From a virus (lineage: Duplodnaviria; Caudoviricetes), in the IMG/VR virus record IMGVR_UViG_3300031088_000782, positions 64,001 through 128,000 of that record: a DNA stretch of 64,000 nt; one strand, given 5' to 3'. The position numbers were made by a program, and so were the translations under genes. Position 1 is the first letter of the stretch; every line of letters begins with the position of its first letter. This document shows positions 1-64,000 of the stretch, piece after piece. The notes below the pieces were generated by a model that was not told where the DNA came from, made no database searches, and worked only from the letters and a program-made list of their open reading frames with translations.

Positions 1-1
1 T

Positions 2-274
2 GACACTTTCCAGAAAGAAGAAAATATGACTGATGGGCTTCGCAATCTTTGTGCTCAGAGGGGCGTTGACATTAGCGAATTCCTGAAGTCAAGATTGCAT
101 GAGCCTACCCCTGGTCATAATAGCTCTGGAGGCGCTGGTGGGCGAAATAACCCGACTTCAGGCAATAGGACATTAGGTAGTCCATTATCTGATTCTGGAG
201 CGTCTGAGGGGGCTTCTAAGCGCAGGAGACTTCCTACTGCAAATCCTTTCAGTAAAGGTGGTAGAAACATATGA
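2..274 (+). CDS. C-terminal end of a gene running in from upstream (hypothetical, G/S/N-rich tail)
   Basis: Frame is open from base 2 (DTFQKEEN then MTDGL...), so ATG 26 is probably internal; ATGA overlap with the next gene. Confidence 0.6.
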   Translation, partial: DTFQKEENMTDGLRNLCAQRGVDISEFLKSRLHEPTPGHNSSGGAGGRNNPTSGNRTLGSPLSDSGASEGASKRRRLPTANPFSKGGRNI

Positions 275-1374
275 AAGAACCTATAAGCGGAGCTAAACCA
301 GTTCGAAAGAATACTAATGACAGAATCACTTTGGAAGCTTTAAAATATTACGTTCCTTTGTTTCATATAGGGGATGAGGCTTCTTTAAGAATTTTGGAAG
401 ATGATGTTTCTACGGGGGAAAGAAACTTTTTGCAATCAAGAATCCTTTTGAAGCAAATGACTGTTGATAAGATAGCCTCTTTGTCTGGCCCTCTAATTAC
501 TCGTGAGATAAATAAACTCATCAAAAATTCTCATTTGAATGGGCGTGATGATCTTTTTGACATTCTTTATTACGCTGGAATTAATGGAATGATTAAAGGT
601 TTACGACACTTCGATGTGAATAAGATGAACAAATCTTCAACAAATTATCTTTTTCAATGGATTGTGACATATGCGAAAAAAGAGTTAGCGGTTATTGAAG
701 CTCCTTTTGGTGTTGCGCCTTCTCGTTTTCAAAGATATAAAAAGATTTCTGCTGTAAGAAAGAAACTTTCTGAACAGTTAGGTCGTTATGCAAACAATGA
801 AGAAGTTTTAGAATATTTTGTAAGTGGTAAAGCTGACATTAAAACTATGAGTGGTCGTTTGGATAAAAGTAACGAACCTTATGCTGTGAATAAGAACATG
901 AGTTTGGGACTTATAGAAGAACAAGAAAATTTTGAAAAGAATTTGAATTATGTAAATCTTTTGGATCCACTGGAAGATTACAATACAGAAGTAACCTTGT
1001 CTCATAATGATGTTCCTCCTTTCAGTCAGACTTTATTTGGTATATTTGTAGAGGCTTATAATTTTACTGTTGAGGCTGTTTCTGTTCTTGTTTCTGAGTT
1101 GAAACATCCTGATGTTAAACCAGAATACGTAGCTTGTGCTTCTGATATGTCAACATCTGAGTATAAAAATCTTTCTTTGAAATGGAAAGAGCTTATGCGT
1201 GATGTAAATGGTCCTTTTTACTCTTTTTTGAGCGAAATGGAAGATAATAATTTTGATCAGTTCAATATTCCTGAAACGAAAAGAAATATTGAAAACTATG
1301 GGAAAAAAATCAAGTCTGAAAAATACTTGTCTCTTTTTGAAAATAAAAAGATAAAAAGGAAAGTTAAAATATGA
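271..1374 (+). CDS. Divergent sigma-70 family RNA polymerase sigma factor
   Basis: LYYAGINGMIKGLRHFDVNKMNKSSTNYLFQWIVTYAKKEL matches the region 2 pattern (QEGNxGLxxAVxxFD...FSTYAxWWI); KKLSEQLGRYANNEEVLE matches region 3; a degenerate region 4-like HTH (EYVACASDMSTSEYKNL) follows. Confidence 0.8.
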   Translation: MKEPISGAKPVRKNTNDRITLEALKYYVPLFHIGDEASLRILEDDVSTGERNFLQSRILLKQMTVDKIASLSGPLITREINKLIKNSHLNGRDDLFDILYYAGINGMIKGLRHFDVNKMNKSSTNYLFQWIVTYAKKELAVIEAPFGVAPSRFQRYKKISAVRKKLSEQLGRYANNEEVLEYFVSGKADIKTMSGRLDKSNEPYAVNKNMSLGLIEEQENFEKNLNYVNLLDPLEDYNTEVTLSHNDVPPFSQTLFGIFVEAYNFTVEAVSVLVSELKHPDVKPEYVACASDMSTSEYKNLSLKWKELMRDVNGPFYSFLSEMEDNNFDQFNIPETKRNIENYGKKIKSEKYLSLFENKKIKRKVKI

Positions 1375-1754
1375 TGATTAATATTTTGATTGCTATTGAT
1401 TTCATGTTGAAGCAATACATTGTTATAGGTTCAATTGTTGCCTTGGGGCTAGTTGTTCTTCTGGTTGCTTTTACAGTTGTAAAATCATATAGAGATAAAT
1501 CTACTTATGAAAACGAAAGTCTACCTTCTCTTGTTGAGGTTGGTTTGGCTGATTTTGAAGAGGTAGAAGAAGAGGATAATGAGGATGACAGGATATCGGC
1601 ATTCGACTTTGAAGATGAAGAAGAATCTTCTTTCCAAGATGACAGTGCAAACAGTATTCTGGCTGACGCTAACAGAACAACTCAGATAGAAAACGAAAGA
1701 AGAACAAAACAAAGAATTGGCTTGTTCGGTAAAAACAAATCAAACAAGCACTGA
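1371..1754 (+). CDS. Small single-TM membrane protein with acidic tail
   Basis: N-terminal hydrophobic helix; ATGA overlap with the sigma gene. Confidence 0.7.
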   Translation: MMINILIAIDFMLKQYIVIGSIVALGLVVLLVAFTVVKSYRDKSTYENESLPSLVEVGLADFEEVEEEDNEDDRISAFDFEDEEESSFQDDSANSILADANRTTQIENERRTKQRIGLFGKNKSNKH

Positions 1755-1838
1755 ATCGTGTTGCCGATATAAATAAGACAACATTTTTAAAATAAAAATA
1801 TAAAGATAAGGCGCAAGCCAAGAAAGTTAGGAGATACT

Positions 1839-2132
1839 ATGCCAGTATTAAACAAGCCGGATCTGATTGCAGAAATCGCTGAGAAAACCGGGGAGTCAAA
1901 GGCAGCTACTGAAAGATTTTTGAATGCTTTTCAGGAAACAGTAGTTGATTCAGTAGTTGACGGAGTTGAGGTGAAGATCAGCGGTTTTGCAGCTTTCTCC
2001 CCTTCCACTCGTTCTGCAAGAATTATGAAAAATCCACGAACAGGAGAGGACATCGAAGTTCCTGAAACAAAGACTGTGAGAATGAGAGTTCTTAAAGCAT
2101 TTAGGGATAGAATCTCTGGTCGAGACATGTAA
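1839..2132 (+). CDS. hup: HU/IHF-family histone-like DNA-binding protein
   Basis: LNKPDLIAEIAEKTG...VKISGFAAF...RxARxxKNPRTGEDIEVP signature; AGGAG RBS. Confidence 0.95.
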   Translation: MPVLNKPDLIAEIAEKTGESKAATERFLNAFQETVVDSVVDGVEVKISGFAAFSPSTRSARIMKNPRTGEDIEVPETKTVRMRVLKAFRDRISGRDM

Positions 2133-2144
2133 AAATATTTTCGT

Positions 2145-2190
2145 AGAAATAGCCGTAAGATAATAAAAAATCTTACGGCTATTTCTTTTT
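2145..2190 (+). terminator. Intrinsic terminator-like hairpin
   Basis: agaaatagccgtaagat / atcttacggctatttct, 17-bp perfect stem plus T-run. Confidence 0.85.
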
Positions 2191-2231
2191 GGTAGAATCT
2201 TTAAAGACCCTAACAGAGAAGAAGGAATACT

Positions 2232-2681
2232 GTGAAAAACAATAACAAAATGATCATTCATTTAAATCTTGATAAAAACTTTATTGAAAAAATTAAAGAA
2301 GAAATGTATAAAGAAATTGAAATTGCATCTAAAAAGTGGAGTGTTTCTTTGAATACTGATGATGAAGATTTGATTATTTCTCATTCTGTCAAACAAGTTA
2401 GACGAAAAACTTCTGAAAACATAAGAACTAATTGGGATTTGTCGGATACATTAACTGTTAAAATTAATTCTATTCATAAAAATGTAGAGATCACTCTTCC
2501 TGCTCCAGAAGCTTCTTCTTCAACCTCATCTCTTATTTATACGAGAGATGGATGGGAGATAGATACTGAAAAAAGAGATGAATCTGTGAGATTGCCTGAT
2601 TTTAGGGATTATATTCAAGATCAGATTATGCAATGGGCAAGAACTGCTGTGTTTTATGGAGTAGCGTCTTTCTCATCCTGA
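2232..2681 (+). CDS. Hypothetical protein
   Basis: 149-aa ORF, GTG start with AAGGA RBS, GGTAGAAT -10-like motif at 2191. Confidence 0.7.
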   Translation: MKNNNKMIIHLNLDKNFIEKIKEEMYKEIEIASKKWSVSLNTDDEDLIISHSVKQVRRKTSENIRTNWDLSDTLTVKINSIHKNVEITLPAPEASSSTSSLIYTRDGWEIDTEKRDESVRLPDFRDYIQDQIMQWARTAVFYGVASFSS

Positions 2682-2702
2682 TTTACAGAAAAAGAGGTAA
2701 AA

Positions 2703-3167
2703 ATGTCTAAACTCACTCGAAGAGAGCTTATTTCCAAAATTTCTCAACACACAAATATTCGAAAAGACGCTGTTGAAGAAGTAGTCAATGGGTTAATTGA
2801 TGTTGCTGTTGAAGAAATTATTAACGATGGAGAATTCAATATTATTGAACTTTTTTCAATTACTTCGAAAGATTGGAAAAAATCGTATTCAATCAATGGG
2901 GAACAAGAAGTTCCTACTCGTCCAAGATTGATAATAAAATTGAGCAGGCGTGTGAGAGACCTGTGGAAGATGCGTATAGATGTTCTCAAAGGCGAAAAAG
3001 GCGTTATTACTAAGGATAACTGGCGAGATGCAAGCAAATACTTAATTGAAAATAAAAAGCCTCTCAAATCCGATTTAAATGCACCTAAAAATATAAACAA
3101 ATCAGCAGTTGAGAAAGAACAAAAAGATAAAGATGACTACAATCCTTTCATTGATGATGAGGATTGA
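2703..3167 (+). CDS. Second, divergent HU/IHF-like protein with C-terminal extension
   Basis: LTRRELISKISQHTNIRKDAVEEVVNGLIDVAVEEIINDGEFNIIELFSI follows the HU N-terminal helices and strand; shortened arm; GAGGT RBS. Confidence 0.75.
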   Translation: MSKLTRRELISKISQHTNIRKDAVEEVVNGLIDVAVEEIINDGEFNIIELFSITSKDWKKSYSINGEQEVPTRPRLIIKLSRRVRDLWKMRIDVLKGEKGVITKDNWRDASKYLIENKKPLKSDLNAPKNINKSAVEKEQKDKDDYNPFIDDED

Positions 3168-3207
3168 TTTTCTGTAATTTGAATATAGTTATTTAGAGAG
3201 AATGAAT

Positions 3208-3213
3208 GATATT
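3208..3213 (+). promoter_or_regulatory. GATATW candidate promoter motif
   Basis: GATATT 49 nt before ATG 3257. Confidence 0.5.
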
Positions 3214-3256
3214 AGTATTTAATAATAACTATGCTACAAATTAGGAAGAGAGTAAA

Positions 3257-3808
3257 ATGAGTTCAAATCTGACATACGCATCTTTGCCGATTGAAATTAA
3301 AAAGATCGCCAATGAATCTTTAGGGCTTGGTGTTCTGAAATCATTGTTCAATTATTCTCATACTTACCATTTGATGATAAAAATTTCTGATGGTATATTT
3401 ATTGGATTTGCTCTTTATCATTTTCAGAAAACTCGCTTGAAAAACGGTAAAACTTATGTCACCGGAATTATTGATTGCGTTTCTGTGGCAACAGCTTATC
3501 GTTGTGAAGGTTTTGGAACTTTGCTAACTTTCGGAGTGCTGAGAAAAATGTCAGCTTATGGTGCAGATAGAGTTGAAATAATGTTAAAGACACCTTCTGT
3601 AGATGATTATGATTCTTACCCTGGAGTCCCTGTTATCGGAAGCGAAGATCTTCTTTATTGTTTAGGGTTTAGAAAAATCAGAGTTTACGACAAATACTAC
3701 GAACATAAATCTAAAAAATATGGCTATGATTGTGCGTTTTGTGGAAATAGACCAGATATATGTATGGGAATGTTGTATGCGATAAACGATACTGATTCTT
3801 CAGGATAA
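3257..3808 (+). CDS. GNAT-family acetyltransferase with C-terminal Cys cluster
   Basis: Motif A IDCVSVATAYRCEGFGTLL...GADRVEIML; C-terminal CAFC...C. Confidence 0.8.
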   Translation: MSSNLTYASLPIEIKKIANESLGLGVLKSLFNYSHTYHLMIKISDGIFIGFALYHFQKTRLKNGKTYVTGIIDCVSVATAYRCEGFGTLLTFGVLRKMSAYGADRVEIMLKTPSVDDYDSYPGVPVIGSEDLLYCLGFRKIRVYDKYYEHKSKKYGYDCAFCGNRPDICMGMLYAINDTDSSG

Positions 3809-3925
3809 AAATTTTTAAAAGAAATTGATGAAATATTGAATTCTATAATGAAGATGAAGTAATTTTCTCTGTATCTATTCGCATTGATTGTTATAGAAAA
3901 AGTTTTACGAAATAGACACTCAGGC

Positions 3926-3931
3926 GATATT
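3926..3931 (+). promoter_or_regulatory. GATATW candidate promoter motif
   Basis: GATATT 47 nt before ATG 3973. Confidence 0.5.
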
Positions 3932-3972
3932 TCATTGTGATAATTATGAGTGCAAACATATGGAGATTATAA

Positions 3973-6900
3973 ATGAAGTCATTGCGAGAGCGACAGGATT
4001 CGCAATATTTAACTAAAAGCAAAATGGTTAATATGGCAAAAACCAATAACCCTCGCTTCAAGACTTCATTTTTTACTATCATTTCTGCTTTTTTGGCTTC
4101 TGTCTTTCTTTCCATAGCTGTTCTGTCTTTATTCTCATCTTATGATTCTTTTACTGCTTTTGCTGATGATGAAGAAGATTCAAAAGAGGAAATTGATAAA
4201 CTTGCTGATGATTATATTGTTGACAAAGATGATGGAGATCCTTTTTGGGGAACAGTAGATAAGTTCAACAAAGAAGGAAATCCCGCTGCTAAAAAAGATT
4301 TCAGTTCAGTTATGGCTCGTCTTTTCACAACTCAGTATATGAATGATACTCATAAAGGATCTGCTCAGTCAGGGACACAAAACGGTATTGGAAATTCAGG
4401 TAGAAACTGTAAAGTTGATGCTAAGGGCAAAGGAACTCCTTTGTATCATAACTGTGATGTTCCAAATATTGTGACAGAATTAGTTCAAGACGCATCTTCT
4501 TTAATTATGCAAAGTGGCCCAAGTAATGCTGAAATTCAGAAATCAACTCTTATGTGGGGAGCTTTTGGCCTTCCCTCTAAAATTCCCGGAAAGGGAGCCC
4601 CAGTCGATGCTTCTGAAAGGTCTGTCAAATACACAGCATTAGAGCTTTATGGTTATAATCTTCGATACACAAGCTATGCTGGTGAATGGGATCACATCAA
4701 AGTTATGACAACAGCAAGAGCTTTGGCTAACTATGGCTGGATGGATAATATTAAAATGTCTGTTACTGCCGTTTTCCAGGGTGTTGCAACTGGAATGGAA
4801 GTAGCGAGCGATAATTTCACTGACGAAATTTCAACAGGAAATGTTTTCGGTGCTATTGGCGGATTCTTCACAGGGTTTTTTGAGGGTGCTGCAGCTGGCG
4901 GAATTCACTCTATTTTAGATACATCAGATTTGAATGTTTTCAATACTTATGCATGGTATCGTGTAGGTTATGGGGGAACTCTATATAACGCAAGAGAGCT
5001 TACAGGAACAGAGGTAGCTGCAAGAGCAAGAGCTGAAATGATGAATATGATCACATCCGGTCAGCCTGATGATGCTAAAGTTCCAGAAGATCTTGAAAAA
5101 ATCAAATCCGGCCCTGATTACCCTAAAGAAGCTATCTCGAAATGTGTTTTGTTAAGAGGTAAACTTAAAGATGTTTCTTGGGGAGCAGGAAAAACTCCTC
5201 CTGGTGTCACAGAGAACAGATGTGCTTCTATTGCTAAAAGTCAATATGAGATAAGACAGGCTAGTGACAACCCTCCTAAAGGTGACAACGCTGACTACAA
5301 ATGGACAGAAGATGGAAACCAAAAACAGGAGTCATTAGCTTCTTGGAAGAAACGTCATGTTAAAACTTTTGAAGCTGCCAAAAAATACGGCATTAATTGC
5401 AAAATGGGCAAAGATGGCAAAGATAGAGCAAAGAGCATATCTGCTTTTAAATCTTGTTGGCCTGATGAATACGCTGGAGCCGAATCTGAAGCATTAAAGC
5501 ATGATCAAACCGAAAGAAATGAAGAATGGGTTAAGAAAAAATTAGGCCCAAACGCTTTGCAAGAGTGGGTTGCAGCTGATCCATCAAGAAACTTTAACGC
5601 TCCTTGGAATCGCTTCGTGTGTACAACTGCCAGTGGAAAAGATAAGAAAAAAGACGGCCAACTTGTCATGCTATATAATGCTCAGGGAAAGCACAATGAT
5701 GAGTGTGGAGAAGTCAGACCACCAATTCAGGATGGGCTTTTTGGAAATGGTTATCTATCAGATCAAAAACAACCAGGGCTAGACACTCGAAACAAAGTAG
5801 CAACTTCATCTTTCCTCTCAGTCCTAATGCCTTTCGATGCTGACATAACTTCTATTTCTAATATTGGATTAGGCTTAGCTACTTTCGCTACCAGAATTTC
5901 AAACACAGTTATTAATTTAACTTTCAGTCCTGTTTTTGAAAGTTTAGGAATTGACACAATTGTTGTTAAACTTATTAAAGAATTCAGAGATAGCATTTTC
6001 TTCCCTCTTGTCGCTTTAATGGTCGCTATAACTGGTGTTATGGCTCTTTGGTCGGCAGGAAAAAATAAAGACTATAAGAGACAATTCACAAGTATTCTTC
6101 TTATGGCTGGAGTTATATTATCGGGCGTATTCTTGATGTATAAACCAGATATGACATTAAAAGCTGTTGATGAAGTTCCTGCTGAAATTGAAAAAGCTAT
6201 TATTGGAACTATTTTCGCTGTTGGTAGCGATCCGGGGGATCAGTTGTGCACTTCGACTGGAACGGTATCTGGGAAGAAGGGAACTGGTCTTGACGGGAAG
6301 CGATTAAGCTATAATCCTAATGATAGTGCCAGATCATTAATGTGTGAAAACTGGAGAGCATTTGCCTTTAATCCTTGGGTATATGGTCAATGGGGAACGG
6401 ATATGAGTAATTTGTATTCTAAAGGCTCTGGCTCCGCTAGTACTATGAACAACACTAATGGCGATTTGGTCGGAAGTGCTTCTGTCAATATGGGTGGCGG
6501 AAAGAAAATGAAGAATTGGGCTGTTTATCAATTGAACACTATGTCATCAGGAACAGCTTCTTATGTTGATGAAAATCGTCCAACAGGTAGAATAGATAGA
6601 AACTTCTCTCGCCTCATTGACTTGCAAGCTGGGCCAGAGAATGGAAAAGGAACAGATTCTCGCTATTTCGAAACTTGGTCAGGAAGTAATTGGGGAGATA
6701 GGCTTACTGTGTCATTTATGGCACCGATTGTCGCTGCTTTTGGCGCAGTCACTGTTATCGTTTATTCTATTACTAAAATTCAGATTGCTTTTGCTACAGT
6801 CATTATGCTCCTTTTCTTGCCTTTCATTTTCTTGATTGGTATTCATCCAACAATGGGTAGAACAAAACTTAAAGCATATACAGGAACTATTGTGGGATTA

Positions 6901-8055
6901 ATGATTCAAAGAGTTCTGCTTGTTCTTGTCATGGCTGTTATGTTCAAAGTTGTTGTAGGATTCACAACAGCTTCAGGAAGTTATTTGATTAATTCGCTTG
7001 CTGCTATCGCAGCTTGTATTGCTTTCTTGGTTATGCGCAAGCAATTCTTAGATTTTGTCTTTTCAACTGTGAGTTCAAAGATGGGAGCACCTATTGGTGG
7101 ACAGTTTGTGAGCGACCCCGAGAAATGGCAGAGAGAAAAAGTTATCAGACCTAATGGTTTCCTTGCAAACAAGTCTGAAGTGGCTCTCAAAGGAGCGCAA
7201 ACTATTGCGGCTGGTGGAATTGCTGGATTTGTTAGTGGCGGCGTTTCAGGGGCCTACAAGAATGCGGCACAGGCAACTAAGATTGAACGAGACAACCTCC
7301 TTAACAGGCAACGACGTAGAGGTTATGGTCCGCTTCAAGGACTTGTTGAATCAACCAGTGCTGGTAAGAAAAATGCCCAAGAAAAGATCCTTAATGATGA
7401 TAATGTGAAAGCCTCTGAAAGAGAAGCTGTCAAGAGAACTTCCACATATAGGACATATGAAAAGAAGATGAAAGAGTATGAAGAATTTGATGGAGTAGAA
7501 CAGATCGAAAAAGATCCTTCTGGTAGAGAAATCACTGTGAAAGTGGCTAACAACGGCAAGGATATGGTAAAGCCAATTGAACCTACAAAATTGAAGAGTA
7601 GAAATTCTTCAGCTCAAACAAGGCAATTGAAGAACATGGTTTATAAGGGCAGAATTTATGATCACTTAGAGGGTGCTGCAGAGCAAGATTATTATAATGA
7701 TGATGTTGCAAGGGCTGATTATGAAACACGTAAAAACGAATTTGATAATCTTAATGAGGATCGTAAAGCTCAGGATGAACTCATGAAAGAAAGAGCCTCT
7801 AATAATCAAGAAGAAATTGAACAGGAAGAGGATGAGAAGAAGGAACACTTAAATCAGATAAGGAAAGCTCGTAAATTTGAGGAAAACAAGATTCAGAAAG
7901 AAATTAATATAGTCGAACGTCTGGATAATATTGTTGACAAGAGAAAATTCATGAAGGAAAAAATTAAGGAATCACACAGAAAATCCGAAATGGCCAAAGA
8001 GAGAAACCGTAAGGCTAGAGAAGAAACAGAACAAAACGAAAGAGGGGGAATCTGA
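3973..8055 (+). CDS. Large polytopic membrane protein, VirB6/TrbL/TcpH-like conjugation channel candidate
   Basis: N-terminal signal/TM, Cys-containing ectodomain, two multi-TM blocks, charged coiled-coil tail; paralogous to 8055..11114. Confidence 0.6.
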   Translation: MKSLRERQDSQYLTKSKMVNMAKTNNPRFKTSFFTIISAFLASVFLSIAVLSLFSSYDSFTAFADDEEDSKEEIDKLADDYIVDKDDGDPFWGTVDKFNKEGNPAAKKDFSSVMARLFTTQYMNDTHKGSAQSGTQNGIGNSGRNCKVDAKGKGTPLYHNCDVPNIVTELVQDASSLIMQSGPSNAEIQKSTLMWGAFGLPSKIPGKGAPVDASERSVKYTALELYGYNLRYTSYAGEWDHIKVMTTARALANYGWMDNIKMSVTAVFQGVATGMEVASDNFTDEISTGNVFGAIGGFFTGFFEGAAAGGIHSILDTSDLNVFNTYAWYRVGYGGTLYNARELTGTEVAARARAEMMNMITSGQPDDAKVPEDLEKIKSGPDYPKEAISKCVLLRGKLKDVSWGAGKTPPGVTENRCASIAKSQYEIRQASDNPPKGDNADYKWTEDGNQKQESLASWKKRHVKTFEAAKKYGINCKMGKDGKDRAKSISAFKSCWPDEYAGAESEALKHDQTERNEEWVKKKLGPNALQEWVAADPSRNFNAPWNRFVCTTASGKDKKKDGQLVMLYNAQGKHNDECGEVRPPIQDGLFGNGYLSDQKQPGLDTRNKVATSSFLSVLMPFDADITSISNIGLGLATFATRISNTVINLTFSPVFESLGIDTIVVKLIKEFRDSIFFPLVALMVAITGVMALWSAGKNKDYKRQFTSILLMAGVILSGVFLMYKPDMTLKAVDEVPAEIEKAIIGTIFAVGSDPGDQLCTSTGTVSGKKGTGLDGKRLSYNPNDSARSLMCENWRAFAFNPWVYGQWGTDMSNLYSKGSGSASTMNNTNGDLVGSASVNMGGGKKMKNWAVYQLNTMSSGTASYVDENRPTGRIDRNFSRLIDLQAGPENGKGTDSRYFETWSGSNWGDRLTVSFMAPIVAAFGAVTVIVYSITKIQIAFATVIMLLFLPFIFLIGIHPTMGRTKLKAYTGTIVGLMIQRVLLVLVMAVMFKVVVGFTTASGSYLINSLAAIAACIAFLVMRKQFLDFVFSTVSSKMGAPIGGQFVSDPEKWQREKVIRPNGFLANKSEVALKGAQTIAAGGIAGFVSGGVSGAYKNAAQATKIERDNLLNRQRRRGYGPLQGLVESTSAGKKNAQEKILNDDNVKASEREAVKRTSTYRTYEKKMKEYEEFDGVEQIEKDPSGREITVKVANNGKDMVKPIEPTKLKSRNSSAQTRQLKNMVYKGRIYDHLEGAAEQDYYNDDVARADYETRKNEFDNLNEDRKAQDELMKERASNNQEEIEQEEDEKKEHLNQIRKARKFEENKIQKEINIVERLDNIVDKRKFMKEKIKESHRKSEMAKERNRKAREETEQNERGGI

Positions 8056-11000
8056 TGACAGCATATATTAGCACTCCCGCTCACTCTACACGCCTCAAAT
8101 CAAAGAAAGTGAAAGTTTCTGTATCTCTTATTTTAGCTTTCCTTGTAGCTCTTGTTGGAACCGGAATTTTAGCAATTGCAGCAAATGCCAAAAAAGCAGA
8201 AGCATTTGATGTTACTCAGTATGTCATGTGTGATGTTCTTCCTGCTCCTGCGCCGCAGTTTTACCAAAGCACACAAAGTGATGATATGCACTTTTTAACA
8301 AGATCAAAAAGTGCAATTACTGGTGGAAACAATGATGTTGAAATCGGATTAAACTGGATTCTTGACTTGTTTGGTCCTGGCTATAAAGAAATTAATCAAG
8401 ATATTACTGGACAATCTTTGGATATTGTGGCACCTGATAAGGAAGAAGAAGGTGGCAACAATAATGGGGATGATGAAGGAAACAGCGGAGAAGACGGCGA
8501 AGAGAAGAAGAATTACAATAAGGGTGTTAAAGTAACTCCTTTTGATCGTTTTGGTGTTGCTGGACTTAACTTCACGGCTTATTCAGGAGAATGGAAATAT
8601 ATTGTCATTGATGCTTGCAATGCAGATGGAGAGCCATCAGACCCTAAAGCCGGAGTGTATTATGATGATCGTTTAGAACCTCGTTCAACATGGGATGATA
8701 TGGATAATTCGAAAGATATTCGAACAATTCAATTCACTAAAGGATTAGGTGCTCAACTTGTATCATCGTTTAATGATGTTATGGCAAATGCAGTTTTCAG
8801 TGTAACAAAAACTGTTGTTGTTATCACTATAGGAGTTATTAACTTTGCCTTCTCAGATGTAACTAAAGCTATAGGAATGGACCAACTTATCGGTGATAAA
8901 GGTGGAATCTTCGACATGATCTTCAAAGGAGTATTTACTCCATTGATTGCCATGATTTTTGTTATCACAGCAGCCAATATTTTCTATTTAGCTGTTGTTA
9001 AAAGACAGTTCAGAAACTCTTTGGGGATTCTTGTAAGATCGATTGCTTTGTTCCTTATTGCTATTATTATCTCAACTAATCCTGGTTTTTGGATTAGTAT
9101 TCCTAATAAGATAGCTGTGATGGGGCAATCTATTATTATCACTGCTTTGAATACTAACATGACTACTGGGGATGGATTGTGCGCAACTGACATAGGTTCA
9201 AAAAAGATAGACTTGGTGACAAAGAAGAAAACTAAGAATGAAGCAGATCTTTTAACAAAGACTTCTGAAAATATGCGCTCTGCTATTGGGTGTACATTCT
9301 GGGACACTTTCTTGATGACTCCTTGGGTAGAGGGACAGTTCGGAACAGAATGGAATAAGTTGTGGGCAAAAGGAAAGACAGCAAAATGGGCACCTGAAGG
9401 TTCTTCTGAGCTGAAAAACGGAAACGGCAAAATGGTCGGAAATGCTGAAGTTCCTGTTGGTGACGGAAAGGTTATCAACAATTGGGCTTTGTACCAGATA
9501 AGTACCCAAACTAATGTTCATGTTCCAACAGGACATGAAGGCGAAAAAAGCAAATACACTTCTGGTATTGCCAATGACTGGTGGAGAATTGTTGACGCAG
9601 TGTCCAATTATGATGAAGAAAAAATTTCGGAAACTGTTGCCGGAACAGGTGAGCATGGCACAGATCAAGAGATTGAGTATACTGTTCCTAAAGAAAGCTC
9701 CAAACCAACAAAATATTGGGATGATTGGTCTGGTAACAATACTTGGAATAGAGTTACTACCGCACTGTCATCTTTGGTTATTGCTTCGATAGGAACCGCA
9801 TTACCATTGTTCTTCGGTTTAATGTCTGCAGTATATGCTTTCGGAATTGTTCTGTTGATGATGTTTGCCCCTATTATGCTCTTACTTGGATGTTGGGGCG
9901 GAAGAGGCTGGGAAATTTTCAAAGGATGGGCTGAAATATTAGTCAATACTTTAAGTAAGAGAATCGCTACTGGGCTTCTCTTGGGATTATCGATTACTTT
10001 CATTGTGAAGATTATCAAACTTATGGAAGACATTCCTTGGTGGCAGGGTATTACTTTGCTTATCTTGATTACTGTTTTGTTGTTCAAAGTAAGACATAAA
10101 ATATACGACATTTTCGCTTCGTTCCGATTCTCTACTACTAATTTCGGAGAGACTGCTTCTCGTTTGAATAAGAATTTATCTAGTAAAGCCTCTGCCTATT
10201 CAAAGAATGCTGGAAAGATAGCTTTAGGTTCTGTTGGTGGAGGTGCAGGTTCAAAATTTGCTGGAGGAAGTTTCAAATCTGGAGCCATGTCTGGGTTTAA
10301 GAAAGAATTTGAGAATATGACATTCAGATCAAACAGTAAGTTCCTCAGTCATGCTCGAATGACGAAAGATTCATTCAGAGCAAATGAAGCTGGTGGAGAT
10401 GATGAGCTATTCCGTGGTAGTAAGTATTGTGGAATTTGCGGAAAGTTGATCGCTACAGAAGAGGATCAGAAGGGCACACAGTTGTTCCACGGTGGGCGAC
10501 GAGCTGATGGAACGCTCATCTGTTTAGAGTGCTATCAAGATGGAGTAGATCCTGATGCATCTGAAGTAATCCAAAGAAGCAAGCCTGATAAGAATGAAAA
10601 ACTTAAAGATCCTAAATTGCTAGCACAAGATAAGAAAATTCAATCTAATTATCGCAGAATATTTAGCAAAGAAAGTACTATTAAACATGGTTCAAATCAG
10701 CAGATTCTCAATGATTTGGAAAATGAGAAGGGTGTAGATGGAAAGAATGCTGTTCCTCTTACTATGAAAGAACGTTCTAAGAAAATTACTCAGCTTTCGA
10801 AGTTTGTTTCAAAGGATATTCTTCTTTACATAGAATCCGATACTAAGGAAATTCCTGAAATTCCTGATTTTTTGAAGCCTTATTTAAATGATAGAGATTT
10901 GAAGTTTGGTTGGGAACAGGGTGATTATGAATACATTCAGGCTATGTATGCAGGTGCAATTGTTACATGGTATAACCAAAACTTTGATTTAGAAAACGAT

Positions 11001-11114
11001 GCCAATATCAACACTTTGCGAGCTTCTATGCAAAATGTCCTTACAAAAGGACAGAATAAAGGTCGAATTCCAGAGAAAAATAAAGATCAAAAAGATGACA
11101 GAAGGAATGAATAA
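8055..11114 (+). CDS. Second VirB6/TrbL/TcpH-like polytopic membrane protein (paralog)
   Basis: Shares blocks with the previous ORF (CTFWDTFLMTPWVEGQFGT vs CENWRAFAFNPWVYGQWGT; NWALYQ vs NWAVYQ; TAYSGEWKYI vs TSYAGEWDHI); CxxC...CxxC in the tail; TGATG overlap. Confidence 0.6.
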   Translation: MTAYISTPAHSTRLKSKKVKVSVSLILAFLVALVGTGILAIAANAKKAEAFDVTQYVMCDVLPAPAPQFYQSTQSDDMHFLTRSKSAITGGNNDVEIGLNWILDLFGPGYKEINQDITGQSLDIVAPDKEEEGGNNNGDDEGNSGEDGEEKKNYNKGVKVTPFDRFGVAGLNFTAYSGEWKYIVIDACNADGEPSDPKAGVYYDDRLEPRSTWDDMDNSKDIRTIQFTKGLGAQLVSSFNDVMANAVFSVTKTVVVITIGVINFAFSDVTKAIGMDQLIGDKGGIFDMIFKGVFTPLIAMIFVITAANIFYLAVVKRQFRNSLGILVRSIALFLIAIIISTNPGFWISIPNKIAVMGQSIIITALNTNMTTGDGLCATDIGSKKIDLVTKKKTKNEADLLTKTSENMRSAIGCTFWDTFLMTPWVEGQFGTEWNKLWAKGKTAKWAPEGSSELKNGNGKMVGNAEVPVGDGKVINNWALYQISTQTNVHVPTGHEGEKSKYTSGIANDWWRIVDAVSNYDEEKISETVAGTGEHGTDQEIEYTVPKESSKPTKYWDDWSGNNTWNRVTTALSSLVIASIGTALPLFFGLMSAVYAFGIVLLMMFAPIMLLLGCWGGRGWEIFKGWAEILVNTLSKRIATGLLLGLSITFIVKIIKLMEDIPWWQGITLLILITVLLFKVRHKIYDIFASFRFSTTNFGETASRLNKNLSSKASAYSKNAGKIALGSVGGGAGSKFAGGSFKSGAMSGFKKEFENMTFRSNSKFLSHARMTKDSFRANEAGGDDELFRGSKYCGICGKLIATEEDQKGTQLFHGGRRADGTLICLECYQDGVDPDASEVIQRSKPDKNEKLKDPKLLAQDKKIQSNYRRIFSKESTIKHGSNQQILNDLENEKGVDGKNAVPLTMKERSKKITQLSKFVSKDILLYIESDTKEIPEIPDFLKPYLNDRDLKFGWEQGDYEYIQAMYAGAIVTWYNQNFDLENDANINTLRASMQNVLTKGQNKGRIPEKNKDQKDDRRNE

Positions 11115-11116
11115 TA

Positions 11117-11431
11117 ATGAGGTTAAGTATTGTTGATGAAGCTGTTTGTGAAAAAATAGCTGCAATTAAAAAAGTTTTCACCGCACACAATAAGTTAACT
11201 GAAAGGTTATCTAATGATGTTGAAGGGTTTTTCCCTGAAGAAATTCTGTCTAATTCTGATAACATTTCTATGCTGGAAAGCTACTGGGAATTTCAAAAGT
11301 ATGACCTTATTCTGCAAGAGTATGTTTCTATATGGATTCGATTCTATGAATATGTCTATGATGAAGAAACTGCTTTTTCTGAGGAAGATTTTATTAACGG
11401 AAAAGTTCAGGGATACTTAAATATTATTTAA
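11117..11431 (+). CDS. Hypothetical protein
   Basis: 104-aa ORF coupled to the upstream gene. Confidence 0.65.
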   Translation: MRLSIVDEAVCEKIAAIKKVFTAHNKLTERLSNDVEGFFPEEILSNSDNISMLESYWEFQKYDLILQEYVSIWIRFYEYVYDEETAFSEEDFINGKVQGYLNII

Positions 11432-11484
11432 AATTTTCATAACAATTTCAACATTAGAGAATTTTAAAAATATTGATTAATGCT

Positions 11485-11490
11485 GATATT
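11485..11490 (+). promoter_or_regulatory. GATATW candidate promoter motif
   Basis: GATATT 46 nt before ATG 11531. Confidence 0.5.
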
Positions 11491-11530
11491 GTTACTACAA
11501 GTTTTTATTACATGATGATAAGGAAACAAA

Positions 11531-12916
11531 ATGGGATTCCTCGATAAAGCTAAAAGTACAATCAAAAAGACCACAAAAAACATTGGCGAAGAAACTGTTA
11601 ATGTCGTTGACTATGATGAAGTTTACGAAAAACAAGAAAGAGCAAAGAAACAACGTTTTCCTAAACAAAAAGCGCCTACTGAGGAGCTTGAGCCTGTTGA
11701 TTATGACAACGAACTAGAATCAGAAGAAGAAGAAGAATATTACGACTATGATCATGAGAACGATAACAGAATGTCATCACATGAGGACATCCCTATGGTT
11801 GAAGAAACAGCTTTTGATATAGACATTAGCGAAACAAAAGATTTTATTGCTGAAAAGCAAGAAGTCGAAAGAAGCGAAAGGCATCCTGATAAAAAAGGTA
11901 AGGAAGAAGTTGTCAAAGACATTTTAGAAGTTTTAAACATTCCTATTACTTTTGAAATTGAGAGTGATGTGTATCTACCAGAAGATTTGAAAGATATATC
12001 ATTTGATTTACAAGTTCCTCAAGGTTATGAAATTGGAGAAGTGAACACTTTTGTTTCTCGTGTAAAAGTTTCGATCAACAGATTGGTCGATTTGTTGAAG
12101 CAGAGAAACGAACATGTCGCAAAACTTGCTAGCATGGTAGACAGATTGCAGGTTGATGTCAATAACATGAAGTTCCAGAATGAAGTTGCGAATGGAATTA
12201 ATGTTATGCCTACTTCTTCTTCTGAAAGCGAAGACATTGAAAATGAAAACTTTGAACTTCGTCTTGCTGTGAAACGACTTCAAGAGGAACTTGACAATGT
12301 ATATAGAGAGAACAAGAATTCTTCCGCTTCAAATGGCGAATTGTCTGAATCTCAAAGAGAAAAATTTGATGAACTTCAAGATGAATTGTCTCTTGCACAA
12401 AGAGAAAATGAAGAACTTCGTGATGAAATCTATGACCTGAAAAATCAGAATGCTATTCTTATTGAAAATCAAGATATGCTTGAAGAACAGCAATACGATC
12501 AACAGTATGATTATGATCAGTCAAACAACCATTCGTCTGCTTACGATTTTGATGACGCAAATTCAAACACCATTGTTTATGAAGAAGATGAAGAATTAGA
12601 ACTTCCACAAGAAGAGCTAGAGAATCTTTCCTCTTATGGCAATGACTCACATATTCCTGATCCAGACCAAAATTCTCTATTCTATGATGAAGATTCTGAA
12701 TCTACAGATGATTTCTTATTGAATAATGCTGAATATTACGATAGAGATCTAAGCGAAAATCCACAAAATGATGACTTCTTTGTTTATGACAATGATGATA
12801 GTAATAACGAGAATAATAATACTTACGAAACAGAAACAGACGGAAATTTCACATACTATGAAGATGATGACAGTGATGATGTTCTGAATAATCTTCAGGA
12901 TTGGAAGAATAAGTGA
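11531..12916 (+). CDS. Acidic coiled-coil protein with internal DivIVA/Wag31-like domain
   Basis: YLPEDLKDISFDLQVPQGYEIGEVNTFVSRV (from nt 11972) resembles the DivIVA N-terminal TPxDIxxxxF...GYxxxEVDxFL motif and is followed by long heptad repeats. Confidence 0.65.
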   Translation: MGFLDKAKSTIKKTTKNIGEETVNVVDYDEVYEKQERAKKQRFPKQKAPTEELEPVDYDNELESEEEEEYYDYDHENDNRMSSHEDIPMVEETAFDIDISETKDFIAEKQEVERSERHPDKKGKEEVVKDILEVLNIPITFEIESDVYLPEDLKDISFDLQVPQGYEIGEVNTFVSRVKVSINRLVDLLKQRNEHVAKLASMVDRLQVDVNNMKFQNEVANGINVMPTSSSESEDIENENFELRLAVKRLQEELDNVYRENKNSSASNGELSESQREKFDELQDELSLAQRENEELRDEIYDLKNQNAILIENQDMLEEQQYDQQYDYDQSNNHSSAYDFDDANSNTIVYEEDEELELPQEELENLSSYGNDSHIPDPDQNSLFYDEDSESTDDFLLNNAEYYDRDLSENPQNDDFFVYDNDDSNNENNNTYETETDGNFTYYEDDDSDDVLNNLQDWKNK

Positions 12917-13473
12917 TCACTACTACAGATTTTTCGTTTCTGGAATTATTCGCTTTGCATCTTTTTCCTTTAATAATCGGACTAATTATTGTCAAACTTG
13001 TAAAAATATCTTTAGCAAAGTTTATTCCAATATACTTTTCACTTGCGACTGTAAGTATTTTACTGAAACAATTTTATTATTCAAGTGAATACTTATGGGT
13101 TAGTGTTATTACAGTAGTTGCAGGCTTTGTTGTTTTAGTGATAATGAGTGGATTTGTAGGAAATAAACTATCGTCTGTCAACTATGAATCTATTCTTTTA
13201 TCACTTGGTTTGTTCCCTTGGCTTTTGGATTGGAGAATGTCTGTTGCTTTTATAGTCATTTTTGGATTTGTTATTATGGTTCATTCTTTAATAAAACAGA
13301 AAAAAGCATTTAAAAAGATCGAAGCTCAATATATGTCTTTGAAAGAAGCTAAAATAAAGCTTTCCAAAGAGAAATATGAAACTTTCAGAAAATCCGCTGG
13401 GGTTATCTATGCTGTTCCTATGATTATAGCAGCACTTATTTCTACTTTAATGTTTTCTACAAGCTTCATTTAA
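12913..13473 (+). CDS. Multi-TM membrane protein, possibly a degenerate A24 prepilin-peptidase-like fold
   Basis: About 6 hydrophobic segments; C-terminal IYAVPMIIAA resembles the A24 PFxP end; catalytic Asp motifs not seen. Confidence 0.6.
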   Translation: MITTTDFSFLELFALHLFPLIIGLIIVKLVKISLAKFIPIYFSLATVSILLKQFYYSSEYLWVSVITVVAGFVVLVIMSGFVGNKLSSVNYESILLSLGLFPWLLDWRMSVAFIVIFGFVIMVHSLIKQKKAFKKIEAQYMSLKEAKIKLSKEKYETFRKSAGVIYAVPMIIAALISTLMFSTSFI

Positions 13474-13551
13474 TAAAAGTTTAAAATATTCCTTTGTTAT
13501 TTTTTTTAATCCATTTCAATACACTATATAAATTTTGTGTAACTGATATAA

Positions 13552-13607
13552 TATTCCTTGTTTAATGGAATAGTCATATTAAGTTATGACAATTAGAACA
13601 GTTCTAA
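13552..13607. repeat. Three abutting short inverted repeats
   Basis: tattcc-N9-ggaata (13552-13572), gtcata-N6-tatgac (13573-13590), ttagaac-a-gttctaa (13593-13607). Confidence 0.7.
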
Positions 13608-13617
13608 CTTGATAGTT

Positions 13618-13623
13618 GATATT
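13618..13623 (+). promoter_or_regulatory. GATATW candidate promoter motif
   Basis: GATATT 49 nt before ATG 13667. Confidence 0.5.
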
Positions 13624-13666
13624 TCTATTGTAAAGTTTGAAGACTATTTAGTGTTAATGGAGAATT

Positions 13667-14728
13667 ATGGGAACAGATAATAACAATAATTCAGATTTAT
13701 TTGATTTGAATGATGATTCCTTTCAATCCTTAGATGATTTGATTGCTGATGATAACAAAGCAAAAGATGACGCGGATGAGATTATTAATAGAGATAAAAA
13801 AAGATCGTTGATCAAAAAAGTTTCTATTATTGGTGGATCTGCTCTTTTGGTGTGTCTTCTTACTGGAAGCTTGTTTTTAATTAATCCTTTCGGGGGAGAT
13901 CAGAATGTCGGTAAGGATGACAAAAAAACAGTAGCTATTGATAACGATAGTAAAACTACAAAAATTTCAGCTGAAGATGAAGAAGTTAATGAGGATGAAT
14001 TCTACCGTGAAAAGGGAAAAAAGTACCCAAATAAATTAGACAAATGGCAAACAGTTTCTCATGATGAACAGAAAAAATCAGAATTGAATGATGAAATAAT
14101 TAAAAAAGAATCTGGTTCATCTTTAGGTAACGATGCTAATATCCTTCCCTCAGAGAGTATAGGATATACTTCTGATGACTCAAAAGAATTCTTAAAGGAT
14201 GGGAGTATCAATCCTGATTACAGTTATTGGACTTCAGAAGTTTATACATCTGAAGCGGGAGAACATATTGAAAGATTATTAAATCCGACATTTGGAGATT
14301 GGGGGCGAGCGCAATATTCTTCTTATCCTGGTAACAAATATTTTGAAATTGGAAAAATCAGCGATATGTTCACATCTGATTGGATGAAAGAAAATAACGG
14401 AAAGAAGTATTCTGAATTCGTTCCTGTTTATGCTGATTGGAATGGAAATGACTACAATATGGAAGATAGGCTTTTGTCTTCTGGGCCAAGATGGTATGGG
14501 GAAGTGACAAGCAGCACTTCTGATTTCAAGTTTGATGAAGAGGTTCAGCAATACACAGTAGATTACAAAGCGAAAGTTAAATTTACAGCATGGGCTAAAG
14601 ATCAGAGTAAGTTAGAAAAGACAGGAACATTAACTTTACAATTTGTGTCTGATAACAGCAGTCCAAATGATAGTGGTAGCAAATACAAGGTTTTGATTAA
14701 CAAATCAAACCTAAAGGTGGATAAGTAA
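13667..14728 (+). CDS. Bitopic membrane protein, possible VirB8/TcpC-like transfer component
   Basis: Acidic cytoplasmic N-terminus, one TM, ectodomain ending in beta-strand-like segments. The family call is inference from topology and context. Confidence 0.55.
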   Translation: MGTDNNNNSDLFDLNDDSFQSLDDLIADDNKAKDDADEIINRDKKRSLIKKVSIIGGSALLVCLLTGSLFLINPFGGDQNVGKDDKKTVAIDNDSKTTKISAEDEEVNEDEFYREKGKKYPNKLDKWQTVSHDEQKKSELNDEIIKKESGSSLGNDANILPSESIGYTSDDSKEFLKDGSINPDYSYWTSEVYTSEAGEHIERLLNPTFGDWGRAQYSSYPGNKYFEIGKISDMFTSDWMKENNGKKYSEFVPVYADWNGNDYNMEDRLLSSGPRWYGEVTSSTSDFKFDEEVQQYTVDYKAKVKFTAWAKDQSKLEKTGTLTLQFVSDNSSPNDSGSKYKVLINKSNLKVDK

Positions 14729-14729
14729 A

Positions 14730-16847
14730 ATGAAAAATTCTAAGTTCGGAAAGATTTTGGGAACAACAGTAGCTTTAGTTACCGCCCTTACTCTGGCTGC
14801 TCCATCTACATCTTTCGCTGCTAATGGAGGCGGAGATACTGGTGGTGGAACTGGCGGCGGTGGCAATGGTGGCGGAAGCCAAACAAGTGTGCAATGGGCC
14901 TCCATTACTAACAAAAATGCTGGTAAGGCATACAGTAAATTTCTTGGGAAAACAGGATTACCTAAAGCTAACGTTGAAAGAGAAATTAGAAAGCGTGTTG
15001 GCGACCTCAATGTTTGTAAGCGTTCAAATGTTATTTGGTTCATAAAATCAGGCGGGAACTGGACATTCAACTACACTGGAGCTACTCATGGAAAAGCATG
15101 GAATGGTAGGGGAACAATCGAGAACCCTAAAACAAAGTATGGTTCTCGTGGTCCTACTGATGCTGAAATAAGAGCCTTCAAAGTGTGGGACAAAACCGAG
15201 AATAAAACTAAAATCAATAAGAAACCAGGATACACAATTATCTGCTCTGGTGCATTCAGTATGCCCGACAAAAAGTGGAAAGAAGTCAGCAAATCTTCAA
15301 ATACAACAAGTAAAGATAAAAAATACACTAATCCTTACACTTGGACAACTGACATTAAACGACAGAATATCCAGAAAAAAGCGAAAGGCACAATAAATAA
15401 AGATCTGATTGGAGAAGAGAACTTAACAGATCAGAAAGGAACTCCTGTAAAGAGCAACTTCGGTAAATTGTGGGATAAAGTAAAAGCAGGCAAATACAAA
15501 AATTTGAAAACTTCTGAATTGAAGAAAAAAGTTGATGCAGCTGTAAAGAAAGATGAAAGCAAAGCACATGGAACAGTCAATCTTAATGCAAAAAATAAAG
15601 CTGGAATGGCTGAGGGTGGAGTTCTTAACGTTTATGAAAGAACACTTCCTGCAACTATTACTTCTACTGAAAAAGTCACTACTGTAACTACAACAACTTG
15701 TAATTTTACTCAAAAATGGGATATGAAGAAAGGCAAATATAAGGATCCTACAAAGAAATGTAAAGATACTAAAGCGAAATCATCTAAGTTCTCTGTTTCT
15801 GCATCAAAAGCTACACAGCAGAACACAGGATTTTGGCAAATGCTTTCGGTTCATTGCAACAAAATCGAACTTGAAGCATTGTTGAAAGCTGATAAGAGTA
15901 TTAAAGTTGTTGATACAGGAGACTCCACTAAGGGAATTGCCGCTGTTGTCTACAGTAAGAAATACAAACAACAACCAGCTGAATTAGATTTTGGTGACGC
16001 CGAAAACAGCAACAAAGCGAAAGCTGCAACAGGTCTATTAGGATTCTATGATAAAGAATGCCCATTCGACTGTACTCCAAGCTCAAATTCAGGAGACGGA
16101 GCAAGTAATGCTAATGGGGCAACAAAGAACAAGGGAACAAATTCAGAAAATGTTGTATCAGGTGGAAAATATGGTGCAACATCTGACGGAAAGAGCAATA
16201 ATTTCTTTGAATTCTTCCGTGATAATGAAGAGAAAGCTGTATCTGTTGATGTTTGGTATCCAAAGAGTTCAGGTGTTGTGAAATATGATAAGAAAGCACC
16301 GAAAACTACAACAATCATCCGAGATCCTGAAGGTACGCCTGGTGTTACAGGAAAAGATGGTGGTAAATTCACCATGAAAACCAAAGGCGGAACAGAGCTA
16401 TTCACAAAAGCACAAGATGCGAAAACTCAAAAGAATTGGAGTGAAGATATATTCTCAAACTCTAATGCAACAATTCTTAAAGGTTTGGAAAGAGAATTCC
16501 TTGTGAAAGCAACTTGGGCTTCAGATACGAATAAACCACAGGTTATCAATACCAAATGGGAATACGATGCTGATGTATCTACTAAGTTCTTTGGAAAAAA
16601 TGTAGGTTTCGGAGCTAAGAGTGCACAGAAAACAGGAAGTGTTGTGACAGCATCAACACCAATTGAAGGAAAATGTTACTCAAACTTTGGAACAAAATCA
16701 CAGTTTGATACAAGTAAATTGTTCAACACCAACACAGGAACAGGAACAACAAACGGTCTAGATAAGAATGTTCTTGAAAAGGCAACAAAGCCACAAGAGA
16801 AACAAACTAATCTTGTGTTCAACTTTGTTCGCTCAACCACAGAGTGA
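14730..16847 (+). CDS. Large secreted Lys/Thr-rich protein (adhesin- or pilus-associated candidate)
   Basis: Classical signal peptide (MKNSKFGKILGTTVALVTALTLAAPSTSFA), Gly-rich linker, several Cys. Confidence 0.7.
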   Translation: MKNSKFGKILGTTVALVTALTLAAPSTSFAANGGGDTGGGTGGGGNGGGSQTSVQWASITNKNAGKAYSKFLGKTGLPKANVEREIRKRVGDLNVCKRSNVIWFIKSGGNWTFNYTGATHGKAWNGRGTIENPKTKYGSRGPTDAEIRAFKVWDKTENKTKINKKPGYTIICSGAFSMPDKKWKEVSKSSNTTSKDKKYTNPYTWTTDIKRQNIQKKAKGTINKDLIGEENLTDQKGTPVKSNFGKLWDKVKAGKYKNLKTSELKKKVDAAVKKDESKAHGTVNLNAKNKAGMAEGGVLNVYERTLPATITSTEKVTTVTTTTCNFTQKWDMKKGKYKDPTKKCKDTKAKSSKFSVSASKATQQNTGFWQMLSVHCNKIELEALLKADKSIKVVDTGDSTKGIAAVVYSKKYKQQPAELDFGDAENSNKAKAATGLLGFYDKECPFDCTPSSNSGDGASNANGATKNKGTNSENVVSGGKYGATSDGKSNNFFEFFRDNEEKAVSVDVWYPKSSGVVKYDKKAPKTTTIIRDPEGTPGVTGKDGGKFTMKTKGGTELFTKAQDAKTQKNWSEDIFSNSNATILKGLEREFLVKATWASDTNKPQVINTKWEYDADVSTKFFGKNVGFGAKSAQKTGSVVTASTPIEGKCYSNFGTKSQFDTSKLFNTNTGTGTTNGLDKNVLEKATKPQEKQTNLVFNFVRSTTE

Positions 16848-16882
16848 TATATAGTTTATAATAATTGATATTACTTTAAACC

Positions 16883-16918
16883 GATGAGGGTATCTTGTCT
16901 CGGCAGGATACCCTCATC
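16883..16918 (+). terminator. Terminator-like hairpin
   Basis: gatgagggtatcttg / caggataccctcatc, 15-bp stem with one G-U. Confidence 0.8.
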
Positions 16919-16952
16919 TTATTTGTAGACAGATGACAACATTGAGGAATAA

Positions 16953-18098
16953 ATGACAGATAGTATTGAAATTGATGCAACAGTAAAGGAGGAAAGCGAA
17001 GAAGAAACTGTAGAAGAAACTCCTGGAAACAACAGAAAAAAGAAAAGAAGAAAAAGAGATGTAATAAAGAAAACCATTAAAGAAGATTCTGGTTTATCTC
17101 TTTTAAAAGTAAGTATAACCGTATTGACAGCTGTTTCAATGGCTCTTATATCTTCTAAATTGACAGGTTTTGTCAACAGTTTAATGTTGGTCGCTTTAGT
17201 TTCCATAGGTTCAGCTGTCATGACTGAATTTTATAGAATCATCCTGTCTCTTACCAGCCTCAGTGCGAAAAAAGTCATTCTTCCAGTTGTCAAAATAAAT
17301 CCAGATGGAACAACCAAAGAAATAGAATTAGAAACAACAGAAGAAGAAATGTCTTCAGAAGACCATAAAAATAACACTACTTCCGAAACAAACAACGAAA
17401 AAACATTAGAAACTAAAAAGCCTAATCCTGTTAAACAATATTTACACAATTCTCCATTAATGAAAATGACTTTGTTGTTCATGGTCATATCTTTGTTGAC
17501 TATTGGAGCGAATTATTTTATAACAACTCATAATGATAAAAACGCAAAGGTTGAACACACAACAACAACTGTACACACAACAGAACAAGAAAGATTATCA
17601 GATAAAGAAAAAGAATCTATAATAGATTCTGCTGTTAATGAGTCAAAAGGTGCAAATCCAAGTCAGACTGAATCAAAAAACAATAAAGATACTAAAAACA
17701 ACGAAGATAAAACTAATACCTCTTCTAATAGTTCAACATCTAACACAAAAGAAAATAATAATGATAAAACTGAAACTGAAAAAGAAACTATCATTGAAAA
17801 AGAGGTTTCAAACAAATCTCTCCCGCAGCAAATAAAGGAACTTAAAAAACAAAATAAAGAACTTCAGGATAGAATTGACTCTTTGGAAAAATCGAACAAA
17901 AACAAATCCTCTTCTTCTAGTAATAATTCATCAAACCCTGACACTAAGCTTATACAGTCATTACAAGATCAAATAGATACTCTACAAGATACTATTGATT
18001 CTCTTCAAAAGCAAATAGATGACATGGAAGAAAAAAATGATAATCAAGCACAAAAACTCAGTCCTAATTCAGCGAAAAGTTCAGCAGAAAGCAAATAA
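16953..18098 (+). CDS. Membrane protein with extracellular coiled coil
   Basis: About 3 TM segments; C-terminal heptads (LQDQIDTLQDTIDSLQKQIDDME); GAGG RBS. Confidence 0.75.
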   Translation: MTDSIEIDATVKEESEEETVEETPGNNRKKKRRKRDVIKKTIKEDSGLSLLKVSITVLTAVSMALISSKLTGFVNSLMLVALVSIGSAVMTEFYRIILSLTSLSAKKVILPVVKINPDGTTKEIELETTEEEMSSEDHKNNTTSETNNEKTLETKKPNPVKQYLHNSPLMKMTLLFMVISLLTIGANYFITTHNDKNAKVEHTTTTVHTTEQERLSDKEKESIIDSAVNESKGANPSQTESKNNKDTKNNEDKTNTSSNSSTSNTKENNNDKTETEKETIIEKEVSNKSLPQQIKELKKQNKELQDRIDSLEKSNKNKSSSSSNNSSNPDTKLIQSLQDQIDTLQDTIDSLQKQIDDMEEKNDNQAQKLSPNSAKSSAESK

Positions 18099-18535
18099 TC
18101 CTATTGCTATACCTGCAATTTTTTCCATTTTATCTAAATGCTTTCAATCTTATAGAATATTGTTAAAAATTTTAAATAAAAAACATTTTAAAATACAAAT
18201 GAGAACGCACCCTGAAAAGGTTAGATTGTAAGCCTATTTTTCAAGGTAGTTTCGTGTATTTTGAACGCAATTTTTTAAAAATCATGTTTTGAGTATCCCT
18301 GTATTAAAACAATTTTTATTTTCATCAAAAACGATTCTGACAACAAGATTTGATTTTTGCTATCAGATTCTATGATGTTTTATGTTTAACAATATTGTTA
18401 GAATGATATTAGAAGGTTATAGATAGATTATCTAATTTATCTATACGTCCTTGATTTTTCAGGAGGTGATAGAATTTTTGAAAACTGATAATAGATTGCG
18501 AAAAATTCTGTAAAAACCATAATGATAAAGGATAG

Positions 18536-18769
18536 ATGATTATGAAAATAAATAGAAAATCTGAAAACAATGAAAACAAACGTTTCAACAGAATGCTAGT
18601 CAAGATTTCTCGGGGAAGAAAAAGAAAACCCGAATACGAAGAAAAGAAAGAGATCAGAACAGCCCTCAAGCATTATCACGGCGGACAGACTGAAGCAACT
18701 AATCGCAAAACAGAAGAACATGAGGCATTACATTATGAAGAAAATGCAAATGGATTAGTCCTCACATAA
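18536..18769 (+). CDS. Small basic hypothetical protein
   Basis: 77 aa, AAGGA RBS, followed directly by a strong hairpin. Confidence 0.45.
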   Translation: MIMKINRKSENNENKRFNRMLVKISRGRKRKPEYEEKKEIRTALKHYHGGQTEATNRKTEEHEALHYEENANGLVLT

Positions 18770-18789
18770 CAATGAAAATAAACAAATAT

Positions 18790-18834
18790 TAACAAATTGC
18801 GGAAGAGTTGAATAAGCTCTTTCGCAATTTGTTA
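18790..18834 (+). terminator. Terminator-like hairpin
   Basis: taacaaattgcggaagag / ctctttcgcaatttgtta; overlaps a TGTTATAAT extended -10 for the next gene. Confidence 0.8.
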
Positions 18835-18917
18835 TAATACTCGGAGAGAACTGTTTGATAGGTGACTCACAAATACAGAAACTTTAAAAATTTGTAAGCA
18901 ATTTAGGGAGTAAAACT

Positions 18918-20579
18918 ATGGGAAAAAGAAAGAAGACTCTTAAAGAATATAAGGAACAAGGCAAAAGAGCACCTTGGATTCCTTATCTTTACGACAGAAC
19001 TTTCCCATATTTCGTTGTTTTAATGACTCTTTCCGCTGTTGTTGGATCATATCTTTTCATCAAAGAAGGATTTGACAGTTTCAACAGAATGCAAGAAAGC
19101 CCGAAAGCCGTTTCACCCTATCAAAATATTACAGCTTCAAATTCTCCTGGAATGAATTGGGGTAGTAAACTTATTACAGAAAAACCTCCCACAGTATCGA
19201 AGTGGCAAAGCACAGGAACCACTAAACCTCAACATGCAGTGGAACCTAAAAACTGCGCTTACATAAAAGATATTCCCACAAGTCTTTTATCAACATATGT
19301 TTCTTCAGGAAGTGGAGTAGAAACACGAATTCAAGTATATGGAGCAGGTCAAGCAGCAAAAAATTTCAACGCATATATTTCAGCATTGGAAAAGTGCGGA
19401 TCTGTTGAAACAGCTTCAGATGATACTGCTGGAGTTGCCAAATATGACGATAATTTCATCATGACAATTGGTGATTCAATAATTTCAGCAACAACACAGA
19501 ATTCAGAAGATAGAGAAAAAGTACTTAAATTCTATATGAAAGAAGCAGAATCGACTCTTAAAGATTCAGGATGCTTGGCTCTAAATGTTACAAAAGAAGA
19601 TGCAAACAGGAGTTTCTTCTATGATTCAAAATCTTATACAGGATTAAAAGAGTCCAAAAAGCTTGAAACAGATGTCAAAATCGACAATCTTCCCACTCCT
19701 ACCTCCATCAAAAGACTGACTATCAAGAACAAATATGCCAGTGAGCCAGAATCTCCTCTTCCAAAAGATTTTCCAGAACTTCCATCAGAAAAAGAAAAGC
19801 CAAATCTTCCTGATGAAGTAAAGAATGAAACTGCTTTTGAAGGGACCGCTGTCTATAAAATCATGGACGAAAATGGTCCCGGATGTGGATGGAAATGGTC
19901 AGCACAGAACACCCCACAGTATGATGAAAAAGATATGCTTGACAATGAGAAAAGAACAATTGCGGACAAGCAGAAAGAGATCGATGACAAAGCTTCAGCT
20001 TATGTAAACAAAAAACTCGAATGGGCTTTCAGTATTGGACTTACTGCTCCAAAAATTGACGAATGGAATACCTATGTTAATAAAGTTAACAAAGTTCACA
20101 AAAAATGGACATGGCTTGATAATGAAAGAGAAAAACTGAGAACTCCTTGGTATAACTATGTTGATGCTCACAGAGATTGGGAAACTTTCGATGACAGAAA
20201 AGACAAAGCATCAGACCAGTATGACAAAAAACTTGAAGAATGCCAAGCAAAACAAGATGAACTTGATGAATGGGAAGATAAGTGGGGAGACAAAGCCAAA
20301 GAGGACAAAAAGGATAAAGAGAAAAATGACAACGGAAACTCTGATGATGACACAACAGAATCTCCAGAAGATCCAGACAATCCTAACCCAACAGAAGAAC
20401 CGGAGCCAGAGCCAACAGAAACACAGGAACCTCCGAAAGAAAACATTCCTGACAAACCGGAAGGGTGTAGCAATCTCCCCCAAAAGCCTGCTATCATCAG
20501 CCAAGAAAAACCGCTTGAACCGAAAGCACCTAAAATTCCTGAAGGTGTAACAATTCCCGACTCTTGGCCGAAAGTTTAA
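18918..20579 (+). CDS. Membrane-anchored exported protein with Cys pairs and a Pro/Glu-rich C-terminal stalk
   Basis: N-terminal TM, coiled-coil core, PTEEPEPEPTETQEPP region; GGGAG RBS. Confidence 0.75.
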   Translation: MGKRKKTLKEYKEQGKRAPWIPYLYDRTFPYFVVLMTLSAVVGSYLFIKEGFDSFNRMQESPKAVSPYQNITASNSPGMNWGSKLITEKPPTVSKWQSTGTTKPQHAVEPKNCAYIKDIPTSLLSTYVSSGSGVETRIQVYGAGQAAKNFNAYISALEKCGSVETASDDTAGVAKYDDNFIMTIGDSIISATTQNSEDREKVLKFYMKEAESTLKDSGCLALNVTKEDANRSFFYDSKSYTGLKESKKLETDVKIDNLPTPTSIKRLTIKNKYASEPESPLPKDFPELPSEKEKPNLPDEVKNETAFEGTAVYKIMDENGPGCGWKWSAQNTPQYDEKDMLDNEKRTIADKQKEIDDKASAYVNKKLEWAFSIGLTAPKIDEWNTYVNKVNKVHKKWTWLDNEREKLRTPWYNYVDAHRDWETFDDRKDKASDQYDKKLEECQAKQDELDEWEDKWGDKAKEDKKDKEKNDNGNSDDDTTESPEDPDNPNPTEEPEPEPTETQEPPKENIPDKPEGCSNLPQKPAIISQEKPLEPKAPKIPEGVTIPDSWPKV

Positions 20580-20821
20580 TAAAAAGAAACAAAAAGGCTT
20601 AAAAAACTTTCGCTAATTTTTTAAAAAAAAATAATATAGAAAAATGAATAATGCAACATCAATCTTGGTAGAATGGTAGTGACCTTGAAAAATATGAGTT
20701 TTGAAAGAATTGAATATTTTTTAAAAGACTTATAGAAATCAATATGGGTCACGCTCAAAGCCATGAGTAAAAGAAACAAATAAGACAATATAAAAAATAC
20801 GTAAGTAAAGGATGTATAAAA

Positions 20822-21343
20822 ATGGCTTCAGTAATCGCAGAAGTAACAGTAGTAGGACAAGTCGGAAAAGTTTACGAGCTTCGCCGCACAAAAGATGATC
20901 GTGCAAATATTGATTTCAGCGTAGCAGTAACAACACGCAAAAGAGATGATAGCACAGGCAAGTGGGAAGACGGAGACACCACTTGGCACAACATCAAAGC
21001 ATGGGGAAAAATTGCTGAAAATGTTGAAAAATCACTTCGTTCAGGAGACCGAGTAATCGTTAAAGGTTACTACACTCTCCGTAATGAATGGACAAAAGAC
21101 GATGGAACAGTTGTGCCAGCAAGAAACCAGTTCGTAGCAACGCACATCGGAGTTGAAATCGGATTCGATCCTGCTCACTCAGATCGTCAACCAAAAGGTG
21201 GAGGATCTTCATCTTACAACGGCAACGGGAACAATTCAGCATCACAGGAAAAAGCTTCCAAGCCAGAGCCAAAGGCATCTAATAACACAGACAGCCTTGA
21301 TGACCTTGATCTCGACCTTGATCTTGATGATCAGCCATTCTGA
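20822..21343 (+). CDS. ssb: Single-stranded DNA-binding protein
   Basis: OB-fold motifs (VVGQVGK, FSVAVTTR, WHNIKAWGKIAENV, GDRVIVKG) and an acidic tail ending DDQPF. Confidence 0.95.
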   Translation: MASVIAEVTVVGQVGKVYELRRTKDDRANIDFSVAVTTRKRDDSTGKWEDGDTTWHNIKAWGKIAENVEKSLRSGDRVIVKGYYTLRNEWTKDDGTVVPARNQFVATHIGVEIGFDPAHSDRQPKGGGSSSYNGNGNNSASQEKASKPEPKASNNTDSLDDLDLDLDLDDQPF

Positions 21344-21358
21344 AAATAATTGAATAAA

Positions 21359-21402
21359 AATAGTAAAGGCAGCAGTTGTCAAAGATTGCTGCCTTTACTA
21401 TT
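21359..21402 (+). terminator. Terminator-like hairpin
   Basis: aatagtaaaggcagcagt / attgctgcctttactatt, 18-bp stem with one G-U. Confidence 0.85.
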
Positions 21403-21478
21403 GCTTAAAAACTTCGCCAAATCATTCGTCAAAAGTGTTCAAACAATTGGTAAAATAAATGATGAATGAAAAGAAAAT

Positions 21479-21484
21479 GATATT
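21479..21484 (+). promoter_or_regulatory. GATATW candidate promoter motif
   Basis: GATATT 38 nt before GTG 21517. Confidence 0.45.
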
Positions 21485-21516
21485 AGTAAAAAATGATAAT
21501 GACAGGAGTATCAGCT

Positions 21517-22257
21517 GTGGATAACAACAGAAATAACTCATATGAAGAAGAGTCAGGGTTTGATCTTACCGAAGGTGAAGAAATCGGAACTGACAATATT
21601 ATGCGCGACCCCACAGACTATACCGATTATGCTGAAAAAGCGCAAACAAGAAAACTCTGGAAAGTCATCTTCATCTTCCTTGCAGTAGGAATAATAGGAA
21701 TAGCTTTATTGTTCGGAACCTTATCAATAATGGACAATAAAGAAGAACAAAAAGAACCTGAAACAGAACAAAGTCAAAGCCCCCAACAAACCCGACCAGC
21801 CGAAGATTCAACAAATCCAATAGCCGAATTGTCAAAAAGCGCACCAGAAGTAAAAGTATCAGAAAGCAAAGTGACAGCAAAAGGAACAGAATTTAAAACC
21901 ACTGATAAAATAACTCTCAACATTAAAGGCTCCAAACTAAAAGAAACCCAAGTAGAATGCAAAGTCAAAAACGCAACAGATTTTTGTCTCGCCGGATATG
22001 CTGAAGTAAGAGATATAAAAATGAACGTCTACTATCTCAAAGACGCAGCACACTCCAGAATTTTTGAATCAACAGAAAACTTCACACCCCAAAATGTTGA
22101 AGGGGCACTCACAGCTGGATCCATGACTATCAACCTATCGGGACAAACGCCAGTCATCACAGTAGTAGCGAAAAACAGTTCAGGATTCATCATCACACTA
22201 CCAGATGACAAACCAGAAACAATAGACACAATTGTTACATCACTCAAAATTTCATAA
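21517..22257 (+). CDS. Bitopic membrane protein
   Basis: One TM; AGGAG at 21504 favours the in-frame GTG 21517 over ATG 21493. Confidence 0.7.
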   Translation: MDNNRNNSYEEESGFDLTEGEEIGTDNIMRDPTDYTDYAEKAQTRKLWKVIFIFLAVGIIGIALLFGTLSIMDNKEEQKEPETEQSQSPQQTRPAEDSTNPIAELSKSAPEVKVSESKVTAKGTEFKTTDKITLNIKGSKLKETQVECKVKNATDFCLAGYAEVRDIKMNVYYLKDAAHSRIFESTENFTPQNVEGALTAGSMTINLSGQTPVITVVAKNSSGFIITLPDDKPETIDTIVTSLKIS

Positions 22258-22273
22258 CATTTGAAAAATAAAC

Positions 22274-22318
22274 AATAAATCAGCTATCGTTTTTTTATAG
22301 AATGATAGCTGATTTATT
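22274..22318 (+). terminator. Terminator-like hairpin
   Basis: aataaatcagctatcgtt / aatgatagctgatttatt. Confidence 0.8.
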
Positions 22319-22373
22319 CTCCCCCTGACAAATAATTCAAATATATAAAAATAGACATTATTTAATAATTGCA

Positions 22374-22379
22374 GATATT
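22374..22379 (+). promoter_or_regulatory. GATATW candidate promoter motif
   Basis: GATATT 55 nt before ATG 22429. Confidence 0.45.
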
Positions 22380-22428
22380 CGTATATTAGAGAACTTTGAA
22401 AAATATTTAACAAAAGTAAGGAACTTCA

Positions 22429-23853
22429 ATGCAATTAGTCATCATACTTGCCTTAGTCTATGTTATAGCTATGCCAATACTATTTCGTCTGATAGCACTG
22501 CTGCATAAAAAACTCGTTACAGACAGAGCAGCACAAAAAGCAGGGAATAATAAAGCCTTACAAAACAAAGTTCCACAACCAATATGGCGAATATGGAAAG
22601 AAAGAATCAGTTTTACCTTCAAAGACAAAAGAGACGCGAAAATAGGAAAGAAACAACTCAACCTACAAAACAGACAACTCTTTTTTATAATCTGGGGAAT
22701 AGGTCTAGCAGCAGTAGCATTAGGAGCATTCTTAGGGAACTGGAAAATTTATGTGCCATCCTACCTCATCTTCTTCTTCGCAATGGGATATGCAATAACA
22801 GCATCCAAAGACATACTCCAAAAACGAGAAAAAATGTATCGAAGAATGTTTGAAATTGCGCAATCGAAACTCGGAATATCTTCAGAATATTCCGAAAACC
22901 CACAAGCAGTCATCAGAGTATTAGAATGGGCTGACCCACTCAAACCAAACAAAGTTCAATTCGATGTGCCAACAACATTCGGACAAGAAGGCGAAGAAGG
23001 ATTCTTGCGCCAATTTAACCAAGTATTCGGAAACGAGACAGCCTGGGTGCCATTTGATGATGCAGAAAACGGAGTTCCCGGATGGAACTACGAAGAAGGA
23101 ACCGCAACATTCAGGGCTGTCCCGCCTTTGCCAACAATGGCACCGTGGGATGAACATTATGTATTGGGAGAAGGAGTTGCCTGGTCATTCTTTCCGATAG
23201 CCTTGGGCGTAGAGAACGGTGTCTCATTACCAAACCCACAAACAGGCGAAGTAGAGAATGTTTTAGGATTTGATTTATCTGGCGAACAAGTAAAAATTGG
23301 CAAAAAAGCTGGATTAGCAGTTGGGCCAGAGATTACCACTTCCCCAATGTGTTTAACAGGAGATACAAAAGTTGTTTTGGCTGATAACTCTGCAATAACT
23401 TTAAAAGATATGTCTGATTCAAATATTTCAGAATTTTTGGTAAAGAGTAATGAAAATGGAATTATTAAAAACAACATAATGAGAAGTATAATAAAAACAA
23501 GAAGCAATGCTGAAACATTAATTATTGAATTAGATGATGAGGGAATAATTAAGTCTACTTATGATCATTTAATTTATACTGACAAAGGATATGTTAAAGC
23601 TAAAGATTTAAAAACATTTGATAAAGTATTTTGTTTAGATGAAACTTATTCAACAATTATTAATATTAGTAAAGGAGAAGTTGTTGATGTATATGATGGA
23701 GAAGTAGATAAAGCTCATAACTTTTTCATCAAAACGGAGGGGCATTTAGATAATGCAGTCCAGGTTCACAATTGCTTTATCGGCGGGGGAACAGGCGGAG
23801 GAAAAAGTTTATCGGTGGATACACTGGTTGAAATTATCAATAAAGAACAGTAG
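22429..23853 (+). CDS. N-terminal part of an FtsK/SpoIIIE-like (TcpA/TraB-like) membrane ATPase with a cis mini-intein and a 15-aa split-intein N-piece
   Basis: TM segments, then FFPIALG...VLGFDLS...SPM|intein|CFIGGGTGGGK (Walker A) followed by SLSVDTLVEIINKEQ and a stop; Walker B and the rest of the ATPase are absent. Confidence 0.85.
   Translation: MQLVIILALVYVIAMPILFRLIALLHKKLVTDRAAQKAGNNKALQNKVPQPIWRIWKERISFTFKDKRDAKIGKKQLNLQNRQLFFIIWGIGLAAVALGAFLGNWKIYVPSYLIFFFAMGYAITASKDILQKREKMYRRMFEIAQSKLGISSEYSENPQAVIRVLEWADPLKPNKVQFDVPTTFGQEGEEGFLRQFNQVFGNETAWVPFDDAENGVPGWNYEEGTATFRAVPPLPTMAPWDEHYVLGEGVAWSFFPIALGVENGVSLPNPQTGEVENVLGFDLSGEQVKIGKKAGLAVGPEITTSPMCLTGDTKVVLADNSAITLKDMSDSNISEFLVKSNENGIIKNNIMRSIIKTRSNAETLIIELDDEGIIKSTYDHLIYTDKGYVKAKDLKTFDKVFCLDETYSTIINISKGEVVDVYDGEVDKAHNFFIKTEGHLDNAVQVHNCFIGGGTGGGKSLSVDTLVEIINKEQ
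23350..23772 (+). mobile_element. Cis mini-intein (141 aa, class 1, no endonuclease)
   Basis: Block A CLTGDTKV, block B KSTYDH, block F VDVYDGEV...HNF, block G VHN followed by Cys+1. Confidence 0.92.
23806..23850 (+). mobile_element. Ultra-short intein N-piece (15 aa)
   Basis: SLSVDTLVEII after Walker A GK parallels GK|ALSLDTPIPT of the DnaB intein in this window; ends at stop 23851-53 and both other frames also close. Confidence 0.75.
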
Positions 23854-23874
23854 TTTATTCTCCTCTTAAAAGTT

Positions 23875-23883
23875 GATATAATA
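23875..23883 (+). promoter_or_regulatory. GATATAAT motif (also a TGnTATAAT extended -10)
   Basis: 45 nt before ATG 23920; TTGATATAATAAGAT is also found at about 59370. Confidence 0.65.
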
Positions 23884-23919
23884 AGATATAGAAACTTTTA
23901 AATTAAGGAGAAAATAATT

Positions 23920-24891
23920 ATGGCTAAAGAAAAATATTATGGCTTTGACAAAAAATACACCGAAAAAGATGTTTGTGAAGAATATAAAAAAGGAAAATCT
24001 TTAAGTCAAATTTATAAAGACATAGGGGTAGCTCAAGTTACAACTAAAAAAATATTAAATAAACACAATATTCAAGAAAGGCAATTTCAAGTAGAATATA
24101 AAGAAGTAATTAAAGAGCTTGAAAAAGTAAGTATTGGGAAAAATGAGATATATGATTTTTATATTGTTCAAGGAAAATCTCAAAAGTTTCTGAAAGATAT
24201 GATTTTTGAGAAAACATCTATCAAAGTTGGAGACAAGGTTATTAATTCTCTTCTTAAATATTTCGAAATCAAAAAGAGTCCTGAACAAATAAAACGAGCA
24301 CAAGGGAATAAGTCTTTAAGCGAAAAAGCTTATAGTTATTCAATGCTTAAAAAAGCTGGATTTAATTCTACAAAAGAGCTTGCCGATTTTTATACAAATA
24401 ATTCAAATATGACTTATAGCGAAATTTGTGAATTATTGAATAATAAAATAGGAAAAGATGTGTTCACTCCACGTTGGCTTGGTAGGCATATGGCGAAAGA
24501 AATTGCAGAAGAAAATAAGGCTAAATCTTCTGTGTCTGAAAGGAGTTTAATGAAATATGTTGATTCAATTTATTCTGGTGAAATTTTGAAAAACAATTAT
24601 AACATTATCCCTCCAAAAGAATTAGACATTTATATTCCTGAATTTAACATTGCTATTGAATTTAATGGATTGTATTGGCATAGTGATAAGTTTATTGTTG
24701 CTAATCATGATATGACTTCTTATGACTATCATTATCAAAAATGGGAATTATGTAAGGATAAAGGAATTCAGCTTCTTTTCGTTTGGGAAGATGATTGGGA
24801 AGAGGATAAAGAAATTATAAAGAAAGCTCTTCTAGATGCTCTTAGCTTAGACAATAGAATTTTTAACCCTAAACTGTTTAGACTCGAATGA
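23920..24891 (+). CDS. Putative free-standing homing endonuclease, Vsr-like (DUF559/EDxHD-type) nuclease with HTH-like N-terminus
   Basis: ELDIYIPEFNIAIEFNGLYWHS...YHYQKWELC...IQLLFVWEDDW. Confidence 0.75.
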   Translation: MAKEKYYGFDKKYTEKDVCEEYKKGKSLSQIYKDIGVAQVTTKKILNKHNIQERQFQVEYKEVIKELEKVSIGKNEIYDFYIVQGKSQKFLKDMIFEKTSIKVGDKVINSLLKYFEIKKSPEQIKRAQGNKSLSEKAYSYSMLKKAGFNSTKELADFYTNNSNMTYSEICELLNNKIGKDVFTPRWLGRHMAKEIAEENKAKSSVSERSLMKYVDSIYSGEILKNNYNIIPPKELDIYIPEFNIAIEFNGLYWHSDKFIVANHDMTSYDYHYQKWELCKDKGIQLLFVWEDDWEEDKEIIKKALLDALSLDNRIFNPKLFRLE

Positions 24892-24971
24892 CTGACTATT
24901 ACTAAAAAAAAGAATATTGTTAAAATACTATTACTTGTGAAATTAATTTAAACAGTTAAAAAGGATGGATA

Positions 24972-27239
24972 ATGACTATTAATCTTGATAAAGAGATTAT
25001 TGAAATGTATATAGAGACAAAGAGTTTAACAAAAGTTTCGAAACATTTTAAGAGGTCTCCTGCTACTGTGAAAAGAATTTTAAGAAATAACAACGTTGCT
25101 TTAATTCCTCCTCCTTTGACTGTTCGACAAATTAATGAATTATTGGAGAAGAATAATATAACTGTGAGTGAAATTGAAAAACAGTATTCGAATAAAAGTT
25201 CTAAAGAGTTGAGATTGTGGTTGTCTGATAAAGTTGATTATTCTATTAGTCAGTCTATGATTGAAAGATTGCTGAAATTCTTGAGTATAAATAAGCCTTT
25301 TCAAAGTTTAACAACTGTTGTTGATGAGCGTTCTCAAATTTTGTTGAATGAGTGGGATTACACTAAAAACAATTGCGATATATCAGATGTTTCTATTGGT
25401 TCAAGTAAGGACTTTTGGTGGATTTGTTCTTTAGGTCATAATTTTGAAGCGAATGTTTATGATCGTTATTCTTTAGGTTATGATTGTTCTGTTTGTGCCG
25501 GAAAGATTGTTGTTGCTGGTTTTAATGATCTGCTATCAAATAATCCTGTTGTTGCTTCTGAATGGAATTATAAAAAGAACGATGATTTAAGCCCTGATAT
25601 GGTTACTACGGTTTCGGGGAAAAAGGTTTGGTGGGTTTGTAGTAAAGATAATACGCACGAATGGGAAGCTAAAATTTCTGCAAGAACGAATAAAACTACA
25701 TCTACTGGTTGTCCTTATTGCACAAATCAAAGAGTTGTAGTTGGAAAAAATGATCTGCAAACAAATTTTCCTAAAATTGCCGAAGAATGGGATTACGAAA
25801 AGAATAATGAATTAAAATCTAATCAAGTTTTTTCTAATTCTAACAAAGAGATTTGGTGGATAGGTAAGGATTGTGGGCATAGTTGGAAAAGTAGAATTTC
25901 CGATAGAATGCTTAACAGTTATGGATGTCCTTATTGTAGTGGGAAAAGAGTCTTGAAAGGGTTTAATGATCTAAGAACTACTCATGTTGATTTAGTAAAA
26001 GAGTGGGATAACGAATTAAACAATGAAAGTTTTGAAGAATGCTCATCTGGTTCTCATAAAAAAGTATTTTGGAAATGTTTTGAGAACCATTCATGGAGTG
26101 CTTCCATTAAAGATAGGGTTCGTGGGAATAATTGCCCTGTTTGCTCAGGTAGAAAACTTGTTGTTGGAGTTAATGATTTAGCTACTGTTAATCCTGATCT
26201 TGCTCTTGAGTGGGATTATGACAAGAATGGCGATTTAACGCCTCAAAATGTTACTGCTGGTGCTGATCGTAAAATCTGGTGGAAGTGCGAAAAAGAGCAT
26301 TCGTGGATCTCTGGTTTAACTAGCAGAAATTATTATCAAACTTCTTGCCCTATGTGTTCTCATTCTGGTGTTTCAAAAATGGAACAAGATTTTGGCAAAT
26401 ATTTGAAAAAGATCTACTCAGGAAACATTATTCAAAGCGACAGAACGATTTTAATGCCTAAAGAATTGGACTTTTATCTTCCTGCTTTGAATATGGCTTT
26501 TGAGTTTAATGGTCTTTATTGGCACAGTGAAGCTTCTGGCAAAGATAAAAACTACCATTATGATAAGTGGAAGAAATGTCATGATAAAGACATTCAACTG
26601 ATTACTATTTGGGAGGATGACTGGAATTTGAATCGTTCTGTTGTTGAGAAAGTTTTAGCTTATAAATTAGGCGCGTCAGAGGCAGAAAAAATTGGTGCGA
26701 GAAAGACTTATGTTGATTCCGATGTTCCTTTTAAAGATGTTGAGGAATTGTTGAATAATAATCATATTCAGGGTTCTATTTCTGGTTCTGATTATATTGG
26801 GTTGCGTTCTAAGGTTGATGATTCTTTGGTGGCTGTTATAGTACTTAGACGCTCTTTTAAGGCGACCGGAGAGCTTGATGTTGAGATTGTTCGTTATGCT
26901 ACTTCTCAAAGCGTTCAGGGCGGTTTTACTAAGCTTTTGAAACATGTTGCGAAAGAGTTTGATCCTGTGACTGTTTCTACTTTTTCTGATAATGAGATCA
27001 GTGATGGTGGATTGTATGAACGTCATGGGTTTGAAAAGGTTTATGAATTGAAACCGGATTATAAATATATTCATAATGGAGAGCGTAAGCATAAGTTTTT
27101 ATTCCGAAAAGATCGTTTTAGAGTTAATCCTGATTTATTGTTTGAAGATGGCTTAACTGAGAGTGAGCTTGCTGATTTGAATGGGTTATATAGAGTTTAT
27201 GATTCTGGAAAAACAAAATGGGTTTTAACAGAAAAATGA
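24972..27239 (+). CDS. Hef-like putative homing endonuclease: HTH region, 5 zinc-ribbon (DUF4379-like) repeats, Vsr-like nuclease, C-terminal GNAT-like domain
   Basis: Five EW(D/N)xxxN...WxC..H.W...R...CPxC repeats; ELDFYLP...EFNGLYWH; EIVRYATS..VQGGFTKLL...DSGKTKW. Confidence 0.8.
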   Translation: MTINLDKEIIEMYIETKSLTKVSKHFKRSPATVKRILRNNNVALIPPPLTVRQINELLEKNNITVSEIEKQYSNKSSKELRLWLSDKVDYSISQSMIERLLKFLSINKPFQSLTTVVDERSQILLNEWDYTKNNCDISDVSIGSSKDFWWICSLGHNFEANVYDRYSLGYDCSVCAGKIVVAGFNDLLSNNPVVASEWNYKKNDDLSPDMVTTVSGKKVWWVCSKDNTHEWEAKISARTNKTTSTGCPYCTNQRVVVGKNDLQTNFPKIAEEWDYEKNNELKSNQVFSNSNKEIWWIGKDCGHSWKSRISDRMLNSYGCPYCSGKRVLKGFNDLRTTHVDLVKEWDNELNNESFEECSSGSHKKVFWKCFENHSWSASIKDRVRGNNCPVCSGRKLVVGVNDLATVNPDLALEWDYDKNGDLTPQNVTAGADRKIWWKCEKEHSWISGLTSRNYYQTSCPMCSHSGVSKMEQDFGKYLKKIYSGNIIQSDRTILMPKELDFYLPALNMAFEFNGLYWHSEASGKDKNYHYDKWKKCHDKDIQLITIWEDDWNLNRSVVEKVLAYKLGASEAEKIGARKTYVDSDVPFKDVEELLNNNHIQGSISGSDYIGLRSKVDDSLVAVIVLRRSFKATGELDVEIVRYATSQSVQGGFTKLLKHVAKEFDPVTVSTFSDNEISDGGLYERHGFEKVYELKPDYKYIHNGERKHKFLFRKDRFRVNPDLLFEDGLTESELADLNGLYRVYDSGKTKWVLTEK

Positions 27240-27265
27240 CATTATAGAATTATGTTTTAATTTTT

Positions 27266-27997
27266 GTTGAGCCACTTGGATTGTCTAGCACAGGAAATAG
27301 CTCTACAGCTGGAAACATTGCGGCTGGGTTTGTTGATGGATTAATTGGGTTCCCTGTTGTTGAAAAAATTAGTAATTATATTTCTCCTGGTAGCGTTGAT
27401 AATTGTAGTGATGCCTATAAATATAGTGGATATGCTGGTTTTGCAGCTGGATTCATAATACCAGGTGGAGCACTTGTCAAAAGTGTTTCAGTAGCGGGTA
27501 AGATAGGTGTATTAGCTAGTAAAATAGGATCAAAAGTATCTTCTTCAATTAGCAAACGTATTGCTTTAATGAATGAAGATGGCTTTATACTAATAAAATT
27601 TAGTAAAAAAGATTTTGACAGATCTAAAATGAGCGATTTACAAGAAATAAGTAAACTAACGAGAAAAACAACGAATCAAATGAACCGAGAAATAAGAAAA
27701 AATGGTGGTAGTATATCTAATATAACTAGAGTAGACAATCCTAAAGAAATACTTGGACATAAAGAACTGCCACATGTAACATTTAAAAAGTTTAAAGATC
27801 ACGAAGTGGCTTTAAACATAGATGGATCATGGAAACATAATAAAGGAAACTACAAACCTACTAATAAGGAAATTAAATGGCTTAAAAATATGGGTTCTTA
27901 CCACCTGAAAAATAGAAACTTTGGAGACATAAATGAAAATTTTTTTACTAAGTTTTATGGATTTAATGTATGCAATATATTTCATATTAAAGTTTAA
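27266..27997 (+). pseudogene. Orphan RHS C-terminal tip with predicted toxin domain, apparently frameshifted near its 3' end
   Basis: In-frame VEPLGL just upstream of the called TTG (remnant of the DPxGL core end); Gly-rich linker (VDNCSDAYKYSGYAG); His-containing tip (PHVTF...ALNIDGSWKH); adding one A at 27884-88 restores WLKKYGFLPPEK and a stop at 27913-15. Confidence 0.7.
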
Positions 27998-28802
27998 TTA
28001 TAAAAAAGAGGAGATCCTTATAACTCACATAACAGAAGATAGAATTTTAGATATATTTAAATCCAATACTGATATGAGAAAAAGATATTTTTCAAATTTT
28101 AGATTAATGTTAATTGAAGATTTTTATGTTTTAACTACCATTAATACTTCTAATAATATAAAAAAAACTTACTTTAATAAAAATATAAGAAAAGAAAAGA
28201 ACTTTATTTTAGGTTCAATCGAAAAAGAATATGGTACTATCTCTCTTTACAAAAAAAACGAAAATTCTAAATTTTCGCTACATACGAGATTAAATAATAT
28301 TGATAACATTAACTATACAATTTTAGATAGAGTTCAAATGATTTTTGCGGGGGAATGCATTGACGATTTAACTTCTGATTTAGAAAGAAATCTATTTGAA
28401 TACAATTTAGATGTTTATTTTGGAAGTGCTGGGGAATGGTTGAATATTTATCCTAGTGAGATTGTTAAGGAAGAAATTGTTGAGCATAAAGATCTTATTA
28501 TTGATTTTTGCGATAAAAGAGATTTAGTGTTTTGTTATTCAGAAAAATATGAATATGACAAAAAACTTAAAAAACATGTTCAAAAAATTGATTCTATTGA
28601 TCCAAAGTTAGGATTCATTAAAAAAGAATCATTTGATGACTGGATTTCAATGGATGTATTCACACCAAAAACTATAACAAATGATGGAATTTTTTATCAA
28701 TATAGAACAGTTAGAGAAAAAGAAAAAGATGAATTTTTAATAGAACATATTTTTGTTCAACAGTTTAAAAACTTTAAAACAAAAATTAAAAACATTGAAT
28801 AA
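27933..28802 (+). CDS. Hypothetical protein, candidate immunity protein
   Basis: GGAG RBS; directly downstream of the toxin tip; very AT-rich. Function inferred from position only. Confidence 0.55.
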   Translation: MKIFLLSFMDLMYAIYFILKFNYKKEEILITHITEDRILDIFKSNTDMRKRYFSNFRLMLIEDFYVLTTINTSNNIKKTYFNKNIRKEKNFILGSIEKEYGTISLYKKNENSKFSLHTRLNNIDNINYTILDRVQMIFAGECIDDLTSDLERNLFEYNLDVYFGSAGEWLNIYPSEIVKEEIVEHKDLIIDFCDKRDLVFCYSEKYEYDKKLKKHVQKIDSIDPKLGFIKKESFDDWISMDVFTPKTITNDGIFYQYRTVREKEKDEFLIEHIFVQQFKNFKTKIKNIE

Positions 28803-28863
28803 ACAAATACGAATGGTTGTTGAAAAAATTAGAAAATAGTTCAATAACCATTCGTATTTGTTT
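28801..28863 (+). terminator. Long (probably bidirectional) terminator hairpin
   Basis: 24-bp stem aaacaaatacgaatggttgttgaa / ttcaataaccattcgtatttgttt between convergent genes. Confidence 0.85.
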
Positions 28864-28934
28864 TTTTAAAATAAGATTATAGATATGGGATGTTTTTATC
28901 CATTTGTTTTATTGTATGTGAAAGTTGATTTTTT

Positions 28935-29120
28935 TCAATTGGAGAATTTTTGATTTTTTAATCCGCCTTCTTCTCTGCAATCTTTTGTTGAAAGTTTTGA
29001 ACTGCTGATGTTGGTTTTATCATTGGAATTAATGGATGAAGCAGTTGCTTGTTGTATAGAAGAATTTGTCAATGTTAAGGATAGTATTATCAGTGATGTT
29101 ATTTTAATAATATTCTTCAT
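28935..29120 (-). CDS. Short secreted peptide or truncated remnant of a secreted protein
   Basis: AAAGGAG RBS and signal-peptide-like N-terminus (MKNIIKITSLIILSLTLTNSSIQQATA); only 61 aa. Confidence 0.5.
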   Translation of the reverse strand: MKNIIKITSLIILSLTLTNSSIQQATASSINSNDKTNISSSKLSTKDCREEGGLKNQKFSN

Positions 29121-29252
29121 TGCGAAAAACTCCTTTTATGATTAGAGAAACAAGATGAATAATATTTTTATATCGTTATATTTTAATTCACGTTCGATAA
29201 TTCATTTAGAAAAGATTTCATAATTGTTTAACAAATCGGTAGGAGAATAGTA

Positions 29253-30521
29253 ATGACTAAATTTCATGTGAATGTTGAGACTGGTGCCATTGGTAGGTGC
29301 GAAGCTGAAGCTGGAAACTGCCCTGTTACGGGTGAAAGCAATCATGGAGGAAATCTGCAGGAAGCGAAGCAGATTCTCGAAACTCGAATGAAAGAGAAGC
29401 ATGGTGGAAGTTTCGGGAACTCTTTGCAAAAGAAAGATAGAATTGCTGCTGTTAAGACTCGCAAATCTGTTGATGTGACTACTGATGAAATCGCAGGGCA
29501 GAAGCTTTCTAAAAGAGAAGCCGAATTCAGGTCTCGTTTTGCTGAAATGTCTGCTGATGTTGTTGCTTTGAGGGCAAAATTAGGAGATCTTTCTGTTGAT
29601 CAGGAGAAGGGGGATCCAGTTAGAGCACAAGAGTCTCTGAGAAATGCTATTTCTTTTGCTACTACTCGTGGAAACACTCATATCATGGAAAAATTGGCAA
29701 AAGCAAAAGCTATGACAACTAGTGTTATTCGCACAAACAGCGGCGATAAAATTTACTCTGATGATCTGTCTGATGTTGATAGGGCTGTGAAACACATTGA
29801 AGATGGTAGAGAATCTATCCAAGCTTCTGTTATGGCTTTGACTGATGCTCCTGTTGGAAAATATACTGAGAAAACAAAAGAGGGGACTTTCAGTATCACC
29901 GTTTCTGATGATGGAGTTAATAAAGATGAGTTTGACAAGCTTCCAGAAGATGTGAGGCAGCAGATTTCTAAGCCGAGAGAGAATTTGAGTATTGATTTAG
30001 CGCGAGATAATTTGTCGCAGGAAGATTATAATAAAATTGTTAGTCAAATTCAGGTTTTGGATTATGTAAATGGTCGACCTCGTGACATTGGATTGCAGAA
30101 TGTTCCTGTTAAAACGCAACTGTCTGGTAGTAATGACGCTGAGAAAGCACAGGATGGGGCAAGAAGTTTGGCTAATCTTTATGGAGCTTCTAAAAAACAG
30201 TTCGGGGCTAATTTCAAGGATCTGAAAAAGCAGAAAGACGAAATGTCTACTACTGTTAAACAGGCAGCTATGATCAACAGCCAGACAGAAAACACTTACA
30301 TTCCTGGTCGTTCCCGTCACAATGGTTTGATTGTCAGCGGGAGACAGAACATCAATACTAAGGTTGCTCGTGAAGTTCTGTCGAAAGAAAAACTCGATTC
30401 TATCACTAACGTCAGCCATGTCCCTGATATTGAAAAAGCAAAAGAAGTTCTTTCTGCAGAAACTTTTGATAAAATATTTAAGAATAGGAAAGTTTCTTTG
30501 AGAGTCACTGAGGCTTCTTGA
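29253..30521 (+). CDS. Hypothetical protein with N-terminal His/Cys module and internal helical repeats
   Basis: KFHVNVETGAIGRCEAEAGNCP...NH; repeats of the type IDLARDNLS / TKVAREVLS / IEKAKEVLS; AGGAG RBS. Confidence 0.8.
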   Translation: MTKFHVNVETGAIGRCEAEAGNCPVTGESNHGGNLQEAKQILETRMKEKHGGSFGNSLQKKDRIAAVKTRKSVDVTTDEIAGQKLSKREAEFRSRFAEMSADVVALRAKLGDLSVDQEKGDPVRAQESLRNAISFATTRGNTHIMEKLAKAKAMTTSVIRTNSGDKIYSDDLSDVDRAVKHIEDGRESIQASVMALTDAPVGKYTEKTKEGTFSITVSDDGVNKDEFDKLPEDVRQQISKPRENLSIDLARDNLSQEDYNKIVSQIQVLDYVNGRPRDIGLQNVPVKTQLSGSNDAEKAQDGARSLANLYGASKKQFGANFKDLKKQKDEMSTTVKQAAMINSQTENTYIPGRSRHNGLIVSGRQNINTKVAREVLSKEKLDSITNVSHVPDIEKAKEVLSAETFDKIFKNRKVSLRVTEAS

Positions 30522-30550
30522 TTTATCAATTATCGTGAAAGTTATGAAAG

Positions 30551-30820
30551 GTGAATGTTATGGAAAATGATGCATTTGTGAAGACTCTTGTTTATGATTA
30601 TGTAGATAATGGGTATGGTGAAAAAGTTGATGATTCCACTATTCGTTCTTCAGTGAATGATAATGAGTTGTCTTTTGAACCACTTGCTGATGAGGATGGA
30701 AAGACTGTTGGTATTAATGTGTTTACTAATGGTGTTATGACTGTTTCGGCTAAATACACCGATAAAGATTTTGTAGAGACAGTAAATCTTTCAGTTCTTT
30801 CAGATTTGGGTGTTCTCTGA
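30551..30820 (+). CDS. Small acidic hypothetical protein
   Basis: 89-aa ORF; ATG 30560 with AAAGGTG RBS is the likelier start. Confidence 0.65.
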   Translation: MNVMENDAFVKTLVYDYVDNGYGEKVDDSTIRSSVNDNELSFEPLADEDGKTVGINVFTNGVMTVSAKYTDKDFVETVNLSVLSDLGVL

Positions 30821-30845
30821 CATTCCTGATTGTGTTATATTTTTT

Positions 30846-30891
30846 ATTCCCTCCGTAGATATTATTTTTATATAGTATTTGCGGAGGGAAT
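30846..30891 (+). terminator. Hairpin containing a GATATT motif
   Basis: attccctccg / cggagggaat outer stem plus T-run; GATATT at 30858, 46 nt before ATG 30904. Confidence 0.7.
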
Positions 30892-30903
30892 TTTAGGTTT
30901 AGA

Positions 30904-31767
30904 ATGAAATATTTACCGTGGAATAGATTACAGCTTGATTCTCAGCTGAACAATGGGAATCGTGTGTCTAAGCAATCTGTAAGTTTCAGTGTTTATCGAA
31001 CTTTTAAAAAGAAAATGAGCTGGACTCCGATGATTATGAACAATGGTGCAGTTTTTTATGGAGAAGATGAGACACAGATTGATGATTTTCTTGAAACTAT
31101 CCTTTCTCAATCGAAAAAATTTGAAGAGTCTGTAACGATAGCCTTATATGACTTGCGAGAGCATCAGAATAACGCTTTTGAGGCTTTAGAATCGAAGTAT
31201 CGAGTATTTGAGTATCATCCTTATAAAAGCGATTTAAAAACGCTGATAAAGGATTTTGTAATTTTCAGAAATGAGATAAAAGAGAAGACTCAGGCGTTGG
31301 GATTGGTTGAATCTCCACATAGAAAAATTTTGATTCCTATATTTTTGTTGGATAATGATCAAGTTTCTGTTTTGAGTAACGACAAGTTAAGTAAAATTTT
31401 TCAACATTTTTTAACAGAATCTTCTTTTGAGCGAATTTTTCCTTTTGTTATTGCTCCTTTTGCTGAATCTTTTCCTGAAGATATTGTTAAAGCTTTTCAA
31501 TGGTCTGCTTTTTTGGGTTCAGATAACGCTTCTGTGTGCAGAAAAAAAATATATCCTGACAAAGAGGATAGTTTTTACAGTATTCGGCAAATAGTTATTG
31601 GAACTCTTTACACACGTTTGACTGCACGATTGACAGTTATTCATCCTTATAAGTTTACTCCGTCTGAATATTATTTCAAAAAGGAGCAGCAACTCAAAGA
31701 TGAGGACGAAAATTACAATAAGTTTCTTGATATGTTAGATGATGGAACAGTTAGAGATAGGGTTTGA
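30904..31767 (+). CDS. Hypothetical protein resembling a catalytically degenerate FtsK-like P-loop domain
   Basis: Motif order (AVFYGEDETQ, IALYDLR, EIKEK, IFLLDND, IFPFVIA) follows the FtsK layout but GKS and DE are absent. Confidence 0.5.
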   Translation: MKYLPWNRLQLDSQLNNGNRVSKQSVSFSVYRTFKKKMSWTPMIMNNGAVFYGEDETQIDDFLETILSQSKKFEESVTIALYDLREHQNNAFEALESKYRVFEYHPYKSDLKTLIKDFVIFRNEIKEKTQALGLVESPHRKILIPIFLLDNDQVSVLSNDKLSKIFQHFLTESSFERIFPFVIAPFAESFPEDIVKAFQWSAFLGSDNASVCRKKIYPDKEDSFYSIRQIVIGTLYTRLTARLTVIHPYKFTPSEYYFKKEQQLKDEDENYNKFLDMLDDGTVRDRV

Positions 31768-32396
31768 AAATGAGTATGAAAAAGTTTGGGGATTTAGAGG
31801 TCGGTGACGTTATTCTTGGTGCTGATAATCAAGATGTTGAGGTTGTCAAAGTTTATGATGAACATATTCCCGAAAAAATGTATGAGATTGAACTGGATAA
31901 TGGTGAGGTTGTTAAAGCTTCTGGAAATCATCTCTGGTATGTTGAAACAGATTTTGATAAAAGTTTTCATAGAGAGCGAAAAAGGCTGGGCAAAAAACAT
32001 TTCGGAAAGTTAAATAGTGAGATTATGGATAATTTAGTATCCATTTCTGAAAGCGAAGATGAAATAGAAACAGGACTTTTGGATGTTGTTAATCTTTGCG
32101 AAATTGATTTGACCAACTATGAAGCAATAAATGTTTTAGAGAGAATTGCTGCATCTTTGGGGCATGTTGCCGAAAATGATTCAGAGCATATTGATTATCT
32201 TACCGGCGAATCAATGAATAAAAAAGAGGCGGTTCGTTCTTATGATGCTAAACTTTTCACACAACAGGTTCTTTCTATTACGGGAAAGAAGCCTTTTGTG
32301 AAAAAATACCCGTTGATTGTTGGACGAATTATGAATACTGAACAGATGATTGAATATGGAGACGGATTAGAGATTCCTACATTAAATAAACTTTAA
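31764..32396 (+). CDS. Stand-alone intein (HINT) middle fragment lacking block A and blocks F/G
   Basis: MSMKKFGDLEVGDVILGADNQDVEVVKV...MYEIELDNGEVVKASGNHLWYVET aligns with the DnaB intein TTMGELNIGDKVLGRDG...CYHVIFNNGETITADADHRWITET; ends IMNTEQMIEYGDGLEIPTLNKL; likely start ATG 31770. Confidence 0.85.
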   Translation: MKMSMKKFGDLEVGDVILGADNQDVEVVKVYDEHIPEKMYEIELDNGEVVKASGNHLWYVETDFDKSFHRERKRLGKKHFGKLNSEIMDNLVSISESEDEIETGLLDVVNLCEIDLTNYEAINVLERIAASLGHVAENDSEHIDYLTGESMNKKEAVRSYDAKLFTQQVLSITGKKPFVKKYPLIVGRIMNTEQMIEYGDGLEIPTLNKL

Positions 32397-32519
32397 CAAG
32401 TTTCTGTTTCAATTGTTTCGACCCTATTGCTCAAATTTCAGTGATATTTGTTTATAGGTACAGTTTTTGTTAAAATTATATAAACAGTATATTTTATATA
32501 TTCTCAGGAGGGAATTTAT

Positions 32520-33188
32520 ATGAGTTATCATTCTTCGAATTATTCATCTACACAATCATTAGAGAACAATGGTTTTTACAGCAAAGTAATGTCATGGTTA
32601 GCTTTATCGTTCGGCGTGGCAGCGGTTGGCGTTTTTCTGATTGGGCCATTAGTCCCTCCCGCTTTTATTCTTCCTTTATCAATTATTGTAATTGTTGCGC
32701 TTATTGCAGCAAGCTTCTCTCGTAAAATGATGAAACTCAGTGGTCCATTTGCTGTTATCATTCCTTTGCTTTTGGGTGTTACTCTGTATCCTACTTTGAA
32801 TTACTATATTAGTTCGGGAATGGGCAATGTTGTTGGAATGGCGGCTGGCGGAACAGCTGTTGTGTTTGGGACTATGGCGGTTCTTGGCTGGGTAAGCAAA
32901 ATAAGTCTCAACAGCTGGGCACCTAAATTATTCATGATTGTGATGGGATTGATCGCTGTTAGCTTGCTGAATGTATTCTTTTTCAAATTAGCATTTCTTT
33001 CTTTGATTATCTCTATGGTAGTTGTTGTTGTGTTCGCTATTTATACATTTATTGACATTCAAGCAATTAGAGATAGATCTCCTAACAGTGAAGTTCCTGC
33101 ATCATTTTATGCTTTGAATATTTTCTTGGATATTTACAACATTTTTGCTAGTTTGTTGAATATTATCGGATTTTTCAATAGAGCTTAA
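32520..33188 (+). CDS. Bax inhibitor-1/YccA family membrane protein
   Basis: About 7 TM; LGVTLYP, AAGGTAVVFG, FIDIQAI, ALNIFLDIYNIF motifs; AGGAGG RBS. Confidence 0.9.
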   Translation: MSYHSSNYSSTQSLENNGFYSKVMSWLALSFGVAAVGVFLIGPLVPPAFILPLSIIVIVALIAASFSRKMMKLSGPFAVIIPLLLGVTLYPTLNYYISSGMGNVVGMAAGGTAVVFGTMAVLGWVSKISLNSWAPKLFMIVMGLIAVSLLNVFFFKLAFLSLIISMVVVVVFAIYTFIDIQAIRDRSPNSEVPASFYALNIFLDIYNIFASLLNIIGFFNRA

Positions 33189-33217
33189 TTTTAAAAATTA
33201 ACTTAATAAATGATAAG

Positions 33218-33255
33218 TAAGAGAGTCGATCTTTAAAAATAGATCGGCTCTCTTA
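33218..33255 (+). terminator. Terminator-like hairpin
   Basis: taagagagtcgatct / agatcggctctctta. Confidence 0.8.
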
Positions 33256-33286
33256 ATGTTTGTGTTGTTTGTAGATATAATTATTG

Positions 33287-33336
33287 TCTATTCCGGCAAG
33301 TTGTGAATCAGTCAAAAAACTTCTTGCCGGAATAGA
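33287..33336 (-). terminator. Terminator-like hairpin after the minus-strand gene
   Basis: tctattccggcaag / cttgccggaataga, 14-bp perfect stem. Confidence 0.75.
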
Positions 33337-33344
33337 TTTATTTG

Positions 33345-33956
33345 TTAAGAGTCTTTCCAAACATCATCTTCATCATCTTCGAAACTATCTAAAAAGGTAT
33401 CTGTTGAGAAAGACAATTCAGGAAAATGTTTTTCAATTCTTCTATTGATTTCTTCAGTAATCAGAGAGCTAATAGATTCGTCGTTAGTTGTCCAGTATAA
33501 TTCTATTTTTTTGGCTTTTTGTCCGCTTGCTAAATCTGATGTAATCCATATGTCATCACTCAGAGGAAAAGACATAAGATTATCTATCAATTTGTCAAAC
33601 ATGTCATTTTCAGATGAATATTTGACAACAGTTACTAAAAAAGAATTTGGAGTTGACAGGGTCGGATATCCTTCAGAAACAAGTATCTTTTCTGCTCCAA
33701 TGATGAATGAAGCGATAATTCTATGTGTTCCATCTGCAATTTCTTTTACTCCATCATCGCTATAAAGAACAACAGGTTCACGAAATTTTCCTGTTTTAAG
33801 ATACTGGCTTTTCAATTCTTCAATGATTTCATAATCTGTTTCGTTTGATAACATCTGTCTCATTGCATCATCCCAATCTTCATACTGATAGACTGGTTTG
33901 TATTCTTCCATCACTTCAGACAGATTTTTTAAATATATTGTCTGTGAATCAACCAT
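33345..33956 (-). CDS. ParB/sulfiredoxin N-terminal-domain protein
   Basis: FREPVVL...EIADGTHRIIASFIIGAEKILV (DGxHR motif); AAGGCGG RBS. Confidence 0.75.
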   Translation of the reverse strand: MVDSQTIYLKNLSEVMEEYKPVYQYEDWDDAMRQMLSNETDYEIIEELKSQYLKTGKFREPVVLYSDDGVKEIADGTHRIIASFIIGAEKILVSEGYPTLSTPNSFLVTVVKYSSENDMFDKLIDNLMSFPLSDDIWITSDLASGQKAKKIELYWTTNDESISSLITEEINRRIEKHFPELSFSTDTFLDSFEDDEDDVWKDS

Positions 33957-34015
33957 TTTTCCGCCTTTTCTTGAGGGCTTTTGATTTGATTATATCATTT
34001 CTTTGTGTTTGTTTT

Positions 34016-34021
34016 GATATA
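34016..34021 (+). promoter_or_regulatory. GATATW candidate promoter motif
   Basis: GATATA 50 nt before ATG 34066. Confidence 0.4.
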
Positions 34022-34065
34022 TTATTAGTGAAAGTTTGAAAATATTTTTATGAGGAGGGAAAACC

Positions 34066-34284
34066 ATGCTGAACGGTAATGTGAATATTTTGCGTTCTAC
34101 CGATAGCTGGTCTTTCCCTGTTGTATGCGCTGAAAGCGCAGAAAAGGCGCTTTCAGCCGATTTCTCAGCTAATAGAGGAAACCCCTCGGATATCCATTTT
34201 GATCGCTCAGAAGGGAAAATTCAAAACCTCCAGAATTTTAGTTTTTCAACACTTTCATATGTATCAAAAATTTCGCAATATTAG
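34066..34284 (+). CDS. Small ORF (72 aa) within a structured, GC-richer transcription unit
   Basis: Strong GAGGAGG RBS and a downstream terminator; no recognisable domain; may instead be an RNA. Confidence 0.4.
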   Translation: MLNGNVNILRSTDSWSFPVVCAESAEKALSADFSANRGNPSDIHFDRSEGKIQNLQNFSFSTLSYVSKISQY

Positions 34285-34304
34285 ATTAGAAATATTGCGA
34301 AATC

Positions 34305-34353
34305 ACAAGATAAGGAGCAAGTGTTGAAAATATGCACTTGCTCCTTATCTTGT
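34305..34353 (+). terminator. Terminator-like hairpin
   Basis: acaagataaggagcaagtgt / gcacttgctccttatcttgt, 20-bp stem. Confidence 0.85.
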
Positions 34354-34401
34354 TTACATGCAGAAATGTTAGAAAACGTATTACGATAGGAGAAAGAGAA
34401 T

Positions 34402-34458
34402 ATGTTTGACAATGTTGATGAAAATATGATAATGTTAAAGGAAATGGGTATAATTTAG
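34402..34458 (+). CDS. Possible 18-aa peptide MFDNVDENMIMLKEMGII
   Basis: AGGAG 9 nt before the ATG; below the ORF-track size cutoff. Confidence 0.3.
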   Translation: MFDNVDENMIMLKEMGII

Positions 34459-34509
34459 CCCACAAATAGCGTCCTGGTAAAAGACAGGCACGGAAGAGAG
34501 AACAGAAAG

Positions 34510-35049
34510 ATGACAGATGTATTAAGTTTAGAGAAGATACTTACCAAAAACGAGGTAGTGCAGGTTGATTCTTCAATGAAGATCACAAACACTGTCAATT
34601 GGATGACAGCGGCAACAAAAGTGATCTCCAATGATGCGTATATCCTCATTCCTCGCACAAATGGTGAAGTTTTGAGAAGCCCTAGCTTTTCTATGCCTAA
34701 ACCACTTGTCATTGGACTGCATGTTTATGTTCCAGAGCACAAAAAAATCAAAATGGGATTGAACGATCATGTGTCTAAAACTAAGATTCTCATTAGAGAC
34801 GATTGGACTTGTCAGTATTGTGGAGAATACGGTAACACTATTGACCACATCATGCCTAAATCTCGTGGAGGATTAAACACTTGGGGAAATCTTTGTGTAG
34901 CTTGTAGGAAATGCAACGGCTTGAAAAGCAACAGCACCCCACAAGAGATAGGATTCAAAAATCCTATCATTCCAGAAATTTACACACCACCAAACAGAGA
35001 GAACAAATTACAAAAAGCTTTGTATGCTGATCTTGAAGCAATGATGTGA
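34510..35049 (+). CDS. HNH endonuclease (McrA-like)
   Basis: RDDWTCQYCG...TIDHIMPKSRGG...WGNLCVACRKCNGLK. Confidence 0.92.
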   Translation: MTDVLSLEKILTKNEVVQVDSSMKITNTVNWMTAATKVISNDAYILIPRTNGEVLRSPSFSMPKPLVIGLHVYVPEHKKIKMGLNDHVSKTKILIRDDWTCQYCGEYGNTIDHIMPKSRGGLNTWGNLCVACRKCNGLKSNSTPQEIGFKNPIIPEIYTPPNRENKLQKALYADLEAMM

Positions 35050-35070
35050 TAAATAACTCAAAACACTATT

Positions 35071-35109
35071 GAAGAGTGCCGCAATTATTCAAAAATTGCG
35101 GCACTCTTC
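35071..35109 (+). terminator. Terminator-like hairpin
   Basis: gaagagtgccgcaatt / aattgcggcactcttc, 16-bp perfect stem. Confidence 0.85.
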
Positions 35110-35156
35110 TTTAATAATTAGTTAAAACAACAATAATATTTCATATATTTACATTT

Positions 35157-35165
35157 GATATAATG
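35157..35165 (+). promoter_or_regulatory. GATATAAT motif (also an extended -10)
   Basis: TGATATAAT 50 nt before ATG 35207. Confidence 0.6.
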
Positions 35166-35206
35166 AGATTAAATAATTATTGCGAAAAAATTGGAGAAGA
35201 TAAAGT

Positions 35207-36070
35207 ATGTCTAAGGGGTCAAGAACATCAAGGTCGAGAGAACATGCTAGGGAGCAAGCGAGAAAAATTCAGCAAGAAGAAGCTTTGCGCAAAAAACTAA
35301 GTTTTATTGTTCCAGCTATTGTTATCATTCTTGCTATAATTGGTGGTATTTTTCTATTTTCTAATTATGCTGAAGAAAAGAAAACCGAAAAAGAAGCCCA
35401 AACTCAAATGGCGAAGACCAAAGGTGAACAAACAACACCTAAATTCATTGATGAGAAAGGAGCTTTTCATGTATCCGCTAATGGAGTTGAAAAAGATGTA
35501 AAACCTACAGGAAAAACTCGAATGGATATGTTTTTCGATCCACAATGTCCTGCCTGTGGAATGATTGATCGCGGAATCGGTGAAAGAGTAAACGAACTAC
35601 TTGAAAATGATGAAATCGATCTTTATATTTACCCTATTTCTTTCTTGGACCAAACATCATCAGACAATTATTCTTCAAGAGCAGCAAGCGCAGTTGTCAC
35701 AGTTGCCGAGAGATCCCCTGAAAACACAATGAAATTCGTTAATAAAATTTTTGAAGAGGATTTTCAGCCGGGAGAGGGAGCAAGTTATGAATCCGTTTCA
35801 GATAAAGATTTAGCTCAAGCTGCTGTTGAGGTTGGAGTTCCAGAAAATGTTGCGAAAACAATTGAACAAAAAAATTATTTGGATTGGGTTGCCAAGAATT
35901 CCGAAACACAAACTTCCAGAACGGATTATTTCAGTGATGGATTTTCGACTCCAGCAATATTCTTAAACACTGAATATAAAGATGGTCAAGCAACTGATTA
36001 CACAAGAGTAATATTTGACAACAACAATATTCTTCAAACTTTTGATGATGCTATTGCCGAAGCGAAATGA
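35207..36070 (+). CDS. dsbA: Membrane-anchored DsbA/MdbA-type thiol-disulfide oxidoreductase
   Basis: One TM, FFDPQCPAC active site, FSTP cis-Pro loop; actinobacterial-type layout. Confidence 0.9.
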   Translation: MSKGSRTSRSREHAREQARKIQQEEALRKKLSFIVPAIVIILAIIGGIFLFSNYAEEKKTEKEAQTQMAKTKGEQTTPKFIDEKGAFHVSANGVEKDVKPTGKTRMDMFFDPQCPACGMIDRGIGERVNELLENDEIDLYIYPISFLDQTSSDNYSSRAASAVVTVAERSPENTMKFVNKIFEEDFQPGEGASYESVSDKDLAQAAVEVGVPENVAKTIEQKNYLDWVAKNSETQTSRTDYFSDGFSTPAIFLNTEYKDGQATDYTRVIFDNNNILQTFDDAIAEAK

Positions 36071-36107
36071 TTAATTATATTTATTAAATTGATTTTCGAT
36101 AGTTTTT

Positions 36108-36164
36108 AAGATAAGATTGCTGAATATTTGATAATTTTTCGACAATATTCAGCAATCTTATCTT
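36108..36164 (+). terminator. Terminator-like hairpin
   Basis: 21-bp perfect stem aagataagattgctgaatatt / aatattcagcaatcttatctt. Confidence 0.85.
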
Positions 36165-36170
36165 TCTTAT

Positions 36171-36199
36171 TTGACAAATGATTGAAGATTAGGTAGAAT
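36171..36199 (+). promoter_or_regulatory. Canonical housekeeping-sigma promoter
   Basis: TTGACA-17 nt-TAGAAT. Confidence 0.8.
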
Positions 36200-36230
36200 A
36201 TTGACATTGAGTAATTTTGTATAGATAAAG

Positions 36231-38174
36231 GTGGGTTTAAGAATGTTTGATGAAGATTTTGATAAGAATATTCCTGAAGAGCAGAAAGAGATTTTGAAGA
36301 GATTTCGAGAGGATCTTACTTCTCAACCTATTCGTTCTCTGAATAAAGAAGAGTCAGACATCTATGCTGGAGCTGTTTTTCGTGCTCAGCAGATACTTCC
36401 CTCTTTCCGTGACGCTTTGGCTGTTCTGAGTCCTTTCATGGATGCCACATGTTCAACTGCATACACAGATCAGTATGCTCGTGTGGGGCTTTCATACTGG
36501 TTCTTCTATCTTGCTGATGCTGAAACACGATCAATGGTTGTTCTTCATGAATCTATGCACATTCTCAACAGTCACTTCGCTCGTGCTGAAACACAAAAAG
36601 TGAAGCCACGTATGATGAATTATGCTGGAGACTTTGAGATTAATACTAATCTTTACACTCTGCCTACTATCAAAAATTCTCTTGAAAACTTTTTGATTCC
36701 TTCAAAGTATGAACTTCCTGATTTCAAGACTTTTGAGCAGTATGTTTCCATGATTAAAGACAAAATGGAAGAAATTTCAAAGGATTCAGGAAATCCAAGC
36801 GATGGGGCTGAAGAAATCGATCAGGCTTCACAAAACAACGATAGTCAAAGCGGATCGGATTCTTCTTCAGGTTCGGAAAGCGGAACTGATTCGTCTTCCT
36901 CAGATGCTTCTGGATCTGACAGTGCATCTTCTGATTCTCAACAGGGAAATGACTCTGAATCCAGCGAAAGCGGAAGCTCGTCAAGTGGAGAAGGCGGAAG
37001 TGAATCATCTGATGGTTCCGGTTCATCACAATCAGGCGATAATGGCGACTCACAAGGTGGTCAAGGATCTCAGCCTTCAGGTTATGGTAATTCCTATGAT
37101 GATTATGTTCGTAAAATGAATGGCGAAGATTCTGCGGGTGGAACTGGATCATTTGAAGATCTCCTTAATGAAGAAGAAGGAAAAGGCAAGTGTGACGGAA
37201 ATCATTCTAAAGATGGTAAAGGTGAACCTTGTGATGGATCTTGCGATCATTCTTCTGAAGGCGATAATGACGGAGAAGCAGACGGCGATAGCCAGGGAAA
37301 TAATGGAAATGGTGAGCCTGAGCCTAACTCTTCAATTGACAACTACAAGCGTTCAATGAATAGTGGTGGAGCAAAGAAAAAAGTTAATCCTCCTACACGT
37401 CATTGCGATGACAGCACTGTTAAGCGTTCTGAAGCGGCTGACAAAGCTGGAATTTCTAAAGTTTCTGACATTGAACAAAATATCGCACGAAACAACACTT
37501 CTGTTCGCATTGCTGAGGAGCTTAACAGTGGAGGTCGTGGTTCAGGAGCAAGCAATGATTTCTTGAAGCTTGCTCTTAAAAGAATGTCGCCACCTAAAGT
37601 TGATTGGCGAGATCTTTTCCGAAGGGCTGTTGCTAATGCTTATAGCGCAAGTATTATGGGACAATCATACACTTCTTATAAGCGTGTGAATAGGCGATAC
37701 AGTCAGGGATCAGTTATTTTCCCCGGTACTATTGATCATTCTCCTACTGTTACTTTTGCTGTTGATACTTCAGGTTCTATGGGACAAGAAGATTTCAGAA
37801 GGCTTCTTGCAGAAATTGAGGACATTATCAAAAATGCGGCACGTCAGAAGAATTCATTGAAAGTGTTCTCAGTTGATACTACAGTTAAAGGAATCGAACC
37901 TGTTTCTTCGGTAGATAAAATCAAACTTCGTGGTGGAGGCGGAACTGATATGAGCGTTGCCTTCGCTTATGTTAATTTGATGAAAAAGAAAGAAATGCCA
38001 AACATTGTTGTTTTGGGAACAGATGGTTACACAGAGTGGAGTTCTGTTGAAAGAGAGATTCGACAGGGAAGTTACCATGCAATCATTCTTGTCACTCAAG
38101 CGAATGCAATGAATAGTGTTCCCCAATCTCTTCACTCTGTCGCGGCTGTCATTGACATTTCAGAAGATAACTGA
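36231..38174 (+). CDS. DUF2201-like metallopeptidase plus vWA domain protein
   Basis: HExxH (LHESMH), S/G/D-rich linker, MIDAS AVDTSGSM, GGGTD, VLGTDG. Confidence 0.88.
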   Translation: MGLRMFDEDFDKNIPEEQKEILKRFREDLTSQPIRSLNKEESDIYAGAVFRAQQILPSFRDALAVLSPFMDATCSTAYTDQYARVGLSYWFFYLADAETRSMVVLHESMHILNSHFARAETQKVKPRMMNYAGDFEINTNLYTLPTIKNSLENFLIPSKYELPDFKTFEQYVSMIKDKMEEISKDSGNPSDGAEEIDQASQNNDSQSGSDSSSGSESGTDSSSSDASGSDSASSDSQQGNDSESSESGSSSSGEGGSESSDGSGSSQSGDNGDSQGGQGSQPSGYGNSYDDYVRKMNGEDSAGGTGSFEDLLNEEEGKGKCDGNHSKDGKGEPCDGSCDHSSEGDNDGEADGDSQGNNGNGEPEPNSSIDNYKRSMNSGGAKKKVNPPTRHCDDSTVKRSEAADKAGISKVSDIEQNIARNNTSVRIAEELNSGGRGSGASNDFLKLALKRMSPPKVDWRDLFRRAVANAYSASIMGQSYTSYKRVNRRYSQGSVIFPGTIDHSPTVTFAVDTSGSMGQEDFRRLLAEIEDIIKNAARQKNSLKVFSVDTTVKGIEPVSSVDKIKLRGGGGTDMSVAFAYVNLMKKKEMPNIVVLGTDGYTEWSSVEREIRQGSYHAIILVTQANAMNSVPQSLHSVAAVIDISEDN

Positions 38175-38184
38175 ATATAAATAA

Positions 38185-38246
38185 AAACAAAATTAAGCAA
38201 CCATTCTGTATAATAAAAATTGCAGAATGGTTGCTTAATTTTGTTT
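38185..38246 (+). terminator. Long terminator-like hairpin
   Basis: 26-bp stem with one G-U. Confidence 0.85.
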
Positions 38247-38366
38247 AGAGATATTATTCGAAACATATAAAAACATTTTGAAATTCTTCATTTAAGTTTT
38301 GATAAAATAATTGTGTCAAAGCTTTGATGTTGACCTTAGAAAAAATTACGAAAGAGAGTTGTGTAG

Positions 38367-39473
38367 ATGACTAATGCTAGCGAAGAAAGAATGGCGCAGT
38401 TTGATTCTGTGATTGCTGCCATCAATAAGAATAAAAAATATAATAATGAAGACAATTATGGGAAACTTTTAGCAAAATTGGGAGACAAACCTCTCGATGT
38501 TGAAACGATTTCCAGCGGAAGCCTTGTGTTGGATAAAATTCTTGGTGGAGGACTTGCGAAAGGTCGTATTATTGAGATTTATGGTCCAGAATCTTCAGGA
38601 AAGACCTCTATTGCTCTAACAGCAGTTGGAAATGTTCAAAAATCTGGCGGAAATGCTGTTTTCTTGGATGTTGAAAATGCGCTTGATCCTAAATATTCTG
38701 CAAAACTTGGAGTAGATACTGATAGACTTGCTGTTGCTCAGCCTAATTCAGCTGAGCAAACATTAGATCTTCTTCAGGATTTGACTGATACAGGAGTTAT
38801 TGACATTATTGTTCTTGACTCGGTTGCTGCTCTTGTTCCTGATGCTGAACTTGCTGGTGATGCCAGTGATGTGACTATTGGTTTAGTTGCTCGTCTCATG
38901 TCTAAGGCGTTGAGGAAGCTTATTAGCTCTGCAAATAAGACTAAAACAACTATTATTTTCATCAATCAGACTCGTGATAAAATCGGTGGATTCTCTCCTT
39001 ATGGAACTCCGCAGACAACAACTGGTGGTAAAGCTCTTAAATTCTACGCTTCTCAAAGAATAGAAATTAAAAAGGGCGGTCCTGTCAAAGGTGATACTGC
39101 TGAAGATAAGAATACACCTATCGGTAGCGAAGTAAAGTTCAAAATTGTGAAGAATAAAGTTGCTCCTCCTTTCGGAACTGGCGAATCTGTTTTGACATTC
39201 AACCAGGGAATCAATGTTGCCGCTGAAATGGTTCTTGTCGGTCATTCTTATGGAGTAATTTTGATGCCTAATAACAGAACTTATGTTGAAGCTGAAACTG
39301 GCGAAGTCTTTGGTAAGAGCAAGAGAGAGGCAATTGAAGCATTAAATAATGACAAAGAATTGCTTGAAAGACTGAAAGTTGCAACTGCTAAGCAGATTGA
39401 AGCTAATCTTCATGGTATCGGACGTGAAGAAGACGTAGAAGATGAAAGTGATTTTGAAGAAGATTCAGAATAA
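38367..39473 (+). CDS. recA: Recombinase RecA
   Basis: GRIIEIYGPESSGKT, IIVLDSVAALVP, IFINQTRDKIG, TTTGGKALKFYAS, VKNKVAPPF. Confidence 0.97.
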   Translation: MTNASEERMAQFDSVIAAINKNKKYNNEDNYGKLLAKLGDKPLDVETISSGSLVLDKILGGGLAKGRIIEIYGPESSGKTSIALTAVGNVQKSGGNAVFLDVENALDPKYSAKLGVDTDRLAVAQPNSAEQTLDLLQDLTDTGVIDIIVLDSVAALVPDAELAGDASDVTIGLVARLMSKALRKLISSANKTKTTIIFINQTRDKIGGFSPYGTPQTTTGGKALKFYASQRIEIKKGGPVKGDTAEDKNTPIGSEVKFKIVKNKVAPPFGTGESVLTFNQGINVAAEMVLVGHSYGVILMPNNRTYVEAETGEVFGKSKREAIEALNNDKELLERLKVATAKQIEANLHGIGREEDVEDESDFEEDSE

Positions 39474-39493
39474 TTTTCAAACACTACTGGACA

Positions 39494-39554
39494 ATCGGCA
39501 TAATGTACGCTATACTTGAATTGTAAAAGATTCTGTAACGTACATTATGCCGAT
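39494..39554 (+). terminator. Long-loop hairpin
   Basis: atcggcataatgtacg / cgtacattatgccgat, 16-bp perfect stem, 29-nt loop, T-run. Confidence 0.75.
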
Positions 39555-39590
39555 GTTTTTTATAACAACGAAACGCTGTGTCATGTGAAG

Positions 39591-39620
39591 TTGACAGGGG
39601 TATAATGTATATGTTAGAAT
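39591..39620 (+). promoter_or_regulatory. Canonical housekeeping-sigma promoter
   Basis: TTGACA-18 nt-TAGAAT with extended TG. Confidence 0.75.
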
Positions 39621-39660
39621 CATTGAGTAAGCAAATTTTTTATGAAGTAGGAGAGTAAAT

Positions 39661-40839
39661 ATGAGTGAAAATATTTTGACCAATTCTGACCATGTTCTTC
39701 GGGCTGCTCTGAAAGCTCGTCAGGCTGTTATGCTAGTCGGTGAGCCTGGAACAAGCAAAACAGCCAGTGTTGCTCAACTTGCAGAAGATTTGGGTAAAAC
39801 CCTTATCACAATTGTCCCATCTCGAATGGACTCTCAGGATATTTCAGGATTTCCTACTAAGGGTGAATATACTTATGGGGAAATCACTGCACCTGTGACA
39901 GAATATGCTCCTCAGCGTTGGCAAATGGAAATTATGGAGAAGAAAGAAGTCATTCTTCTTCTTGACGAATTTTCAAATGCTCATCCTTCAACTCGTGCTT
40001 CTCTCCTTTCCTTTATTCAGGATAGGCAGTTCCCCAATGGAGATTTTTTCCCTGATGAAACAGTTATTGTCTGTGCAATGAACCCTACTGATAGTGCGGC
40101 TGATGGTTATGAACTTGACCCAGCTACAACAAACCGTATGACATTCCTCTCATGGAAGCCAAGTGTTGATTCATGGCTTAAAGGAATGGTTGATAATTGG
40201 GGCAAGGGTGTTGCAAGCGAATCAGAAAAGAAGTGGCGTAACCTTATTGTTCGCTTCATCAATGACGAACCAGGTGCTCTTCACACAGGACCAAACTCAA
40301 ATTACAACGGTGAAGCCTATGGCGTTTCCGACAACTCTTCTGACCGTGCAGTTCTTCAATATGCTTGGGCATCACGCAGGTCATGGGACAATCTTTCTCG
40401 TATTCTTGGTGCCCTCGAAACAAATGATTCTATGATTGAAGATACTATCATGGAGGGTACTGTCGGATATGCTTCAGCAAGCAAGTTCCGAGATTGGTTG
40501 CGTAAGAATGGCGCTCTTGACATTGCCAACATTATCAAAAACCCTAGAAAGTTCTCCGGTTGGGATGGACTTTCGTTCGATGACACTAACCTGATTCTTC
40601 GCTCAGCGTTGGAAAATGTCGACGATTCAACTCCTGTTAAAAAGGTTATGAATATTATCGACATTTTCCGAATCATTGTTGAAATTGACAAAGGTTCAGC
40701 AGCGGCACCTTACCTGCAGGATCTTGCTAAGATTCGAAACAGAGCCGGTGGTCTCAACTCTGACGAGAAGAAGCAAGTCACTGAAGAACTTAAAGCAGTG
40801 ATTCCTCTGTTCAATGAGATTTCAAAGCGCAGAAAGTAA
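39661..40839 (+). CDS. MoxR-like AAA+ ATPase (AAA_5 type)
   Basis: GEPGTSKT, LLLDEFSNA, CAMNP, PATTNRM, RRSW. Confidence 0.88.
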   Translation: MSENILTNSDHVLRAALKARQAVMLVGEPGTSKTASVAQLAEDLGKTLITIVPSRMDSQDISGFPTKGEYTYGEITAPVTEYAPQRWQMEIMEKKEVILLLDEFSNAHPSTRASLLSFIQDRQFPNGDFFPDETVIVCAMNPTDSAADGYELDPATTNRMTFLSWKPSVDSWLKGMVDNWGKGVASESEKKWRNLIVRFINDEPGALHTGPNSNYNGEAYGVSDNSSDRAVLQYAWASRRSWDNLSRILGALETNDSMIEDTIMEGTVGYASASKFRDWLRKNGALDIANIIKNPRKFSGWDGLSFDDTNLILRSALENVDDSTPVKKVMNIIDIFRIIVEIDKGSAAAPYLQDLAKIRNRAGGLNSDEKKQVTEELKAVIPLFNEISKRRK

Positions 40840-40850
40840 TATTTTTCTCT

Positions 40851-40892
40851 AAAATAATCGCCACACTGAAAATGAAGTGTGGCGATTATTTT
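40851..40892 (+). terminator. Terminator-like hairpin
   Basis: aaaataatcgccacact / agtgtggcgattatttt, 17 bp; TGTTAGAAT follows at 40894. Confidence 0.85.
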
Positions 40893-40924
40893 TTGTTAGA
40901 ATATATATTGATTAATGAAAAGTT

Positions 40925-43225
40925 TTGGAAGGGGAAAATTTACTAATGGCGAATAATGATAGAGAGCTATACTTGCAAGCACAAAGAAGGCTTGTTGCTT
41001 CCTTGGTGTATGACGGGACAAGCGCAACAAGAGTTTTCGAATTAGTTGGTCCTCAAGATGTTGATGAACCCGCGCTGGAACTTATCATTACCGCTATTAT
41101 GACTCTGGCCCGACAAGATTCAGAAATTTCCGTAATTTCTATTGGTAAAGAACTGGAAAAAGAAGGCCTTCTTGCTCAAGTTGGAGGAATTTCAGAGCTT
41201 AACGCTTTGCGTATTGAAGGCGAAAGATACAGACTTGAAGCTCCATCTGAACTTTATGCAAAAATTGTTCGAGAATCAAGCGCAAAAGACAAACTTGAAA
41301 CATTGCTTGTTGACTCTAAAGACACATTTAGGGATGATTCTGGAATGTCTGCTGTCGATGCTATCTCAAATCTTCAATCAGAACTCAGCAACGCACTCTA
41401 TGGGCTGTCAGACGATTCAACAGTGGTTGATGTAAGTGATTACATGGAAAGCTATTTTAACGTCTTAGATGAGCGTTTAAAGGTGAGTAAAGAAAATGAA
41501 GATAAGGCAGATGGTCTTCAAGGCATTCCAAGTCTTGTTCCCACTCTCAATAAGTACACAAACGGATGGCAGGCGCAACAACTTATTACAATTGGAGCGA
41601 GAACTGGTGTTGGAAAAGCTCTTTCTCTTGATACTCCGATTCCAACTCTTAGCGGTTGGACAACTATGGGAGAATTGAACATTGGGGACAAAGTTCTAGG
41701 AAGAGACGGAAAGCCAACAACTGTTGTTAATGCTACAGAAGTTCAACTTGAAAGAAAATGCTACCATGTTATTTTCAACAACGGAGAAACAATCACAGCT
41801 GATGCAGATCACAGATGGATCACTGAAACGTCTGATAGTAATGGACAGGAAAGCGTTAAAACAACACAAGAAATTTTCGAAACATTGCATAATGTAAAAG
41901 GCTCTCCAAATCATTATATTTCAGCTACTTCTCCGATTAATTTTGGATTAAAAGAGCTTCCTGTTGAACCTTACTATTTAGGATACAGAATATATCACAA
42001 TGATATCAAGGATATTTTTCCTAATTTTGATATATATGATTTGAATTCTATTGAAAAGGATTTTATTCCTGCAGTTTATTTGCGCTCTTCTGTTAATCAG
42101 AGAAAGAGTCTATTGAGGGGCATAGTTGACGGACTCAAAAAATCAAACATCTCAGATGAAATTATTCTTGAATTTGAGAAAAAAGAACTTTCTGAATCTG
42201 TTTTTGAATTACTTAGTTCATTAGGATTAATTGCTTTTATTTCTGAATCTAACAGTAAGATTGAGATTCGCTTTTCGTCTGAATCATATTTTAATCTTAT
42301 AAAAAACAAAAAGAATAACGAAAAATTTATTATTGAATCTATTGTTGAAGTTGATAGTGTTCCTGTTAGATGTATTCAAGTAGATAATGAAGATCACATG
42401 TATCTTGCTGGAAAAGCTATGGTGCCTACTCATAATACTGTTTTTGCTATTATGTCATTAGTAGCAGCGGCTCGGGCTGGAAAAGCTGTTTTGTTCTTCT
42501 CTCTGGAAATGGATTATCCTGAGATTATTGACAGAATTGTTGCTTGCATGTCAGGTGTATCTCAATCAAAACTAAAAAATGGAAGATTGAGCGAAGAGGA
42601 AGTAGAGCTTGTTGTCAAAGCGCAGACTGAACTTAAAGATTTAAAAATAATCATTGATACTGACCCTAAAGCAACTGTTGATTCTATCAGGTCCAAAGCT
42701 TTCAAAGCGGCTCAGTCACCAACTGGATTAGATATGATTATTTTGGATTATCTTCAGTTGATAACCCCTGTGGGACGTTATTCAAGCAGGCAAGAGGCTG
42801 TTTCGGACATGTCAAGAAATATGAAACTTACAGCGAAAACTTTGAATGTTCCTATTATGGTTCTTGTTCAGCTTAACAGAGCACAAGGTGACGAGGATGA
42901 TGATAAGTTACCTACTTTGGACAATATTCGTGAATCCGGAGCTATTGCTATGGACTCTGATATTGTTGTTCTTCTTCATAGAGATGCAACACAAGATGAT
43001 ACGACTCCACAGACCATAGTCATTTTAGAGAAAAACAGAGGTGGAGAGTCTAAGAAGCTTATCAGATGTCATTCTAATCTTGAATGTTCTTTATTCAGAG
43101 AAATAAAACGAGAAAAAGAAACTTCTGAAAGATTAACTGATGAAGAAATGATGGAACTGGAAGATGACATTGATTTAAGTGATTTTCCTGATCTTGATGA
43201 TGACATTGATCTGCAAGATTTGTGA
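40925..43225 (+). CDS. dnaB: Replicative DNA helicase DnaB with intein
   Basis: GARTGVGK|intein|TVF, FFSLEM, ILDYLQL, LVQLNR, IRESGAIAMDSDIV, EKNRGG; start may be ATG 40946. Confidence 0.95.
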   Translation: MEGENLLMANNDRELYLQAQRRLVASLVYDGTSATRVFELVGPQDVDEPALELIITAIMTLARQDSEISVISIGKELEKEGLLAQVGGISELNALRIEGERYRLEAPSELYAKIVRESSAKDKLETLLVDSKDTFRDDSGMSAVDAISNLQSELSNALYGLSDDSTVVDVSDYMESYFNVLDERLKVSKENEDKADGLQGIPSLVPTLNKYTNGWQAQQLITIGARTGVGKALSLDTPIPTLSGWTTMGELNIGDKVLGRDGKPTTVVNATEVQLERKCYHVIFNNGETITADADHRWITETSDSNGQESVKTTQEIFETLHNVKGSPNHYISATSPINFGLKELPVEPYYLGYRIYHNDIKDIFPNFDIYDLNSIEKDFIPAVYLRSSVNQRKSLLRGIVDGLKKSNISDEIILEFEKKELSESVFELLSSLGLIAFISESNSKIEIRFSSESYFNLIKNKKNNEKFIIESIVEVDSVPVRCIQVDNEDHMYLAGKAMVPTHNTVFAIMSLVAAARAGKAVLFFSLEMDYPEIIDRIVACMSGVSQSKLKNGRLSEEEVELVVKAQTELKDLKIIIDTDPKATVDSIRSKAFKAAQSPTGLDMIILDYLQLITPVGRYSSRQEAVSDMSRNMKLTAKTLNVPIMVLVQLNRAQGDEDDDKLPTLDNIRESGAIAMDSDIVVLLHRDATQDDTTPQTIVILEKNRGGESKKLIRCHSNLECSLFREIKREKETSERLTDEEMMELEDDIDLSDFPDLDDDIDLQDL
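41618..42436 (+). mobile_element. Class 3 intein (273 aa) with decayed LAGLIDADG endonuclease
   Basis: Ala1 (ALSLDT), block B ADADHRW (Trp), block F VPVRCIQVD (Cys), block G VPTHN (Thr), Thr+1; both LAGLIDADG motifs eroded (YYLGYRIYHND, LLRGIVDGLK). Confidence 0.92.
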
Positions 43226-43234
43226 GGGGAGAAA

Positions 43235-43636
43235 ATGAAAAAAAATATTCCTACTAAAAGACATCCTTTGTTTAAAGAAGAGGAAACTTTGGATTTCGGT
43301 GACTTTGAAGTGACAGAATTGACAGAGGATCAAAAAGTTGACGCATTTATTTCTAAATATATGGAAATTTTTGACCCCATAGAAACATTCTCAAAATATT
43401 TTGAATCTTCCGCTAAGGGGGTTGATCACATTCTCAGAGATGTTAAACTGTATTATAAGAAGTTAGTTCTTCAGGGAAATTGGTCTGAGAAAAAATATGT
43501 TGTTGTCATTAATGATATTTTTGAAAATCGCATTCCTTTAACTGTTGTTACTTTAGACAGAAGTGGGCTTCTTTTCGAAAAGGAAAAACTAAATTCTCAA
43601 AGAAGAGCTAAAACAGGAAGCAGGAGGCGAGTTTGA
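43235..43636 (+). CDS. Hypothetical protein in the replication cluster
   Basis: 133 aa, GAGGGG RBS, lies between dnaB and the loader-like ATPase. Confidence 0.7.
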   Translation: MKKNIPTKRHPLFKEEETLDFGDFEVTELTEDQKVDAFISKYMEIFDPIETFSKYFESSAKGVDHILRDVKLYYKKLVLQGNWSEKKYVVVINDIFENRIPLTVVTLDRSGLLFEKEKLNSQRRAKTGSRRRV

Positions 43637-43637
43637 A

Positions 43638-44417
43638 ATGAACGATGACAAACTTCATAACGCTATAAACAGTGATAATTTCAATTTCGTCAATCACAAT
43701 GAAACAGATTTTGAATCTTTCAGAAAATTTCAGCAGGACATTGACAAAAGATACTCAAAAGTTGAACGCGAAAGAACCATTCGTGAGCGTTCAAAAAATC
43801 TTGAAAAATGGGACAATAGCCTACCAGAAAGATGGCGTGGAGCTTCTTTGTCGAAAATTCATAATCCGGCAGCTGAAGTAGCCTTAAATATTATTAAAGA
43901 AAAAGGAAAAGGAAGCTTTTTTGTTAATGGAAATGCTGGATCAGGAAAAACCTATTTATCTTATGCCATCATTCGTAAATACATTGGTTCAGGTTGGACA
44001 ACTTTTTCTCAAGTGAAAATTATTTCAGAAGAAAGCATTCTGGGATTAGCTTATACTGGCTTTGAGGGCCGATCACGATTTGAGAAAATGTTTGATGATA
44101 AGTATAAAGTCTATCTTTTTGATAACGTTGGAGGTCGAGAGCATTACGATACAAAAAAAGAGACTCCTTTATGGGAAAGACTAATCGATCACATTTACAA
44201 CAATTCTTTATATGCTATCTTCACAAGCAACGATTCAGCTTTGAACTTTTCCGAAATTCTCAGTGATTCAGGACAGGCAAAATTTAGCCATTTAATTTCA
44301 GGTAGAACTATTGAGGTCAGAGGAACACGACAGCCTGCTATTTCAGATAAAGACGATAAGAGAAAATCATCAAAAAACAATAATTTTGATAGCAAATTAG
44401 ATGCTTTCGATGGATAA
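43638..44417 (+). CDS. DnaC/IstB-like ATPase (helicase loader candidate)
   Basis: LPERWRGASL, GNAGSGKT, YLFDNVG, IFTSN. Confidence 0.8.
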   Translation: MNDDKLHNAINSDNFNFVNHNETDFESFRKFQQDIDKRYSKVERERTIRERSKNLEKWDNSLPERWRGASLSKIHNPAAEVALNIIKEKGKGSFFVNGNAGSGKTYLSYAIIRKYIGSGWTTFSQVKIISEESILGLAYTGFEGRSRFEKMFDDKYKVYLFDNVGGREHYDTKKETPLWERLIDHIYNNSLYAIFTSNDSALNFSEILSDSGQAKFSHLISGRTIEVRGTRQPAISDKDDKRKSSKNNNFDSKLDAFDG

Positions 44418-44496
44418 TGCATATTTTCTGTCATAATCTTTGAATAATTTGTTAAAATGGTAGAGGCAAATAAAAACACTTCTGCTAAGGGGAAAC

Positions 44497-46842
44497 ATGT
44501 CAAAGAGAAAAGACGAAAGAAATTATATGCAGATTGATGAATTTTTCAGCAACACAAATTTGGAGCTGAATTCACAAGAGGCAAAAAAGAAAGCTGGATT
44601 CTTTAAGAAAACTGGAAGCTTCTTCATGCTTATCGTATGTGCCTCTGTTATGGGTGCTTTAATCAGCGTTCCAGGAATAGCTACTGGATCAACTATTGCA
44701 CAAGTTTCTGAACCCGTAGTTGACATGTGGAAAAACTACCCTGAAGAGTTAGATAATATTTCTATTGCTGAAAGAAATATACTTTATGATAAAAATGGGG
44801 ATGTCTTCGCTCAGGTATGGTCAGAAGATAGAGTCTCTGTAGAGGGGCTTGACGAAATAAGCGATTATGCAAAAAAAGGATTGATTGCAACAGAAGATAA
44901 AAGATTCTATGAGCATAATGGTTTTGACATCAAAGGTACAGCAAGAGCTGCGCTGAAAGGCGGCGGCGGTTCCGGCATTACTCAGCAGTTAGTTAAAAAC
45001 CTACAGTTTTATAATATGGCCGGTAAAGACAAAAAAGAAAAAGCCATCGAGGTTTCTTATCAAAGAAAGGCTAAGGAACTTAAGCTTTCATTAGCCTATG
45101 AAAAAACTCATTCAAAAGACGAAATTCTTCTTCAATATTTCAATACAGTTGCTTTTGGAAATCCCAATATTTATTCAATTGAAGCTGCTTCTCAGTATTT
45201 TTTCGGGAAACCAGCTAAGAATCTCAGCCTTGCAGAATCAGCCATCCTTGTAGGATCTGTGCAAAATCCGGTTAAATACAACCTTAGCAAAGACGAATCT
45301 AAAGATTTGTGGAAAGAGCGACAGAAAATTGTCCTCAACAGGATGGTTTCAGAAAAATATATTACTCAAGACGAAGCTGATGAAGCTTACAAAGAAAAAA
45401 TCAAACTTGTCAAAAAGAAAACCTCAGCAGGAAGCTGTGTTTCATCAAAATACCCTTTCTATTGTGATTATGTTATGGGATATTTGAAAAAATCTTCTAA
45501 GCTTGGAGAAACACAAGAAGAACGAGATGCTATTCTTGCAAAAGGTGGATTGCATATCAAAACATATATGGATCCGAAAGTGATGAAAGGCATTGATAAA
45601 CAGTTGGAAAATGATTTTGGAAACAAAAATCGTGTTGTTGCTCCTGCAGCTGTTGTTCAACCGGGAACTGGTGGAGTTTCAGGGTTTGGGGTCAATAGAG
45701 AATATGGATCAGGTAAAGGCAAGACTACTATCAATGTTCCTGCTAACAAGTCAGGAACAGGATCCGCTTATAAACCGATAACTTTGGCCGCAGCTTTGGA
45801 AAGTGGAATGAAAGAAAGCGATTTGAATTTCAGTTCATCTTGTCCTTTGAATCCTGGTTCCCAATATGATGCTCCTGTGGGTGGATTCAAGAACTCTAAT
45901 GGTTGTGGTTTTCAATCTGGAAAACTTGACTATGAACAAGCTACAGCATGGTCATCTAACACCTGGTATCTAACGCTTGCAATGAAAACAGGAATGAATA
46001 ATGTTATTGACATGAGTAAAAAACTTAATTTGAATGTTCCAGAAGGGACTTCAGAACGAAGCCTTGCTCTTGTTATAGGTTCAGCAGAGAACAGTAACAT
46101 CGACATGGCTGCGGCTTTCGGAACTTTTGCAAATGAAGGTGTCTTTTGCCCTGCAACACCTGTGGCATCTTATGAATATGCGGATGGAACTTCTCCCGCT
46201 GTTCCCGATACGTACGATCCTTCAGAAACATCATGTAGGCGTGTTATGAGTCCTCATACTGCATCTGTAGGGTTGAAAGCTATGCGAGCAAATACTTATC
46301 CAGGACATGCTAAATCTCCTTTCGGTGTTGCAGCAAAAATTAAAGGATATGACGCTGTTGGAAAATCAGGAACAAACCAGAATTACAACTGGACATGGGT
46401 TCAGGTTTCCAAAGATTATTCAATGTTCTTCAATATTTATGACATGGATAGGGTTTCTAATGGGGTCAAAGGAATGACTTATAAAGGAAGTTTCACAAGT
46501 AAAAACATCTCCACTAAGGCCGGGTCTGATGTTCTTCGCAGTATTGTCAAAGAAACAAATGCAAAGAGCAAAAAACTTGATTATAACAATAAGGATAGTA
46601 GTTTGAAGCCAGTTCCAGTTGAGACACGAGATTACTTTACAATCCCTTCCACTTTGGGAATGAAACCTGCTGAAGCTCTTTCTGCAATGAAAGCATTAGG
46701 AATTAATGCTTATGTCAGTAAAGAGAAGAGACCTGCATCCAAAGGTTATCCTGAAGGTGTCATCATTGAACAATCTCTTGACCCAGGGTTGCAATTGCCT
46801 GTGGGGACAAATAAAGAAGTAATTCTATATATGTCTGAGTAA
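44497..46842 (+). CDS. ponA: Class A penicillin-binding protein (GT51 transglycosylase, transpeptidase, PASTA)
   Basis: ATEDKRFYEHNG, GGSGITQQLVKN, RKAKE, KDEILLQYFN; SAYK, SSN and KSG catalytic motifs; C-terminal PASTA-like repeat. Confidence 0.93.
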   Translation: MSKRKDERNYMQIDEFFSNTNLELNSQEAKKKAGFFKKTGSFFMLIVCASVMGALISVPGIATGSTIAQVSEPVVDMWKNYPEELDNISIAERNILYDKNGDVFAQVWSEDRVSVEGLDEISDYAKKGLIATEDKRFYEHNGFDIKGTARAALKGGGGSGITQQLVKNLQFYNMAGKDKKEKAIEVSYQRKAKELKLSLAYEKTHSKDEILLQYFNTVAFGNPNIYSIEAASQYFFGKPAKNLSLAESAILVGSVQNPVKYNLSKDESKDLWKERQKIVLNRMVSEKYITQDEADEAYKEKIKLVKKKTSAGSCVSSKYPFYCDYVMGYLKKSSKLGETQEERDAILAKGGLHIKTYMDPKVMKGIDKQLENDFGNKNRVVAPAAVVQPGTGGVSGFGVNREYGSGKGKTTINVPANKSGTGSAYKPITLAAALESGMKESDLNFSSSCPLNPGSQYDAPVGGFKNSNGCGFQSGKLDYEQATAWSSNTWYLTLAMKTGMNNVIDMSKKLNLNVPEGTSERSLALVIGSAENSNIDMAAAFGTFANEGVFCPATPVASYEYADGTSPAVPDTYDPSETSCRRVMSPHTASVGLKAMRANTYPGHAKSPFGVAAKIKGYDAVGKSGTNQNYNWTWVQVSKDYSMFFNIYDMDRVSNGVKGMTYKGSFTSKNISTKAGSDVLRSIVKETNAKSKKLDYNNKDSSLKPVPVETRDYFTIPSTLGMKPAEALSAMKALGINAYVSKEKRPASKGYPEGVIIEQSLDPGLQLPVGTNKEVILYMSE

Positions 46843-46893
46843 AAAATTGGGTAGAAAGCAACTTTAAAAACCACAGCTTTCTACCCAATTTTT
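46842..46893 (+). terminator. Terminator-like hairpin
   Basis: aaaaattgggtagaaagc / gctttctacccaattttt, 18-bp perfect stem. Confidence 0.85.
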
Positions 46894-46898
46894 CAGTA

Positions 46899-46915
46899 GA
46901 TATTTTCGGTAGAAT
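46899..46915 (+). promoter_or_regulatory. GATATT motif followed by GGTAGAAT
   Basis: GATATT 48 nt before ATG 46947; GGTAGAAT at 46908. Confidence 0.55.
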
Positions 46916-46946
46916 ATTAAGAGATAAAACAACAAAAGGAAAATCT

Positions 46947-47408
46947 ATGAGCAAAGAAATTGACTATGAAAACATTCATCAATCAATTGAGGATGCTATC
47001 GAAAACTTCAAAGTGGCGAAAAATAATTTTGAAACCCAACGCGAAGAACTTGTGTCAATAAACAGAAAAGTTTCTGAAAGCATTTCTCAACTTCAAGAAG
47101 CAAAATTGAAGATTGAAGATCTTTTGGGGGAAGATGAAGATAAAGTTTCTAAAAAAACACCAAGAAAAACTGCATCTAAATCTCAGTCGAGCAAAAAATC
47201 ATCTGCTAGTAAAAAAGTAGTTGAAGAACCTAAAAACGATTTAAAAGAAGAAAGCGAATCTTTGGCTAAACCGAAGAATAAAGTTATTGCTCAAAATGAT
47301 ACTAATGATAAAGATGATTCCGCCAGCAGTAAAGATAAAGACATTGAAAGCTTTATCACTGATGATGGATTGTTTGATTCTGATGATATAGACGAAATTA
47401 ATTTTTAA
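46947..47408 (+). CDS. Coiled-coil protein with basic linker and acidic tail
   Basis: N-terminal heptads; ends DDGLFDSDDIDEINF. Confidence 0.75.
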   Translation: MSKEIDYENIHQSIEDAIENFKVAKNNFETQREELVSINRKVSESISQLQEAKLKIEDLLGEDEDKVSKKTPRKTASKSQSSKKSSASKKVVEEPKNDLKEESESLAKPKNKVIAQNDTNDKDDSASSKDKDIESFITDDGLFDSDDIDEINF

Positions 47409-47432
47409 GAGAAGAAAAGGAAAAACAATATA

Positions 47433-48635
47433 ATGAAGATTACGATTAATTCAAAAAGTTTTGTGGAGGCTGTTTCTTGGGTCACAAAATCATATGACAC
47501 AAAAAACGACAGGTCTTATATAGCTTTGTCGATTGATTCAGAGGGTGAAGGTGTTCTTTCACACGCTAATGCCAACTCATATATGAAGAGCAATTACAGC
47601 GTTGTTTCAGTTGATTTTGATGGTGATGATCAAGACAATGCTGTTTTCTCCGTAGATGGAGCTTACCTGAAGAATTTAGCTAATGCTATCGGTTCATCAG
47701 GTGGAGATTTTGTCATCAGTAAAAAGCTGAAAGCAGAAAGAACCTCTCTTGATGTTAAAACAAATTTAGGAAAATTCACTATCCCACTTCTTGATCAGAC
47801 AGTTGCAAGCGAACCAGAATTCGTTGAAATTGGAGAAGTTGATGACAATGAATTTTTTGATTCTTTGACAAGAATTGCAAAACTGTGTGATTCTGATAAT
47901 TCAGGTTCATCAAGCTTTATCGGATCTGTTGATTTCGGCTTTGACACAGAAGAAAAAACTGTTAAGATGTTTGCTACTGATAGATATGCTTTAGGTGAAA
48001 TTTCTCTTGATTTCAGCCCCTCCGAAGAAGAAGATGATACAGTTGATGAAATTGTTTCAAAACATATTCTACTTCCTAGCAACAGCGCAAATATTGTTTC
48101 TTCTACTAAGGGGATAAATACTTCTATCACTCTCATTGCTGAAGATAGTGGAGATGGGACATTAAGGTTTGGCTATTCTTTCCCTGATGGACGAATCGCT
48201 CTTTTCTCTTTAGTCAATGCTGCTACCTTCCCTCACACAAAAGCAATGAAAGATAAAGCACTTAAAGAAGTGGAGCACGAAGTTACTCTTGAAACTTCTG
48301 ATTTGAAAAATGCTATCAGAACTATTTCAAGCCTTTCTCCGTCAGAAGATGACATTTATTTCACAATTTCAAGTAAAGGTTTAGTTGTCACAGATTCAAC
48401 TAAATCAAATTCCCTAAAAGTGGATCATGATGAAATCGACTATGACAATGACGAGGATTATCGTGCTCGTTTTGTCAGAAGTGTTATCAATGAAGCTTTC
48501 AGTCCTATTAGCACAAATAAAATGAAACTCAAGTGGGGGTCAGACAGTATGGCTTTTGTTCTTGAACCTATTACAGAAGATGGGGAAAGTGTAAATAACG
48601 TTTTCGTCATGGCTGTTATTGGGAAAGTCAACTGA
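47433..48635 (+). CDS. dnaN: DNA polymerase III beta sliding clamp-like protein
   Basis: About 400 aa, acidic; VKMFATDRYAL matches the ATDxxRL clamp motif; ATFP and FVLEP segments at the expected positions. Confidence 0.8.
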   Translation: MKITINSKSFVEAVSWVTKSYDTKNDRSYIALSIDSEGEGVLSHANANSYMKSNYSVVSVDFDGDDQDNAVFSVDGAYLKNLANAIGSSGGDFVISKKLKAERTSLDVKTNLGKFTIPLLDQTVASEPEFVEIGEVDDNEFFDSLTRIAKLCDSDNSGSSSFIGSVDFGFDTEEKTVKMFATDRYALGEISLDFSPSEEEDDTVDEIVSKHILLPSNSANIVSSTKGINTSITLIAEDSGDGTLRFGYSFPDGRIALFSLVNAATFPHTKAMKDKALKEVEHEVTLETSDLKNAIRTISSLSPSEDDIYFTISSKGLVVTDSTKSNSLKVDHDEIDYDNDEDYRARFVRSVINEAFSPISTNKMKLKWGSDSMAFVLEPITEDGESVNNVFVMAVIGKVN

Positions 48636-48660
48636 AAAAACACGATAGGATAAATAAAAC

Positions 48661-49347
48661 ATGGTGCCAGAGACAAATCTAATAGGAATAATTGCTTCTT
48701 TTCTTGCAGTTATTGTTCCAGTTGGTTTAGGAATTTTTTCAATATTTTTTAAGCCAAAATGGATGAAAGATAAGTCTCTGGCTCCTTCGTGGACAAAAAT
48801 TAACGTAGCTGCAATAACAGTTGGATTGTTATCAGGATGTTTTGGTTGGTTCATGTACAAAGAATTTGGAACTTACATCAGCGGTATAGCGTTTCTCAAC
48901 TCTTCACTTCTAGGATTCAGTGTTTTTCAAACTTTTTTCACTGATTTTTGGTATAGGCTTGCAGATAGAAGAATTTTAAATATTTCTACGCTAATTTCTC
49001 TTCTCTTCGGTATATATATGACTTGGGATATTTTTGGAAAAGAAATGTTGATGATATATGGCATTTTATTCTTTCTAGCAACAATAGTTTTATTTATTCC
49101 AAGCATAGGATCTTCTGATGGAAGAGCTTTACAACTAGTTGTTTCTGCAACTGTTCCTCTTGTTGGTTTAATGGGTTTTCAATGGGGAATAGTAATGTTT
49201 TTGATTTTAATTTGTGCTTTTGGAATCGGGAATGCAATATACAAAAAAGATTTGAAGTCTTTAGTGAAAAAGGTCTCTATGCCTTTGGTTCCTATAATAT
49301 TATTAGCATTTTTAATAGTCATATTATTCTATAATTTATTTTTCTGA
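48661..49347 (+). CDS. A24 prepilin-peptidase-like aspartic protease
   Basis: Multi-TM; FFTDFWYRLAD (first Asp motif), IGSSDGRAL (GxxD motif), SMPLVP end. Confidence 0.7.
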   Translation: MVPETNLIGIIASFLAVIVPVGLGIFSIFFKPKWMKDKSLAPSWTKINVAAITVGLLSGCFGWFMYKEFGTYISGIAFLNSSLLGFSVFQTFFTDFWYRLADRRILNISTLISLLFGIYMTWDIFGKEMLMIYGILFFLATIVLFIPSIGSSDGRALQLVVSATVPLVGLMGFQWGIVMFLILICAFGIGNAIYKKDLKSLVKKVSMPLVPIILLAFLIVILFYNLFF

Positions 49348-49363
49348 AATAGTGACCATTGGC

Positions 49364-49369
49364 GATATT
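49364..49369 (+). promoter_or_regulatory. GATATW candidate promoter motif
   Basis: GATATT 41 nt before ATG 49405. Confidence 0.45.
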
Positions 49370-49389
49370 CATTTTAAATATCCGTAAAT

Positions 49390-50319
49390 TTGAAAGGTTT
49401 TAACATGTCAGACATTTTAGACAGCATTGACGATTTGGTTGATGATGATGAAGATTTTAACGAAGAAACAGAAGATTTCTATGATGCTTCTTCTGACCTT
49501 GACACTGTTCTCAATGACGAAGGAGAAATGTCAGAAACAGAAGCAAGAGAAGTGACAGCTGCAATACGATCTGCAGTGACAGCAACTTACATTCTTTTGT
49601 CTCAAGCTCATGAAGGAAAAGCCTATAAAGCATTAGGGTATGACACATGGGCTGATTATGTCCGCGAAGAATTTGAAATCTCTCCTCAACGCTCTTATCA
49701 GCTTCTTGATCTTTCAAAAACAATTAAACTTATTGAAGAAGTTTCGCCAGAAGGAACAGTTGTTAAATTAACCGAAGCTCAAGCTCGTGACATCAAAAGA
49801 GAGCTTCCAAAGATTACAGAAAAAATTAGCGAAGAAACCAAAGATCTTAATTCCGATGAAGCCGGAGATCTTGTTGGACGAATTATCGAAGATGCAAGAG
49901 AACAGCAGAAAGCTGATGAGAAAGGCATTGCTGAACGAGAGAAAAATCTTGCTGAAGCGGAAAAAGAAGGATATCAAAAGGGATTAGAAGCGGCTGCTGA
50001 TGCAATGCTTGAAGAAGATGAGGAAGAAAGAAGCCCTAATAGAACTTTTGATGCTGATGCTCCTGACAGAATGACAGATTCAGCAGATGACGAATTTCTC
50101 GAAGTTGATGTGGATGGGGACGGAGGAGTTTCTCCATCTGATAGCATGAACCTTTATCAATTCGTTAATGCTTTGACAGGTATTTCCTCTCTTCCTGAAC
50201 CCGATGATTTTGTTGAAACCATTCCAGAATCACGATTTGATGAAATGTATGAACAGATTTTAGAGTCAGCTTCATGGATGAATAGATTATCTACATTAAT
50301 GGAGTTGCGTAAAAGTTGA
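49390..50319 (+). CDS. Acidic hypothetical protein with HTH-like segment
   Basis: AYKALGYDTWADYVREEFEISPQRSYQLLD; likely start ATG 49405. Confidence 0.75.
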   Translation: MKGFNMSDILDSIDDLVDDDEDFNEETEDFYDASSDLDTVLNDEGEMSETEAREVTAAIRSAVTATYILLSQAHEGKAYKALGYDTWADYVREEFEISPQRSYQLLDLSKTIKLIEEVSPEGTVVKLTEAQARDIKRELPKITEKISEETKDLNSDEAGDLVGRIIEDAREQQKADEKGIAEREKNLAEAEKEGYQKGLEAAADAMLEEDEEERSPNRTFDADAPDRMTDSADDEFLEVDVDGDGGVSPSDSMNLYQFVNALTGISSLPEPDDFVETIPESRFDEMYEQILESASWMNRLSTLMELRKS

Positions 50320-50382
50320 TTTTTGAGTTTTTGTTTGGTAGAATGAATTTATCATGTCCCAACTAAATGAAGAGGTAGAACA

Positions 50383-52410
50383 TTGGATAAATTCTCAGAT
50401 TACGCAAACACAGCAGAAAACTCTTACCAGGTCTCTTTAGAGCTTAAAATGGTAGATCAAGACAGTTCTTACCTGCCTATGATGTATGAAAACCTTCCAC
50501 TCGAATTCAAAAAGGAATTGGACGATTTAGCGTCTGAACTTCTTGATCCAGATCGTGGACATGTAGCTGTTATCGGTTCATCACAGTCAGGTAAGACTTT
50601 TTTGATCAATCAACTTGTTGGAAATTTTGATCGATACCTTGACAAACTCAATAGAGATGTCATGCACTTTGTCCGAGTTGACGAAGATGATCTGTATGAC
50701 ATTATGGCACTTCCTAACCGTTACAGTACATATATTGACAGTATTGTAGATGAACTTCAGTGCTCGGAAGCTGACATTTGTTTTGTTACAGAAAATGTCG
50801 AAGTTGCATCAAAATTGTTCTCTTTCTCAAAGCGTTCACGCATTATTTTCGAAGCAAGCCGTTCAACATTTGTCAACATCGTCAATGCAGAAAACTCCGG
50901 AGACACTAAAATGTGGGCTAGCTGGAGATATGTGGATGTGACAGAGATTTTCATTAAAAAACAAGAACTTATTGATACCGTTTATCTTGCTTTAAATGAA
51001 AGAATTAAAGAAACATTCAATGTTGATCTAACAAAGAAAATGATTGCAATGTTCGTCAGTCATGCTTTGCGCAAGATTCCCGGATTGGTTGGAAAAGAAG
51101 GATATACAAAAGGAAAAATCCTTGCCCCTCTCGGCGTTTGGTTGGTTACTCTGAGAAGAATGGGAGGAATTCTTGGGCTTGCAGAGTCCAATTCCTTCCA
51201 GGATAAAAACGGAAAACTTGTTTTAGGAAAAGTCATTAATAACATTTTCCAAGACAATCAGGAAATTCTTGAATCATACATTGAAGAAGAGTTCCCAGAA
51301 GATTCAGATAACAGTATTCTTATTCCGCTTCCTGGTGGTCAATTCGTCAAAATTCCTATGCCACCGATGGCTAATCCTTTTGACGGAATTCCAGGGTTGG
51401 AGAGTTCTAGCGAAGAGAATATTCTTCAAGAGATCGATAAGAACCAGAAAGTTCAATTTAAAAACATTGATGAACTTGGCGATAAGCTGAAAAAAGAAGT
51501 TATCGGTCAAGATGATGCAGTTAAAGAAATCGTTGATGGTTTGGTTGTTCCAGCAGCCGGTTTGAATGATCCTACTAAACCAATTCGTTCAATGTTCTTC
51601 CTTGGGCCTACTGGCGTAGGTAAGACTAAGATGGCGCAAACTCTTGCTGAAGAAATTGCAGAAAAGCCTCTTAACCTTGTGAGAATCGACATGAGCGAAT
51701 ATTCTCAGCCACATGAAGCTTCAAAACTTCTTGGTGCACCTCCAGGATATGCCGGATTTGACAAGGGAGGCGTTCTTACAAATGCTATCAGTCAGAACCC
51801 ATGCTCTCTCATTCTTCTTGATGAAATCGAAAAAGCAGATCCGAAGATTTGGGATAGTTTCTTGCAGATTCTTGATGCAGGTAGAATGACTGATGGGACA
51901 GGAAATGTAGTTGATTTCACTCAAACAATTATTATTATGACCTCAAATTTGGGAGCAAAAGAAAACCAGAAGTCTCTCACCGGATTTAACACCGGAATGG
52001 AGAATGAGGATGAAAAGAATCAGAAAGCGAAAAAGGTCACAATGAAAGCATTGGAAGACAATTTCCGTCCTGAACTTATTAACCGTATTGACGAAATTAT
52101 CAACTTTAATGAAATTTCTAGAGATACAGCTCTTCAGATTGTAGCTAAAGAAGTTGGGATCCTTTCTGATAGAATGAAGAATTCAGGATATACTCTTGAA
52201 GGTCTCTCTTCTGATATTTTGGATGAGGTTCTTCTTCGTTCTAATATTGCAAAATATGGAGCAAGGGATATCCAAAGAGTTATTTTGAAAAGCATTTCAA
52301 ATCCTGTTGCTTACAGTATGGTGACAAACAAAAATGACGATAATAGTAATGTTTTTTCGCTCTTTATAGATAATGATAAGAACATTTCAGTTAAACGATC
52401 ACTGAAATGA
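50383..52410 (+). CDS. ClpA/B-like AAA+ ATPase with intact D2 and eroded D1, lacking the N-domain
   Basis: D2: GPTGVGKT, RIDMSEY, LLGAPPGYAG, LLDEIEKA, FRPELINRID, YGARDIQR; D1: only GSSQSGKT recognisable. Confidence 0.88.
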   Translation: MDKFSDYANTAENSYQVSLELKMVDQDSSYLPMMYENLPLEFKKELDDLASELLDPDRGHVAVIGSSQSGKTFLINQLVGNFDRYLDKLNRDVMHFVRVDEDDLYDIMALPNRYSTYIDSIVDELQCSEADICFVTENVEVASKLFSFSKRSRIIFEASRSTFVNIVNAENSGDTKMWASWRYVDVTEIFIKKQELIDTVYLALNERIKETFNVDLTKKMIAMFVSHALRKIPGLVGKEGYTKGKILAPLGVWLVTLRRMGGILGLAESNSFQDKNGKLVLGKVINNIFQDNQEILESYIEEEFPEDSDNSILIPLPGGQFVKIPMPPMANPFDGIPGLESSSEENILQEIDKNQKVQFKNIDELGDKLKKEVIGQDDAVKEIVDGLVVPAAGLNDPTKPIRSMFFLGPTGVGKTKMAQTLAEEIAEKPLNLVRIDMSEYSQPHEASKLLGAPPGYAGFDKGGVLTNAISQNPCSLILLDEIEKADPKIWDSFLQILDAGRMTDGTGNVVDFTQTIIIMTSNLGAKENQKSLTGFNTGMENEDEKNQKAKKVTMKALEDNFRPELINRIDEIINFNEISRDTALQIVAKEVGILSDRMKNSGYTLEGLSSDILDEVLLRSNIAKYGARDIQRVILKSISNPVAYSMVTNKNDDNSNVFSLFIDNDKNISVKRSLK

Positions 52411-52431
52411 AACTACTGAATGGAGTAATGT

Positions 52432-53379
52432 ATGTCACAGGATTTTGGCATAGACAATGAAGGTCAAGGATTTGATTTCGATGATGACGATGAAACAGAT
52501 CTTGACAAACTGCTTGACATAGCTGGGCGAACATCTGATGCTGATGACGATGATGATTCAGTGCTATTCTTCAATGATGACAAAAAAGAAGAACCACAGA
52601 CACCAGTTTATGAAACAACAAGCAGAGTGCAAGATAATAACGAATCAGATGATTCTTCTGTAGAAGTTGAAGATAATTATGATGATGTTGAAGAAGTCGT
52701 TGTTGAAACACGCCCGGAGCCAGTTGCTTATACTCCAGAGCCAGATAATAGCTATCAAGAGATTCAAAGACAAGAGCCTGAACCTGCAGAGACTCCGCAA
52801 GCAAGGGAAAGGGAGACTGAAGTGCAACAACAATATGTTGCATCAGTCTCCCAGCCTGAGCCTGCAGTTCAAGAATATTCTTACAATAATTACGAAACAA
52901 GCCGACCTAGCCCTAGCATTCGTAAGGTAGCTATAAAATCAGAAGCAGAAGAGATCAGAGAAACACGTAAAGTTATTAAAATTCTTGACACTTACAGAAA
53001 TCTTCAAAGTGATGCCAGAAATATTGTTTCTCAATTCTTAGATAATGATGACATGGATGATGAATCCACACTTGTTGTCAAAGTTTTGAGAGCCGATCCT
53101 ATGTTTGCGAAAACAATGGCAGCTTTGAAAGATTCTGCAAGTCAAGATGATAGGGTTGAAAGAGTATTCTATATTCTGCGTCTTAATACAGAAGTTCTTC
53201 ATAATTTAGGAAAACTTGTTGGAACTTTGACAGATGAAGAAGAGGAAATTCCAGGAATAGGCGACAGTATTGAATATTCTAAGAATGTAGAAGAAGCAAT
53301 CAATGGAATCGACAAGAAAATCATCGGTTATGTCTCAGCAACACAATCGGTTCTTGCCGCTGCAGAAGATGAAGAGTGA
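52432..53379 (+). CDS. Acidic hypothetical protein
   Basis: Disordered D/E/P-rich N-half, helical C-half. Confidence 0.75.
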   Translation: MSQDFGIDNEGQGFDFDDDDETDLDKLLDIAGRTSDADDDDDSVLFFNDDKKEEPQTPVYETTSRVQDNNESDDSSVEVEDNYDDVEEVVVETRPEPVAYTPEPDNSYQEIQRQEPEPAETPQARERETEVQQQYVASVSQPEPAVQEYSYNNYETSRPSPSIRKVAIKSEAEEIRETRKVIKILDTYRNLQSDARNIVSQFLDNDDMDDESTLVVKVLRADPMFAKTMAALKDSASQDDRVERVFYILRLNTEVLHNLGKLVGTLTDEEEEIPGIGDSIEYSKNVEEAINGIDKKIIGYVSATQSVLAAAEDEE

Positions 53380-53388
53380 AAGTAGAAA

Positions 53389-56121
53389 ATGACAGAAGTT
53401 GACATTTGGGAAGATGAGCCTTTAGCTTTACCAGATCCTACAGAATTGGTGGAAGCATCTATAGAATCTACCACTGAAAAAATAGATGCTTCCATCATTA
53501 TGCCTGAAGTAGAGGGAAAGCAAATAGTCCTTACCATTGATGATGGCAACATTCATTTGTTTTCAAAACAAGATCTCATGACAGGATATTTTTTGAATCT
53601 TATTAATTTTCGAAAAGTTCAGAAAATAAACCAAACGAGTCAGTACCTTCTTCGCCTTACGCCCCTGAACGCCTTTGTTTTAAGAAGAGCGCTCATGGGG
53701 TATAAGAACATTATAAACCCCTCAGATGTCCAAATAATGGCTTCTGAGGCGGATAAAGTACCTCTCCCCGAAGCTCATTTGACAGAAGATGGAAAACATG
53801 TTGAAATTGTTGCGCCAAAAATCAAATTCTATACAGAACTTTTGTCAAAAGTAAATTCTTATCCAACTAAAACTGGTTATAGAGTTGAAATTGCAAGAGT
53901 AATGGATCTCGAAACATTATCTGAAACAACAGAGTCACGTTTCCCTAAAATAAAATTTGACAGAAAAGTTTTACAATTGAATCGTGAGCCAATAGTAGGA
54001 TTTGATGGAACATTACAGTCATTGAAAGATATCCCTATTGGGTCTCTCAATGTTGTTTCAGCAAACAATCAATCATGGAAAGCATTAAAAGGATCAAAAC
54101 AAACACTTGAAGAAAAAATGCAATCATTAGGTATTAACAGTTTGTATGATATGCTTTTCTGGCTTCCTAAAAGATATATAGATAAATCAAAACCTCAAGA
54201 TATAAGCGATCTTGTAGAAGGCGAAACAGCTGTTGTTGTTGGAAAAATTGATGAAACACACGAAATAACCGCTGGACGAGGCGGCGCAGTATTCACAGTT
54301 AAAACGAACACTGGTAACACAATACGAACAACATTCTTCAATCAAAAATGGCTGTTGTCTAAATTTTCGGTGGGAAACGAAGTTCTTGTCACAGGAAAAT
54401 TCTCTTGGTGGAACAAAAAACCTCAAATTTCTGGATCTTCGATTGAACACGCTGAAGAAGCAGCAATGCTCCCTATCGTTCCTATTTACAAACAATCTCC
54501 TTCAAAAGGAATTACTACATATTTTCTTATGGCATCAAATAGAGAACTCTTATCACGATTAGGAGATATAAAACTTCCGCCATATTTCCGACAAGAAGGA
54601 AGAATGAACTATTGTGAAGCTCTTTCTGAACTTCATTTCCCAAGCTCACTAGCAGAACACAAAAAAGCAGTTGAAACTCTTGCTTATTATGAGTTAATTC
54701 ATATGCAAATTATTGTTCAAGAGGCGAAAGAAAAATCTGAACTAAGAGCTGGATTAGTCATACCTGAAGGCAAAAGAAAACTACAAGCAAAGGGCATTAA
54801 AATGATGCCTTTTGAGCTTACTGTGTCTCAAAAACGTGCTGTTGTCGAAATGAATTCAAAATTAGAGAACCATTTGCCATCCTCAACTCTTCTTAGCGCA
54901 GATGTTGGGGCAGGTAAGTCAGCAATCGCTCAACTTGCTGCTTTAAGAGCCGTTGATGGGGGCTATCAGGCTGTTGTAATAGGTCCAACGGATATTCTTG
55001 CACGACAACTTTTTGAAGGCTTTAAAAAGCTTTTAGACAAGATTGAAGAAAAATTTGGAGATCACATTCCTATCATATTCATCAATGGCTCTATGAAAGC
55101 TAAAGAGAAAAAGGAAGCTTTTAAAAAGATTTCAGATGGAGAAATTTCTATTGTTGTAGGAACGCATTCTGTTATGAATTCTGTCACCTATAATAATTTA
55201 GGTTTTGTTGCTATTGATGAACAACAAAAATTTGGAGCTGAACAGAGAAGTAAACTTCTTACTTCACGCGAAGATGGAGCTATTCCAGATATCATGATGC
55301 AAACAGCAACTCCTATTCCAAGGAGCACAGCACAGGTTTTCTACGGAGACATAGATATGATAGAACTGGCAGAAAAACCGCCAGGAAGAATCCCTATTGT
55401 TACAGAATGGATTCGAGAAGACCCTAATGAAATGATAGAACAGATAACAAATAAAGTATGGGCTGACATTATCGAAGAAGCTGGAAAAGGAAATCAAACC
55501 TTCATTATTACTCCATTAGTTTCAGAATCAACAAAAATTGATTCCGCCTCTGTTGAAAGAACATACAAAAGTCTTCAGCAAATGGCTTTGAGTGGATTAA
55601 GAATAGGTTTTGTTCATGGGCAGATGAAACAAGACCTTCAACAGCAAGAAATGGATAAATTCAGAAATAAAGAATATGACGTTCTCGTTTCCTCAATGGT
55701 TGTCGAAGTTGGTGTGGATATTCCAGATGCCACAAGAGTTGCTATATTATCTGCAGACAGACTGGGAAGCGCCTCTTTGCATCAAATCAGAGGTCGTGTA
55801 GGAAGAAATTCAAAACCATCCAAGTGCTATCTTGTGTCTTTGGGGAAAACAGAGAACAGTCAGATAAGACTTCAATCTCTTGTCGACAGCGAAAACGGTT
55901 TCGATATTGCGAAAGCTGACCTTGAACTTCGTGGAGAAGGTAATATGTTCAGCACAGAACAATCAGGTAGGTCAGAAATGATTTTCGCAAACTTAGCTAA
56001 ACATCGAGACAAGATTAACGAAGCCAAAGAAGAGGCGAAGCGGATATTAAAATCACCATTCAAAGATGCAGCGATAAAAGACAGTAAAGAGAAATTCCAG
56101 TCAGAAGAGAGGATTATATAA
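53389..56121 (+). CDS. recG: RecG helicase with long N-terminal extension
   Basis: LFWLPKRYID, wedge/OB domain, ADVGAGKS, IDEQQKFG, TATPIPRS, LHQIRGRVGR, NGFDIAKADLELRGEG. Confidence 0.92.
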   Translation: MTEVDIWEDEPLALPDPTELVEASIESTTEKIDASIIMPEVEGKQIVLTIDDGNIHLFSKQDLMTGYFLNLINFRKVQKINQTSQYLLRLTPLNAFVLRRALMGYKNIINPSDVQIMASEADKVPLPEAHLTEDGKHVEIVAPKIKFYTELLSKVNSYPTKTGYRVEIARVMDLETLSETTESRFPKIKFDRKVLQLNREPIVGFDGTLQSLKDIPIGSLNVVSANNQSWKALKGSKQTLEEKMQSLGINSLYDMLFWLPKRYIDKSKPQDISDLVEGETAVVVGKIDETHEITAGRGGAVFTVKTNTGNTIRTTFFNQKWLLSKFSVGNEVLVTGKFSWWNKKPQISGSSIEHAEEAAMLPIVPIYKQSPSKGITTYFLMASNRELLSRLGDIKLPPYFRQEGRMNYCEALSELHFPSSLAEHKKAVETLAYYELIHMQIIVQEAKEKSELRAGLVIPEGKRKLQAKGIKMMPFELTVSQKRAVVEMNSKLENHLPSSTLLSADVGAGKSAIAQLAALRAVDGGYQAVVIGPTDILARQLFEGFKKLLDKIEEKFGDHIPIIFINGSMKAKEKKEAFKKISDGEISIVVGTHSVMNSVTYNNLGFVAIDEQQKFGAEQRSKLLTSREDGAIPDIMMQTATPIPRSTAQVFYGDIDMIELAEKPPGRIPIVTEWIREDPNEMIEQITNKVWADIIEEAGKGNQTFIITPLVSESTKIDSASVERTYKSLQQMALSGLRIGFVHGQMKQDLQQQEMDKFRNKEYDVLVSSMVVEVGVDIPDATRVAILSADRLGSASLHQIRGRVGRNSKPSKCYLVSLGKTENSQIRLQSLVDSENGFDIAKADLELRGEGNMFSTEQSGRSEMIFANLAKHRDKINEAKEEAKRILKSPFKDAAIKDSKEKFQSEERII

Positions 56122-56741
56122 TGTATTTCAGAAAAGCTTTGGTTCGTATCCGAAAAGAATACAATCTAAACCCAAAAAGGCTTTTCCTATATTCAGGAAT
56201 CGCTGCTCTAATCTGTTCTCTTCTTGGAATTCTTTCAGATGTTTTACTACCGTTTGAATTGTGGGGAAATATTATTAGAAGCCTTGTTCTTATTCCAACA
56301 TCAATCTCAATGTTCGTTTTCGGCTACGGAGTAAGCCTGTTTCTTCATTATGCAAGAATAGCGGACAATCCAGAATGGCAACCCTTTAGATTACGCTTCT
56401 CTCCTACATGGAGAAGAAGAATATCTGCAATAGTAGCTGCAATGATGTTTGTAGGGATATATGCTAATGGATTCAGAATAGGATATACTGTAATAGCTTC
56501 TTTGTTTGTCGCTCTTGCAATTGGATTGTTTGCATTCATGAGAACTACAAAAGAAGAATCAAAGAGAGAAGAGTTGAATCTTCCTGACATCAGAGATACG
56601 CGATATGAGGAACAAATGAAAAAACTTGAAAAAGCTCGTGCCGAAAGTATCAGACAGAAAGAGATAAGACGAAAAGAACGACGAGAAAAACTTATTCACG
56701 GATCCAAAAAAGACAAGAAAACAGAAGAAGAAGCAGAATAA
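56121..56741 (+). CDS. Membrane protein (about 4 TM) with basic tail
   Basis: Hydrophobic segments; TAATG overlap with recG. Confidence 0.75.
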   Translation: MYFRKALVRIRKEYNLNPKRLFLYSGIAALICSLLGILSDVLLPFELWGNIIRSLVLIPTSISMFVFGYGVSLFLHYARIADNPEWQPFRLRFSPTWRRRISAIVAAMMFVGIYANGFRIGYTVIASLFVALAIGLFAFMRTTKEESKREELNLPDIRDTRYEEQMKKLEKARAESIRQKEIRRKERREKLIHGSKKDKKTEEEAE

Positions 56742-56833
56742 TTAATATGTGACAAAATTCACAATTAAACATTTTTCAACAGAATAGCTACAAACTCCCT
56801 AAAACTTGCCGAAACAGACGAATTTCAAATTTT

Positions 56834-56887
56834 TTGAAGTTTTTCTAATCAGTACTTCAATAAAAATACTTGTTAGAAAAACTTCAA
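56834..56887. repeat. 15-bp perfect inverted repeat with 24-nt spacer
   Basis: ttgaagtttttctaa / ttagaaaaacttcaa; terminator or operator. Confidence 0.7.
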
Positions 56888-57103
56888 CATTACAAAATAA
56901 ACACATCATTATAAAATAATTTTTCAATGCCTAAATGTGAGATCATCATCTTTTATTAATGAATTTCTCTGATGGTTTTATTGATGAAAAATAGAATTGA
57001 AATAATGGTAGAATGTTTATTGAAAACAAAATTGAGAAAAATTTTGTTCATAGAAAATTGATAAAATCATTAGACAAGAAATACACGATAATAGGAGAAA
57101 TAC

Positions 57104-59281
57104 ATGTCATCACCAAACGATGCTTTAGAATACACAGGCAATACAGAAACAACAGAATTAGATTATCACGCACTCAATGCACAGGTCAATCTCGTAGGTG
57201 CGGATGGCAAACTGCAATTAGAATCAGATAAAGAAGCAACACGACAGTTTTTTCTTCAGCATGTCAACCAAAACACCGTGTATTTTCATGACCTTGAAGA
57301 AAAATTAGAATATCTCGTAGACAATGGATACTATGAGGAAGACGTTGTTGAACAATACGCTTTCGAATTTGTCAAATCATTGTTCAAAAGAGCATACTCC
57401 TATAAATTCCGATTCCAAAGCTTCTTGGGTGCTTTTAAATACTACTCATCTTACACACTGAAAACTTTCGATGGGAAACGCTATCTTGAAAGATTCGAAG
57501 ATCGTGTGACAATGACAGCACTCTACCTTGCAAGAGGAAACGAAAAAGATGCTGAAAAAATTCTTGACGAAATCATTTCAGGTCGATTCCAACCCGCAAC
57601 TCCAACATTCCTCAATGCTGGAAAAGCACAACGTGGAGAATTGGTCAGCTGCTTCCTGCTTAATGTAGAAGATAATATGGAATCAATCGCAAGAAGCATC
57701 ACAAACTCACTGCAACTCTCAAAACGTGGTGGCGGCGTGGCTCTCAACTTGACAAACATTCGTGAACAAGGAGCACCAATCAAGAAGATTCAAAATCAAT
57801 CATCAGGCATCGTTCCTGTTATGAAAATGCTTGAAGATGCGTTTAGTTATGCAAACCAGCTGGGCGCGCGACAGGGAGCCGGTGCTGTATATTTGAATGC
57901 TCATCACCCTGATATTATGCAATTTCTTGACACAAAACGAGAAAATGCGGATGAGAAGATTCGTATTAAAACTCTCTCTCTTGGAGTCGTTGTTCCAGAC
58001 ATAACTTTCCAACTAGCCAAAAAGGGTGAAGATATGTATCTCTTCTCCCCATATGATGTTGAGCGAGTTTACGGAAAACCTTACTCTGACATCAGTATCA
58101 CAGATAAATACTACGAGATGCTTGATGACAAGAGAATTCGTAAGACAAAGATAAAAGCAAGAAGCTTCTTCCAAACTCTTGCAGAAGTTCAGTTCGAATC
58201 AGGATACCCATATATCATGTTCGAAGATACTGTTAACAGGGCAAATCCGATTGATGGAAAAGTTAAAATGTCGAATCTTTGTTCAGAAATTCTCCAAGTT
58301 TCAGAACCAGCAACATTCAAAGAAGATGGAACCTATGAAAATGTTGGTCGAGACATCTCTTGTAACCTTGGATCTTTGAACATTGCTAATGCTTTCGATT
58401 CACCAGATTTCGGTCTGACAATCGAAACAGCAATCCGTTCATTGACAGCAGTTTCAGACTTGTCAAACATTTCATCAGTTCCCTCAATTGAAAACGGTAA
58501 CAATCTTTCACATGCAATTGGTCTTGGACAGATGAACTTGCATGGATTCTTGGCACGAGAGCACATCCACTATGATTCTCCAGAAGCAGTAGATTTCACA
58601 AATCTCTATTTCTACGCTGTTGCATATGCAGGGATCAAAGCCTCTAACAAGATCGCTAAAGAACGTGGAGAAAAATTCTACGGATTTGAAAAATCAGCAT
58701 ATGCAAATGGCGAATTCTTTGAAAAATACATTGAAAAAGATTGGACTGTTGCTAAAACTGAAAAGGTAGCAAACTTAATTCACCGTTCCTCAATTTATTT
58801 GCCAACACAAGAAGATTGGGTAAAACTTGCGGAAGATGTTAAAGAATATGGATTGTATAATGCGTATCTTTTCGCTGTGCCTCCGACTGGCAGCATTTCG
58901 TATATAAATAATTCAACAAGTTCCATTCATCCAATTGCGGCACCTATTGAAGCACGTAAAGAAGGAAAAATTGGTCGAGTTTATTACCCTGCACCATATT
59001 TGAGTGATGATACTCTTCCTTACTACCGTGATGCTTATAAGGTTGGTCCAGAGGCAATTATTGATGTATATGCAGCGGCAACTCAGCATACCGATCAAGG
59101 GCTTTCTCTTACCTTGTTCTATCCTGACACTGCAACAACGAAAGATTTGAATAAGTCCTATATTTATGCATGGACAAGAGGAGTTAAAACTCTTTACTAC
59201 CTCCGACTTAAAAACTCTTCTCTTTCTGAGACTACTGTGGAAGGTTTAGCCAACGATTTTTGTGAATCTTGCCAGCTTTGA
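57104..59281 (+). CDS. nrdE: Class Ib ribonucleotide reductase alpha subunit
   Basis: [55 protein letters not shown]-terminal CESC; uninterrupted. Confidence 0.97.
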
Positions 59282-59312
59282 CAAAAATAGAGAAAAATTA
59301 TAATTAAATACT

Positions 59313-59369
59313 AAAACAAAATAAACACTACTGAAATGTTATTTAATTCAGTAGTGTTTATTTTGTTTT
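59313..59369 (+). terminator. Long terminator-like hairpin
   Basis: 23-bp perfect stem. Confidence 0.85.
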
Positions 59370-59371
59370 TT

Positions 59372-59380
59372 GATATAATA
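59372..59380 (+). promoter_or_regulatory. GATATAAT motif (also an extended -10)
   Basis: 44 nt before ATG 59416; same TTGATATAATAAGAT as at about 23873. Confidence 0.65.
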
Positions 59381-59415
59381 AGATTAAGGAATATTTTTTA
59401 AAGGATGGATAAAAC

Positions 59416-61122
59416 ATGACTGAAAAGAAAATGTTGAATAATTATCCAGAATTAATTTCAGAATGGGATTGGGTTAAAAATCAAAAATTAAATGTTGATG
59501 AACTTTCTTGCGGAAGCAACAAAATAGCTTGGTGGATATGCCAAAAAGGACATTCTTATGATTCAAAAATTTCGACAAGATTTAAAACTAAAGGATGTCC
59601 ATATTGCTCTAACCAAAGAATATTAGCTGGATATAATGATTTTGAAAGCCAGCAATCGGATCTTATGAAATTTTGGAATTTTTCAAAAAATACAGTAAGT
59701 CCTAAAGAAATTAGTCCAAGAAGTGGCAAAAAAGTTTGGTGGATTTGCGAAAGAGGACACGAATATCAAAGTTCACCTCATTTAGTATCCACAGGAAGAA
59801 AATGTTTGTACTGTTCAAATAAAAAAGTATTAACTGGATTCAATGATATATTAACAGTCAATCCTCTTTTACTAAATAGGTGGTCTGATCGTAATTCTCT
59901 ACCAATAACTGAATATCTTGCTGGAAGCAACAAAAAAGTTTGGTGGATTTGCAAAAAAGAGCATGAATTTGAAGCACCAATTAGAAATATGGTAAAAAAT
60001 CCTGACATTTGCGCTATTTGTTCAGGGAAAAAAGCCCTTTCTGGTTTTAACGATCTTTCTACTATAAGACCAGAGCTTTTGGAGTTCTGGGATTTTAAAA
60101 AGAACAAATATTTACCTTCAGAAGTAACAATTGGTAAATCCTCTGACAAGACTTACTTTATTTGCAAGAATAAACATTCTTTTTCTATGACTCTTGCTGA
60201 TATCAATCAAGGTAAATGGTGCTTACAATGCTCTATTGATTCTTATGTTTCAAAACCAGAAAAAGAAATTTATGAATTTTTAAAAAGTTTATTTAATGTA
60301 AACATAGAGCAATCAAGCAGATCAATCATCTCTCCTTACGAACTTGACATATATTTACCTGATTTTCAAATAGCTATTGAATTCAATGGGTTATTTTGGC
60401 ATAATGAAAAATATATGAAAATGACAAATAAAAAAAATATACAATATTACCATTTCAATAAATGGAATATGTGTAGAAAACAGGGGATTCAGCTTATCAC
60501 TGTTTGGGAGGATGATTGGCGAGATAATAGAGATGTTGTCAAAAGCATGATTGCTCATAAACTGAATTTTTCAAGTAATGCAAAAATTTATGCAAGGAAA
60601 ACTGTTGTTGAAAAAATTTCGGCAAGTGCTGCAAAAACTTTCCTCAATTCATATCATATTCAAGGATTCAAAAATGGGTGTGCGAACATTGCTTTGAAGT
60701 CTCTTGATGGAGAAATTGTCGCTGTGTCTCAATTATCTTTCAATAAGGGAGAATGTTCTATTGAAAGATATGCCACTTCGTGTAATGTTCCTGGTGGATT
60801 CACTAAAATTGTAAAATATATTGAGAAAACATATTCTGAAATTGGTTCTATTTCAACGTTTTCTGATAATGAAGTTAGTGATGGTGGTTTGTATTCGAAT
60901 AATGGCTTTGAAGTTGATTATTTTGTCCGACCTGATTATAAATACATTTATGAGAACAAACGTTTTCATAAATTCAATTTCAGAAAAATTCGTTTTGAAA
61001 AGGATCCTGAATTGTTATTTGAAAAAGATTTGACGGAAAATCAATTGGCTGATTTGAACAATATCCCCCGCATATGGGATTCAGGAAAAACGAAGTATAT
61101 AAAGAAACTCAATAGAGAATGA
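59416..61122 (+). CDS. Hef-like putative homing endonuclease with 4 zinc-ribbon repeats
   Basis: Four DUF4379-like repeats, ELDIYLP...EFNGLFWH, ERYATS...GGFTK, WDSGKTKY. Confidence 0.8.
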   Translation: MTEKKMLNNYPELISEWDWVKNQKLNVDELSCGSNKIAWWICQKGHSYDSKISTRFKTKGCPYCSNQRILAGYNDFESQQSDLMKFWNFSKNTVSPKEISPRSGKKVWWICERGHEYQSSPHLVSTGRKCLYCSNKKVLTGFNDILTVNPLLLNRWSDRNSLPITEYLAGSNKKVWWICKKEHEFEAPIRNMVKNPDICAICSGKKALSGFNDLSTIRPELLEFWDFKKNKYLPSEVTIGKSSDKTYFICKNKHSFSMTLADINQGKWCLQCSIDSYVSKPEKEIYEFLKSLFNVNIEQSSRSIISPYELDIYLPDFQIAIEFNGLFWHNEKYMKMTNKKNIQYYHFNKWNMCRKQGIQLITVWEDDWRDNRDVVKSMIAHKLNFSSNAKIYARKTVVEKISASAAKTFLNSYHIQGFKNGCANIALKSLDGEIVAVSQLSFNKGECSIERYATSCNVPGGFTKIVKYIEKTYSEIGSISTFSDNEVSDGGLYSNNGFEVDYFVRPDYKYIYENKRFHKFNFRKIRFEKDPELLFEKDLTENQLADLNNIPRIWDSGKTKYIKKLNRE

Positions 61123-61158
61123 ATTGTCTAATTTGTTAAAATAATTATAAATTAATTA

Positions 61159-63096
61159 TTGAATAAGAGGAGGGTTATTGTGGCTGAGAAAAAATCATTG
61201 AGCGATCATCCTTCTCTTTTGTTTGAATGGGATTATGAGAAAAATAAAAATCTTAGTCCTTCGCTTGACAAGTTTTCTGGCCGGACAAAACTTTGGTGGA
61301 AATGCAAAAAGGGACATTCTTGGGATGCTATTCTGACAAACAGGATTAATGGCTCTGGTTGTCCTTTCTGTGCTGGAAAGAGAATTCTTAAAGGTTTTAA
61401 TGATGTTTTGACTCTTAATCCAGATTTGGTCAATAATGAGTGGGATTTTGACAAAAACACCCTGTGCCCTTCTGAAATTGGATTGAACAGTTCCAAAAAA
61501 GTTTGGTGGAAATGCTTGAATTCAGATCATTCTTATGAGTCTACTACTGCTTCTCGAAAACGTGGTCGCGGTTGCCCTTATTGTACTAATAAAAAAGTCC
61601 TTATTGGATTCAATGATTTCGCTTCTCAATCTTCTGAGTTGCTGTCAGAATGGGATTTTAGCAAAAACAAAATAGATCCTACTGAAATAACTTCTGGCTC
61701 AGATAAAGCTGTTTGGTGGGTGTGCGCTAATAGTCATTCCTATAATATGTCCGCCTATAAACGCTCTATTGGCAGAGGATGCCCTGTCTGTGCTGGAAAG
61801 ACAGTTATTTTTGAAACTTCTGTAAAAGGTGACTCTCATATGTCTGAATTGTGGGATTATGAGAAGAACAGTGTTGATCCTGAATTAATATCCACAGGAA
61901 GCAATAAATTATGTTGGTGGATCGGTAAAGACTGCGGACACAGGTTTGAAAAAAGCCCTAAATTTATCAAAAACGGGTCTGAATGCCCATATTGTGCCTC
62001 TGCGAATCCACAAGTTTTAAAAGGATTTAACGATCTTCAAACTAAAGCTCCGCACTTAGTTAGGGAATGGAGTAAAAAGAACTTGTTATCCCCTTCGGAT
62101 TTCATTGCCGGATCAAAGAAAAAAGTATGGTGGGTATGTAATAAAGGACATGAATGGGAAACAGCTATCGAATATCGCTATAAAAGCCTTTCATCTTGCC
62201 CTAAATGCTCAATGAAAGGAACCTCAAAAACAGAAAAAGAAGTACAGAATTTTGTTGAGCATATTATTTCCGATAATTCTCAAATAGTTTTTAATTCTTA
62301 TCAAATAATTCCTCCACAAGAGCTTGATATTTATATTCCGTCTAAAAATATTGCGATTGAATTCAACGGGTTATATTGGCATAGCGAAATGGCAGGTAAA
62401 GATAAAAATTACCACTATGATAAATGGAAAAAGTGTCAAGATCAGGGAATACAGCTTATAACCATATGGGAAGATGACTGGAAAAACAATCGCTTAATAG
62501 TAGAATCAATGCTTAAACACAAGCTGATTTTAAGTGATACTGATAAAATTTATGCAAGAAAATCATTTTTTAAAGAAATATCTTATGTTGATGCTGAATC
62601 TTTTCTTAACAAACATCATATTCAAAAATATAAAGGTATGACTAAAAACTTTGGATTATTTGATACCCATAAAAAAGAGTTAATTGCAGTTATGTCATTT
62701 TCCAGCAAAAACAACATTTTAAGCTTAGAGCGTTATGCTACATCTGTGAATGTTGTTGGTGGATTTTCAAAAATGTTAAAGAATTCAATTAAATATTTTA
62801 AAAATAACAATCCAAATATTGATACTGTTGTAACTTTTTCTGATCATGAAGTTAGTGATGGTGAATTGTATAAGAAAAATGGGTTTGAAGTTGACTACTT
62901 GATTGATCCTGATTATAAATATATTTACAAAAATCAGCGATTTCATAAATTCAGTTTTAGGAAAATTCGATTTGAAAAAGATTCTGAATTAATATTTAAA
63001 AAAGAAATGACGGAAAAAGAATTAGCAGACCTTAATGGAATTTTTCGTATTTGGGATTCAGGAAAAACAAAGTATATAAAAATGTTAGATGCATAA
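61159..63096 (+). CDS. Hef-like putative homing endonuclease with 5 zinc-ribbon repeats
   Basis: Same architecture; likely start GTG 61180 (GAGGAGG RBS). Confidence 0.8.
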   Translation: MNKRRVIVAEKKSLSDHPSLLFEWDYEKNKNLSPSLDKFSGRTKLWWKCKKGHSWDAILTNRINGSGCPFCAGKRILKGFNDVLTLNPDLVNNEWDFDKNTLCPSEIGLNSSKKVWWKCLNSDHSYESTTASRKRGRGCPYCTNKKVLIGFNDFASQSSELLSEWDFSKNKIDPTEITSGSDKAVWWVCANSHSYNMSAYKRSIGRGCPVCAGKTVIFETSVKGDSHMSELWDYEKNSVDPELISTGSNKLCWWIGKDCGHRFEKSPKFIKNGSECPYCASANPQVLKGFNDLQTKAPHLVREWSKKNLLSPSDFIAGSKKKVWWVCNKGHEWETAIEYRYKSLSSCPKCSMKGTSKTEKEVQNFVEHIISDNSQIVFNSYQIIPPQELDIYIPSKNIAIEFNGLYWHSEMAGKDKNYHYDKWKKCQDQGIQLITIWEDDWKNNRLIVESMLKHKLILSDTDKIYARKSFFKEISYVDAESFLNKHHIQKYKGMTKNFGLFDTHKKELIAVMSFSSKNNILSLERYATSVNVVGGFSKMLKNSIKYFKNNNPNIDTVVTFSDHEVSDGELYKKNGFEVDYLIDPDYKYIYKNQRFHKFSFRKIRFEKDSELIFKKEMTEKELADLNGIFRIWDSGKTKYIKMLDA

Positions 63097-63319
63097 ATTG
63101 ATTGAACTCATTCTTAATCAATTTTGATAAGATATGAAATGTAGGTAATGTGTACAGGATGCTTTTTGCTGACATTAAAGTTGTTTTCAATGCGGTGATA
63201 TTCAAAATGAGTTTTTTGAAAAATCTTTTTGAAAACGATTGAAATAGTGCTGAAAAAGTGGCTTGTAATCTAATGTTTTTAGGGTGCGTTACAGAATAGA
63301 TTTTAAGAAATATTAAACA

Positions 63320-63796
63320 ATGCAAAAAGGGAGTTTTATGAGCGAGGATAACGAGTTTTCTGATATGAGGTCTGCTGATGATGTACCCTCCTATAGCGTT
63401 CCTCAATTTAAAAACGCTCAGTCTGATCGATTTTATGATTATGAAACAAATATTTTCGATTATGAACATTTAGATGATTTAAACATGGCTATAAAAAATG
63501 CACGTTTGGCTTTGTTTGAAATTACAGATAAAATTAATGAAGCTGAACGTAAAGAGAAACATTGTAAGGTCAAATACGAAAGAGAACACCGTAGAGCTTA
63601 TTTGAAAGCAACACAAAAGACAGAAAAAGACAGAAAAGCTTATGCTGATCTGCAATGTGAGGATCTTGAGGATAATGCAATAGTCTATGAACAGGTTAGA
63701 ATTGATTTGATACGCATTAGTAATTCTATTCGTTTAGAACTTCAAACATTACAGGCTCTTGGAAATAACATCAGACAACAAATGAAGATGGAGTGA
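63320..63796 (+). CDS. Coiled-coil hypothetical protein
   Basis: Helical; likely start ATG 63338 (GGGAG RBS). Confidence 0.7.
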   Translation: MQKGSFMSEDNEFSDMRSADDVPSYSVPQFKNAQSDRFYDYETNIFDYEHLDDLNMAIKNARLALFEITDKINEAERKEKHCKVKYEREHRRAYLKATQKTEKDRKAYADLQCEDLEDNAIVYEQVRIDLIRISNSIRLELQTLQALGNNIRQQMKME

Positions 63797-63800
63797 GACT

Positions 63801-64000
63801 GTGGCCGACCTTGCAACGAAAGATTTAACAAAAAGATTGACTAAACTTGGATCAATCTTCCTGATCGCTATAATTATTCTTTCTATCAGTGTTGTTGCTA
63901 CTTTATTGATTCAGAGAGTTTCTATTTTTGCTATTGCGGGATCTTCTATGGAGCCTACTTTGACAGATAGACAAACTGTTATTCTTAAACAATCGAAAAC
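63801..64000 (+). CDS. lepB: Signal peptidase I (partial, runs off the window)
   Basis: GTG start, GGAG RBS, TM helix, then AGSSMEPTL catalytic-Ser motif; absent from the ORF track. Confidence 0.85.
   Translation, partial: MADLATKDLTKRLTKLGSIFLIAIIILSISVVATLLIQRVSIFAIAGSSMEPTLTDRQTVILKQSK

Follow-up and report, generated by a model that had tools for sequence, protein, structure and literature searches.

The 64,000-nucleotide stretch analysed here (the window) covers positions 64,001 to 128,000 of IMG/VR virus record IMGVR_UViG_3300031088_000782 (Duplodnaviria; Caudoviricetes). The host element is a giant phage-like element, and no close relative was found among the INPHARED phage records. 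The locus of interest includes the following features:

22429..23853, + strand: FtsK-N gene, 474 aa, from ORF, translation and homologues (record positions without stop, 86429-87850)
23350..23772, + strand: intein 1, a contiguous mini-intein (CLTGDT...VQVHN, +1 Cys; PT-HINT PF07591, E 1.4e-8)
23773..23805, + strand: extein segment CFIGGGTGGGK, 11 residues between two inteins, comprising Walker A up to its Lys
23806..23853, + strand: putative N piece of intein 2, SLSVDTLVEIINKEQ plus TAG stop, with block A and an S1-type split (15 codons, 23806-23850)
23920..24891, + strand: free-standing homing-endonuclease-like gene that follows the N piece directly (phrog_3339, E 1.3e-34; phrog_559, E 4e-20)
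24972..27239, + strand: second homing-endonuclease-like gene, with five DUF4379 zinc fingers and a nuclease core (PF14311, E 4.9e-83; phrog_3339, E 1.2e-87)
30846..30891, + strand: terminator-like hairpin with a 20-pair stem, just upstream of the ORF287/M-piece pair (from a consensus scan alone, in which such sites are no more numerous than in shuffles)
30904..31767, + strand: ORF287, a 287-aa FtsK/EssC-like ATPase-fold protein (AlphaFold pLDDT 79.6; Foldseek)
31770..32396 (alternative start 31764), + strand: putative middle (M) piece of intein 2, stand-alone, 208 aa, from homology, alignment and model (record positions without stop, 95770-96393)

The FtsK-N protein consists, in order, of N-terminal membrane segments, a conserved N domain, mini-intein 1, Walker A and the 15-residue N piece. 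Its end reads ...VQVHN|CFIGGGTGGGK|SLSVDTLVEIINKEQ, with TAG at 23851-23853, and the translation agrees with an earlier note on this DNA, which had the FtsK-like gene stopping 15 residues past the Walker A motif GGGTGGGK. Block A is present on the N piece as S-L-S-V-D-T-L-V. FtsK-N homologues number 192 at E<=1e-10; among the 120 listed, to which the counts apply, the end consists of Walker A and a short tail with block A in 119, and block B is found in none. The tail has a median length of 17 aa and the motif S (83) or A (36), L (102), S/A, V, D (82), T (115), L/P, V (90) or I (27), x, V (88). Two close relatives from independent assemblies, P0153 and P0154, are likewise 474 aa long, with the tails SLSADTLVKIVNKKQ and SLSVDTLVEIINKKQ. 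Intein 1, inserted 11 residues upstream of intein 2, is missing from exteins that are 85-92% identical (P0156-P0160, which read SPM-A/V-F.GGG).

The M piece starts with MSMKKFGDLEVGD, carries block B as ASGNHLW and ends in ...GLEIPTLNKL. The earlier description of a stand-alone ORF with block B only is borne out by translation and alignment: no block A, blocks F/G, terminal HN or extein is seen in the translation. The order is HINT strands that follow block A, block B (SGNHLW), a helical insert of ~120 residues and a final strand, which stops at the canonical (endonuclease-site) split. The sole Pfam match is a sub-threshold Hint (E 0.003), so recognition required tblastn and profile searches. 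The former matches phage inteins with E values down to 2e-7, and a profile of the M family hits residues 16-68 of solved class 3 DnaB inteins (E 1.7e-6). The best PDB matches of the M-piece model (pLDDT 81.6) are the MchDnaB-1 intein and the M. smegmatis class 3 DnaB intein, at an rmsd of 1.6-1.8 A over 55-56 residues; Foldseek against the PDB returned nothing at E<=0.001, and the intein matches are high-probability with a coverage of just 55 residues. The insert is conserved and has weak MarR/winged-helix-like and PI-SceI domain I-like fold matches. The PHROG 'terminase large subunit' matches of the M piece, DnaB and two other ORFs were rejected as evidence of terminases, the matches being to inteins inside those profiles.

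The M piece belongs to a large family. An independent assembly encodes a 208-aa M piece of 97% identity (P0001), 78 cluster representatives are found at E<=1e-30, and ~87 representatives are stand-alone. Block B (SG.HL.Y) is present in ~83 of the 87, and S53, G54, N55, H56, W58 and Y59 are invariant across 31 aligned homologues. Trp B:12 occurs in 59 of 83 clusters; in the others (about a quarter) the position is Phe, Leu, Ile, His, Met or Val. The comparison with relative L020 gives 31 synonymous and 7 non-synonymous changes (dN/dS 0.047). The M ORF is under strong purifying selection, which together with the stand-alone family speaks against the relaxed selection that had been raised as an objection.

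Just upstream of the M piece, the stop codon of ORF287 lies 2 nt before the M-piece ATG. The ORF287 model matches EssC, EccC, TcpA, HerA and FtsK (Foldseek, E 1.4e-7 to 1e-5), with no Walker A match and no Pfam match in the protein. The pair also occurs in L003, L016, L017, L019 and L020, while ORF287 was not found just upstream of the M piece in L015 and L022. ORF287 was considered as the missing C-extein and rejected; its fold is FtsK-like, but it has neither IntC nor Walker A, and the true FtsK-C is encoded elsewhere. A promoter scan gave no more sites than shuffled sequence.

The earlier note had proposed a search for a gene in which an IntC is fused to the rest of the FtsK domain. Such a gene is present 106 kb downstream of the M piece on the same replicon, outside the window, and in both related complete records:

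G000:C1:202050-203198 (= L001:1381-2529), + strand: FtsK-C gene, 382 aa, with a 40-residue IntC at its start that carries blocks F and G (without stop, 202050-203195)

The IntC, which covers FtsK-C residues 1-41 when Ser+1 is included, has a block F Cys (Cys16), a block G THN (T38) and the junction HN|S. An IntC starts 102 of 120 FtsK-C homologues and is 40 aa long in 79 of the 102; all 102 have Ser+1, at least 96 have Cys F:4, and G:5 is Ser in 64 and Thr in 38. The PF01580 match of FtsK-C begins at profile position 53, and removal of the intein is predicted to yield GGGTGGGK-S-VVQRN, a complete P-loop/Walker A with its helix. Endonuclease-like genes also flank the IntC gene, and free-standing homing endonuclease genes remain at both intein breaks. 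The first of those after the N piece (23920..24891) is missing from the same place in relative L003.

The three pieces can be placed on contiguous inteins. The DnaB gene of the window (40925-43225) carries one, GK|ALSLDTPIPTLSGWTTMGELNIGDKVLG, on which the N piece aligns to residues 1-12, M residue 7 to residue 18, and IntC residues 3-40 to residues 239-273, the end of the intein. The M piece resumes where the N piece stops, as the earlier note had read from the same DnaB intein. Contiguous inteins at the GK|S site, which the note had proposed to look for, are present in homologous full-length FtsK proteins (P0361, P0367 and P0374; GK|...HN|S, 553-657 aa); they include LAGLIDADG-bearing ones, and their first residue is Leu or Ile. 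On these, the M piece starts at residues 12-18 and IntC corresponds to the last 35 residues, and the exteins are homologous (E 7e-12 and 2e-88). Local alignment of the 15-mer to the contiguous FtsK inteins gives noise positions; the N piece is too short for it, and its placement therefore relies on the motif, the DnaB intein alignment and P0395, a relative known from one 1.96-kb contig in which FtsK-N, block A and the M region form one ORF. By alignment, the N, M and C pieces tile the contiguous inteins with no gap, and with the C piece found, the earlier proposal of an intein cut at both sites into three pieces stands.

The layout is also conserved. In the genome, N, M and C occur once each, all on the same strand, and two related records rated 100% complete show N, M and C in this order, again on a single strand; the distance from M to C is ~116 kb in one and ~95 kb in the other. 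Relatives as distant as 40% identity retain the three-part layout, with more than 100 protein clusters per piece, intact reading frames and conserved motifs in all three pieces. Prediction of the three-chain complex lends weak support to complementation of the 15-mer by the M piece (ipSAE 0.48 versus 0.00 for the best control; partner pLDDT >=79; >=92% of contacts common to runs), by a mark that 58 of 80 solved complexes and 2 of 110 mismatches reach.

The sequence features indicate a class 3 intein, an addition to the interpretation of the earlier note. By published criteria (PMC2807308), the putative triplet is formed by Trp B:12 (M piece W58), Cys F:4 (FtsK-C C16) and Thr G:5 (FtsK-C T38), and the Ser/Thr expected at +1 is Ser in 102 of 102 homologues. 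Residue 1 is Ser here, Ala in 36 of 119 homologues, and Leu or Ile in the contiguous relatives. Three of 37 triplet-bearing inteins have Ser1 or Cys1 (PMC2807308); given Ser1 in this genome, the class 3 route rests on the relatives and on the Trp/Cys/Thr triplet and is not demanded by the sequence.

The type of split is likewise distinct from the two-piece forms. A canonical (S0) IntN of ~100 aa with blocks A and B is absent, only 15 residues and no block B following Walker A, although relative P0395 has one; the 40-residue IntC, fused to the C-extein in a separate gene, is of the canonical S0 type (~35-50 aa). The long IntC of an atypical (S1) two-piece split, with blocks B, F and G on the C-extein, is also absent, blocks F/G being on a gene 106 kb away. 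An atypical split into two halves that lie 7.9 kb from each other was rejected, since the second ORF has neither blocks F/G nor an extein. An N piece, an extein-free M piece and a C piece, with breaks at S1 and S0, are what the tiling and the fused N+M relative point to. Endonuclease-like genes follow the N piece as in a fractured gene, but the C piece is 106 kb off.

The FtsK ATPase is probably made from two precursors that are trans-spliced by a natural three-gene intein. A membrane-anchored FtsK/TcpA-like ATPase would be split inside its P-loop, between Lys and Ser, and FtsK-N and FtsK-C would be joined by protein trans-splicing, with the intein fold contributed by three genes and the M piece providing the remainder of the N lobe, including block B (Ser53, His56, Trp58). 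The three polypeptides would first assemble into one HINT domain, with splits that correspond to S1 and S0 of engineered inteins. The Lys-Ser1 bond, activated by block B, would then be attacked by the block F Cys, as in the class 3 route, and the N-extein transferred to Ser+1. Cyclisation of the terminal Asn and an O-to-N shift would give GGGTGGGK-S-VVQRN. Cis splicing of mini-intein 1, 11 residues upstream, would also be required. What is observed directly comprises the three genes, how they fit whole inteins, how conserved they are and the selection on them; the assembly, the chemistry and any regulatory use are inferred.

An improbable alternative is that the pieces assemble without splicing and merely hold FtsK-N and FtsK-C together, the ATPase being a non-covalent complex. 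It could draw on the formally complete GGGK-S that ends FtsK-N alone in 83 of 119 homologues and on Trp B:12, which is not universal. However, residues that serve chemistry alone have been retained, namely Cys F:4, the terminal His-Asn, Ser+1 (102/102) and the block B Ser/His (~83/87). In the 36 of 119 homologues with Ala after Lys, FtsK-N alone is left without a Walker A Ser/Thr, and unless ligated, the P-loop and the helix that follows it would be on separate polypeptides.

The M ORF might instead be an intein-derived protein with another job, such as DNA binding via its insert or partnership with the pseudo-ATPase, and be dispensable for FtsK joining. The stop-start arrangement with the 287-aa ATPase-fold gene, which recurs in five relatives, and the conserved insert with its weak fold matches would suit such a role. 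Yet block B and most of the HINT fold are missing from a 15-residue N piece and a 40-residue IntC, which would have no active site alone, the invariant M residues are the catalytic ones of block B, and the M ends coincide exactly with both gaps left by the N and C pieces. The pseudo-ATPase neighbour, moreover, is missing beside M in L015 and L022. We consider this reading very unlikely.

That the locus holds the decaying remains of a gene broken by endonuclease-gene insertions and heading for loss is scarcely credible. Two homing-endonuclease-like genes do follow the N piece immediately, the IntC gene is flanked by others, and the N-to-M stretch differs in content among relatives; the retention of the layout and of more than 100 clusters per piece down to 40% identity, the intact frames, the motifs of all three pieces and the dN/dS of 0.047 argue against decay. 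The chance that misassembly, an intron or stop suppression fuses N and M in one polypeptide is negligible, even with a genomic tRNA of anticodon TTA and one gene only between N and M in L003, because read-through past the TAG at 23851 meets a TAA 16 codons on, the gap is 7.9 kb with eight ORFs in the window and 5.3 kb including an opposite-strand gene in G002, and the piece ends recur in more than 100 independent assemblies, which rules out the assembly error at 23853 or 32396 that the earlier note had allowed for.

The three-gene intein likely originated from a contiguous LAGLIDADG-bearing class 3 intein that was broken at the endonuclease site and later after block A. In fractured genes, two intein halves reportedly flank a single endonuclease gene within one locus; the present intein has two breaks and a distant last piece. 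Fractured genes (Dassa et al. 2009, PMC2677866) resemble the present case in that a phage gene is broken at an intein and free-standing homing endonuclease genes lie at the break.

Other known systems share parts of this design. The closest solved relatives of the M piece are class 3 P-loop DnaB inteins, namely MP-Be DnaB (PMC2807308), MchDnaB-1 (PDB 6rix) and M. smegmatis DnaBi1 (PDB 6bs8). Like the FtsK intein, these interrupt the P-loop of an ATPase and have the Trp/Cys/Thr triplet together with Ser/Thr at +1, and the DnaB of the window carries an intein of this kind; the DnaB inteins are contiguous and cis-splicing, whereas the FtsK intein is split in three. AceL NrdHF, the only naturally split class 3 intein reported (PMC7891396), likewise comes from phage-like metagenomic material; it has a block F Cys and Ser/Thr at +1, its residue 1 is non-nucleophilic or dispensable, and it is broken at the endonuclease site, where a homing endonuclease gene lies. 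By contrast with its two pieces (98 + 48 aa), adjacent genes and MCT triplet (PMC7891396), the present intein has three pieces with C ~100 kb away, a W-C-T triplet and an FtsK-like ATPase as host protein. The natural atypically split inteins covered in PMC11923092 also have a short, block-A-only N piece (~15-25 aa) that ends the N-extein, with blocks B, F and G in one long IntC on the C-extein; here that part is divided again, and its larger share is extein-free.

Engineered three-piece split inteins have been built from Ssp and Rma DnaB, Npu DnaE and gp41-1 (Sun, Yang and Liu 2004, cited by PMC11923092; bioRxiv 10.1101/2023.01.30.526203). Similarly to the pieces described here, they have an N piece of ~11-15 residues, an extein-free M piece and a C piece of ~40 residues, with breaks at the S1 (after block A) and S0 (endonuclease) sites (PMC3620165). 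They are laboratory constructs of class 1, whereas the present intein is natural and conserved, with class 3 features and a ~120-residue insert in M. According to a 2023 preprint (bioRxiv 10.1101/2023.01.30.526203), no natural intein has been shown to consist of more than two fragments, partly because short ones are hard to recognise. The earlier note knew of no natural three-piece case, and our literature search found no paper describing one.

Three-body assembly that uses a 15-residue piece may be inefficient. A further, rather doubtful suggestion is that the M piece is a dedicated, separately controlled splicing cofactor, which would make maturation of the FtsK-like translocase a three-input switch. 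The M piece lies near FtsK-N and would be co-translated with the pseudo-ATPase, with FtsK-C 106 kb off, and the P-loop might be covalently completed only where and when the three proteins come together, such as at the membrane during motor assembly.

Inteins in nature are known as one gene or two, three-piece inteins as lab-built logic gates and peptide-ligation tools, and class 3 split inteins from one prior example (PMC7891396). Judged from the sequences, a three-piece design appears to have been retained under selection by the whole family, which has more than 100 protein clusters for each piece. If splicing does occur, HINT folding from three chains would be evolutionarily stable, and contiguous, two-piece and three-piece inteins would mark out a natural route in that order, with a living example of each stage. 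The pieces would then also serve protein engineers as pre-optimised parts, namely tags of 15 residues (N) and 40 residues (C) and a free activator protein.

The FtsK-like ATPase of this element appears to carry a natural split intein in three pieces (intein 2) that has class 3 features and for which splicing is predicted. Its N, middle and C pieces are encoded by three separate genes, each present once and all on one strand: FtsK-N at 86.4, the middle piece at 95.8 and FtsK-C at 202.1 kb of the whole IMG/VR viral record (G000), in which the window spans C1:64001-128000. The features are:

Window 22429-23853: FtsK-N ORF, 474 aa, with membrane segments at the N-terminus and a conserved domain.
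Window 23350-23772: mini-intein 1, complete (CLTGDT...VQVHN, then Cys).
Window 23920-24891: homing-endonuclease-like gene directly after the N piece (phrog_3339 and phrog_559).
Window 24972-27239: homing-endonuclease-like gene, second after the N piece (phrog_3339).
Window 30846-30891 and 33218-33255: terminator-like hairpins (from a consensus scan only) that flank the set of ORF287, middle piece and Bax1-I gene.
Window 30904-31767: ORF287, a pseudo-ATPase of 287 aa, with its stop 2 nt before the middle-piece ATG.
Window 31770-32396: middle piece ORF, 208 aa, counted from the ATG used by the closest homologue.
L001:1381-2529 (L001, a stretch of G000 outside the window): FtsK-C ORF, 382 aa, with the first 40 residues read as IntC, the C-terminal intein part.

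Translation of FtsK-N past GGGTGGGK gives SLSVDTLVEIINKEQ and then a TAG stop, as the earlier note had read in describing a gene that ends in a short intein N piece after Walker A. This ending is typical of the family: among the 120 best-matching homologues of FtsK-N, 119 stop 11-60 residues (median 17) beyond Walker A, and the resulting tails follow the motif S83/A36, L, S/A, V, D/N, T115, L/P, V/I, x, V, with no block B in any of the 119. The N piece is separated by 11 residues (CFIGGGTGGGK) from mini-intein 1, which is found in 19 of the 120 homologues. Mini-intein 1 is missing from exteins 85-92% identical to this FtsK-N (SPM-A/V-F there vs SPM↓C...HN↓C-F here, arrows marking intein boundaries) and seems to be polymorphic through recent gain or loss.

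The middle piece begins MSMKKFGDLEVGD, holds ASGNHLW (block B) and ends in GLEIPTLNKL; block A, blocks F/G and an extein are all absent from the ORF, in agreement with its original description as a stand-alone fragment. While Pfam yields only a sub-threshold Hint match, the ORF matches inteins of phage helicases and terminases (tblastn, E down to 2e-7), and its family profile hits the solved MchDnaB-1 and M. smegmatis DnaB inteins, as well as gp41-1, at residues 16-68 (E 1.7e-6 to 3e-4). The sequence observations of the earlier note are thus confirmed throughout. The predicted model (pLDDT 81.6) has class 3 DnaB inteins as its best structural matches (rmsd 1.6-1.8 A over 55-56 residues). Thirty homologues of 203-243 aa (40-97% identity) have start points that agree within a few residues, and all keep S53, G54, N55, H56, W58 and Y59. 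An exhaustive profile search returns 964 matches at E<=0.001, of which 78 reach E<=1e-30; about 87 are stand-alone representatives, of median length 218 aa. Selection on the ORF is not relaxed, the dN/dS against a close relative (L020) being 0.047 (31 synonymous and 7 non-synonymous changes). Window 31950-32330 (middle-piece residues ~62-185) encodes a conserved insert of helical structure, about 120 residues long, that separates block B from the last strand of the N lobe and in which R127, S131, G133, Y160 and Q168 are invariant. The insert has a homologous counterpart after block B in the contiguous FtsK inteins; in fold it weakly matches winged-helix regulators and domain I of PI-SceI.

The IntC-FtsK gene predicted to lie elsewhere in the replicon was found by a PF01580 search of the whole record (309,534 bp), which detects one FtsK domain, at 202 kb, and by reading of its ORF. 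The match begins at profile position 53, just past Walker A. The IntC comprises a short strand, ARCIEVDSPDRLF (block F) and AFVTHN (block G), and is followed by Ser+1, VVQRNIIFGAI and then Walker B. Among the 120 best-matching homologues of FtsK-C, 102 start with an IntC, which measures 40 aa in 79 cases. Ser+1 is invariant in these 102, and at least 96 have Cys at position 4 of block F.

Taken end to end, the pieces match single contiguous inteins. DnaB of this window (40925-43225) has a contiguous 273-residue class 3-type P-loop intein (GK↓ALSLDT...HRW...RCIQVD...PTHN↓T, with Ala1); the N piece aligns to its residues 1-12, the middle piece, from its own residue 7, aligns from residue 18, and IntC residues 3-40 align to residues 239-273, its end. 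Relatives with an uninterrupted intein at the GK↓...HN↓S site of FtsK, which the earlier note had proposed to look for, were recovered by a profile search of 1.84 billion representatives: P0361, P0367 and P0374 are full-length FtsK-like proteins with contiguous inteins of 553-657 residues that include a LAGLIDADG endonuclease domain. The middle piece aligns to these inteins from their residues 12-18 on, most of the helical insert included, and the IntC to their final 35 residues; in their exteins, these proteins are homologues of FtsK-N (E 7e-12) and of FtsK-C (43% identity, E 2e-88). P0395, an FtsK-N homologue (40% identity, E 2e-35) known from one 1.96-kb contig, reads ALDLDTIIPLADGS after GGGK, followed by sequence that shares 37% identity with the middle piece, and has its stop at the canonical split point; on the sequence of that single contig, it is a two-piece form with the N and middle pieces fused in one gene. 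Engineered split inteins are cut at S1, after ~11-12 residues between strands 2 and 3, and at S0, the endonuclease site (PMC3620165; PMC11923092), to which the two breaks here correspond. A three-chain complex was also predicted, in which the middle piece, supplied with its alignment, was the scored partner of FtsK-N residues 434-474 and FtsK-C residues 1-70; partner pLDDT was at least 79 and the runs shared at least 92% of contacts. The ipSAE of 0.48 (best control 0.00) is a weak pass of a mark that 58 of 80 solved complexes attain, as do 2 of 110 mismatches, and is rated 'weak support', passes at or below 0.60 being often wrong unless the guess is already likely. The prediction is compatible with assembly into one intein but not decisive.

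All three pieces recur in the order N, M, C on one strand in both related records rated 100% complete (G001 and G002), with M-to-C distances of 116 kb and 95 kb, respectively. An assembly error and recent decay of the gene are both ruled out as explanations by this synteny together with the conservation of, and selection on, the pieces. The initial reading of an intein cut at both sites into three separate proteins is, by contrast, supported by gene anatomy, homology and selection.

The N-piece gene of G001 directly adjoins an ORF287-like and middle-piece gene pair; thus, the ~7-kb stretch between them in this window is extra. Free-standing homing-endonuclease-like genes with DUF4379 zinc-finger repeats are many and scattered (window 23920-27239, 59416-61122 and 61159-63096), and endonuclease-like ORFs flank the IntC gene. 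ORF287, translationally coupled to the middle piece, has an FtsK/EssC D2/D3-like ATPase fold (model pLDDT 79.6) and matches ATPase domains of EssC, EccC, TcpA, HerA and FtsK (E 1.4e-7 to 1e-5); its sequence contains no Walker A. The pairing with the middle piece recurs in five relatives and is missing in two. ORF287 may serve the spliced ATPase as an inactive partner subunit.

Class 3 inteins are defined by a first residue that is not a nucleophile, a triplet of Trp (B:12), Cys (F:4) and Thr (G:5), and Ser/Thr at +1, and most are located in ATPase P-loops (PMC2807308). The intein here is inserted in a P-loop and has W58, C16, T38 and Ser+1, although Trp B:12 is not universal in the middle-piece family (59 of 83). 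Position 1 holds Ser in this genome; among 119 homologues, 36 have Ala there, and the contiguous relatives have Leu or Ile. Residue 1 is therefore probably not an essential nucleophile. From these residues we infer class 3 splicing chemistry. In the proposed working, the three polypeptides would form one HINT domain in which block B of the middle piece activates the Lys-Ser1 bond; the N-extein would be taken by Cys16 of the FtsK-C protein and passed on to Ser41, and Asn40 would cyclise, completing the P-loop GGGTGGGK-S. Cis splicing of intein 1 would also be required. Three-piece assembly, like any regulatory role it may have, is put forward on the same conditional footing.

The element derives from a phyllosphere metagenome and encodes RecA, DnaB, RecG, class I RNR, SSB, a PBP1-type gene, 66 tRNAs and a tmRNA. 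The tRNA and tmRNA genes form one block outside the window (G000:C1:145134-178814), in which a tRNA with anticodon TTA is a possible ochre/amber suppressor. The penicillin-binding protein gene of this phage-like element (window 44497-46842) is of class A (transglycosylase, transpeptidase, PASTA) and adjoins RecA, MoxR/VWA, ClpB-like, RecG and RNR genes. Two further ORFs of G000 (C1:61461-64274 and C1:239796-243005) match the middle-piece profile and thus probably hold inteins. P0033, identical to this FtsK-C protein, comes from a 681,645-bp contig, and the relatives' pieces are on contigs of 670-730 kb; thus, the 309-kb 'provirus' record may be a cut-out from a far larger replicon. G001 (437,576 bp) resembles a mirror-image assembly, its stretches L003 and L004 being reverse copies.

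Three-piece inteins are described as engineered constructs, and a 2023 preprint on Npu DnaE and gp41-1 states that more than two fragments had not been shown in nature (bioRxiv 10.1101/2023.01.30.526203). The first example of a split class 3 intein was reported together with a survey in which none of 1701 class 3 inteins was split (PMC7891396); it consists of two pieces, whereas intein 2 consists of three. Neither a natural three-piece intein nor a split FtsK intein was found in the literature searched, coverage of which was partial, such that an unseen report is possible. In some relatives this FtsK holds a further, third intein, located past Walker B (GVK↓S...HN↓S/T-EEGK, block F Cys included), which is contiguous in P0075 and P0066, split in P0140 and P0148 and without counterpart in G000. 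In relatives with this third intein, the ATPase would need to be assembled from still more pieces.
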